The notes beneath the pieces were generated by a model that saw nothing but the letters and a program-made list of their open reading frames with translations, made no database searches and was not told the origin of the DNA. From Candidatus Electronema halotolerans (GTDB lineage: Bacteria > Desulfobacterota > Desulfobulbia > Desulfobulbales > Desulfobulbaceae), in contig OW818675.1 in NCBI GenBank assembly GCA_942493095.1, positions 1,080,001 to 1,112,000 of the forward strand: a stretch of DNA of 32,000 nt. Direction: 5' to 3'. Of this stretch, positions 1 to 32,000 are shown in pieces. Numbering within the stretch: position 1 is the stretch's first letter; the number at the start of each line of letters is the position of its first letter. The position numbers were made by a program, and so were the translations under genes.

Positions 1-1712
1 GCATGGTCGCTCTGCGCTGCCCGGTCTTCATCAAACCAGGCGCAGCAGACTGCCGGAGGCCAGTCCGGCTGCTCGCCGCAGCTGCGCTGATACACTGTCC
101 GGCCTGCCAAGTAAGCGGCAAACAAGGCTTTGATCAACGCGGGCGGCAGCGTGGCTGAGGAAATCAGCGCCCGCGAGCCGAGCAGGCCCGCCCAATGCAC
201 AAGGCGGCAAAGGGCGTGGGTGTCAGCAAGATCAAAATCATCCGGCTCGTCAAGAATCAGATCCGAGGTGAGCAGGCGGAGCATGGGCGCAATCTGTTTG
301 CCGCCCCGCGCCCCTTCTGTGGCTGGCATCAGATGATCAATCGTGCTGACTAAAATCGGCGCGCTGACCAATTGCAGCAGCTTGGGCGAATGCTTCAGCC
401 AAAGGCCGATGCGGCTGCCCGCCAAGTCGCCCTCATAGAGCAGATGCTGATCCGCGTCAAAGAGGTCTTCGCCGGATTCCGAGCCGGAGCCGCTGACCTG
501 CTCCTCCTGCCGCAGCTCATGCAGTTGCCGCACCGCCTGCGAGCCGATCAGCACGGCCAATTCATCTTCCTGAAGACGCAGCCGCTGCCGCAGCGCGTCG
601 CCGGTCTGCAAGGTCAGGGTGCGCAGACCCAAGGCGATGCTGAAACGGCAGCCGCGCCGTTCGTCCGCCAGCCCGTACATGATCCTGCCGTTGGCAAAGG
701 TCTTGCCGCAGCCGGTCGATGCCATGTTGATGCCGAAAAAGCCCTGCCGCTCCGAGCGCGTCCGCACCGCGCAGGCTATGTCAAAAGCTGCGTCCTGCCA
801 GGCAAAGCGGCCTCTGCCGCTCCGCTGCCTGAAGCCCTTGTGCCGGGCGAGAGCAGGGAGATGACGACGGAGCTGCGGCAGCCGCCGCGCCAGCAGCACC
901 GCGTGATGAGCCACGCCAATCAAGTGCTCGTCCAAGTGCTGCTTTTTCTCGCCAGTCTTGCGGTCAGTATTGGCTAACAGCTTGCATTTCTTGTCCCGCC
1001 AGACTGCGGCAGGCTCATGCGCCGACCAGATGTGATCGCCCAGCATCAGGGCCAGCCGGGCTGTGTGCATGGAAAAGACATCAGCCAGCCAGTCCTTTTC
1101 TCCGCTGAAGAGATCAGGCCGCCGCAAGGCCCGCTTGGCTAATGAGACCGCTGTCTTCTGCCACGTCGAGCTTTTCAGCGGCAATCCCTTGGCAAAGCTC
1201 CAGTTGTCCGCAATTTCCTTTACCTTCCAACTCTCCAAGCACTGAGGAGAATTCCAGCACGGCTCCAAGGCGGCGTTGAGGAATTCATCCGCCCGGCTGA
1301 CTGGCGGCTCTCCCTGCTGACCAGCAGCCTGCAACGGCCACTGCGGCAGCCGGTGGTGCGAGAGTATCAGCCAACCGATAATCCGGGCCAGCGGCTGGCC
1401 CTGCGCCTGCCAGAGCTTGAAGGGCTTGTCTTTGCTGCTCTGGCCAGTGCTGTCGCTGATCAGAGCGGCCAGCAGCACCTGTTCATCAATCTCCTGCGGC
1501 CTGAGCAGCCGCTCCAGCCAGTCCCGGTCAGGCAGCGTTCCGACAAAGGCTTGGAACAGGCGCAAAGACAGCCACTCATGGCGAAAGGCTTCAAAGGACT
1601 TGCCCTTGCCGCGCAGTTTCTTCTGAAACAGGACGTTTGCCTTGCCCAGATCGTGAAACAGCCCGGCCAAGCCTGCCAGCAGGGCGATGTCCTCGCTGAT
1701 ATTGTTGTTCAA
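1..1712 (-). CDS. cas3: Type I-F-like Cas3 HD nuclease / SF2 helicase, stand-alone (no N-terminal Cas2 domain); 3' end lies beyond the window
   Basis: Not in the ORF track because there is no stop in the window. My reverse-strand translation from TTG 1712 (AGGAGG at 1726-1721, 8 nt upstream; in-frame TAG just upstream) stays open to position 1. It reads LNNNISEDIALLAGLAGLFHDLGKAN...FRHEW...LSHHRL...LMLGDH (HD motifs), then NMASTGCGKTFANGRIMYGLAD (Walker A), STIDHLMP and LILDEPDDF (DExD box). It is collinear with I-F Cas2-3 proteins minus their Cas2 part. Confidence 0.9.
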   Translation of the reverse strand, partial: MNNNISEDIALLAGLAGLFHDLGKANVLFQKKLRGKGKSFEAFRHEWLSLRLFQAFVGTLPDRDWLERLLRPQEIDEQVLLAALISDSTGQSSKDKPFKLWQAQGQPLARIIGWLILSHHRLPQWPLQAAGQQGEPPVSRADEFLNAALEPCWNSPQCLESWKVKEIADNWSFAKGLPLKSSTWQKTAVSLAKRALRRPDLFSGEKDWLADVFSMHTARLALMLGDHIWSAHEPAAVWRDKKCKLLANTDRKTGEKKQHLDEHLIGVAHHAVLLARRLPQLRRHLPALARHKGFRQRSGRGRFAWQDAAFDIACAVRTRSERQGFFGINMASTGCGKTFANGRIMYGLADERRGCRFSIALGLRTLTLQTGDALRQRLRLQEDELAVLIGSQAVRQLHELRQEEQVSGSGSESGEDLFDADQHLLYEGDLAGSRIGLWLKHSPKLLQLVSAPILVSTIDHLMPATEGARGGKQIAPMLRLLTSDLILDEPDDFDLADTHALCRLVHWAGLLGSRALISSATLPPALIKALFAAYLAGRTVYQRSCGEQPDWPPAVCCAWFDEDRAAQSDH

Positions 1713-1749
1713 TCTCTCCGCCTCCTATGGCCCCTATAGGACAATCCAA

Positions 1750-2310
1750 TCAAAACCACGGCACTGTGGCCGTGCTGCTCAGGCCGTAATCCGAGAAACT
1801 GCCCGGCTGCGGGCTGTCCTGCACCCTGCCCTGCTCAATGAAAAGCAAAAACTGCTGGCCAGTGGATGCGCTTCTCAGGCGGACATGCGGCAGCTTGAGC
1901 CGCTCCTCCTCAGTTGCTGCCGCCTTGACTGCCAGCTCGTCCGCACTCAGACGGCCATTGCGCACTGAGCGCCGGTAGAGCCGCTCCGCGCTGCTCTTAG
2001 CCTGCACCCGCTGCACGATTCTGTGGTGACAATCCGCCGGAACTGGCAGTGGGCCGGACGCGCTGAGATGGTCCCGCATTCCAGTCAGCCAGTCCAAGGC
2101 CATCAGCCGTTCAAGAGCTTGCGCTGTGCCGTGCAGGCGCAGGCAGTCACCCAAATTTTTTCCCGCCTTGGGAAAGCTGATGCCAATCGCGCCCTGCCCT
2201 GCCTCGCACAAGGCGCGGTGCAGCTTGGCAAACAAGGCGTTCATGAGCAGGGTCTCAGGAAACTCCGGGTCAGGCAGCAGGCGCAGTTCCAAATAATGCT
2301 CCATGCTCAT
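1750..2310 (-). CDS. cas6f: Cas6f (Csy4) crRNA endoribonuclease
   Basis: [31 protein letters not shown]...[11 protein letters not shown]...[17 protein letters not shown]...[11 protein letters not shown] is collinear with Csy4. The ATG at 2310 overlaps the cas7f stop (ATGA). The longer ORF-track start at 2526 lies inside cas7f and is not used. Confidence 0.93.
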
Positions 2311-3320
2311 TCCCCTTTCTCGCCAAACACGCCGCCCCGGATCAGCACGGCCATCACATAGTGCTGCTGCTCTGCCGGCGGCACCTTGCCTTTCACTGCC
2401 CACCCGTCCAAGAGGCTGTAAAAATCCTCTTTTTCCTTTGGCTGGCGATAGGCCTTGCCCCGGTTGGTGACTGAGCCATACGGCTCCACCGCAATCGGCC
2501 CGATTTCCGCCGCAGAAGAATGCCACGTGTCAATGGTGCGCAGGGCGTTGCCGATCTTCTGCGAGTGCATGGCCGCTGTGCCGCCCACTTGGTAGAGGGT
2601 CTTGCTCTTCTTGCCGGACTTGTCCAAAATCAGCTCTTGCGAAGGAAATACTTCCTGTCCCTTGCCGAGCCGGACAAAACCATCCACTTCCAGCAGCACA
2701 AAGGAGCGGCCCAGCAGTCCGGCGGCAATCACCTCAGCCAAGCTCTTCAGTTCCGCCGTCGGCTCGGCAAACTGCCGCAGCGCAACGCTAAGGCCGTCAA
2801 AGTTCCATTCCTGCGCTGCTTGCCCGTCCTGCATCTGCCGCACCCGCACGGCCACAGCCTCGGCTCCGACCCGGTTGCGCCAGAGAAAGCGGCCATTGGC
2901 AAGGTTGGCGGCATAGCGGGCGGCCAGCTTCCTGAAGCCCTGCTCCTGCGCATAGCTGTCAATCACTGCGGCCAAGGCGTTCTGATAGTCCTGATCATTG
3001 CAGGCTGAGGGCTGGGAGAGATTGCCCAGCACCCGCAACGTGAAACTGACCCGCAGGGTGTCCGCAGCAGCAGGCAGGGCGGCTGCATCCACGGTCTGCA
3101 AGTTGGGCTTCTGGATTTCCGCGTCCAATTTGGCCGGGTTCTGCTGCAGCGCGGCTTTCAGGCGGTTGGACATCGTGCCCCGGACCGATTTCTCCTGAAT
3201 GCTGACCGGCTGCCAGTCCTTGCCGCAGTCCCGGTTCTCCCAAGCTCCAGCATGGAGCAGCGCGTCCGAATTTGCCAGCTTGCGTTCAAATGCCAACACA
3301 GATGCGGTTTTCACAGCCAT
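2307..3320 (-). CDS. cas7f: Cas7f (Csy3) Cascade backbone subunit
   Basis: [25 protein letters not shown]...[17 protein letters not shown]...[10 protein letters not shown]...[11 protein letters not shown]...[16 protein letters not shown]...LIRGGVFGE are hallmark Csy3 sequence blocks. Confidence 0.95.
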
Positions 3321-3323
3321 GAT

Positions 3324-4289
3324 TCATTCTCCTTCAACAGATTGATTATTCACTGTTTGATATTCATTCCGGCATAGATACCAGCCGCTTTCCGGCTCGG
3401 CCTCATGCCGCCAGATCAGCTCGTCCAGCGTTTGCGCCCGGTGCGGACTGAGCCATTCACCAACGCTGTAAACAGTCTCGGCAAAGCAGAACCGAGTTTG
3501 GCTGTCGCGGGCACGGGCTACCTGTCCCGGCTCGTGCAGCGCAGAAATGCCCCGATACCCGACGGCCAGCGGCACCAGCCAGCCGCTGCCCGGCTTGGGA
3601 ACATGCCGCCATTCTGTTTTCTCTTTGCCTTCCTTCGGCAGCTTGGCCTTGTATTTCAGGGCGGCAAAATCCAGCCAAGCATCCAGCGGCTCTGCTGCCG
3701 GATTCGCTTCCCGCAGCGAACGGAAATGCTCTGCCAAAAGATCAGTCCGCTCGATCAAGGCAAAGCCGGGCAGCAGGCAACGGAGCTGCTTGCGGATGAA
3801 TTGCTGCCTTTGCTCCCAATCTTCGGGAAGATTGTCCAAAGTCGCTTCTTGCAGGTCAAGCACAGTGCCGCCTGCCAGCCGCTGGCAGCACACCAGCCGC
3901 CGGATTTCCTCCAGCCACGCCTTTTTCTCCTCGCCATCCAAGGGCAGCTCGCCGGTGAAGGGAATCAGCAGCGACACAGTCAGCCGCATCCGGCCTTCCT
4001 CAATAAAGGAGGATGTTTCACCCGCCTTGGTCAGCGGGTTGCGGCTGAGGGCAAAGACATGATCCCAGCCCTTGGGCTGATGCGTCTGCGCTTCATGCTC
4101 ATGACAAACAATGCCGCAGCCGGTCAGGGTCAGGCCCCATTCCGGCGGCAGCTTGCGCGACAGGGCATGAGTGAAGCCGAGAAAGGCGGACACTGCCGGA
4201 AAGCCCCATGTCAGTCCGACCACAGCATTGGCGTTCTCCACCCTGATGCGCCGAAGCAGCAGCAGTCCTTGCTCTTTCATCATGATCAT
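3324..4289 (-). CDS. cas5f: Cas5f (Csy2)
   Basis: From ATG 4289 (it overlaps the cas8f stop as ATGA): MIMMKEQGLLLLRRIRVENANAVVGLTWGFPAVSAFLGF.HAL...LLPGFALI...GWLVPLAVGY...GEWLSPHR, collinear with Csy2. The ORF-track start at 4349 is probably too far upstream. Confidence 0.9.
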   Translation of the reverse strand: MIMMKEQGLLLLRRIRVENANAVVGLTWGFPAVSAFLGFTHALSRKLPPEWGLTLTGCGIVCHEHEAQTHQPKGWDHVFALSRNPLTKAGETSSFIEEGRMRLTVSLLIPFTGELPLDGEEKKAWLEEIRRLVCCQRLAGGTVLDLQEATLDNLPEDWEQRQQFIRKQLRCLLPGFALIERTDLLAEHFRSLREANPAAEPLDAWLDFAALKYKAKLPKEGKEKTEWRHVPKPGSGWLVPLAVGYRGISALHEPGQVARARDSQTRFCFAETVYSVGEWLSPHRAQTLDELIWRHEAEPESGWYLCRNEYQTVNNQSVEGE

Positions 4290-5623
4290 GCCAAGGCCTC
4301 CAGATCGTCTTTGAGTAGCCGCAGTTTCTTGCGCAGCAGACTCTTCCATTCGCCATGCTCCGCATCACCCGTAAAAAGAACCTGCCTGCCTTTCCCTTTG
4401 TCAATCCGCCTGTTCAGCCAGCGGGCAAAGCGGTCAGCAATTTCTTCCTGCCAGTCGTTCCGCTCCCGCTCGGCTCCGAATTCCTCATCAGCTGAACCCC
4501 GCCGGGGATCAAGCCAGAGTTGTTCGACTCTGTCCAGCCTGCATTCCGGCCTGCTGCTCCAGCCTGCGGCAAAGCTGTGTTGGATTTCAGCGGCATATTG
4601 GAGGAGCTGATCAATAATGCGGTCAATCAGCTCGGCCCGCCGGTCACGGATGGCAAGCGTGCTGTCTTTGTCCAGCACACGCTCAAGAAACGTGTTCAGG
4701 AGAGAGGTTTCCCGATAAACCCGTGCGCCGAAATGATGCCGTGAAAACAAGGTGCTGGTGTTCAGCGGCGGAGCGGTCATGCGCTTCCATGTCGGCGGGG
4801 CGCAGGAGAGCAGATGCACTTTGCCGCCACGTCTGATGTTAAGCTGGCTGACAACCTGTGGATTGCTGCCGCCAAAGTTCATCACTGCCGTATTCGGGTA
4901 ATCCACAGTCAGCGATTCGTGGAATGCCTCCTCCCGCCTTGCCTTGCGCGCTTCCTTGGCTGCATCGGAAAAGCGGGCTTCCTGCATCCGTTCATAGATT
5001 GCTTGGGCCAAGGATGACGAGAAAAGCGGCGAAAGCAGGTGATATTCTCCGGCACCGACCGGAAAATAGAGCTGCTTGGCCAAGGTGTGCGAACTGGGCT
5101 TGGCAGCAGAGACCGCTTGGGCGAAGCCTTTCAGCCAGTCGGCAAGCTGCGCGTCGCTTTTGGCAAAAGGCCGCAGCGGCTCGGCATCGCCTGCCCGGAT
5201 ATGGTCGAGCAGCATTCTGCCGTCCTGCTCCAATTGCAGCAATGCGGCAACGTCCAAGGCACCAGCATTACCGCTAACATCAATCGAGGGCCGGGCCAGC
5301 GAGGCCGTGCTGATCAGCGCGCCTTCCGGCATCCCATCTGGCTGCTGCGGCCCCGGCCCGGCATAGCAGCTTGTTGCGCCTTTGGCCTGCGAATTGGTGA
5401 ACTTGACCGGGTGAGTTGTGAACTGAATCTGTCCAGCCCGCCGGGCCGCATCGGTCAGCCACTCGGCAGGCGCAAACTTGCTCTTCAAGGCAAGCTCTTC
5501 CTCTGCCAAATCCGCTTCCAGCTCCGGGCTGGCTGCCGCTTTTTTCGCCAATGCCTCCAGCTTGGGCGCGGCCCGCCCGGCGATGAAGGCGGATATCTGT
5601 GCGGATAAGCTTTCTTCTTCCAT
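4286..5623 (-). CDS. cas8f: Cas8f (Csy1) large subunit
   Basis: AEWLTDAARRAGQIQ..TH..K...VSGNAGALDV...HTLAKQLYFP...YHLLSPLF...ARFSDAAKEAR...FGGSNPQ..SQLN...LAIRDRRAELI...LLQYAAEI...EQLWLDP are Csy1 blocks. An AGGAG RBS lies about 10 nt upstream of ATG 5623. Confidence 0.93.
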   Translation of the reverse strand: MEEESLSAQISAFIAGRAAPKLEALAKKAAASPELEADLAEEELALKSKFAPAEWLTDAARRAGQIQFTTHPVKFTNSQAKGATSCYAGPGPQQPDGMPEGALISTASLARPSIDVSGNAGALDVAALLQLEQDGRMLLDHIRAGDAEPLRPFAKSDAQLADWLKGFAQAVSAAKPSSHTLAKQLYFPVGAGEYHLLSPLFSSSLAQAIYERMQEARFSDAAKEARKARREEAFHESLTVDYPNTAVMNFGGSNPQVVSQLNIRRGGKVHLLSCAPPTWKRMTAPPLNTSTLFSRHHFGARVYRETSLLNTFLERVLDKDSTLAIRDRRAELIDRIIDQLLQYAAEIQHSFAAGWSSRPECRLDRVEQLWLDPRRGSADEEFGAERERNDWQEEIADRFARWLNRRIDKGKGRQVLFTGDAEHGEWKSLLRKKLRLLKDDLEALA

Positions 5624-5641
5624 AGTTGCTGTTCTCCTGTG

Positions 5642-5818
5642 CTAACAGAGGGTTTGCTCTCTTCGCCACCAGCCAAGTTGTTCAATCAAATTGGACAGGT
5701 TGCCTCCAACCACAGTCCAAGCCCACGCCGCTTTTTTGAGCACGGCCTGCAAAACAAGGATCACCAAAAATGCCGCTGCTTCGTTGGCAGCGGCTTGAAG
5801 GGCTGTGCTGATGCTCAT
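5642..5818 (-). CDS. Small hydrophobic protein (58 aa), first ORF of the cas transcription unit; function unknown
   Basis: Below the ORF-track size cutoff, so I translated it by hand: MSISTALQAAANEAAAFLVILVLQAVLKKAAWAWTVVGGNLSNLIEQLGWWRREQTLC. A GGAG (5826-5823) lies 4 nt before ATG 5818, and the stop at 5642 is 18 nt before the cas8f ATG. Coding status is unproven. Confidence 0.4.
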   Translation of the reverse strand: MSISTALQAAANEAAAFLVILVLQAVLKKAAWAWTVVGGNLSNLIEQLGWWRREQTLC

Positions 5819-5824
5819 TTTTCT

Positions 5825-5847
5825 CCATATTAGTTATATTGAAATGT
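5825..5847 (+). promoter_or_regulatory. PAM-flanked partial protospacer (predicted Cascade operator) in the 5' UTR of the cas operon
   Basis: CC (5825-5826) is followed by ATATTAGTTATATTGAAATGT. This matches the mini-array psi-spacer at 16/19 positions, plus 2 more nt. It lies between the -10 box and the RBS of the small ORF. Confidence 0.6.
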
Positions 5848-5856
5848 ACAGACGAA

Positions 5857-5885
5857 ATTATAGGGCGGATAAAGGGGGCTGTCAA
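5857..5885 (-). promoter_or_regulatory. Perfect-consensus sigma70 promoter driving the small ORF and the cas8f-cas3 operon
   Basis: On the minus strand, TTGACA (5885-5880), a 17-nt spacer, then TATAAT (5862-5857). The predicted TSS is near 5850, about 30 nt upstream of ATG 5818. Confidence 0.65.
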
Positions 5886-5894
5886 TCCCTGATC

Positions 5895-5923
5895 TTGTAC
5901 AACACAAAAAAAACAGGTATAAT
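5895..5923 (+). promoter_or_regulatory. Promoter of the mini-CRISPR (divergent from the cas promoter)
   Basis: TTGTAC (5895-5900), a 17-nt spacer, then TATAAT (5918-5923). It ends 1 nt before psi-repeat 1, and its -35 box is 9 bp from the -35 box of the cas promoter. Confidence 0.6.
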
Positions 5924-5924
5924 T

Positions 5925-6002
5925 TTCATACTGCCGCACAGGCTAGCTTAGAAAATATTCGTTATGCTGAAATGTTAAACTGCCGCACAGGCAGAATGCC
6001 CG
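5925..6002 (+). CRISPR. Degenerate two-repeat type I-F mini-CRISPR (crRNA-like regulatory RNA, CreA/CreR-type)
   Basis: Psi-repeat 1 is TTCATACTGCCGCACAGGCTAGCTTAGAAA (5925-5954). It resembles the I-F consensus GTTCACTGCCG.A.AGGCAGCTTAGAAA with 2 inserted bases and an intact CTTAGAAA handle. The spacer is 19 nt (5955-5973). Psi-repeat 2 is GTTAAACTGCCGCACAGGCAG.. (5974 onward), with an intact CTGCC-GCACA-GGCAG Cas6f hairpin and a degenerate 3' part. It is oriented opposite to the cas genes. Confidence 0.75.
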
Positions 6003-6024
6003 GAGCGTTGCTCCGGGTTTGTTT
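5999..6024 (+). terminator. Rho-independent terminator of the mini-CRISPR transcript
   Basis: CCCGGAGC-GTT-GCTCCGGG stem-loop followed by TTTGTTT. Confidence 0.7.
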
Positions 6025-6044
6025 GAGTGTGCGGCGAGTAACCC

Positions 6045-6644
6045 ATGAATCCCGCCTCACACTTTCTCATTAGCTGGCTGACCGCCAACACCATCCAGCT
6101 CGACCGGCGCGAGCGGTTCCTCATCACCTTCAGCGGCCTGGCCCCGGATGCGGACGGACTGGGGATCATCGGCGACCTTCTCACTCGCAACAGCGACAAG
6201 CCCTTGCAGTGGTGGGGCGAGTATCACCATCTGCTGGGGCACAACATAGCCTTTGGCTGCTGTCTGGCAGCAGGCACCTTTTTTTTGGCCAAGCAACGGA
6301 AAGCCGCTGCCGCCCTGCTGGCCCTGATCAGCTTTCATCTTCATCTCTTCTGCGACCTGATCGGCTCACGCGGCCCGGACGGCTATCAATGGCCCCTGCC
6401 CTACCTCTGGCCTTTTTCTGATGCGTGGCAATGGGCATGGCAGGGCCAGTGGGCTTTGGATGCCTGGCCCAACCTGCTGATCACAGTGGCCGTGCTTGCG
6501 GCAACCTTCCTTATGGCCTGGCAATCTGGCCGTTCACCGCTGGAATTCATCTCCAGCAGAGCGAACGCCGCCTTTGTCGCAAGCCTGCGTTCCCGCTTTG
6601 GCGAGCCAAGAATGGAAGAGAGAAAAGAACCTGCTTGTTCCTGA
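6045..6644 (+). CDS. Membrane-bound metal-dependent hydrolase (DUF457/YdjM-like)
   Basis: MNPASHFLISWL...GLAPDADGLG...YHHLLGHNIAFG...HLHLFCDLIGSRG. It has several hydrophobic segments and the His/Asp pattern typical of the family. Confidence 0.6.
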   Translation: MNPASHFLISWLTANTIQLDRRERFLITFSGLAPDADGLGIIGDLLTRNSDKPLQWWGEYHHLLGHNIAFGCCLAAGTFFLAKQRKAAAALLALISFHLHLFCDLIGSRGPDGYQWPLPYLWPFSDAWQWAWQGQWALDAWPNLLITVAVLAATFLMAWQSGRSPLEFISSRANAAFVASLRSRFGEPRMEERKEPACS

Positions 6645-6706
6645 GAACTGATCTTGGAGTATCTCGCAATTTTGAAGCCAAATCCACACGCACCTGAAGG
6701 AGCGTC

Positions 6707-7735
6707 ATGAAAACAGCAAGTCTTGGCGAGCTGGCCGCCTTGGTCGGCGGCACGGTCTCTGGTGATCCAAGCCTGACCGTCACGGCCCTGAACAGTCTGG
6801 AACTGGCCGAGCCGGGCCAGCTCACCTTCATCACCAGCACCAAGTTCGCTGACCAACTGGTACAGAGCGGAGCTTCTGCCTGCATCGCCCCTGTGGATTT
6901 CAGCAGCGAGCTGCCGCTGATTCAGGTCAGCAATGTTGACATGGCCGCCGCCCGCATTCACAGTTATCTCTTGAGCGAAGACTTCCAGCCGACTGGCATT
7001 CACGAGCGGGCCGTGCTTGGCTGCTGCTGCGTGATCAGCGAGATGGTCAGCATCAGCCCCCTGGTCAGCATTGGCGACCGGGTCCATATTGGCGAGCGGG
7101 TGCGGATCAGGCCGGGCGCAGTGATTGGCGATGATGTGCAGATTGGTGATGACTGCGTCATCCATGCCAATGCGGTGGTGGCCAATGGCTGCATTCTCGG
7201 CAGGCGGGTGGTGCTCCATCACGGGGCCGTGGTCGGCAGCGACGGCTTTGGCTTTGCCACTGACCCAGCCACTGGCGAGCACCTGAGCAAGCCGCAGGTT
7301 GGCACAGTCCGCCTCGATGATGATGTGCAGATTGGGGCCAACTCCTGTGTGGACCGAGCCGCCTTTGGCGTGACCCATGTCAAGCGCGGGGTGCGGATTG
7401 ACAATCTGGTCATGATCGGTCACAACTGCGTGATCGGCGAGAACTCCATCTTAGTCGGGCAGGCAGGAATTGCGGGCAGCACCACTTTAGGCCGCAATGT
7501 GGTCTTGGCGGCAGGAGCTGGCGTGGCCGGTCATCTGCACTTGGAAGACGGGGTGATGGTGGCTGGCAAGGCCGGGGTGCATAACAGCCAGAAAAAAGGG
7601 GTAAAGCTGGGCGGCATCCCGGCCATTGATGTGAAGCAGTGGGGCAAGGCAGTCGCTGTCTTCAGCCGCCTGCCAGAGCTGTTCAAGGAGCTGCGGCGGC
7701 TGCGCAAGGACGTTGACAGGCTGCTCGGCAGCTGA
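6707..7735 (+). CDS. lpxD: UDP-3-O-acylglucosamine N-acyltransferase
   Basis: The N-terminus LGELAALVGG...GDPSL.VTALNSLELAEPGQLTF is followed by long hexapeptide-repeat (left-handed beta-helix) segments such as IG..V.IG....I. The RBS is GAAGGAG. Confidence 0.85.
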   Translation: MKTASLGELAALVGGTVSGDPSLTVTALNSLELAEPGQLTFITSTKFADQLVQSGASACIAPVDFSSELPLIQVSNVDMAAARIHSYLLSEDFQPTGIHERAVLGCCCVISEMVSISPLVSIGDRVHIGERVRIRPGAVIGDDVQIGDDCVIHANAVVANGCILGRRVVLHHGAVVGSDGFGFATDPATGEHLSKPQVGTVRLDDDVQIGANSCVDRAAFGVTHVKRGVRIDNLVMIGHNCVIGENSILVGQAGIAGSTTLGRNVVLAAGAGVAGHLHLEDGVMVAGKAGVHNSQKKGVKLGGIPAIDVKQWGKAVAVFSRLPELFKELRRLRKDVDRLLGS

Positions 7736-9016
7736 TCAGGAGGCTTCGTCCTGATTGAGATGGAAGAGGCTGCGCACCACGGCAATGCGCTCCTGCCGGT
7801 TGGCGCACTCGTGCTCGCTTTTCAGATATTGCAGCGGGTGATGAAGGAGCTTGCCAGCAATGGCTGAGGCCATCCGTTCCACGGACTTGCGCTCCTTGTC
7901 ACTGATGCCGTTCAGGCGGGACAGGGTTTTCTCCAGCTCGGCCTGGCAGATCGACTCAGCCGCAGCTTGCAGCTCAACAATGGTCGGCGTGACCTCCATT
8001 GCCTCCAGCCAGCGCATGAACTTGATCGTCTCCTCCTCAACAATGCGCTTGGCCTTGACCGCCTCCCGGTCGCGCTGCTCCTTGTTCATCTCCACCACAT
8101 TGTTGAGATCGTCAATGTCGTAAAGATAGACGTTGTCGAGCGTGTTGATCTCCGGGTCCAAGTCGCGGGGCACGGCAATGTCGATCAGGAACAGAGGCCT
8201 GTGGCGGCGGCGCGGCATGATTGAGGCCACGTCCTTTTTGCTGAGGATCAAGTCTGTTGCGCCGGTGGAGCTGATGAGTATGTCTGTTTCGGCCAGTTGT
8301 TCGAGCAGCTCGTCCAGACTGGCCGCCTGGCCTTTGAAGCGGGCCGCCAATTTCACCGCCCGCTCCAAGGTGCGGTTGACCACTGTCACCTCGGCAATGC
8401 CTTGGCTGATCAGATGCTCGGCAGCCAGCTCGGCCATCTCACCTGCGCCGACCAGCATGGCCTGCTTGCCCTGCAAGTCGCCGAATATCTTCCGGCCCAG
8501 CTCCACAGCAGCATAGGAAATCGACACGGCACTGGCCCCGATCCGGGTCTCTGTCCGCACCCGCTTGGCAGCCGAGAAGGCCTTGTGCAGGAGCCGGTTG
8601 AGAATCAGCCCCGCAGTCTTCTGCTCAGAGGCATGACGGTAGGCTTCCTTGAGCTGGCCAAGGATTTGGGCCTCGCCGACAATCATGGAATCCAAGCTGG
8701 CTGCGACGGTGAAGAGATGCCGCACCGCCTCGCTGCTGAAATGGGTGTAAATGCAGGGTTCCAAATCCTCCCAGCTCACCCGGCCTGCAAAGAGCAGTTC
8801 CAGCACCTCCCGCCTTGTCTGCTCCGGTTCCGCGCAGACAAAAAGCACTTCCACCCGGTTGCAGGTTGAGAGCAAGTAATGCTCTTTCAAGCTGCGGAGC
8901 TGGCGGAGCTGATTGAGCGGCTCCTCATAGCCGCTGCTCAGAGCCAGCTTTTCCCGGATTTCCAGCGGCGTGTTCTTGTGATTCACCCCCAGCAGGACAA
9001 TGGAGTCACGGCCCAT
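7736..9016 (-). CDS. hemA: Glutamyl-tRNA reductase
   Basis: LLGVNHKNTPLEIREKLAL...LLSTCNRVEV...SMIVGEAQILGQLK..Y...MLVGAGEMAELAAEHL are HemA signatures. Its stop abuts the lpxD stop (7735/7736). Confidence 0.92.
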   Translation of the reverse strand: MGRDSIVLLGVNHKNTPLEIREKLALSSGYEEPLNQLRQLRSLKEHYLLSTCNRVEVLFVCAEPEQTRREVLELLFAGRVSWEDLEPCIYTHFSSEAVRHLFTVAASLDSMIVGEAQILGQLKEAYRHASEQKTAGLILNRLLHKAFSAAKRVRTETRIGASAVSISYAAVELGRKIFGDLQGKQAMLVGAGEMAELAAEHLISQGIAEVTVVNRTLERAVKLAARFKGQAASLDELLEQLAETDILISSTGATDLILSKKDVASIMPRRRHRPLFLIDIAVPRDLDPEINTLDNVYLYDIDDLNNVVEMNKEQRDREAVKAKRIVEEETIKFMRWLEAMEVTPTIVELQAAAESICQAELEKTLSRLNGISDKERKSVERMASAIAGKLLHHPLQYLKSEHECANRQERIAVVRSLFHLNQDEAS

Positions 9017-9017
9017 C

Positions 9018-9824
9018 TCAGCTTCCTCCTCCTTTGAGCAGCAGAAAGAAGAAAGTCACTAAGGTGGCGCAGAAGGCCAGCATGGTCAGTAGGGCGACTT
9101 GACGGCCCCGCCAGCCCTTGGCAAAGCGCAGGTGCATCAGCCCGGCATAGAGCAGCCAGGTCACTAATGCCCCGACAATCTTGGAATGCCAGCCCCAGCT
9201 CCGTTGGCCGCCAAGCTGGAAGGCCCAGACCGAGCCGACAATCATGCCCAAGGTCATGAGGGGAAAGCCGATGCTGACGCAGTGCTGGTTGAGGGTGTCC
9301 AAGGTGTCGAGCGAGGGCAGGCGGTGATAGAAGAAGCCGAAGCGTTTCTGCTTGAGCTGCCGTTCCTGAATCAGGTACATCAGGCCGCCAATGGCTGCCA
9401 AGGCGAGAAAGGCATCCGCGACAATTGAGATGGAGGCATGAACCGGCAGCAGCCATGAGCGCAGCTCCGGCGGCAAGGGCATGATCTCATGCGGGGCAAA
9501 GGCGGCGGCCAGCATCAGCAGGGCCACTACGAGGGAGGCAAAGGCCCCGAAGTTCTTGACCGGGTAGCGCCAGCGGAAGGTGATATGGCCGCAGGCGATG
9601 GACCAGGCGAAAAAGGAGATGATCTCGTGAATGCTGGTGATCGGGGTGTGCCCGGCCTCAAGATAGCGGGCCGCGATGTTGACCGTGTGCAGGGCCGCAG
9701 CAGTGAAAAAGAAAGCCCGGCCCCAGCCGCGCACCTTCTTTTTTCTGCCGACAAAGAACACGGCGTAAAAAATGGCGGCAGCCCAGTATGCTGCCAGGCT
9801 GCAAAGAAAAAGCAGATAACTCAT
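9018..9824 (-). CDS. ccsA: Cytochrome c assembly protein (CcsA/HemX-like) membrane protein
   Basis: Polytopic membrane protein with the W-rich segment IISFFAWSIACGHITFRW. It sits directly upstream of hemA, as in hemAX-type operons. Confidence 0.6.
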   Translation of the reverse strand: MSYLLFLCSLAAYWAAAIFYAVFFVGRKKKVRGWGRAFFFTAAALHTVNIAARYLEAGHTPITSIHEIISFFAWSIACGHITFRWRYPVKNFGAFASLVVALLMLAAAFAPHEIMPLPPELRSWLLPVHASISIVADAFLALAAIGGLMYLIQERQLKQKRFGFFYHRLPSLDTLDTLNQHCVSIGFPLMTLGMIVGSVWAFQLGGQRSWGWHSKIVGALVTWLLYAGLMHLRFAKGWRGRQVALLTMLAFCATLVTFFFLLLKGGGS

Positions 9825-10474
9825 CTGTTCTGTTCCGGCTGAAAATCCGCGTCAGGCCCCAGAACTGCGCGCAGATGGCTGCGCAGCCGCTCCCATTGGC
9901 CGTTTCGTATCCAGTCGAGTATATCTGCATGCAGGATATTCGCAAACAGATTTTTTCGTGCGACCTCGTCCCGCTGCCCGGCCAGCTCCTGCGCCCGGAT
10001 CCGTCCCAGCAGGTCAAGCAGGACGGCGTATTCCGGGCCATAGTCGGCTTCGAGCCGCTTTCTGATCCGGGCGGACAGGGCCGGGCTTCGGCCATTGGTT
10101 GACACGGCAATGGTCAGGTCGCCCTGCCGGAGCACTGCTGGCACCTGAAAGCCGCACTGGTCCGGCGCGTCCGCCACATTGACCAACTGCCCAGCCGCTA
10201 CAGCTGTCTGCGCCACCAGCTCGTTGACCTGCCTGTTGTCAGTGGCGGCAAAGACCAGCATGGCCCCGGCCAGATCATCAGCCTGAAAGCAGCGGCCCAG
10301 CCAGTCAATCCGGCCTGCGGCGGCCAGCTCATGCAGCGGTTCAGTGAGCTGCGGACTGACCGCCCGCACCTGCGCCCCGGCCTTGAGCAGGGCACGTATC
10401 TTCCGCTCTGCCACCCTGCCCCCGCCGACCACCACGCAGAGCTGGCCGCTGATGTTGAGGGTGACAGGATACAT
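9821..10474 (-). CDS. Precorrin-2 dehydrogenase / sirohydrochlorin ferrochelatase (siroheme synthase N-terminal type)
   Basis: MYPVTLNISGQLCVVVGGGRVAERKIRALLKAGAQVRAVSP (Rossmann GGG motif), then ...LVFAATD...VN..V...A, typical of SirC/CysG-N. Its stop overlaps the next gene's start. Confidence 0.8.
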   Translation of the reverse strand: MYPVTLNISGQLCVVVGGGRVAERKIRALLKAGAQVRAVSPQLTEPLHELAAAGRIDWLGRCFQADDLAGAMLVFAATDNRQVNELVAQTAVAAGQLVNVADAPDQCGFQVPAVLRQGDLTIAVSTNGRSPALSARIRKRLEADYGPEYAVLLDLLGRIRAQELAGQRDEVARKNLFANILHADILDWIRNGQWERLRSHLRAVLGPDADFQPEQNR

Positions 10475-10492
10475 GCGGACAGATTAGACAGG

Positions 10493-10780
10493 TCAGCCGA
10501 TGATCTTGGGCACGACAAAGGCCTGGTCATTATGCTGCGGGCTGTTGGCCAAGGCCGCCTCCCGTGGCAGCGAGGGCCGCACCTCATCCTCGCGGAAGGC
10601 GTTGACCGCCTCCTGGCTCCGGGCCGCAGCCGACACCGCGCTGGTGTCCAGCTCATCCAGCTTGGCCACGTAACTGAGAATGTTGTCCAACTGGACAGTC
10701 ATCCGCCCGACCTCCTCTTCGCTCAGTTCCAAGCGGGCAAGGCGGGCGGTCTGTTCAACTTCAGATCGGGTGATTTTCAT
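10493..10780 (-). CDS. gatC: Asp-tRNA(Asn)/Glu-tRNA(Gln) amidotransferase subunit C
   Basis: From ATG 10780: MKITRSEVEQTARLARLELSEEEVGRMTVQLDNILSYVAKLDELDTS...FREDEVRPS, which is canonical GatC. The ORF-track start at 10936 is too long. Confidence 0.9.
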   Translation of the reverse strand: MKITRSEVEQTARLARLELSEEEVGRMTVQLDNILSYVAKLDELDTSAVSAAARSQEAVNAFREDEVRPSLPREAALANSPQHNDQAFVVPKIIG

Positions 10781-10942
10781 GGCTGGTTGATTGTGAAAAA
10801 GTGATGAGATTGCAAGCACGTCGCAGGGGCGGCCACAGGGGGCCGCCCTTACTGGAGAAAGACATGACTGATTGAGTATATCCTCATCCAGGATATTCGC
10901 CACATGTTTTCCCGCCCTGCCCTGCCCCCTTCTCAAGCAGGG

Positions 10943-11497
10943 TCAAGCATTCCTGAACTGATAGGCGGCCACGACTCCGCCGACTGCGCCGAACAGGTGT
11001 CCTTCAAAGGAGATGCAGCCCTTGGGGATGAAGCCGCCCAGCATGCCCCAGCCATAGACAACTGCGACAAACAGGGCCACCAGCACTGGCACAAAGGCCT
11101 TTTTCAGCAGGCCGTAGCTGATCAGGAAGGCGGCCAGACCGTAAATAAGCATGCTGGCCCCGATATGGTTGCCTGACCGGCCAAAGAGCCAGAGCAGCGG
11201 GCCGCTGCTGATGATGATCGTGACTATGACCGAGGCAAAGAGGCGGCGGTAGAAGATGGTCAGCAGCAGGCTGAGGACAAACAGCGGCACAGTGTTGCTG
11301 ACAATGTGGCCAAAGTTGGCGTGCAGGAAATTGCTGCTGACAATGCCGACCAGACCGCCGCAGGTGCGCGGCACAATCCCCCACGAGTTGAGGCGGCCCG
11401 GAATAATGAAGTCGGCCAGATAAATTGTCCAGATGGCGCAGACCAGATAGACCGGCCCAGCCGCGACCCCGAATCTGCTTGCTTGTGGGTTGTTCAT
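10943..11497 (-). CDS. Rhomboid-family intramembrane serine protease
   Basis: Six hydrophobic helices; FLHANFGHIVSN (H..H motif) and the GASMLIYGL catalytic Ser motif. Confidence 0.8.
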   Translation of the reverse strand: MNNPQASRFGVAAGPVYLVCAIWTIYLADFIIPGRLNSWGIVPRTCGGLVGIVSSNFLHANFGHIVSNTVPLFVLSLLLTIFYRRLFASVIVTIIISSGPLLWLFGRSGNHIGASMLIYGLAAFLISYGLLKKAFVPVLVALFVAVVYGWGMLGGFIPKGCISFEGHLFGAVGGVVAAYQFRNA

Positions 11498-11603
11498 GAC
11501 TCAACGGAATCAGGCTGCAATCGAGTCGCAGCTGTTGTTATTTTCTGATCAGGAGAAAGGAGGACAGTCTTGCGGAGCCGAGGCGTTGCTTCTGCCTGTC
11601 GGC

Positions 11604-12467
11604 TCAATGACAGCGTTGCAAGAAGCCGGGCAGCAGGTCCAGCACTTGGGCTAAGGCATCTTCGAGCACATAATGTCCAGCCTCTGGGAAATAATGGCTC
11701 TCTGCCTTGGGGAAACGCCGCCGCCACTCAGCATGAAAGTGATCATTGAAGCAGAAGTCCTGCCCGCCCCAGCAGATCAGCATCGGCTTATCGTGCAGCC
11801 GCGCCAAAGACTGCTCCACTGCACAGAGGGTGTCCCACGAGGGATGGCCGGGCCGCATGGGGATGTCCTGGACAAAGCGATGCACAGCCACCCGGTTGGC
11901 CCAGCTGTTGTAAGGCGCGAGAAAGCCTGCCTTGATCTCAGGCCGCATCTTCTTGCGCACGGCCATGAAGGTGGCTGGCCAAGCAAAGCCATTCAGGCCG
12001 CGCACTAACAGCGCGCCGAGCAGCGGCCAGCGGCAGACGGCTATCCGCAGGGCCAAGTGCTTGGAGCGGAAGGCGGCAGTATTGAAGACGATCAGCCCGG
12101 CGACCCGCTCCGGGTGCTGGCCTGCCCAGCCCATGCCAATGGCCCCGCCCCAGTCATGCACAGCCAGCACGCAGCGTTCAATGCGCAGGTGATCAAGCAG
12201 GGCAGTGAAGTTGTCTATATGATGCTGGAGACGATAGGGCCAGTCCTGCGGCTTGGCAGACAGGCCGCAGCCGAGATGATCCGGGGCAATGCAGCGGTGC
12301 GTGCGCCGCAGCGAGGCGATCAGGTTCCTATACAGGTACGACCAAGACGGATTGCCATGCGCCATGACCACAGGCAGGCCGTTGCCTTCATCGACGTAAG
12401 AAAGCTGGTAGCCGTCAGGAGTGGCAAAGGTTTGCGGGGTGAAAGGGTATTCAGCAAAGGTTGGCAT
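11604..12467 (-). CDS. Alpha/beta hydrolase (haloalkane dehalogenase-like fold)
   Basis: YVDEG.G.PVVMAHGNPSWSYLYRN...APDHLGCGLS.KP...LAVHDWGG (nucleophile elbow with Asp)... Confidence 0.8.
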   Translation of the reverse strand: MPTFAEYPFTPQTFATPDGYQLSYVDEGNGLPVVMAHGNPSWSYLYRNLIASLRRTHRCIAPDHLGCGLSAKPQDWPYRLQHHIDNFTALLDHLRIERCVLAVHDWGGAIGMGWAGQHPERVAGLIVFNTAAFRSKHLALRIAVCRWPLLGALLVRGLNGFAWPATFMAVRKKMRPEIKAGFLAPYNSWANRVAVHRFVQDIPMRPGHPSWDTLCAVEQSLARLHDKPMLICWGGQDFCFNDHFHAEWRRRFPKAESHYFPEAGHYVLEDALAQVLDLLPGFLQRCH

Positions 12468-12492
12468 TAGGAGTTTGGATAATGTTTAAAGA

Positions 12493-12549
12493 ATCGTCAT
12501 CACGCAGGCGGATGGAACGGCGATGATGAATGTCGGGATTGTATTGCAT
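12493..12549 (-). pseudogene. 5' stub of a second RAYT gene (first 19 codons only)
   Basis: ATGCAATACAATCCCGACATTCATCATCGCCGTTCCATCCGCCTGCGTGAT... is nearly identical to the start of the RAYT gene at 14427. It breaks off 25 nt from the hydrolase start codon. Confidence 0.7.
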
Positions 12550-12570
12550 GACATCACAGACCGGAGATGC

Positions 12571-12648
12571 GTAGGGGCGAAAAATTTTTCGCCCCTACAA
12601 CGGGCCAATTCCGTATTCCGTAGGGACAATTCATGAATTGTCCCTACG
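12571..12648. repeat. REP doublet (REP1 GTAGGGGCGAAAAATTTTTCGCCCCTAC + REP2 CGTAGGGACAATTCATGAATTGTCCCTACG)
   Basis: Two perfect 22-bp palindromic cores 20 nt apart. The same doublet, with an identical spacer AACGGGCCAATTCCGTATTC, recurs at 14470-14547. The RAYT stop codon lies inside REP2. Confidence 0.9.
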
Positions 12649-12882
12649 GATGCAGCGCATCCTCTTCCCAGTGGGTCGGATTATTACAGATATATTCACG
12701 AATGCGGTGCAGGTCGGCATCATCGCGGATGATATGTTCCCAGTAATTGCGTTGCCAGACGGTATGAACATCGGTATGTTGCCGCATCCATTTTGTCACC
12801 CAGATTTTGAATCCGCGCACGATTGAACCAATTGTTTTCGATGTGCCGTTTTGTAGGGGCGAAAAATTTTTCGCCCCGACGG
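12644..12882 (-). pseudogene. REP-associated tyrosine transposase (RAYT), C-terminal part, separated from its N-terminal part by the IS
   Basis: The reverse translation reads ..VGAKNFSPLQNGTSKTIGSIVRGFKIWVTKWMRQHTDVHTVWQRNYWEHIIRDDADLHRIREYICNNPTHWEEDALHP*. It joins in frame with 14427-14147 once the IS and one TSD copy are removed. Confidence 0.8.
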
Positions 12883-14146
12883 CTTACCATCCATCACTTT
12901 TCTTGACAGAGCTTGAACGCCGGAGTAAAAAGATTGAAAAAACAATTCGTTTATTCAAACTCTGTGAAATATGAGCACGATCAGTCATCTGGCAGAGGAA
13001 ATCTCGTCCGGCCTGCGAGACGTTTTGCCCGGAATTAACAGGAATCCTCTGCGCAAGTTAAGCTTGTGCGCGGCGGCGGTTTTGGAAGTTCAGAGTTGCA
13101 ATACTATGGACATGGCGGCTGTCCTTCCGCTGGAAACAGAACGGATTGACATGCGATATCAGTGGTTAAGCCGTTTCCTGAGCACAGACTCAATCGACAA
13201 TGATGATGTGATGCGGCCTTTCATCCGTCAGGCATTGGAGACGGCCTCCGCTTCGGGAGAAACGCTGATTCTGTGCATTGACCAGACGCAGCTATCCGAC
13301 CGTTTCGGCATTCTTTCGCTGTCATTGCGCTTCGGCGGTCGGGCCCTGCCTCTGCTATGGCGGGTCCGAAAAGGACAGGGCAATATCGGCTCGGATATCT
13401 GCATGGAACTTCTTGAAAAAATAAAATCATTCCTTCCAGAGGGCAGCAGAGTGCTGCTGCTCGGCGACCGTTTTTACGGTCAAGCGCCGCTGATTGCATT
13501 CTGCCACCGCAGCGGCTGGGATTATCGGCTCCGCCTCAAGGAAAATCTTAAAGTTTTCAATGAGGCCGGCGATGAGACATCTCTTGCGGACCTTGTTCCT
13601 GCTGAAAAGAAAGGTCGCAAGGAACTGCTTATGAAAAATATTTATCTGACAGAACAGCGGGTTCAGACAAATTTAAGCATTCTCCAGGAGCCGGGACATG
13701 ATGAGCCTTGGCTGCTGGCAGTCGGAGGAACTGAGCCAAATTATTATAAAACACTTGATTACGGCATGCGCTGGGGATGCGAGGCCATGTTCAGCGATTT
13801 CAAAACCAGGGGGTTCGGTTTGGAGGACACAAAACTGGAGCGCGCCGACAGAATCGCCAGACTGATGCTGATCCTCTCGGTCGCCATGCACTGGTGCGTA
13901 CTCGCCGGACTCCGCGACAGGATGCGGAACCCGCTTCCAAGAGAAAAAAAACTGAAAATTTCGGATTTGACGACGTTGCCGACAAGGATGCGGAACAGCA
14001 TGAGCTGCCGCCAGTCGTCAGAAAAACTTGGAGAAGTGTCTGTTCTTATTTCAAAAGAGGACTCAGGCTGCTCAGAAGATACGCTCAGATGCTCCGTCCC
14101 CTGCCTCCCTTGTTTTTTACATTGCGAAAAAGTGATGGATGGTAAG
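12883..14146 (+). mobile_element. IS4-family insertion sequence (1264 bp) inserted into the RAYT gene
   Basis: The terminal inverted repeats are CTTACCATCCATCACTTTT (12883-) and AAAAGTGATGGATGGTAAG (-14146). A 10-bp direct target duplication GCCCCGACGG sits at 12873-12882 and 14147-14156. An internal TTGACA-17-TAAAAA (12903-) precedes the transposase. Confidence 0.85.
12971..14145 (+). CDS. IS4-family DDE transposase; a -1 frame change at the A8 run (13944-13951) is needed to reach the IS-internal stop
   Basis: LCIDQT (D), LLLGDRFY (D) and YGMRWGCEAMFSDFK (the Y-2-R-3-E-6-K signature). The zero frame reads through the IS end to 14188. The -1 frame gives ..KTENFGFDD...SYFKRGLRLLRRY... and stops at 14145 inside the right IR. 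Confidence 0.75.
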
Positions 14147-14427
14147 GCCCCGACGGTGTCGGTCAAAACCACAATTCCATGCAGATGATTCGGCATGATG
14201 ACCCATTCATCCAATGCCGAATGTGGAAAATGCGATGGAATTTCCCGCCAGCATTGTGCCGCAATCCGGCCTGCCGCATTCAACATCATTACACCGTCCG
14301 CAATTTCCCCAAATAAACATTCGTGGTTATGGGTGCAGACGGTGACAAAATACGCCCCGGCCTGCGAATAATCGTAATCACGCAGGCGGATGGAACGGCG
14401 ATGATGAATATCGGGATTGTATTGCAT
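14147..14427 (-). pseudogene. RAYT, N-terminal part
   Basis: MQYNPDIHHRRSIRLRDYDYSQAGAYFVTVCTHNHECLFGEI......PNHLHGIVVLTDTVGA is the IS200-like Y1 HUH (HLH) motif region. The ORF-track continuation past 14147 runs into IS sequence. Confidence 0.8.
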
Positions 14428-14469
14428 CACAAATTTGCGGGTTGCGATTGGTTTCGTGTTGCAATCACC

Positions 14470-14547
14470 GTAGGGGCGAAAAATTTTTCGCCCCTACAAC
14501 GGGCCAATTCCGTATTCCGTAGGGACAATTCATGAATTGTCCCTACG
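14470..14547. repeat. REP doublet (REP1 + REP2), upstream of the RAYT gene and downstream of rhs
   Basis: Same sequence and spacing as 12571-12648. Confidence 0.9.
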
Positions 14548-14628
14548 ATGGGAAGAGAACGCAGCAGGCCGAACGGTTGCTTTGGTGGGGTGCTGGCAAG
14601 GCAAAATGCGCAAATGATAGCCCGCTTG

Positions 14629-17600
14629 CTACCAAGCACCAATAGCAGCACCTCCTATAAAATCGTTTAAATCGTTATCTGGGCGAAACGATTCATCCGG
14701 TTTTATCGGATAAGGCATACATGATTTACCAGTAGTAAACTTTCCTGCATTTTCTAAAAAATCATCAACATTTTCATAGAAACCGCTATCAAAATCATCA
14801 ATGAATTTGAAATAATTGTTTTTTAGTGATTTCACTCCAAACAACTTTGACTTCCAGTTTACAGGAGGTCTCCCTACATCTCCTCGTGGAAATAATTGTT
14901 TTTTGATTATCCTCTTAAAAGGAGACATAATCAACTCCTCTGAGAGGTCTAAAATATTAAAACCTTCGTTCAAGGCTTTGCTTTTGCTAATATTTATTTT
15001 TTCATCATCTTTTATTTGTCTTATGATCTCTCTTGCTGATTCATCAATCCCATCGTATAGGTATTCTCCACCTTTCAATATGTATTTTCCGTATTTATAG
15101 TCATCTATTGCAGATGATACATATTTATACGATTTTATTCCTTTTCCAACTTTATTTAATCCTGCTGGAACAAAAGGAATAGCTGTTGCAATAAGGTCTA
15201 AACCAAGATCAAACCCAGCAGATTTCAATCCATTTAAGGCATCCTTTTTAAGGCATTCATCATCATTCATATTGGCAGCAATCAACTCTCCTGTTGACCA
15301 AGCAATTCGAGCAAGATCAACTCCAACATTAGCAGCATCCCATAATGTATCGATAAAATAACCATTTTTATCGATATAATTCACCGGATTATTTTCAACA
15401 TACCCAAACCTATGCAAACTCCCCGGCTCATCCAACCTTCCCCTGTACACATCCTGCCCCATCCACACCCCAGTTTCCGGCTCATAATGCCGTGCGCCGA
15501 ACCAGACTAAGCCGGTGTTCTCATCAAATTCCTTGCCCGTCAGCGTGTAATGGTTGTGCGGATCAGTGAAATTGCCATTCTCCGGGATCACTGCCCCGTA
15601 TGGTTCATAGCGGTAGGTGTGGGCCGCATTGCCGTTCTGCTTGGTCAGCCCGGCCACATCGCCCTTGCGGTTGTAGTGGTACCAGTGGAGCTGGCCTGCC
15701 GCGCCGGAGTTGAAATGCTGACTGACACTGATTTCGTTGTCCGTGCCGCGATAATAGTTGTCATACTGACCGTTTAACTGATTGTACTCCGCCACCGGAT
15801 CAAGTCCGTCAAAAGCGTACTCAACCCGCTTCAGACCACCTTTGCCAGCCTTGGGGTCGTAGCTCTGGGCCAAGCGTCTGCCGCCGCCGTCATAGTCCAG
15901 CAGGGTCACAGCCCGGTTTATCCGATTCTTGCCGCCCTTGCCTGCAAGCTGATAGTCCAAAGCTCTGATCAGGCGGTTTTCCGGGTCAAAGCTGTAGTCT
16001 GTGCCATACACCGGGCCGTTGCTGTCGCGCTCCGTCCGACCGATGCGGCTGCCGTTGCTATCGTAGCGGTATTCTTGAATAATGCTGCGGTTCGGGTTCG
16101 CAGTCATGGAATTGGTCTCAGCCCGCAGGAGCTGATTGGCGGCGTTGTAGGCGTAGGTTCTGCTGAAACCGTCACCGGGCTGCGCCGTGCTCAGGTCGTC
16201 GTCCGTCTGCCAAGAAAGGCGGTTGCCGACCGGATCATAGGCATAGCGCATTGTCGCTGTATTGCCATTGTTTTTCAGCGGGCTGATGCTGACTTCCGCC
16301 AAACGGCGCAGGCCGTCGTAGGCATAGCTTTCCTGCTGCTCTTCCGGGTTGCGCCAGCCATAGCGTTTGCTGGCCTCAATGACATGGCCCAGCTCGTTGT
16401 AAGTATAGGCAAAGGCAACGATATTCTTGCCCTTGGCAGCAGTGGCCCGGCTCAGAGTGCGGTACACCCGGTCATATTCAATTTCGGTTTCCGTCGTGTT
16501 GGCATTGACGATCTTGGTGACGCTGCCGACCTTGTTGCGGCTGTATTCGGTCTGTTGGGACAATTCATGAATTGTCCCTACGGTCATCATTTGCAGCCAG
16601 TTGTTCGGACTGTAGGCGTATTCCACCAGACTGCCGTCCGGGTAGCGCAGAGCGGTGCGGTTGCTGTCCGCATCGTAGGCAAAGGCCAACGCACTGCCGA
16701 GCGGATCAGTTGTGCCGGTCACGCGGCCCAAGGGGTCATACTGCCAGTTTGTCTCGCCCAGCCAGTCTTTCATCAGGGTGCGGCGGTTGTCCGCGTCGTA
16801 GGCATAGCTGACCGCCGAGCCGTCGGCATAAGCAATGCGTTGCAGCAGATCATCCGGGAAAAAGGCGTACTCAGTCAGGGCATTGTTGCCGTCCTTGCGG
16901 CTGATCCGGTTGCCCATGCCGTCATAGGCATACTGCCACGTCTTGCCGAGCGGGTCAGTTTCCTGAAGCAGATTGCCGACTTTGTCATAAGAAAAACGAG
17001 TGGCCGCATTATTGGCATTGACGATTTCCAAGAGCAGACCACGGGCATCATAAGCGTAGCGGGTGACGGCATTCACGTCATCAGCCGGAGCCGCGCCGGG
17101 CCGCCAATTCTGGATTACTTGGTTCAGACGGTACAGGCCGTCATGACCGTAGCGAGTCACGCCCCCGTCCGCCTCAACAAGCTGAACTTTATTACCCATC
17201 AAATCATAGACATAGCCGATTGTTTCGTCTTCTGCATTGGTGCGGCTAATCTTGCGGTCAAGATCGTCGTAAATGTACTGCGTCGCATTACCTTCAGCAT
17301 CAGTTCTGCTGATCAGATTATCCACCTTATCATAGGCATAGCTCGTTGTTCCGTCTTCAAAATCAACCGCTTCAACCCGGCGGTGAGCGGCATCGTAGGC
17401 AAAAGAAGCCTGATGGCCGAGCGGATCGGTCAGGCTGGTGAGATTGCCTGCCAAATCATAGCCGTATTCTACAGTCACATTGCTCTGCTGATCCGCAGCT
17501 TGGGCCGGGTCATAGTTGCGGATCATGGCGGCCCGGCGGTCAAGGGCATCGTATTCGTAGCGGGTGACAATGCCCAAGGCAGAGGTCTTGCTGATCAGGT

Positions 17601-20526
17601 TGCCGTCCGTGTCATGGCCGTAGCTGACTGCATGGCCTTCCGGGTCGGTCACGCTCTTCAGACGGGCTGTCGGTGTCCAGCTCAGGGCGGTGCTGTAGCC
17701 CCGTGGATTCAAGGCTTGGAGCAGATTGCCCATTGGGTCATAGCTGAACTGCCATTCATAGCCTTCCGGGTCGCGGCTGGCAATGCGGCGGCTTTGCAGG
17801 TCATAGCTGTAGCTGAAGACATTGCCTGCCGGATCGGTCTTAGCCAGCAGGTCGCCGACCAAGTTGTATTCGTAGCGGGTCGTCACGTTGGTGTCCGCAG
17901 AAGCGGCAAAGCCGGGCCGCCAGTTGCGGGTCACAGAAACAGGCCGGCCCAAGGCATCGTATTCGGTATGTGTGACTGTGCCGTTCGCATCGGTGAAATC
18001 GGTGATTCTGCCGTGTTCGTCGCGCTGATAGCTGAACTCGGCATCTAACGGCCCGGAAACCTTGGCCAGCCGGAGCATGGAATCATGGACGTATTCCCAT
18101 TTGCGGCCCTCGGCATCAGTGAAGCCGGTCTTTTCAGCCATCAGGCCATACTCGAATCTGGCCGCCTCAAAGCCGAGCTGGTTGACGATCAGCTCCGGCT
18201 TGTCCGAAGCATTATGCGTCAAACGGACTTCACCGCCGTTCGGATCAACCTTGCTTTCCGGCAGATTATTGGCGTTGTATGAAAATTCCAGATGAAAGCC
18301 AATTGGCCCATCTACTGCGGTCAAATTTCCCGCCTTGTCATAGGCGTACCTGTACTGTCCGCCGAGTGGCTTGGTCATGGTCTTGAGGCGGCCAAGCCCG
18401 TCATGCTCCAGCGCAGTGACTGCATTTTCCGCATCCGTGACCATGACCAAATCGCCTGCCGCATCGTAGCTGCGGTTTGAAACGTTGCCGTTCAGGTCAG
18501 TCATCTGCACCGGCAGGCCTCTGTCATCGTAAGTCACTGCGCCGCAGGCATTGAGGGCGTTGCAGAATTCCGTCAAATTGCCCCTGTCATCGTAAGTAAA
18601 GGTGCTGGCCCGTTCGGTCGCCTCATCCACCTTTTCGGTCATCTTCGTGACCTGATTGCGCTCATTGTACTCCCAAGCCCGGTGCCAGCCGAGCGGCCCG
18701 TCCGCAGTCAGGCGGTTGCCGTTCTTGTCAAACGTCCAGTGCCATTCCGCCCCGCTCTGATCGGTGTAGCCGGTGCGGTTCAGGTCATTGTCATACTCGA
18801 ACTGTTCAACTGTGCCGTCCCGGTGTTCAAGGCGGATAAGGCGCAGGTCGGCATCATAATGATGCACTTCGGCGTTGCCGTAAGCATCTGTGACCGTAGT
18901 TTTGCCGTTTTCGTAGCTGAAGGACTGTTCCGCGCTCTCGCCGACAATCTGGCTGCTGACTCGGTATTCTTCATCATAGCTGTTGCGCACGACCGGGTGC
19001 CCTTTGGCTGAAATTATTTCAGTCATCTGGCCATGATCGTCATAATGGTACGCAGTGCGGTTGCCTTTGCCGTCAACAAAAGCGGCAAGCAGGCCGTCTT
19101 CGTATTCGTAGCGCAGGGTGATGTCCTCCGGCAGCCGGGCCTCAATGATCTGGCCGTCATCATTCAAGGTGAACTCAACCCGCCGTCCGCCTGAATTCTC
19201 GACTGCGGCCAGCTTGCCGTCCGCATAGATCAGCCTGATCTGATTGCCGTTGCGGTCAGTCAGGGCCGTCAAATGGCCTTTGCTGTCAAAGCGTTTTTCT
19301 TCGGATGAGGAACAGCCGCAGTCTGCGGGCCGCAGCACGTACTCGCCGCCTTCCTTGGTTACCACGTCATGGGTGCCGGGGCTGTCTGACACATAGCTGC
19401 TGCCGGATTTCTTGAAATTGGCCGTGTGGCCGTCGGCATAAAGCACCTGCACCCCTTGAAAAGCAGGCTTCATGTCAATCTTGAGCAGATACTGGCCCAG
19501 CTCGGAAGTCCAGCCCTTGCCGAAATACTGCGGCGGCTGGGCCTTGATCTTCACCTTGCCGTCCGGGTAATGACGGGTCAATGTGGCCGGAGAACGCAAA
19601 GCAGCCAAGGAGTTATAGGCGCGGGCCAGCCGGATCGTGCTGTTGCCCGGCCCGGCCACGCTGCCGTCGGTTTCATCATAGACAAAGTTGCCGATGGCCG
19701 TGTTGACTGGGTCGCCGGTGTGCCGCTGCGAACCGCCGCAATTGCCGCATTTCAGAGATTGACCCCACCAAGCCGAACCCGGAGAAAAATAGTTGTACTC
19801 CATTGAAGCGGACATGCCGGGGCATAAGCCTTTGACCTCAATGGTGTTGCTGCTGTCCGTCTTCATGCCGGTGCTGTCCGAGCCAGTGTAACCGCCAGAG
19901 CCGGTTTTCATCTCAGATTCGCTGTCGTTTACCTCCAAGGTCGGATCATCTCCGGCATTCTCTACATCCGCCTTGACCGCAACTTCACCGTTGCCCAAGT
20001 CAACGTGATCCACGTAACTGATAGCTGGCGGCGGGAATAGACAAGCTCCGCCAGCACCGCCGCCTACAACAGCGTAAAGCCGTTTATAGCCCGGATAGGA
20101 GCCGCCTGACAGGTAGGGAAGCACACTGCCGTCATCGGTGATGATGTCGAAAAAAATGAAGAACACGCCACCTTCCGGCGGCAGGGTGAAATTGAAATTG
20201 GCCGTGACTTGGCCGGGGCCGCCGTCTGGTGCTAAAGAGAAAGTGGAGTAACTGCCGCTGACCGTCCCGGCATAAGGAACATAGCTGAAGCCCGTCCATT
20301 GATACACGTCCGGGTTGCTTAACGTGAAGCCCTTGATCGGGCAGCCGGTGTTGTTGACCAAACCCCAAACTTGGGTGAAATTCGGCCCCGGCCCACTGGC
20401 CGGAACTTCCCAATTTGCGTACAGCGGTTCCCGTTCATCGCATTGGTAAGCTGATGCTGCGGAAGTGAAAAGGAAAAAGACTGCAAGAAGCAGTAGGGAG
20501 GCGGACAGATAATGACTGGCTCTCAT
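14629..20526 (-). CDS. Rhs/YD-repeat polymorphic toxin with an N-terminal Sec signal peptide and a variable C-terminal domain
   Basis: From ATG 20526 (GGAG 8 nt upstream): MRASHYLSASLLLLAVFFLFTSAASA (signal). Dozens of YD repeats follow (Y.YD..G.L, e.g. YAYDKAGNLTAV, YEYDALDRR). The core ends at RFGYVENNPVNYIDKNGYF (DPxGL-type boundary) and is followed by a 241-aa tail. Confidence 0.92.
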   Translation of the reverse strand: MRASHYLSASLLLLAVFFLFTSAASAYQCDEREPLYANWEVPASGPGPNFTQVWGLVNNTGCPIKGFTLSNPDVYQWTGFSYVPYAGTVSGSYSTFSLAPDGGPGQVTANFNFTLPPEGGVFFIFFDIITDDGSVLPYLSGGSYPGYKRLYAVVGGGAGGACLFPPPAISYVDHVDLGNGEVAVKADVENAGDDPTLEVNDSESEMKTGSGGYTGSDSTGMKTDSSNTIEVKGLCPGMSASMEYNYFSPGSAWWGQSLKCGNCGGSQRHTGDPVNTAIGNFVYDETDGSVAGPGNSTIRLARAYNSLAALRSPATLTRHYPDGKVKIKAQPPQYFGKGWTSELGQYLLKIDMKPAFQGVQVLYADGHTANFKKSGSSYVSDSPGTHDVVTKEGGEYVLRPADCGCSSSEEKRFDSKGHLTALTDRNGNQIRLIYADGKLAAVENSGGRRVEFTLNDDGQIIEARLPEDITLRYEYEDGLLAAFVDGKGNRTAYHYDDHGQMTEIISAKGHPVVRNSYDEEYRVSSQIVGESAEQSFSYENGKTTVTDAYGNAEVHHYDADLRLIRLEHRDGTVEQFEYDNDLNRTGYTDQSGAEWHWTFDKNGNRLTADGPLGWHRAWEYNERNQVTKMTEKVDEATERASTFTYDDRGNLTEFCNALNACGAVTYDDRGLPVQMTDLNGNVSNRSYDAAGDLVMVTDAENAVTALEHDGLGRLKTMTKPLGGQYRYAYDKAGNLTAVDGPIGFHLEFSYNANNLPESKVDPNGGEVRLTHNASDKPELIVNQLGFEAARFEYGLMAEKTGFTDAEGRKWEYVHDSMLRLAKVSGPLDAEFSYQRDEHGRITDFTDANGTVTHTEYDALGRPVSVTRNWRPGFAASADTNVTTRYEYNLVGDLLAKTDPAGNVFSYSYDLQSRRIASRDPEGYEWQFSYDPMGNLLQALNPRGYSTALSWTPTARLKSVTDPEGHAVSYGHDTDGNLISKTSALGIVTRYEYDALDRRAAMIRNYDPAQAADQQSNVTVEYGYDLAGNLTSLTDPLGHQASFAYDAAHRRVEAVDFEDGTTSYAYDKVDNLISRTDAEGNATQYIYDDLDRKISRTNAEDETIGYVYDLMGNKVQLVEADGGVTRYGHDGLYRLNQVIQNWRPGAAPADDVNAVTRYAYDARGLLLEIVNANNAATRFSYDKVGNLLQETDPLGKTWQYAYDGMGNRISRKDGNNALTEYAFFPDDLLQRIAYADGSAVSYAYDADNRRTLMKDWLGETNWQYDPLGRVTGTTDPLGSALAFAYDADSNRTALRYPDGSLVEYAYSPNNWLQMMTVGTIHELSQQTEYSRNKVGSVTKIVNANTTETEIEYDRVYRTLSRATAAKGKNIVAFAYTYNELGHVIEASKRYGWRNPEEQQESYAYDGLRRLAEVSISPLKNNGNTATMRYAYDPVGNRLSWQTDDDLSTAQPGDGFSRTYAYNAANQLLRAETNSMTANPNRSIIQEYRYDSNGSRIGRTERDSNGPVYGTDYSFDPENRLIRALDYQLAGKGGKNRINRAVTLLDYDGGGRRLAQSYDPKAGKGGLKRVEYAFDGLDPVAEYNQLNGQYDNYYRGTDNEISVSQHFNSGAAGQLHWYHYNRKGDVAGLTKQNGNAAHTYRYEPYGAVIPENGNFTDPHNHYTLTGKEFDENTGLVWFGARHYEPETGVWMGQDVYRGRLDEPGSLHRFGYVENNPVNYIDKNGYFIDTLWDAANVGVDLARIAWSTGELIAANMNDDECLKKDALNGLKSAGFDLGLDLIATAIPFVPAGLNKVGKGIKSYKYVSSAIDDYKYGKYILKGGEYLYDGIDESAREIIRQIKDDEKINISKSKALNEGFNILDLSEELIMSPFKRIIKKQLFPRGDVGRPPVNWKSKLFGVKSLKNNYFKFIDDFDSGFYENVDDFLENAGKFTTGKSCMPYPIKPDESFRPDNDLNDFIGGAAIGAW
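16557..16578. repeat. REP2 palindrome copy embedded in frame in the rhs coding sequence
   Basis: GGGACAATTCATGAATTGTCCC is identical to the REP2 cores at 12623 and 14522. It is translated as ..MMTVGTIHELSQQ.. within Rhs. Confidence 0.85.
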
Positions 20527-20584
20527 GGAAGTGTCTCCGCTGCGGGGAAGGCTGGACTGCTGGATGAATGAGCTGCAAAGCCCA

Positions 20585-20614
20585 AACATACCAATACTTG
20601 GTAAAAACTGTCAA
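20585..20614 (-). promoter_or_regulatory. Candidate sigma70 promoter for rhs
   Basis: On the minus strand, TTGACA (20614-20609), an 18-nt spacer, then TATGTT (20590-20585). The -35 box sits in the palindrome AAAACTGT-TG-ACAGTTTT. Confidence 0.4.
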
Positions 20615-20667
20615 CAGTTTTCGTCCAGTCGCAATGAGATGTTTTCCTTAGAGGATACCCGGTATCC

Positions 20668-22266
20668 TTAATGATTCAGCATTTCCTCAATCTCCCGCAG
20701 CAGCCGGGACAGGCTGGCCGGATCATGAGCACTGACAGGGATGCCGTCTTGGGATCGTTTGGGCGGGCCGTCTAACAGGTCAATTTTGTTATAGACCCTC
20801 AGACAGGGAATTTGCTCTAAGTCCAACTCGCGCAGCAGCTCCTCCACTGTCGCGGCCTGCTCCTGCCAAAGCGGGTTGGCCCGGTCAATGACATGGAGAA
20901 GCAGGTCTGCCTCGGCCAGCTCTTCCAAGGTGGAGGCAAAGGCTTTGAGCAGCTCGGCAGGTAATCTGCGAATGAAGCCCACCGTGTCGGTCAGCACTGC
21001 CTCGGTGCCGCCGGGCAGGCGGAATTGGCGCGAGGTCGGATCAAGGGTGGCAAAGAGCATGTTCTCAGAGAAAATATGCGAGCCGGTCATGGTGTTGAGC
21101 AGGGTTGACTTGCCCGCATTGGTGTAGCCGACCAAGGAAACCACTGGCACCTCGTGCTTGCGGCGGCGGCTCCGGCGGTTGTACCGCTGGCTGCCCACCG
21201 CCTTCAGCTCATCCGCCAGCCTGGCAATGCGGTCGCTGATCCGGCGACGGTCAATCTCCAGCTTGGTCTCGCCTGGCCCGCGTGCGCCAATGCCGCCAGT
21301 GAGCCGCGACAGGGCATCATCCCGGCTGGCGAGAAAGGGCAGCAGATATTTAAGCTGGGCCATCTCAATCTGGAGCCTGCCTTCCCGTGACAGAGCGCGA
21401 CTGGCAAAGATGTCAAGGATGAGCTGCGTCCGGTCAATGACCCGCAGGTCAGTGCGGCTGGTGATGGAGCGCACCTGCGAGGGAGTCAGCTCCTGATCAA
21501 AGATCAGCAAGTTGGCTCCGGTGCTGATGCTCATCAGCATGATCTCCATCAGCTTGCCGCTGCCCAGAATGAAACGAGGATCAACCTTGGCCCGATGCTG
21601 GATCACCCGTTCCACAGCCTGCACCTTGGCGGCCCGAGCCAGCTCGGTCAGTTCCAGCATGGACTCTGCCGCCTCAGCCTTGGAGCCGGTGCTGACTGAA
21701 ATCAGGATGGCCCGGTCTTGGCCCTTATCGACTTCGCGCAGCGGCTGGCTGCGGGCAAGCTGCTCTTCAATCTCCTCAATCAGCACAAGACAGGATGGCT
21801 GCGGCCCGGCAGGATGGACAGGCTCCAGCCTGAGCCAGCCCTTTTTCCCGCCCGGCTGGATATGGGCGGTATGAAGGAGATTCGGCTCGCTGCCGCGCAA
21901 GGTCAGGACAGACATCATGTCCAAGCGCAGGCAGACCATGTCCATGATGTCTTCATCATCCGGGCCGGACGCGCTGAAATGCGTGTGGATGCAGCGCAGG
22001 CCGCAAAGACGGCCCCCGCTCGTGCGCACTTGGTTCAGGACGGGAATTTCGATCCGGTCATGACTGCCGACAATGACGCTTTCTGCCGCGCCGGAACGCT
22101 GAATGAGCAGGCCAAGCTGCCGGTTCAGTTCCGCAGACAGGGCGGCCAGACTGCGGGCCGTCTCCCGCCCGATGATCTCATCCGGGCTGGTCTTTTTCCG
22201 CAGCAGCAGTTCCAGCTGGCGGATTTGGCTTTTCTTGAGATTGGCTGTGCTGCCGACGATGGAAAT
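20668..22266 (-). CDS. hflX: GTPase HflX (long form with an N-terminal domain); start codon uncertain
   Basis: GYTNAGKSTLLN (G1), LTDTVGF (G3) and NKID (G4). The first canonical start is GTG 22029, but the frame is open and HflX-like upstream of it (IVGSTANLKKSQIRQLELLLRKKTSPDEII...). See the findings for the proposed ATT start at 22266. Confidence 0.85.
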   Translation of the reverse strand: MSIVGSTANLKKSQIRQLELLLRKKTSPDEIIGRETARSLAALSAELNRQLGLLIQRSGAAESVIVGSHDRIEIPVLNQVRTSGGRLCGLRCIHTHFSASGPDDEDIMDMVCLRLDMMSVLTLRGSEPNLLHTAHIQPGGKKGWLRLEPVHPAGPQPSCLVLIEEIEEQLARSQPLREVDKGQDRAILISVSTGSKAEAAESMLELTELARAAKVQAVERVIQHRAKVDPRFILGSGKLMEIMLMSISTGANLLIFDQELTPSQVRSITSRTDLRVIDRTQLILDIFASRALSREGRLQIEMAQLKYLLPFLASRDDALSRLTGGIGARGPGETKLEIDRRRISDRIARLADELKAVGSQRYNRRSRRRKHEVPVVSLVGYTNAGKSTLLNTMTGSHIFSENMLFATLDPTSRQFRLPGGTEAVLTDTVGFIRRLPAELLKAFASTLEELAEADLLLHVIDRANPLWQEQAATVEELLRELDLEQIPCLRVYNKIDLLDGPPKRSQDGIPVSAHDPASLSRLLREIEEMLNH

Positions 22267-22439
22267 AATACCCTCCTTTGCGCCGCGTTCAAATGCGGCT
22301 TCTGCAACAGGATACCGCCTGCTGCGTTTTTTTTCAAGATCAGCGAAACTGGCGGCGCAGTCTTCTCCTTTGAAAAATTGCCTGCAACCGGTTACATTGC
22401 GTTCTCAGCCGTCTGCGCCCTGCAATCAAGGAGGAAACA

Positions 22440-23102
22440 ATGCAAAAAAATATATGGCTTCTGCTGCTCCTGTCTGCATTGTCGGCAGTGCTGCCCGCCT
22501 GTCCGGCGCAGGCGGAGTGGAACATGACCAGGTCGATCAAGGAGCTGCTTGCAAAACCCAAACCTGCATCTGAGGCGGCGGAAAAAAAAGAAGGTGAAGA
22601 AAAACAGGCGGCCCGGCAGGAATTTTCACCCCGGAACCGCTTCAAGGACAATGGCGACGGCACGCTGACTGACACCAGCACTGGCCTGATCTGGCTGAAA
22701 AATGCCAACTGCGCTGTTTTTTTCAAGGACGATTCCTCGGTCAAAAACAGCCGCCCTTGGCATGAAGCGCGGCTGGCGGCCTATAATCTGTCTGACGGCT
22801 TCTGCGGCCTGTCCGACAATTCCAAATCAGGCGACTGGCGGCTGCCTGAGCGCGAGGAGCTGCTGGGCATTGCCCATCATTCTGAAGACAAGGACAACTG
22901 GGCCGCAGGCGAAGCCTTCAGCGACATCCAGTCCTTTTATTACTGGTCATCCACCATTGGCGACCTGTATCCTGATTTCGCCTTTTATGTCAGCCTCGCC
23001 TATGGTATGGACAACTATGCCTTTCAGCTCAACAGCTTCCACGTGCTGCCGGTGCGGAAGCCAAAGAAGCAGCAGGCAGCGCTGTCAAGCGGGTCAAAAT
23101 AA
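22440..23102 (+). CDS. Secreted DUF1566 (Lcl C-terminal domain) protein
   Basis: Signal peptide MQKNIWLLLLLSALSAVLPACPAQA; RFKDNGDGTLTDTSTGLIWLKN and DWRLPEREELL motifs; RBS AAGGAGG. Confidence 0.75.
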   Translation: MQKNIWLLLLLSALSAVLPACPAQAEWNMTRSIKELLAKPKPASEAAEKKEGEEKQAARQEFSPRNRFKDNGDGTLTDTSTGLIWLKNANCAVFFKDDSSVKNSRPWHEARLAAYNLSDGFCGLSDNSKSGDWRLPEREELLGIAHHSEDKDNWAAGEAFSDIQSFYYWSSTIGDLYPDFAFYVSLAYGMDNYAFQLNSFHVLPVRKPKKQQAALSSGSK

Positions 23103-23488
23103 CAGATGCTCTGGTTTAAGCAATTTTTCCAGCAGCGGCCCGCAGGCCGGGCATGGACATTTATGTCCCCTCCTCTGTATTTCCTTGCAATCCCGGCAAA
23201 AGTATGGCAAACTGCATCCAGTTGTAACTTCGTTGTTTCAGTAAGAAACAGCGTATTCTGACCGCCTGTTTTCACATCTGAAAATACTTTTTCGACCCGA
23301 CCGGGGTCGAGAAAAGCTGTCGGCGGCTCCTGCCTCCCTCCAAGCTCCCCCTGCGCCCTTTGCAAGCTGGCGCATCTCTCCGGCGGGCAGACGGGCAGCG
23401 GGCTGTCTGCGCCACGTCATGACAAAAATCCGCTGCACCCCGGCACGCTCGGAACAGCGGCTTCATTTTCAACTTGCGGAGAGAGAAC

Positions 23489-24097
23489 ATGTCTGATTAT
23501 CAACCAAAAATCTTGGGATTTCTGTGCAACTGGTGCTGCTACACCGCTGCTGACTCAGCCGGGGTGGGCCGCTATCAGTATCCGCCCAGCCTGCGGGTCA
23601 TCCGCATGATGTGTACGGGCAGGCTCGACCCCTCCTTTCCGCTCGAAGGCCTGGCCAACGGCGCGGACGCAGTCTTTGTCGGCGGCTGTCATCCGGGCGA
23701 ATGCCATTACATTGACGGCAACTACCATGCCTTGGTCTCTGCCGCCTTGGTGCATGAGACGCTGGAGCGGCTCGGCATCAGCAAGGACCGCTTCCTGATC
23801 GACTGGGCCTCAGCTGCGGAAGGCCCGAACTTTGTCAAGATCATCACCCGCTTCACCCAGCGGGCCGCCGAGCTGGGGCCGCTCGGTCAGGCCGAGGGTA
23901 TGGATCAGGCTGAACTGCGGCAGAAGCTGCTTGAGGCTGCCGAGGTGGCCCGGAACAGAAAAATCCGCACCAACCTGATCAGTGCCAGCAAAGAAATGAT
24001 GAAGAGCGGCGACTTTTCCCGGCCTGCGATTGCCGAACTCGTCGCGGCCAAGTGCGATAAAAACCTGACCCAACTCCTTGGAGGACAACCTGCATGA
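23489..24097 (+). CDS. mvhD: MvhD-like (methyl-viologen-reducing hydrogenase delta subunit family) iron-sulfur protein
   Basis: From ATG 23489: MSDYQPKILGFLCNWCCYTAADSAG......IRMMCTGRLDP.F.LEGL..GADAVFVGGCHPGECHY..GN is the canonical MvhD/FlpD fold. The RBS is GGAGAG. Confidence 0.85.
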   Translation: MSDYQPKILGFLCNWCCYTAADSAGVGRYQYPPSLRVIRMMCTGRLDPSFPLEGLANGADAVFVGGCHPGECHYIDGNYHALVSAALVHETLERLGISKDRFLIDWASAAEGPNFVKIITRFTQRAAELGPLGQAEGMDQAELRQKLLEAAEVARNRKIRTNLISASKEMMKSGDFSRPAIAELVAAKCDKNLTQLLGGQPA

Positions 24098-27000
24098 GCA
24101 AGACCGCAACCCTGACCATCAACGGCCAGCAGTTCAGCCTTGCCCCTGACCAGACCATCCTGGCCGCCGCTGCGGAGGCAGGGATTGACATCCCGCATCT
24201 CTGCCACCTGCCGGGCCGCCGCGATGCTGACCAGCCGTGCCTGCTCTGCCTTGTCGAGGTGAACGGCAAGCGGATGCGGGCCTGCAAGACGCTGATCATG
24301 GACGGCATGGTGATTGAGACCGAGACTCCGGCCTTGGTCGAGCACCGCAAGGAGCGGCTGACCCAGCTCGCGGCTGGTCATTACGGCGACTGCAAGGCCC
24401 CGTGCAGCATGACCTGCCCCGGCTTGATCAACGTGCAGGGCTATATCGGCCTGATTGCCCAGCGGCAGTTCGGCCCGGCCCTCCAGCTAATCAGGGAGAA
24501 GAATCCCCTGCCCGGCATAGTCTGCCGGGTCTGCCCGGCCTTTTGCGAGTATCCCTGCCGCCGCGCCCTGCTGGATGAGGCTGTTGCCATCAACAATCTG
24601 AAACGCTTTGCCTTTGACTATGCGGTCAAGCATCCCCTGCCGCCGGAGACAACCGCTCCGGCCACGGGTCGCAAGGCGGCAATCATCGGCGGCGGCCCGG
24701 CGGGTCTGAGCGCGGCCTGGTTCCTGCGCAAGCAGGGCCACAGCGTCACCATCTTTGAGGCCGGCCCGGCTTTGGGCGGAGCCGCCCGCACTGCCATTCC
24801 CGCCTTCAAGCTGCCCAAGGAGAACTTGGCCCGGGAGATTGAGGCCGTGCTTTCCCTTGGCGTTGAGGTCAAGACCAGCACCGCCTGGGGCCGGGACTTC
24901 TCCCTTGCCGACCTTCAGCAGCAGGGCTTTGAGGCAGTGTTCATCGCCACAGGTCTTGCCGGTCATAAGAAATTGAGCGTGCCAGGCAGCGAGCTGACCC
25001 AGGACGGTCTGAACTTCCTTGCTCAAGTCAACCAAGGCAGCCTGACCTCCCTGTCCGGCAAGGTCCTGGTGGTCGGCGGCAGCAAGACAGCCCTGGAGGC
25101 GGCCCGCTGCGCCCTGCGGCTGGGCGCTGAGGAAGTCCTGCTGATTCACGACCGGGCCGCTGTCCGCATGACCGCGTATGAGAAGGACATCCGGGCGGCG
25201 CAGGAGGAAAAGGTGCGGATGCTGATGCTGACCGCCCTGCTGGCGGTGCGGCAGGAGGAAGACGGCACCCTGACCGCTGATCTGGCCCGGACAGAGCTGG
25301 TTGATGACGACGTGCGGGGCGCGCCCGTGGTCAGGGAGGGGGCTTCCCTGATCTGGCAGGGCGGCACCATTCTCAACTGCCGGGGACGGCAGGGCGACAG
25401 CGGCTTCCTGTCGTATGGCGAACTGGAGAGCAGGCTGGAGATCACGGCCAAGAAGACCATCAAGGTCAGCTCATCGACCATGCAGACCTGCCTGCCCGGC
25501 ATCTATGCGGGCGGGGAAGTGGCCAGCGGGCCGCGCTCAGTGATTCAGGCGGTCAATGCGGGCCGCAAGGCGGCTGAGGCCATGCACCGGCAGTTTGGCG
25601 GGGTTGAGCCGGAACTGGCGGACGGGCATTTCAACTTCAGCAAAGGCCGCAAGTTCGACAGCATCGACATGAGCAACTACAGCGGCATGGCCATTCAGCC
25701 ACGGCCCGTGATGCCGCAGCAGGCGAGTGCGCAACCCCGCCGCGATTTCAGCCAGACCGAGCTGGGCTACACGGAAGAAATGGCCGTGCGCGAGGCCCGA
25801 CGCTGCCTGGAATGCGGCTGCACTGCCCTGAGCAAGTGCGAGCTGCGCCCGCTCTGCCGGGATCACAAGGTCTCTGCCAATGCGGCCCCGGCCCAGCGGC
25901 GGAGCGCGGTTGACAGCTCGCATCTCTTCATCAGCGTGGATGCGGACCGCTGCATCGGCTGCCAGCGCTGCGAGCGATCCTGCGAGTTTGATGCCTTTGT
26001 CTATGCTCCGGGCGAGCTGGTGCCGACCTTGACGATCAAGGACAACTGCGTCTCCTGCGGGGCCTGCGTCGATGCCTGTCCGACCGGTGCCCTGACCAAG
26101 AAGCAGCTGGCCCTGCCGCTGCTGCCAGGTGAAGCGGAACTGGTGCGGAGCGTCTGCACCTACTGCGGCACCGGCTGCAGCGTCGATATTGCCTTGAAAA
26201 GCGGCACCATTGTCGAGATCAAGGCCCTGTCTGACGCGCCGCCCAACAACGGCGATCTCTGCGTCAAAGGCCGCTTCGGCTATGACTTCTACTCCCACCC
26301 GGAGCGGCTGACCAGGCCCCTGATCCGGGAGCGGCTCGACCAGCCCTTCCGCGAGGCAAGCTGGCAGGAGGCCCTGTCCTTTGCCGCATCAGGCTTCCTG
26401 CGCATTCAGGAGCAGCACGGCCCGCAGGCCCTTGGCGTGCTCTCCTCTTCCCGCTGCGAGAACGAGGTCAACTACTTGGCCCAAAAGTTCTGCCGGGCTG
26501 TATTCCGCAGCAACTCGGTGGATAACTGCGCCCGCGTCTGCCATGCGCCCTCAGTCAGCGGCCTGCGCATCGCTCTGGGCAGCGGCGCGGCCACCAATGC
26601 CTTGGAGGACATTGAAGGCACAGAAGTGCTGCTGATCAGCGGTTCCAATCCGGCTGAAGCTCATCCTGTGGTGGGGATGAAGGTGCGCCGGGCCTTACGT
26701 AAGGGCGGTAAACTGATCGTCATTGATCCGCGCCAAACCGAGATGGCCAAGCTGGCTGACATCCACCTCCAGCTCATTCCGGGCACCAATGTCCTCCTGC
26801 TCAACTCCCTGCTTCATGCCATTCTTGACGAGGGCTTGGAGGACAAGGACTTTATTGCCGCCCGGACCGAGAACTTAGACAGGGTGCGCGAGCACGTCGC
26901 CGCCTACGCGCCGGAAGTCATGGCCGAGCAGACCGGCGTGCCTGCGGAGCTGGTGCGCAAGGCGGCCCGCCTCTACTGCTCAACCAAGAAGGGCATGATC

Positions 27001-28170
27001 CTTTACGGCCTTGGCATGACCGAGCACCGCAACGGCACCCAAGGGGTCATGGGCTTGGCTAATATCGCCCTGGCTTCCGGCAATGTCGGACGGCGCAACG
27101 CAGGCATCTGCCCGCTGCGCGGCCAGAACAATGTCCAAGGCTCCTGCGACATGGGCGCGCTGCCTTATGTCTATTCCGGGTATCAGGATGTGGAGGACGA
27201 GGCCGCCCGCAGCCGGATGGGCCAGAGCTGGGGCGCGGATCTTCCCGCAGAGAAGGGCATGACTGAGCCGGAGATGTACGAGGCCGCCCGCAACGGCAGT
27301 TTCAAGGGCATGTACTGCATCGGCTATGATCCGCTGCATACGCAAGGCGACGTGAATAATGTCCGGGCCGCGTTCAGCCAGATGGAGATGGTGGTGGTGC
27401 AAGACATCTTCCTGACCAAGACCTGTGACATGGCCCATGTTGTCCTGCCAGCAGCCTGCTTCTACGAGAAGGACGGCACCTTCACCAATGCCGAACGCCG
27501 CATCCGGCGCATCCGCAAAGCAGTTGAAGCACCTGGCGAGTGTCGGCCTGACTGGCAGATTGTCTGTGATCTGGCCCAAGCAATGGGGCGTGACATGGCC
27601 TGTCCTAACGCGGCGGCAGTGATGGATGAAATCGCGGTCTGCACCCCCAGCATGGCCGGTGTCAGCTTTGCCCGACTGGAAGGTGACGGTCTGGTTTGGC
27701 CTTGCCCAAGCTGTGATCATCCCGGCACGCCCGTCCTCCATACGGAGAGCTTCACCCGTGGCAAAGGCTATTTCTCGGTTTTGGGCAATGTCGAGACCTT
27801 GGAGCGGCCTGATGCCGAGTATCCCTTCATCTTAGTCACGGGCCGACGGCGTGAACACTACAACAACGGCTCCATGACCCGCCGCTGCGCCGGACTGATC
27901 AGCCTGGTGCCAGAGGAGAAGGTGGATATCCACCCGGATGATGCGGCCAAGCTCGGCATTGCCGACGGCCAGCGGGTGCGGGTGCGTTCACGGCGGGGCG
28001 AGCTGGAGGTCACAGCTTGCGTCACCGACCGCAGCAGGCCCGGCTCCGTCTTCATGGCCTTTCACCATGAGGCCACGCTCACCAACCTGCTCACCAGTCC
28101 GGGGCTGGATGAAATCGCCCTGACCCCGGAGTACAAGGCCTGCGCAGTGAGCATCAGCAGCCTTGCATAA
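24094..28170 (+). CDS. fdhA: Fusion protein: 2Fe-2S ferredoxin domain + GltD/NfnB-like FAD/NAD(P) oxidoreductase + 2x[4Fe-4S] + molybdopterin formate dehydrogenase alpha subunit (Cys type)
   Basis: The N-terminus LTINGQ...CHLPG...CLLCLVEV is 2Fe-2S. GDCKAPC...CP...CRVCPAFCEYPCRR plus AIIGGGPAGLSAAWFLRKQGHSVTIFEA is GltD-like. CIGCQRCERSC and CVSCGACVDACP are ferredoxin-type clusters. CTYCGTGCSVD (Mo-bisMGD 4Fe-4S) and NCARVCHAPS (active-site Cys, TGC at 26539-26541) are FdhA-like. Its start overlaps the mvhD stop (ATGA). Confidence 0.85.
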   Translation: MSKTATLTINGQQFSLAPDQTILAAAAEAGIDIPHLCHLPGRRDADQPCLLCLVEVNGKRMRACKTLIMDGMVIETETPALVEHRKERLTQLAAGHYGDCKAPCSMTCPGLINVQGYIGLIAQRQFGPALQLIREKNPLPGIVCRVCPAFCEYPCRRALLDEAVAINNLKRFAFDYAVKHPLPPETTAPATGRKAAIIGGGPAGLSAAWFLRKQGHSVTIFEAGPALGGAARTAIPAFKLPKENLAREIEAVLSLGVEVKTSTAWGRDFSLADLQQQGFEAVFIATGLAGHKKLSVPGSELTQDGLNFLAQVNQGSLTSLSGKVLVVGGSKTALEAARCALRLGAEEVLLIHDRAAVRMTAYEKDIRAAQEEKVRMLMLTALLAVRQEEDGTLTADLARTELVDDDVRGAPVVREGASLIWQGGTILNCRGRQGDSGFLSYGELESRLEITAKKTIKVSSSTMQTCLPGIYAGGEVASGPRSVIQAVNAGRKAAEAMHRQFGGVEPELADGHFNFSKGRKFDSIDMSNYSGMAIQPRPVMPQQASAQPRRDFSQTELGYTEEMAVREARRCLECGCTALSKCELRPLCRDHKVSANAAPAQRRSAVDSSHLFISVDADRCIGCQRCERSCEFDAFVYAPGELVPTLTIKDNCVSCGACVDACPTGALTKKQLALPLLPGEAELVRSVCTYCGTGCSVDIALKSGTIVEIKALSDAPPNNGDLCVKGRFGYDFYSHPERLTRPLIRERLDQPFREASWQEALSFAASGFLRIQEQHGPQALGVLSSSRCENEVNYLAQKFCRAVFRSNSVDNCARVCHAPSVSGLRIALGSGAATNALEDIEGTEVLLISGSNPAEAHPVVGMKVRRALRKGGKLIVIDPRQTEMAKLADIHLQLIPGTNVLLLNSLLHAILDEGLEDKDFIAARTENLDRVREHVAAYAPEVMAEQTGVPAELVRKAARLYCSTKKGMILYGLGMTEHRNGTQGVMGLANIALASGNVGRRNAGICPLRGQNNVQGSCDMGALPYVYSGYQDVEDEAARSRMGQSWGADLPAEKGMTEPEMYEAARNGSFKGMYCIGYDPLHTQGDVNNVRAAFSQMEMVVVQDIFLTKTCDMAHVVLPAACFYEKDGTFTNAERRIRRIRKAVEAPGECRPDWQIVCDLAQAMGRDMACPNAAAVMDEIAVCTPSMAGVSFARLEGDGLVWPCPSCDHPGTPVLHTESFTRGKGYFSVLGNVETLERPDAEYPFILVTGRRREHYNNGSMTRRCAGLISLVPEEKVDIHPDDAAKLGIADGQRVRVRSRRGELEVTACVTDRSRPGSVFMAFHHEATLTNLLTSPGLDEIALTPEYKACAVSISSLA

Positions 28171-28208
28171 GCGTTTGAGCTGGCAGTGAAAGCCAGACCG
28201 TTCTGGGC

Positions 28209-28245
28209 AAAGGCCCCTTCCGAGGAATCGGGAGGGGCCTTTTTC
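28209..28245 (+). terminator. Rho-independent terminator after the fdh fusion gene
   Basis: AAGGCCCCTTCCG-AGGAA-TCGGGAGGGGCCTT stem-loop followed by TTTTC. Confidence 0.75.
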
Positions 28246-28273
28246 ATGAACCCGACAGCGTGATCGAGGAAAA

Positions 28274-28335
28274 CCCGATACTGCTTTCGGGCTGGCCCGA
28301 TAGTGGTATCGAGCTGGCCCGAAAGCAGTATCGGG
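28274..28335. repeat. Perfect 19-bp inverted repeat with a structured 24-nt loop in the convergent intergenic region
   Basis: CCCGATACTGCTTTCGGGC (28274-28292) pairs with GCCCGAAAGCAGTATCGGG (28317-28335). The loop contains CGATA-GTGG-TATCG, and GCTGGCCCGA occurs twice. Confidence 0.7.
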
Positions 28336-28376
28336 GTGCCGCCTTTGTCCTTCCGTAATCAGGCTGCAAGTATGGG

Positions 28377-29516
28377 TCAGAGATGCTGCTGGAGCCACGA
28401 CCGCAGCACGGCCTCAATTCGGGCATGGGTCTCAGCAGTGGGATGGCCGTCTCCTTTGATCATCACCTCTGATATCTTCCGTTCCGCAAAGGCTTGGCGG
28501 ATCACTGGCAGGAGCGAGAGAAAGGGCAGCTGCCTGCGCCCTGCCCAGGCGGCAGCATGTTCATCCACAGTGCGGGCATAGGTCTGGTGGGCACTGGTGC
28601 TGCCCGGTCGCACGGTGTAGATGCTCAGATTCGCGACCAACAGCCGCACACCGTGCCGCTGCAGCGCATCCGCAAGATAATCCAGATAGGTTTCACTCAG
28701 CTGCCAGCATTCATCAAGCGATGCTGGAGAGATCAGGAAGGGATCGGCATTGGGCAAAGGCTGATATTCCGGGTTGGCCTCTGTCTGCTTTTTATTGCTG
28801 GCAATCAGACGCTCCAGCGGTGAAAGCAGGAAATTCCGGCGCAGACGGGTCAGGGCGAGCAGCAGATATGACCAAGGCAGGCCGGACTGCGCTGACGGCT
28901 GAAGGATGCGGTCTGCGTCATCAAAATAGGGAAGGTTGAAGTAGATTGTTTCCCTGACCCGGTCCTCCCGCAGATCATTCTCATAGAGCAAAAGCAGGAC
29001 AGCGTCAGGCTGCAACGCCAGATATCGCTTTGCATTGGCCGCATAATAAATCGGGCTTGCGCCCTGCACCCCGGCGTTCACGACCTCCCAGCCAGTGCTT
29101 TGGAGATGCTCATTCAGGAGATACGGGAAGGTTTGCTCAAACGTATTCCCATGTCCCTCGGCAATCGAATCGCCGATAACCACCAGCCGTTTCACATTGT
29201 TCTTCTTTGGCTGCACTACAGGGCCGCGAAATCCTCTCCTGTTGATTGCGTAGCGCACTTGGTAGCCTGCCCTGGCCTGCGTGTAAACTGCCTTGGGGAT
29301 ATGAAAATAGAAATACGGGCGGGTCTGGACGATGTAGGGATTGGGCTTGTATGGATCAACTGGACTGGGCGGCGGCGGGGCGGGCACGAGCTGCGACTTC
29401 AGCAGGAAACGCATTGCTGTCTCCCCTGAAAGCAGAAAGAAAATCAGAGGGACTGCAATCACTCCAGTGTAAAAAAAGGCTTTTCTACATAAGCTGTTCC
29501 TGTTCACTGGTGTCAC
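28377..29516 (-). CDS. SGNH/GDSL-family hydrolase with an N-terminal membrane anchor
   Basis: The hydrophobic segment AFFYTGVIAVPLIFFLLSG is followed by LVVIGDSIAEGHG (GDS block I) and a C-terminal GDGHPT (D..H block V). The GTG start at 29516, 7 nt after the dnaA stop, is uncertain. Confidence 0.7.
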   Translation of the reverse strand: MTPVNRNSLCRKAFFYTGVIAVPLIFFLLSGETAMRFLLKSQLVPAPPPPSPVDPYKPNPYIVQTRPYFYFHIPKAVYTQARAGYQVRYAINRRGFRGPVVQPKKNNVKRLVVIGDSIAEGHGNTFEQTFPYLLNEHLQSTGWEVVNAGVQGASPIYYAANAKRYLALQPDAVLLLLYENDLREDRVRETIYFNLPYFDDADRILQPSAQSGLPWSYLLLALTRLRRNFLLSPLERLIASNKKQTEANPEYQPLPNADPFLISPASLDECWQLSETYLDYLADALQRHGVRLLVANLSIYTVRPGSTSAHQTYARTVDEHAAAWAGRRQLPFLSLLPVIRQAFAERKISEVMIKGDGHPTAETHARIEAVLRSWLQQHL

Positions 29517-29525
29517 GCGGCATTG

Positions 29526-30881
29526 TCAACGAACATGCTTGGCAGCACCTCCCAGCTTGTCAGTCAGCATTTCCACCTGCTGGCGGACGCTGCTTTGCTG
29601 GACGATATTGCGGCTGACTGTCTTGATCGCATAGAGCACCGTGGAGTGATCCCGGTTGTAGAGACCGCCAATGTTGGCCAGCGACTCCTCGGTGTATTTC
29701 CGGGTCAGATACATGGCTATCTGACGGGGAAAGCTGATGTTCCGCTTGCGGGAGCGGGAGATCAGCTCATCTATGGAAACCCGGAACTGACTGCTGATCA
29801 GCTCGCGGATGCCTTGGCCGCTCAGGCTCTTCCGGCTGACCGGATCGAGATTGATCAGCCCCTCCAAAACCTCGCGCACCATGTCTGTGTCAGGCGAGGC
29901 GTTGCAGAGATTCGCCTTGGCCCGCAGACCCAGCACCGCGTTTTCAATCCGGCGGATGTCGCCTTGAATATGTTCGGCCAGCAGATGCACATGCTCGTCC
30001 GTTAGCGGCAGTTGGCTGAGACCGGCCTTGCAGCGGATGATCGCCGCTCTGGTGCTGTACTCCGGGGCCTTGATGTCTGTGACCAAGCCGGAACTCATGC
30101 GCGAACGGAAATCCTCATCCACGCCGGTAAGCGAGCGCGGGGCCACGGCTGAGGTGAGAATGACCCGCTTCCCGGACTTGATCAGGAAATCCAAGATATT
30201 GTTCAGCTCCTCCTGGGTCTTGGTCTTGCCGCTCAGGGTGTGGACATCCTCGACCAAGAGCAGATCGCAGCCCTGAATGAAGCGGCTGGAAAACTGCTCC
30301 ATCGTGTTCTCGCGGATGTTCTTGACCATCTCTGCCGAGAACTGCTGGGCAGTCAGGTAATGGAGGCGGGTCTGCGGCGCGCTGTGCATGACCTGATGCA
30401 CCACAGCCTGGGTGAGGTGACTCTTGCCCAAGCCTGTGCCGGAGGTGAGAAACAGGCTGCTGCCAAAGGCGGGATCCGCATCAGCAATGGCCCGGCAGAC
30501 CGTGCGGGCGAGCAGATTGGACTGCCCGACCATGAACTGCTCAAAGGTGTAGCCGGGATGAAGGGAGCGCACTGCGGCCTTGAACTTGTTCATGCCGGGC
30601 AGACGGAGCTGACCAGAGCCGTTCGCTTCCGGCTGCGGCGCAGGCATGGCCTCAGAGACGGTCAGCGAGACCTTTGGCGGCGAACTGCTCAGGCTGCTCA
30701 GACTGGCCTCAATCAGCTTCAGGTAGCGGTCCCGCACCCAAGTGCAAAAGAAGCGGTCTGGGCAGGCTATCTCCAGCACCTGCCTGCTCTCCCGGACGCA
30801 GGCGATGGGTTTGATCCAGAGGCTGTACTCGCTGGCGGAAAGCGTGGCGGACAGGGATTGCTTGACAGTTTCCCAAAGCAT
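29526..30881 (-). CDS. dnaA: Chromosomal replication initiator protein DnaA
   Basis: MLWETVKQSL...YSLWIKPI (domain I); FLTSGTGLGKSHLTQAV (Walker A); LLLVEDVH (Walker B); ..IRELISSQF.VSIDELISRSRKRNISFPRQIAMYLTRKYT..SLANIGGLYNRDHSTVLYAIK (domain IV). Confidence 0.93.
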   Translation of the reverse strand: MLWETVKQSLSATLSASEYSLWIKPIACVRESRQVLEIACPDRFFCTWVRDRYLKLIEASLSSLSSSPPKVSLTVSEAMPAPQPEANGSGQLRLPGMNKFKAAVRSLHPGYTFEQFMVGQSNLLARTVCRAIADADPAFGSSLFLTSGTGLGKSHLTQAVVHQVMHSAPQTRLHYLTAQQFSAEMVKNIRENTMEQFSSRFIQGCDLLLVEDVHTLSGKTKTQEELNNILDFLIKSGKRVILTSAVAPRSLTGVDEDFRSRMSSGLVTDIKAPEYSTRAAIIRCKAGLSQLPLTDEHVHLLAEHIQGDIRRIENAVLGLRAKANLCNASPDTDMVREVLEGLINLDPVSRKSLSGQGIRELISSQFRVSIDELISRSRKRNISFPRQIAMYLTRKYTEESLANIGGLYNRDHSTVLYAIKTVSRNIVQQSSVRQQVEMLTDKLGGAAKHVR

Positions 30882-31230
30882 AAAACAAGGTCTTGGCAGT
30901 CGGAGGTGAAAACAGAAAACAACGGGATGCGGCTTTCTTTTACCTGAAAACCAGCCGGGCCGTCAAAAACGATACAGCCCGATTTGCTCCGCCTTTGCGC
31001 TTGGCGGCGGCAAGGCCGGATCAGGCGGACTTTCAAGCCCTTGCGCTCCGCCTGCGGGCGAAGCTCTTCGGAACGCAGGACTTTTTGCCCCTGCGGCGCA
31101 ATGCTGCCGCATATCAGGAGATTGCCACCTGTCAGCTTTGCCTTGCTGATCTTGGCGGCAAAGGCCGAAGTCAGCCATCCTCAGCCAAGCTGCACCGTCC
31201 TCTGAAATGCGGCATTTTTCGTTGAAAGGC

Positions 31231-31587
31231 TCAGGAGAAGTTGCCGGGAAGATTTAACGCCCGCAGCACCGCCCCTTGAGAAAAAATATCCAGCACGGTT
31301 AAAGAAGCGGGCCGCACATCAAAGAGCAGATAACTGCGCGGTGGCAGGTTGAGCGCGGCGCAGAGCATGGCCCGGATCATTCCGCCGTGGGCGACTGCGG
31401 CGACATGGCCGCCCGATGCGGCGAGGACTGCCAGCATTTCCTTTATCCGGCAGAGAAAATCAGCAACGGCCTCGCCTTCCGGGAAGACAAAGCCTTCATA
31501 GTCCTCCTGCCAAGCAGTGATTTTTTCTGGAGCAGCAGCGGCAATCTCGGCAAAAGTTTTCAGCTCCCACGCGCCGAAATCAATTTT
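31231..31587 (-). pseudogene. Histidine phosphatase family (phosphoglycerate mutase / CobC-like) gene, 5'-truncated
   Basis: The open frame after an in-frame TGA reads KIDFGAWELKTFAEIAAAAPEKITAWQEDYEGFVFPEGEAVADFLCRIKEMLAVL..GGHVAAVAHGGMIRAMLCAALNLP... The N-terminal RHG catalytic segment (about 60-70 aa) is missing, and the AT-rich DNA begins exactly there. Confidence 0.7.
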
Positions 31588-32000
31588 TCAAGAGCCTGTT
31601 CGTAAAAAAGCGAATATCTCATCTATTGATATATAGATAAAGTAAAAAACAGGGGTTTTACTCAAGAGTATCTCGTCGTAATAAATACTTGTCTTGCTGC
31701 ATTGTTTAGTGCAATTTGTCTTATCAAGTGTGATACAATATTTAACAGAAAGTTCAATTTCTCCATTTTTACCTTTAGAAATATCGTAAAAAATATTTTC
31801 GTAAAAATAATCTATACCTTGCTTCTCAAAATCTAAATCTGAAATATCCTTGTTTGCGCGTATTTCTTTGCAATCTTCATAATTGATATTTCTTTGACGA
31901 AAAAATTCCTGAACCTTTGGTACTATCAATTCGTTTTTAATTTTCTCGCTGTCTTTGAGTTGTAAATATGCAACGTAACAGCTTGCAGATTCTTTATTTT
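31588..32000 (-). CDS. Hypothetical protein in an AT-rich foreign segment (5' end beyond the window)
   Basis: The frame is open from the window edge: ..NKESASCYVAYLQLKDSEKIKNELIVPKVQEFFRQRNINYEDCKEIRANKD...IDEIFAFLRTGS*. Its K/N/I/Y-rich composition matches that of the rhs tip. I recognise no family. Confidence 0.45.
   Translation of the reverse strand, partial: NKESASCYVAYLQLKDSEKIKNELIVPKVQEFFRQRNINYEDCKEIRANKDISDLDFEKQGIDYFYENIFYDISKGKNGEIELSVKYCITLDKTNCTKQCSKTSIYYDEILLSKTPVFYFIYISIDEIFAFLRTGS

Follow-up and report, generated by a model that had tools for sequence, protein, structure and literature searches.

The window, by which we mean the whole 32-kb stretch of DNA that was analysed, appears from its sequence to carry a working type I-F1 CRISPR-Cas locus with reshuffled modules, from which the functions for spacer acquisition, cas1 and the Cas2 part of Cas3, are cleanly gone. 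The system itself is well known, not new, and the locus is an uncommon variant of it. With good confidence, we interpret it as a chromosomal I-F1 locus that belongs to a small lineage whose modules have changed places, that has lost cas1 and the Cas2 domain by deletion and that is autoregulated by a divergent mini-array. A first-pass annotation had proposed an interference-only or otherwise rearranged I-F variant, and both halves of this description apply: the modules are reshuffled as in the related locus L007, and cas1 and Cas2 are deleted with Cas3 intact and constrained.

On the minus strand, csy1/cas8f, csy2/cas5f, csy3/cas7f and csy4/cas6f are followed by cas3, which runs off the left end of the window (Table 1); the gene calls thereby agree with the order given in the first-pass annotation. 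The flanking genes ydjM, lpxD and hemA are housekeeping genes. In profile searches, all five Cas proteins matched I-F equivalog and Pfam models far above the cut-offs (for Csy1, 381 bits at a cut-off of 169), and the earlier description of the proteins as Csy1-4- and Cas3f-like is borne out by these scores. Csy1 could be aligned with residues 34-430 of the 434 residues of P. aeruginosa Csy1, and the C-terminal helical bundle of Cas8f, the recruiter of Cas3, is present. Csy3 matched I-F1 Csy3 chains in the PDB with E values of 1e-135 to 1e-142, compared to ~1e-57 for ICP1/HNH variant chains and ~1e-20 for I-F3 Cas7. By every test applied, the predicted effector proteins are of type I-F1. Type I-F2, which lacks Cas8f and possesses the variants Cas5fv and Cas7fv, was ruled out by the presence of Cas8f and by the I-F1 match of Cas7f. 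Type I-F3 (CAST) resembles the window locus in lacking cas1 and cas2 but differs by the absence of Cas3, a Cas8f-Cas5f fusion and a transposon setting (tnsABC, tniQ); the separate csy1 and csy2, the presence of Cas3 and the housekeeping flanks ruled out this type as well. With the canonical I-F1 loci of P. aeruginosa PA14 and Pectobacterium atrosepticum, which are ordered cas1, cas2-3, csy1-4, array, the window locus shares separate full-length Cas8f, Cas5f, Cas7f and Cas6f, a Cas3f-type HD helicase, a 28-nt repeat with a CTGCC-N5-GGCAG hairpin, 32-nt spacers and a CC PAM. However, in the window locus the csy genes come first and cas3 last, the array follows cas3 instead of cas6f, cas1 is missing and Cas3 has no fused Cas2 domain.

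Table 1. Features of the I-F1 locus (window coordinates).
Feature	Position	Strand	Details
cas3f	1..1712	-	5' 570 codons of a 996-codon gene; TIGR02562
csy4/cas6f	1750..2310	-	186 aa; crRNA-processing endoribonuclease; TIGR02563 179 bits, PF09618 217 bits; gene call in L001
csy3/cas7f	2307..3320	-	337 aa; backbone subunit; TIGR02566 448 bits
csy2/cas5f	3324..4289	-	321 aa; TIGR02565 321 bits, PF09614 363 bits
csy1/cas8f	4286..5623	-	separate full-length large subunit; TIGR02564 381 bits
58-aa ORF	5642..5818	-	first operon cistron, between guide target and csy1
Guide target	5825..5847	+	CC PAM (5825-5826) and protospacer ATATTAGTTATATTGAAATGT
Operon promoter	5857..5885	-	TTGACA-17-TATAAT, 12/12 consensus positions
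Mini-array promoter	5896..5923	+	TGTACA-16-TATAAT; divergent from cas promoter
Mini-array (cr-like RNA gene)	5925..6001	+	psiR1, short guide, psiR2
psiR1	5925-5954	+	TTCATACTGCCGCACAGGCTAGCTTAGAAA
Short guide	5955-5973	+	ATATTCGTTATGCTGAAAT
psiR2	5974-6001	+	GTTAAACTGCCGCACAGGCAGAATGCCC
Terminator-like hairpin and T-rich tail	5998..6028	+	end of mini-array transcript

The cas3 ORF starts ~20 residues before the HD motif at a TTG codon (1712-1710), with AGGAGG located 8 nt upstream (1721-1726, reverse complement) and in-frame stop codons at 1725-1727 and 1734-1736. Start codon, AGGAGG and an in-frame stop had been correctly recognized before, at coordinates that were 1-2 nt off. In the Cas3f profile TIGR02562, which has 1110 positions, residue 6 of the ORF falls on position 109, and the 570 residues within the window matched positions 109-680 with 660 bits (cut-off 566). 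Alignments with solved Cas2/3 chains in the PDB, a full-length match to Cas2/3 structures, begin at residue ~109-123. In addition, PF21384 (Cas3_I-F_Cas2) was not found by profile searches in the window Cas3 or its nearest Cas2-less relatives. The late start of the profile alignment, the missing PF21384 and the upstream stops uphold the earlier claim that the Cas2 domain is absent. A frameshifted or separately encoded Cas2 just upstream of cas3 was looked for and is not present, as the gap between the csy4 stop and the cas3 start spans 37 nt and can encode nothing Cas2-like. The predicted product of cas3 is a stand-alone HD nuclease/helicase without a Cas2 domain. Also tblastn with Cas1 and the Cas2 domain of the clade gave no match in the 32-kb window, consistent with the adaptation genes having been reported as missing.

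L001 and L002, two independent assemblies from different runs, match the window at 100% identity along 12.5 kb and 5.9 kb, and the stop codons upstream of cas3 are reproduced in them. An assembly or sequencing error that created these stops or removed cas1 and Cas2 is refuted by the identity of the three assemblies; the architecture is, furthermore, common to four diverged loci, no support for an artefact was found, and its probability is practically nil. The order csy1-4 followed by cas3 is limited to a narrow clade in which Cas3 is at least 71% identical. The next relative, at 61% identity, has the canonical order, and of the 160 I-F loci collected from genomes and metagenomes by unbiased scanning, not one had csy genes upstream of cas3, so that this order is not one shared by many I-F1 loci. 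L007, a member of the clade, still carries csy3-csy4-cas1-cas2-3-array, and the window locus is therefore probably a deletion derivative. The original order in the lineage would have been regulatory mini-array, csy1-csy2-csy3-csy4, cas1, cas2-3, leader and array; a deletion ending at the linker between Cas2 and HD would then have taken cas1 and the Cas2 domain, and the remaining Cas3f would stand alone, behind a new ribosome-binding site and with TTG as its new start codon. The same order without cas1 and Cas2 occurs in L089, L003 and L006; no cas1 was found in L003 over a distance of 10 kb, nor in L006 in the available sequence to its left and right. The new context of the cas3 start is common to the window and L003; in L089, where the deletion is a different one and in frame, the old ATG of cas2-3 is still present. 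Two further sequences, P0080 and P0041, are fusions of the Cas1 N-terminus to Cas3 that are broken at the same 'PTNTT' linker, and comparable deletions of cas1 and Cas2 are seen repeatedly in other I-F1 lineages. The picture from the gene trees is mosaic, as the csy genes of the window are nearest to L003 and its cas3 is nearest to L089; thus, the number and order of the deletion events are uncertain.

No CRISPR array had been seen in the window, which is correct apart from the mini-array described below, because the window stops inside cas3; the array is located directly downstream of this gene. Extending the sequence leftward, as the first-pass annotation had proposed in search of cas1 and an array, revealed it in both L001 and L002, with no cas1 in L001. 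The cas3 stop lies about 1.28 kb past position 1 (the full gene spans 10817-13807 in L001 and encodes 996 aa), and the first repeat of an I-F array with 28-nt repeats and 32-nt spacers follows 48 nt after this stop, about 1.33 kb left of position 1. The array promoter (TTGACA-17-TAAACT) is retained. An array without adjacent adaptation genes might be fed in trans by a Cas1-Cas2-3 module located on a mobile element or at another place in the same genome; the I-F system would then consist of two parts, with the window locus as its effector half. Loci with a suitable composition exist, as L004 (77% identity) and L008 (58%) consist of cas1-cas2-3-array without csy genes within 8-10 kb upstream, and the cas1-less L003, L006 and L089 still hold a conserved leader of ~130 nt. 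However, the leader of the window locus is shorter than that of its relatives by these ~130 nt, and only the promoter is left. Among the loci in which full arrays were seen, those at Cas1-less loci are short (14 spacers in L003, two of them duplicated, and 15 in L006) compared to at least 67 spacers in the Cas1-positive L004. The arrays of the window locus and L003 begin with different, independently acquired spacers despite the same deletion junction, which would fit acquisition in trans, but the common junction could also reflect recombination. Taken together, we consider such a split system rather unlikely.

All Cas3 motifs (HD, Walker A, DEPD, SAT and QxxGRxxR) are present. The dN/dS of cas3 is 0.10-0.20, with 0.19 between the window and L003, which have the deletion junction in common. 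With the motifs intact and dN/dS at about 0.2, interference has therefore probably been retained while adaptation was lost. Loss of cas1 and cas2 is a common route of CRISPR-Cas erosion, and the deletion might alternatively be an early step in the loss of an inert locus. The shortened leader of the window locus would agree with decay, as would the toxin-antitoxin-like genes inserted in L003, a PIN gene that separates csy4 from cas3 and HigBA within the array. This explanation is, however, highly improbable: none of the five cas ORFs is truncated and their catalytic motifs are intact, dN/dS is 0.06-0.25 in every gene, including pairs of loci with a common deletion, the deletion produced a proper ribosome-binding site and start codon, the promoters of operon, array and mini-array are preserved, and the architecture persists down to 71% Cas3 identity.

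The two degenerate repeats noted earlier are indeed located on the opposite strand upstream of the operon, but they form a complete mini-array and are not debris. Their hairpin cores are at 5931-5945 and 5980-5994 on the plus strand. The earlier statement that these are the only repeats in the window holds in that there is no other array; it does not hold for two isolated core matches with up to two mismatches on the minus strand (23046-23060 and 25240-25254), which do not form one. The -10 box of the mini-array promoter is conserved in L006 and L088. The target of the guide, located after the -10 box of the operon and before the 58-aa ORF's Shine-Dalgarno sequence, is the sole match in the window (0.00 expected by chance). 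Guide and target pair at 17 of 18 non-sixth positions, a score reached by none of 5000 shuffled guides. A comparison of the window, L088 and L006 showed covariation between guide and target at positions 4, 7, 10 and 11, and each of these three loci has mismatches at positions 6 and 12. The distance between the 5' handle and the hairpin is 25 nt in the mini-array compared to 37 nt in a normal crRNA, and is thus shorter by two 6-nt Cas7f steps. In both the window and L088, the Cas6f hairpin of psiR1 has a one-base bulge, and processing of the 5' handle is therefore an assumption.

Of 148 canonical I-F1 loci, 39 carry the same element between cas3 and csy1, in reverse orientation. An I-F1 mini-array whose spacer is likewise shortened and mismatched at positions 6 and 12 has been validated by reporter assays for P. 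aeruginosa YL84 (Shmakov et al. 2023, PMC10120712), and CreR is a further precedent (Liu et al., bioRxiv 2023.03.10.532045). As in these cases, two degenerate repeats in the window surround a shortened guide and run in the direction opposite to the cas genes, shortly upstream of csy1, and the guide matches a CC-flanked site at the promoter of the Cascade operon with the same two mismatches. In contrast to YL84 and CreR, the element in the window adjoins the housekeeping gene ydjM and is outside any cas3-csy1 spacer, because cas3 has moved, and its target, past the -10 box, falls within the 5' UTR of an additional small ORF. Based on these features, we assign the mini-array to the autoregulatory cr-like RNAs published for I-F1; its predicted product, a small RNA derived from repeats, probably lowers the activity of the locus's own promoter.

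The stop of the 58-aa ORF is located 18 nt before the csy1 ATG, and homologues occur upstream of csy1 in L088 (72% identity) and L006 (45%). A dN/dS of 0.13 indicates purifying selection. The ORF had only two matching clusters among 1.84 billion representatives, and a single helix was predicted by AlphaFold. The mini-array and this ORF might form a CRISPR-repressed toxin pair of the CreTA/CrePA type that makes the cell dependent on the Csy complex. The geometry is that of CrePA/CreTA of A. baylyi ADP1 and Acinetobacter sp. WCHA45 (bioRxiv 2024.01.05.574328), in which a small gene and a CC-PAM target close to the promoter accompany a creA-like mini-array upstream of csy1 of an I-F locus. Mini-array and ORF are both present in the window, L088 and L006 and both absent in L003 and L089, and the selection on the ORF would be in line with such a role. 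However, no Pfam or PADLOC match was obtained at E values up to 1, ruling out a homologue of CreP (KilAC domain), and the protein shows no similarity to any toxin family and is not strongly hydrophobic in L006. In addition, unlike the small gene of CrePA/CreTA, the ORF appears to share its promoter with csy1-4 and would therefore be made whenever the effector is made. An addiction module is thus a doubtful interpretation; if true, it would explain the retention of an effector without adaptation.

In the favored model of a deleted and autoregulated I-F1 locus, the 58-aa ORF, csy1-4 and cas3 would be transcribed as one operon from the consensus sigma-70 promoter, and the array just downstream of cas3 from its own. 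Cas6f would cleave the repeats and the Csy complex assemble and locate CC-flanked targets, where the helical bundle of Cas8f would recruit monomeric Cas3 for DNA degradation. The divergent mini-array would provide a short-guide cr-like RNA that is loaded into a shortened Csy complex. By binding at about +4 to +24 of the operon transcript region on the non-template strand, this complex may block transcription without licensing Cas3, resulting in negative feedback that senses free effector. The locus alone would be unable to acquire new spacers. We found no published demonstration of recruitment and activity for a Cas3f that naturally lacks Cas2. In the I-F system of phage ICP1, Cas1 is needed to recruit Cas2/3 (bioRxiv 2024.03.09.584257). 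The ICP1 Cas8f lacks the helical bundle, whereas the window Cas8f has it in a locus without Cas1 or Cas2, which would be the opposite solution. Both appear as I-F variants with an altered link between adaptation and interference proteins.

The gene calls, the family profiles and the Cas3 alignments all bear out a proposal of the first-pass annotation, which had described a type I-F operon with the order csy1-csy2-csy3-csy4-cas3 and a Cas3 devoid of the Cas2 domain; the positions given there were right to within 1-2 nt. In a profile search, position 109 of the Cas3f model (1110 positions) aligned with residue 6 of the cas3 ORF, and the same residue aligned at approximately residue 109-123 of solved Cas2/3 chains. 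Therefore, the Cas2 domain of about 100 residues that is normally fused to Cas3f is absent. AGGAGG is located 8 nt ahead of the TTG start codon, and in-frame stop codons occur upstream of it at 1725-1727 and 1734-1736. A hidden or frameshifted Cas2 ahead of cas3 was ruled out by the short gap of 37 nt, the in-frame stops and a tblastn search in which Cas1 and the Cas2 domain of the clade had no match anywhere in the 32-kb window. The same search confirmed that the window contains no adaptation genes.

Features of the CRISPR locus within the window
Feature	Position	Strand	Remark
cas3 ORF	start TTG 1712-1710, leaves window at left edge	-	37 nt after csy4; I-F family match far above cut-off
csy4/cas6f	1750-2310	-	NCBIfam and Pfam I-F family match far above cut-off
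csy3/cas7f	2307-3320	-	NCBIfam and Pfam I-F family match far above cut-off
csy2/cas5f	3324-4289	-	NCBIfam and Pfam I-F family match far above cut-off
csy1/cas8f	4286-5623	-	NCBIfam and Pfam I-F family match far above cut-off
58-aa ORF	5642-5818	-	
guide target	5825-5847		CC followed by ATATTAGTTATATTGAAATGT; guide sequence match
mini-array promoter	5896-5923	+	TGTACA-16-TATAAT, divergent from operon
psiR1	5925-5954	+	
guide		+	ATATTCGTTATGCTGAAAT, 19 nt, between psiR1 and psiR2
psiR2	5974-6001	+	perfect Cas6f hairpin
terminator-like hairpin	5998-6018	+	

To follow the locus across the left edge, an exact-protein look-up with Cas7f was used, which yielded L001 and L002, contigs from different sequencing runs that match the window with 100% identity along 12,528 bp and 5,877 bp and reach 1,415 bp beyond its left end. 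As the three assemblies are identical, a sequencing error as the origin of the stop codons is excluded. Full-length Cas3 comprises 996 aa in these contigs, and all motifs are present: HD (FHDLGK), Walker A (STGCGKT), DEPD, SAT and QLAGRIRRH. A TTGACA-17-TAAACT promoter is located 16 nt past the cas3 stop codon; at 48 nt a slightly degenerate repeat follows, then a 32-nt spacer and a perfect GTTCACTGCCGCACAGGCAGCTTAGAAA repeat, at which both assemblies end. An array occupies the corresponding place after cas3 in all relatives. Thus, the earlier statement that no array is in view holds for the window itself, but it reflects an edge effect, as the array sits directly after cas3.

Cas7f matched I-F1 Csy3 structures with E values of 1e-135 to 1e-142, compared to about 1e-57 for the ICP1 and HNH variants and about 1e-20 for Cas7 of I-F3 transposons. 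Cas8f is separate from Cas5f and aligns to P. aeruginosa Csy1 as far as residue 430 of 434 and, hence, includes the nuclease-recruiting helical bundle. The effector is I-F1, and I-F2 and I-F3 are excluded. The locus is chromosomal and flanked by housekeeping genes (ydjM, lpxD, hemA, ccsA and others). It lies near dnaA (29526-30881, minus strand), at a distance of about 24 kb. The window also contains a gene for an RHS-repeat protein of 1986 aa (14629-20589, minus strand) beside an IS element at about 12489-14406, with a DDE transposase (12971-14188) and 40-nt inverted ends; contig L001 ends exactly at the left end of this element.

The Cas2 Pfam domain is absent in 7 among the 120 best Cas3 homologues. 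It is missing from P0001, P0002 and P0005 (89, 85 and 71% identity to the window Cas3, respectively) and present in P0003 (85%) and P0004 (77%). The loci encoding the three Cas2-less homologues (L089, L003 and L006, respectively) have the order csy1-4-cas3-array without cas1, and that of P0003 (L007) has csy3-csy4-cas1-cas2-3-array. The next relative, L173 (61% identity), displays the canonical order. Unbiased scans of GTDB species representatives and JGI metagenomes supplied 160 I-F loci; only one of these (L052) had lost cas1 and Cas2, and in none do csy genes lie upstream of cas3. Accordingly, the order is not common among I-F loci. The closest Cas3 in these scans reached 58% identity in GTDB genomes and 49% in JGI metagenomes, so that knowledge of the clade comes solely from six short contigs obtained by exact-protein look-ups. 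Together with the gene contexts of the relatives, the scan indicates that the order is limited to a narrow clade with csy1-4, cas1, cas2-3, array as the intact form, of which the window locus would be a deletion derivative. No specific description of a Cas2-less Cas3f or of the csy1-4-cas3 order was found in the literature. Two further contigs, L004 (9039-18269; 77% Cas3 identity) and L008 (8709-13467; 58%), contain cas1-cas2-3 followed by a long array, and csy genes are absent within 8-10 kb upstream; they could be the counterpart in a split system, or the array could lie between cas3 and csy1.

The sequence around the new cas3 start, GGAGGCGGA.A.ATTGA.CAACA, is common to the window and L003 and appears to derive from the final Cas2 codons (…SEGAAPTNT…). 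L089 retains the original cas2-3 ATG (MNI…) and has a distinct in-frame excision. Unrelated lineages contain P0080 and P0041, in which a Cas1 N-terminus is fused to Cas3 with the break at the same 'PTNTT' linker, and L090, L091 and L052 are other Cas2-less loci with canonical order. As several lineages carry such deletions, cas1 and Cas2 have been lost repeatedly in I-F1. The surviving deletions tend to end at the linker between Cas2 and the HD domain, suggesting that only deletions at this position leave a working Cas3. L003 has an insert between csy4 and cas3 (9335-10004) that comprises a PIN-like and a 70-aa gene. The 154-aa and 70-aa ORFs were rejected as remnants of cas1 and cas2, having no similarity to either; a PIN-domain match of 21.5 bits (below the Pfam cut-off of 23.6) and a weak match to DUF6435 make the insert look like a toxin-antitoxin pair. 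A HigB/HigA pair also splits the L003 array (14019-14627), with two further repeats beyond; toxin-antitoxin cassettes have colonised this locus. For the window, csy1-4 share 90-98% identity with L003 and 77-83% with L089, compared to 85% and 89%, respectively, for cas3; this mosaic points to recombination within the locus.

Pairwise dN/dS values were 0.10-0.20 for cas3 and 0.06-0.25 for csy1-4, with 0.19 for cas3 between the window and L003, which carry the same deletion junction. The leader in the genome of the window lacks about 130 nt conserved in L089, L003, L006, L004 and L007 (L001 13808-13855 compared to L089 7370-7537, L003 12992-13144 and L007 5844-6034), and this deletion rebuilds the -35/-10 pair (TTGACA-17-TAAACT) right before the first repeat. 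Arrays of Cas1-less loci are short (14 spacers including two duplicated pairs in L003, 15 in L006), compared to at least 67 spacers and at least 68 repeats in L004, which has Cas1. Together with the Cas3 motifs, these data support a system in which interference would be retained and adaptation lost or outsourced. The initial suggestion of an interference-only or rearranged I-F variant is likewise supported by the permuted order, the loss of cas1 and Cas2 and the intact, constrained Cas3. The ICP1 I-F system, which is without the Cas8f helical bundle, requires Cas1 (bioRxiv 2024.03.09.584257). In contrast, the window locus has no Cas1 but retains the bundle in Cas8f, which makes it plausible that Cas3 is recruited in the absence of Cas1. 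A lone degenerate repeat right after the cas3 stop codon, some 130-150 nt ahead of the array proper, occurs in L006 (8215-8242), L004 (13990-14017) and L007 (5876-5903) and is lost in L089 and in the genome of the window.

The leader-proximal spacer of L003 (13173-13204) corresponds to antisense sequence from the 3' end of cas3 in relatives, agreeing at 28 of 32 positions in the genome of the window (L001 13612-13643) and 27 of 32 in L007 (5654-5685), with a CC PAM in both, and does not match the cas3 of L003 itself (>9 mismatches). In the window's array, the sole visible spacer (L001 13884-13915, some 1.36-1.39 kb to the left of window position 1) corresponds to this cas3 region with an offset of 5 nt. 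By hand alignment it matches L089 cas3 (about 7174-7205) at 26 of 31 positions with one gap, again with a CC PAM; at this site in the genome's own cas3, TT replaces the CC PAM and position 1 is mismatched. Shuffled spacers gave no matches. The TT and the position-1 mismatch and, in L003, the >9 mismatches rule out that the first array spacer regulates the genome's own cas3. Such spacers possibly reflect self-acquisition from the leader-adjacent gene with subsequent escape, or serve to target related loci entering the cell.

Two degenerate repeats on the opposite strand upstream of the operon had been seen in the first-pass annotation but not their nature: with their promoter, guide and terminator-like hairpin, they have the build of a regulatory cr-like RNA gene and would constitute an I-F1 autoregulatory mini-array. 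The guide has a sole match in the window (0.00 expected by chance), located between the -10 box of the operon promoter (5885-5857; 12/12 consensus) and the Shine-Dalgarno sequence of a 58-aa ORF. Pairing extends over 17 of 18 non-sixth positions, a score reached by none of 5000 shuffled guides. The related loci L088 and L006 have the same arrangement, and across the three loci guide and target co-vary at positions 4, 7, 10 and 11, while positions 6 and 12 are mismatched in all three. In Cascade complexes, the bases at these two positions flip out. Handle and hairpin are 25 nt apart in the window and 24 and 18 nt apart in the other two loci, compared to 37 nt in a normal crRNA, a spacing shorter by two or three Cas7f steps. 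I-F1 autoregulatory mini-arrays have been described and validated by reporters (Shmakov et al., PMC10120712) and named CreR (Liu et al., bioRxiv 2023.03.10.532045). A two-hairpin element in reverse orientation also occurs in the cas3-csy1 spacer of 39 of 148 canonical loci; the mini-array keeps its usual place relative to csy1, and cas1-cas2-3 is what moved. In the ydjM 5' region, GAGTGTGCGGCGAGTA (6019-6036, plus strand) shows complementarity to the arm of the psiR2 hairpin and, in the minimum-free-energy fold, is base-paired to psiR2 around the terminator; it may represent an alternative structure or the remnant of a third repeat in inverted orientation. L003 (5130-5303) and L089 (100-234) share another cassette upstream of csy1, …TTTTTTCAA.AAA.CCG.TTTATG…, and have neither mini-array nor small ORF, indicating that two alternative 5' regulatory regions circulate in the clade.

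The 58-aa ORF sits between the target of the cr-like RNA and csy1. It is 72% identical in L088 and 45% in L006, with a dN/dS of 0.13; the AlphaFold model, one long helix, is uninformative. No Pfam or PADLOC match was obtained, and a word search of 5.8 billion and an exhaustive profile search of 1.84 billion sequences returned its own small family only, just two clusters among 1.84 billion representatives. ORF and mini-array are gained and lost jointly among relatives: the window, L088 and L006 carry both, and L003 and L089 carry neither. The layout resembles CrePA of A. baylyi; however, the ORF has no homology to CreP and apparently has the same promoter as csy1-4. A role as a toxin is possible but unsupported. 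Inside the ORF, a GC-rich hairpin followed by ATTTTTGG (5772-5794, minus strand; partly conserved in L088) looks like a terminator or attenuator, and may simply reflect coding sequence. It is conceivable, although we consider it improbable, that the 58-aa protein is a new CRISPR-repressed toxin or regulator, encoded by the first cistron of the cas operon and controlled by the cr-like RNA, which together with the mini-array would form a self-policing cassette keeping an adaptation-less I-F effector and a stand-alone Cas3f; in that case, selection and not accident would explain why cas1 and Cas2 were cleanly excised more than once. One possible cause of such selection is that, with cas3 beside the leader, the array keeps gaining spacers against cas3 itself; both arrays seen in the lineage of the window and L003 start with a cas3-matching spacer.

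Taken together, the locus is an I-F1 system with permuted modules, a stand-alone Cas3f, no adaptation genes, a feedback RNA of known type and one new small ORF. Mechanistically, it holds no surprise and leaves the picture of how type I-F functions unchanged. It provides a natural Cas3f shorn of its Cas2 domain and Cas1 partner and still under purifying selection, which would imply that the Cas1-Cas2 scaffold is dispensable for interference in I-F1 systems containing the Cas8f bundle. The clustering of end-points at the Cas2/HD linker in several unrelated lineages would mark a safe cut site in the fusion protein. In addition, the published autoregulatory mini-array is extended to a rearranged operon whose regulated site is accompanied by a small conserved ORF, a candidate for future tests. 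For CRISPR specialists, the use lies in the natural Cas2-less Cas3f and in a compact interference cassette of six (or five) genes with a built-in feedback RNA.

Follow-up and report, generated by a model that had tools for sequence, protein, structure and literature searches.

A type I-F cas operon and the unit upstream of it

The window, by which we mean the whole 32-kb stretch of DNA that was analyzed, carries cas genes that we typed as I-F, with csy1-4 and cas3f on the minus strand. The cas3f gene starts straight at the HD domain, without a Cas2 domain, and runs past the window edge. On L124, a contig with the same locus, the full cas3f encodes 996 aa and a CRISPR array follows it; from this array we read the real repeat of the locus, GTTCACTGCCGCACAGGCAGCTTAGAAA, which recurs with a 60-nt period. 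The region upstream of cas8f holds a small ORF, two promoter-like sites and a compact repeat-containing unit, and the features are as follows.

1..1712, minus strand: cas3f, running past the window edge (model alignment from position 109 of 1110)
1750..2310, minus strand: cas6f (csy4), profile match and gene call on L124
2307..3320, minus strand: cas7f (csy3), profile match
3324..4289, minus strand: cas5f (csy2), with the start as called on L124
4286..5623, minus strand: cas8f (csy1), profile match
5642..5818, minus strand: conserved 58-aa ORF MSISTALQAAANEAAAFLVILVLQAVLKKAAWAWTVVGGNLSNLIEQLGWWRREQTLC, the first gene past the target, ending 18 nt before cas8f
5825..5845, plus strand: target, with the PAM CC (5825-5826) and the protospacer ATATTAGTTATATTGAAAT (5827-5845), from the seed and PAM match
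5857..5885, minus strand: sigma-70 consensus promoter TTGACA-17-TATAAT, 12/12 consensus positions, predicted start ~5850
5896..5923, plus strand: mini-array promoter TGTACA-16-TATAAT, -10 at 5918-5923, predicted transcription start ~5930
5925..5954, plus strand: psi-repeat 1 (psiR1), hairpin 5931-5946 (CTGCC-GCACA-GGC[T]AG), then the 8-nt 5' handle
5955..5973, plus strand: psi-spacer ATATTCGTTATGCTGAAAT, 19 nt, the guide, from the sequence match
5974..6002, plus strand: psi-repeat 2 (psiR2), GTTAAA, Cas6f hairpin CTGCC-GCACA-GGCAG (5980-5994), degenerate 3' half
5998..6025, plus strand: predicted intrinsic terminator of the mini-array, 9-bp stem 5998-6018, then TTGTTT

The unit is divergent from cas8f, 302 nt upstream of it, and is the best-conserved part of the intergenic alignment. 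The psi-repeat cores are identical to the real repeat of the locus, and Rfam returns two sub-threshold CRISPR-DR4 matches on the plus strand, at 5930-5954 (22.5 bits, model positions 5-28) and at 5980-5994. On sequence grounds, we take the psi-repeats to be derived from the locus's own CRISPR repeat. A first-pass annotation of this DNA had described a promoter, a handle, a spacer, a hairpin and a terminator here, and we recovered all of them at the same positions. For the promoter the site itself, with its TATAAT at 5918-5923, holds, while the upstream element read there as TTGTAC-17 is TGTACA-16 in our scan. Its predicted start falls at the foot of the psiR1 hairpin, and equivalents read from the sequence are TTGCAA-17-TATAGT in the related locus L001 and TTGCAA-17-TATAAT in L130.

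In psiR1 the handle CTTAGAAA at 5947-5954 is intact, as had been noted. The inserted bases, one bulged base on the 3' side of the stem (GGC-T-AG) and extra bases 5' of the stem, had been said to break the hairpin; the stem is weakened, and the RNAfold structure keeps 3 bp. The bulge would thus weaken the hairpin that Cas6f would need for cutting the 5' handle. It is also present in L122 (GGCCAG) and L001 (GGTCAG). We considered it as a conserved trait and rejected this, as the psiR1 stem of L130 (CTGTT/AGCAG) is regular, with 5 bp maintained by compensatory changes, which leaves the bulge restricted to the window/L122/L001 group. The Cas6f hairpin of psiR2 is intact and is retained in the minimum-free-energy structure; maturation is predicted to yield a 48-nt RNA, 5947-5994.

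Match between the psi-spacer and the 5' end of the cas transcript

Type I-F systems use CC as their PAM. The psi-spacer is identical to 5827-5845 at 16/19 positions, with mismatches at positions 6, 12 and 13 and CC directly before the match, and the identity runs on through positions 20-21; the first-pass annotation had all of this right. The seed (positions 1-5 and 7-11) is perfect, at 10/10. Every sixth guide position is unpaired in I-F (10.1101/2023.03.03.530964); position 13 normally pairs, and its mismatch is a true one. A CC followed by the seed with at most one mismatch occurs at one site in the 32-kb window, against 0.03 expected. When the spacer was shuffled with its composition preserved, one of 5000 shuffles matched at all 10 seed positions beside a CC within the local 540 nt of the window, and none of 5000 did so for each of the other three variants described below.

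The minus-strand promoter had been called perfect, and it does agree with the consensus at all 12 positions. It is the sole promoter-like site that a consensus scan finds on the minus strand between 5500 and 6150, and its TTGACA is also kept in L001, L122 and L130. The unit had been described as aimed at the promoter of its own cas operon. The operon is correct, but the promoter core is not the target: with the predicted start, the match occupies ~+6 to +26 of the minus-strand transcript, in the 5'UTR downstream of the -35/-10 core, and its PAM overlaps the Shine-Dalgarno sequence GGAGAAA (complement of 5820-5826). The target therefore adjoins the promoter of the effector cas operon, the arrangement that characterizes CreR. 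The next ORF is the first of the operon, as had been stated; it is the 58-aa ORF (5818..5642) and not cas8f.

The 58-aa ORF is probably expressed from this promoter, as are, by inference, csy1-4 and cas3. In L125, a relative without the ORF and the mini-array, similarity to the window restarts only ~25 nt before the cas8f ATG, so a separate conserved promoter for cas8f would not fit in; an internal one may nonetheless lie inside the 58-aa ORF, where a consensus scan could miss it. A terminator-like hairpin in the ORF (minus strand, 5794..5772) was considered as an attenuator and rejected, since synonymous changes in L122 break the stem, and it is probably a by-product of alanine codons.

A Cas8f scan of the genome collection gave one relative, L001, and further variants came from protein searches and contig look-ups, so that four independent variants from related Desulfobulbaceae loci could be compared: the window, L122, L001/L129 and L130. 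Although the spacers are divergent, cognate spacer-target pairs keep the CC PAM and a 10/10 seed in 4/4 variants, whereas swapped, non-cognate pairs share 5-8 of the 10 seed positions. The guide is mismatched at position 6 in 3/4 variants and at position 12 in 4/4, and the spacers are 19-20 nt long, except for the 13 nt of L130. By these alignments spacer and target covary with the PAM retained, and the comparative check that the first-pass annotation had put forward as able to refute its reading came out in favor of that reading. The four pairs, with their conserved PAM and free positions 6 and 12, form a natural covariation series that supports guide-directed self-repression.

The mini-array and the 58-aa ORF are both present in all four variants and both absent from L125 (Cas8f 96% identical, same synteny), L126 (89%) and L127 (77%), where a remnant of the 3' end of the ORF remains. 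Absence from very close relatives makes the module dispensable and, together with the degeneracy of both repeats, would suit a non-functional relic, either a decayed array end or a dead self-targeting spacer, with an incidental similarity at 5827-5845. A relic would not be expected to have its own promoter and terminator, to persist across loci whose Cas8f proteins are just 64-72% identical, to be better conserved than the rest of the intergenic alignment, or to show seed covariation with a retained PAM, and, given the shuffle controls, it is very unlikely that the match arose by chance. We consider this explanation extremely improbable.

The position of the match also fits a Cas-independent antisense RNA, in which the mini-array transcript would pair with the 5'UTR by the ribosome-binding site and block translation or trigger decay. 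The spacer, in plus sense, is complementary to the minus-strand mRNA at ~+6 to +24, beside the Shine-Dalgarno sequence, and RNA-RNA complementarity was likewise noted for the CreA of Acinetobacter (PMC10097628), although repression there was transcriptional and PAM-dependent. Antisense pairing leaves unexplained why all four variants keep a CC directly before the match, why the 8-nt handle and the Cas6f hairpin are conserved, and why mismatches fall at positions 6 and 12; it appears very unlikely to us. A guide RNA acting through Cascade is the reading that we follow below.

A conserved 58-residue protein gene ahead of cas8f

The ORF beside the target bears on whether the module is assigned to CreR (autoregulation) or to CreTA/CrePA (toxin control). 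NCBI labels its product hypothetical protein GCAAIG_05020 of Ca. Electronema halotolerans. Between the window and L122, pN is 0.16 and pS is 0.64 (dN/dS ~0.13), and by this substitution pattern the ORF is a real protein gene under purifying selection. The protein has hydrophobic helical segments, and AlphaFold2 predicts a single long helix (pLDDT 80) that is too featureless for a meaningful fold search. We found no Pfam, NCBIfam or PHROG family for it and no similarity to any known toxin, and an exhaustive profile search places its family in 4 clusters among 1.84 billion representatives.

Known CreT and CreP are recognized by a KilA-C domain or by a mini-ORF of rare or proline codons, and the 58-aa ORF has no such homology; its window copy has zero proline codons. 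We did consider a rare-codon RNA toxin, since the window and L001 have in common a CGA-AGA pair close to the 3' end of the ORF. The idea was rejected because the pair is not kept in L122 (CGA-AAG) or L130 (CGG-AGG) and because selection on the ORF is at the protein level.

The most likely role of the ORF is that of a candidate CRISPR-repressed cargo. It may be a CRISPR-repressed protein toxin, because ORF and mini-array are present or absent together in close relatives. In its full form the proposal is of a new CRISPR-repressed toxin, a small helical and partly hydrophobic peptide that is unrelated to the KilA-C CreP and is encoded on the Cascade transcript, so that one crlRNA site would serve both autoregulation and addiction, or anti-anti-CRISPR abortive infection. 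We put this forward tentatively, as a possibility that is somewhat more doubtful than not. Co-transcription of a toxin with the genes that repress it would be an unusual arrangement, and L130 has not kept the N-terminal hydrophobic segment; these points, together with the lack of similarity to known toxins, argue against toxicity.

A simpler possibility is that the crlRNA autoregulates the cas operon only and that the 58-aa ORF serves harmlessly as an accessory or leader gene, encoding for example a small Cascade-associated or membrane protein. The ORF lies 18 nt before cas8f and shares the sole promoter found, so it would be expressed whenever Cascade is, which is a poor fit for a toxin. Many I-F mini-arrays upstream of cas8f, among the matches listed, have gaps of 50-160 nt that contain no ORF, and autoregulatory I-F mini-arrays have been demonstrated experimentally (10.1101/2023.03.03.530964). 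In contrast, the ORF is never found without the mini-array and both are lost in three close relatives, and a family as narrow as 4 clusters is more in keeping with an addictive add-on than with a core accessory. The locus L001 retains csy1-4, the 58-aa ORF and the mini-array, and within the 12 kb examined there we found no cas3 homologue and no other repeat; such Cascade-only retention is expected if an addiction module protects just the Cascade genes. Pure autoregulation is conceivable, though we would not expect it to be the whole explanation.

If the toxin reading is true, L001 would be a case of Cascade genes kept alive through addiction. Other I-F lineages (L055/L062 and L106) also have small hydrophobic ORFs in the interval from the crlRNA target to cas8f, similar in kind to the 58-aa ORF but not related to it, and under the same condition these would suggest that membrane-peptide toxins have been recruited repeatedly. 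A toxic 58-aa protein would add to the crlRNA-controlled protein toxins a second class that is unrelated to the first, and would provide an example of a toxin on one transcript with its repressing Cascade genes.

Proposed regulation and comparison with known elements

The unit contains degenerate copies of the locus's own repeat and a short spacer, lies outside the array and adjoins the cas genes, and a PAM-flanked nearby site is partly complementary to the spacer; these are the properties that define the crlRNA class. We consider it likely that 5896-6025 is a gene for a crRNA-like RNA (crlRNA, of CreR/CreA type) of the adjoining I-F system that represses its own operon via Cascade, with the 58-aa ORF as likely repressed cargo. 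[quoted passage not shown]

From the arrangement of these elements we infer transcription, processing, Cascade loading and repression without cleavage, along with any toxicity, as follows. The mini-array would be transcribed from its own promoter, Cas6f would act on the intact psiR2 hairpin, and Cas5f and Cas8f would hold the CTTAGAAA handle. The product RNA would be ~48 nt, which is 12 nt below the normal 60-nt crRNA. Cas7f binds with a 6-nt periodicity, so the crlRNA Cascade would contain about two Cas7f subunits fewer. Once loaded, Cascade would recognise the CC PAM at 5825-5826, and the guide would pair with the non-template strand at 5827-5845 (~+6 to +26), extending into the ribosome-binding site. 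Because the guide is short and just partly matched, Cascade would bind without licensing Cas3 and would act as a roadblock for RNA polymerase. Transcription of the 58-aa ORF would drop and, because there is no other promoter in between, transcription of csy1-4 and cas3 would fall along with it, giving negative feedback on Cascade. Release of the promoter would follow if many crRNAs titrated Cascade or if anti-CRISPRs blocked it. The module is possibly CrePA-like as well as CreR-like if the ORF is a toxin.

The mini-array switch belongs to an already known, published and abundant class and involves no new mechanism; the sole new element is the conserved 58-residue protein gene leading the putatively repressed operon. 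There are several precedents for the layout and for repression (PMC10097628, 10.1101/2024.01.05.574328, 10.64898/2026.06.02.729485, 10.1101/2023.03.10.532045). The proposal in the first-pass annotation of a CreR/CreA-like I-F mini-array is well supported by the I-F cas genes, the own-repeat origin, the promoter and terminator, the covariation across the four variants, and the likeness to I-F CreA/CreR elements characterized by experiment (PMC10097628, 10.1101/2023.03.03.530964, 10.64898/2026.06.02.729485); all our computational tests agree with it.

The CreR mini-arrays of I-F1 systems are also degenerate, adjoin cas8 and partially match the cas8 promoter region beside a PAM, with mismatches at every sixth position, and repression without cleavage has been demonstrated for them in P. 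aeruginosa YL84 (10.1101/2023.03.10.532045; 10.1101/2023.03.03.530964). CreR is defined as usually lacking a toxin gene, whereas in the window the target and cas8f are separated by a conserved ORF. The spacers here, at 19-20 nt (13 nt in L130), are shorter than the 23-27 nt typical of bacterial I-F CreA/CreR (10.1101/2024.10.29.618823).

A closely similar layout is that of CreTA of the Acinetobacter sp. WCHA45 I-F system (PMC10097628), where creA consists of psiR1, a 20-nt psiS and psiR2 in a ~400-bp spacer region directly upstream of csy1, with a CC PAM and 17/20 pairing that includes a mismatch at position 6. Its target is likewise downstream of the controlled promoter, and the ORF under control there, which runs divergently from creA, carries a Shine-Dalgarno sequence. 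In that system, however, the toxin is an RNA from a 33-bp mini-ORF, whereas the 58-aa ORF is under protein-level selection, and the module lies between cas3 and csy1; in the window cas3 follows csy4, and a ydjM-like housekeeping gene adjoins the module. The bulged base in psiR1 is a further difference.

In CrePA of the Acinetobacter baylyi ADP1 I-F system, as here, the gene just upstream of csy1 that is controlled encodes a protein; the crlRNA (CreA) and the Csy complex repress its promoter, and anti-CRISPRs release it (10.1101/2024.01.05.574328). CreP, which blocks cell division, is a phage-derived KilA-C domain protein of 103 aa; the 58-aa protein instead has a predicted single long helix and no Pfam, NCBIfam or PHROG match. 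In CreTA1 and CreTA2 of the Pseudomonas aeruginosa I-F system (10.64898/2026.06.02.729485), the crlRNA genes are again in the region ahead of csy1. Their target is close by and flanked by CC, the guide is mismatched to it at positions 6 and 12, and a small gene follows it; these elements have also been interpreted as Cascade autoregulators (10.1101/2023.03.03.530964). Their toxin is a minimal RNA with two proline codons, whereas the window ORF is proline-free and conserved as a protein.

In the literature on CRISPR in cable bacteria we found no description of such a mini-array. The locus extends crlRNA (CreR/CreA) regulation of I-F systems to this group (Ca. Electronema, Desulfobulbaceae). For annotation, the intergenic unit should be labeled a regulatory mini-array rather than a stray repeat, and the adjoining "hypothetical protein" should be flagged as a candidate CRISPR-repressed cargo.

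Phage mimics of the crlRNA were also considered and rejected, since the 73 handle-plus-seed matches in viral contigs are AT-rich chance matches with no I-F hairpin near, and the bulged-psiR1 pattern had 0 matches in viral contigs. A metagenome scan gave at least 120 short-spacer I-F mini-arrays. Among the matches listed, a perfect seed beside a CC occurs within 700 nt of 42 of 93 distinct mini-arrays, almost always on the same strand, and most mini-arrays, again among the matches listed, are divergent from cas8f and 50-380 nt upstream of it.

A degenerate mini-array beside a type I-F operon

Using Pfam and NCBIfam, we identified a type I-F effector operon on the minus strand of the window, with a divergent mini-array upstream of it. 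The promoters and terminator come from promoter and terminator scans. A database protein identical in sequence assigns the locus to the cable bacterium Candidatus Electronema halotolerans.

Features of the locus and its surroundings (window coordinates, strand, feature)
1-1712, minus, cas3f, begins at about 1712 and extends past the window edge
~2310..1750, minus, csy4/cas6f
3320..2307, minus, csy3
~4289..3324, minus, csy2
5623..4286, minus, cas8f/csy1
5818..5642, minus, small ORF of 58 aa, stopping 18 nt ahead of cas8f
5827-5845, target of the mini-array spacer
5885..5857, minus, perfect TTGACA-17-TATAAT promoter
TATAAT ending at 5923, plus, mini-array promoter
5925-5954, plus, first degenerate repeat (psiR1)
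5955-5973, 19-nt spacer
5974-6002, plus, second degenerate repeat (psiR2)
5998-6018, plus, terminator, followed by TTGTTT
12971-14188, plus, DDE transposase
14629-20589, minus, RHS-repeat protein, 1986 aa
29526-30881, minus, dnaA

Because dnaA is among the surrounding genes, the cas locus lies within ~25 kb of it. The window Cas3 has its HD motif right at the start and the I-F Cas3 model aligned only from position 109 of 1110, so it is without the Cas2 domain; L131, a more distant relative, still has the canonical fusion of Cas2 and Cas3 ahead of csy1. There is no canonical CRISPR array within the window. On L124, another contig carrying this locus (4166-7292), a Cas3 of 996 aa is followed by a real array with the repeat GTTCACTGCCGCACAGGCAGCTTAGAAA and a period of 60 nt. 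The resulting order, csy1-4, cas3 and then the array (window 1-1712, minus strand; L124 4166-7292), is unusual for I-F, and with no cas1 or cas2 seen between operon and array on these two contigs, the I-F system here appears to lack a neighboring adaptation module.

Every element of the self-targeting mini-array described in the first-pass annotation was found in the sequence. The Rfam model CRISPR-DR4 gave two sub-threshold plus-strand matches that coincide exactly with the two degenerate repeats. Relative to the real repeat, the 3' stem arm of psiR1 contains one additional base (GGC-T-AG), and the psiR1 handle, CTTAGAAA, is intact; psiR2 keeps its hairpin intact, and its 3' half is degenerate. 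In RNAfold predictions the psiR2 hairpin and the terminator form and psiR1 is reduced to 3 bp.

The spacer is identical to the target at 16/19 positions (6, 12, and 13 differ), and identity extends to position 21; the I-F PAM, CC, lies beside the target at 5825-5826. Only one site in the window has CC and a seed (positions 1-5 and 7-11) with at most one mismatch, against 0.03 expected, and only one of 5000 composition-preserving shuffled spacers found a perfect seed next to CC within the local 540 nt. The match is not due to chance. Its placement at the promoter of the cas operon had to be revised, as the target is outside the -35/-10 core, at about +6 to +26 from a predicted start near 5850, where it overlaps the Shine-Dalgarno sequence, and the gene directly downstream is the 58-aa ORF, not cas8f.

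Spacer and target in related loci

Related loci were gathered by genome scan, protein searches, and contig look-ups, and the module was found in four independent variants: the window, L122, L001/L123/L129, and L130, whose Cas8f or small ORF is ~64% to 72% identical to that of the window. In all four, a divergent mini-array is served by a promoter of its own, a CC-flanked target lies inside the 5'UTR, and a homologous small ORF is followed 15-18 nt further on by cas8f. The spacers vary among the variants and the targets vary along with them, including a 1-base length change present in both spacer and target of one variant. The comparison with relatives, which the first-pass annotation had listed as able to refute its reading, came out in favor of that reading: cognate seeds pair at 10/10 positions and the CC is kept in 4/4 variants, versus 5-8/10 for non-cognate pairings, and in each of the other three loci 0/5000 shuffled spacers reached 10/10. 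Position 6 is mismatched in 3/4 variants and position 12 in 4/4.

This covariation, the shuffle controls, and the unit's own promoter and terminator contradict the idea of a dead array remnant. The spacer does have complementarity to the mRNA 5'UTR, as would be expected of an antisense RNA acting there independently of Cas proteins, but the conserved PAM, handle and hairpin and the mismatches at 6 and 12 point instead to Cascade on DNA. As for a phage-derived mimic, no similar element was found in the viral contigs searched.

In L130 (1600-1690, minus strand of the locus), only 18 nt separate the handle, TTTAGAAA, from the psiR2 hairpin, so the guide would be ~13 nt. This is extremely short for I-F, yet the seed is 10/10 and the CC PAM is kept. 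The psiR1 stem of this locus has compensatory changes (CTGTT/AGCAG).

Three close relatives have neither small ORF nor mini-array: L125 (Cas8f 96% identical, the same synteny with hemA-lpxD-ydjM, a gap of just 151 nt upstream of cas8f), L126 (Cas8f 89% identical), and L127 (Cas8f 77% identical), where ~40 nt of the small ORF 3' end remain and the flank is common with L122. These three share another conserved stretch upstream of cas8f, approximately GCCGCATAAAGCGGCTCTGTTGAAAAAA (L125 2350-2500, L126 2360-2500, L127 100-235), which loosely resembles psiR1 (CTGCCGCA...GCT.TG..GAAAA) and could be its decayed remnant. The small ORF is also absent from the more distant L131 and L132, which have the canonical cas2-3 to csy1 order; in L132 a single I-F repeat-like hairpin (~1305-1399), on the strand opposite cas8f in the 93-nt cas3-cas8f gap, is probably a one-repeat crRNA-like RNA (crlRNA) gene. 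L001 (Desulfobulbaceae UBA5173; 2392-6552, downstream to 11968) has kept csy1-4, small ORF, and mini-array, with no cas3 homologue or other I-F repeat within the 12 kb fetched; downstream, a DNA methylase and unknown ORFs lie in the opposite orientation. This locus may be a Cascade-only remnant.

Known systems and the proposed mechanism

I-F1 mini-arrays aimed at the cas8 promoter, with repression without restriction, were shown by Shmakov et al. (10.1101/2023.03.03.530964), and the name CreR for the autoregulatory form is from Liu et al. (10.1101/2023.03.10.532045). The I-F CreTA of Acinetobacter WCHA45 has nearly the same layout as the window, with a 20-nt spacer pairing at 17/20 positions, a CC PAM, and a target downstream of the promoter of a divergent ORF led by a Shine-Dalgarno sequence (PMC10097628). 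In CrePA a protein toxin is under the same control (10.1101/2024.01.05.574328), and CreTA occurs in ~26% of P. aeruginosa I-F loci (10.64898/2026.06.02.729485). Scanning metagenome contigs for an I-F handle followed 21-29 nt later by an I-F hairpin, we obtained at least 120 stretches. Among the matches listed, most mini-arrays are divergent and 50-380 nt upstream of cas8f, and for 42 of 93 distinct ones a perfect seed flanked by CC occurs within 700 nt, nearly always on the same strand and in many cases with position 6 mismatched.

Anatomy, covariation, PAM retention, and these published designs support the original interpretation as a CreR-like guide for self-repression, a type I-F crlRNA of CreR/CreA type. 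Since the same class is already published, no new mechanism is involved, and what is modestly new is the conserved 58-aa ORF at the head of the repressed operon.

We infer that the mini-array would be transcribed and processed to a crlRNA of ~48 nt (5947-5994), 12 nt less than the 60-nt crRNA, which would load into Cascade. Upon recognizing the CC PAM, Cascade would pair with the non-template strand of the initially transcribed region and repress by blocking RNA polymerase; with a match that is short and partial, Cas3 should not be licensed. Because there is a single promoter-like site on the minus strand and similarity to the module-less L125 resumes only ~25 nt before the cas8f ATG, the repressed promoter probably drives the whole operon, which would amount to negative feedback on Cascade.

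The 58-aa ORF

Between the window and L122, pN is 0.16 and pS 0.64 (dN/dS ~0.13), so the small ORF is a real protein gene. It encodes two hydrophobic stretches with KK or RR between them and a conserved C-terminal motif, KKAxxxWxVxGGxLSxxIExLGWWRRE; AlphaFold2 predicts a single long helix (pLDDT 80). It had no family in Pfam, NCBIfam, or PHROG, and among 1.84 billion representative proteins it forms just four clusters. Wherever the ORF occurs, the mini-array is there too. Circumstantially, these patterns fit a CRISPR-repressed, toxin-like cargo unable to survive without its guide; alternatively, it may be a harmless co-regulated accessory gene, a reading favored by its sharing a transcript with the genes that would repress it. 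A terminator-like hairpin within the ORF (5772-5794, minus strand; an 8-bp stem, then ATTTTTGG; AAANEAAAF codons) is probably incidental, because synonymous changes break the stem in L122.

In other I-F lineages, whose Cas8f is 42-45% identical to that of the window, we noted unrelated ORFs of 51-62 aa that lie between crlRNA target and cas8f and include a hydrophobic stretch:
L055, 2663-2851
L062, 1248-1415 (reverse-complement coordinates)
L106, 8022-8177
Of these ORFs, the first two are related to one another (E = 3e-4).
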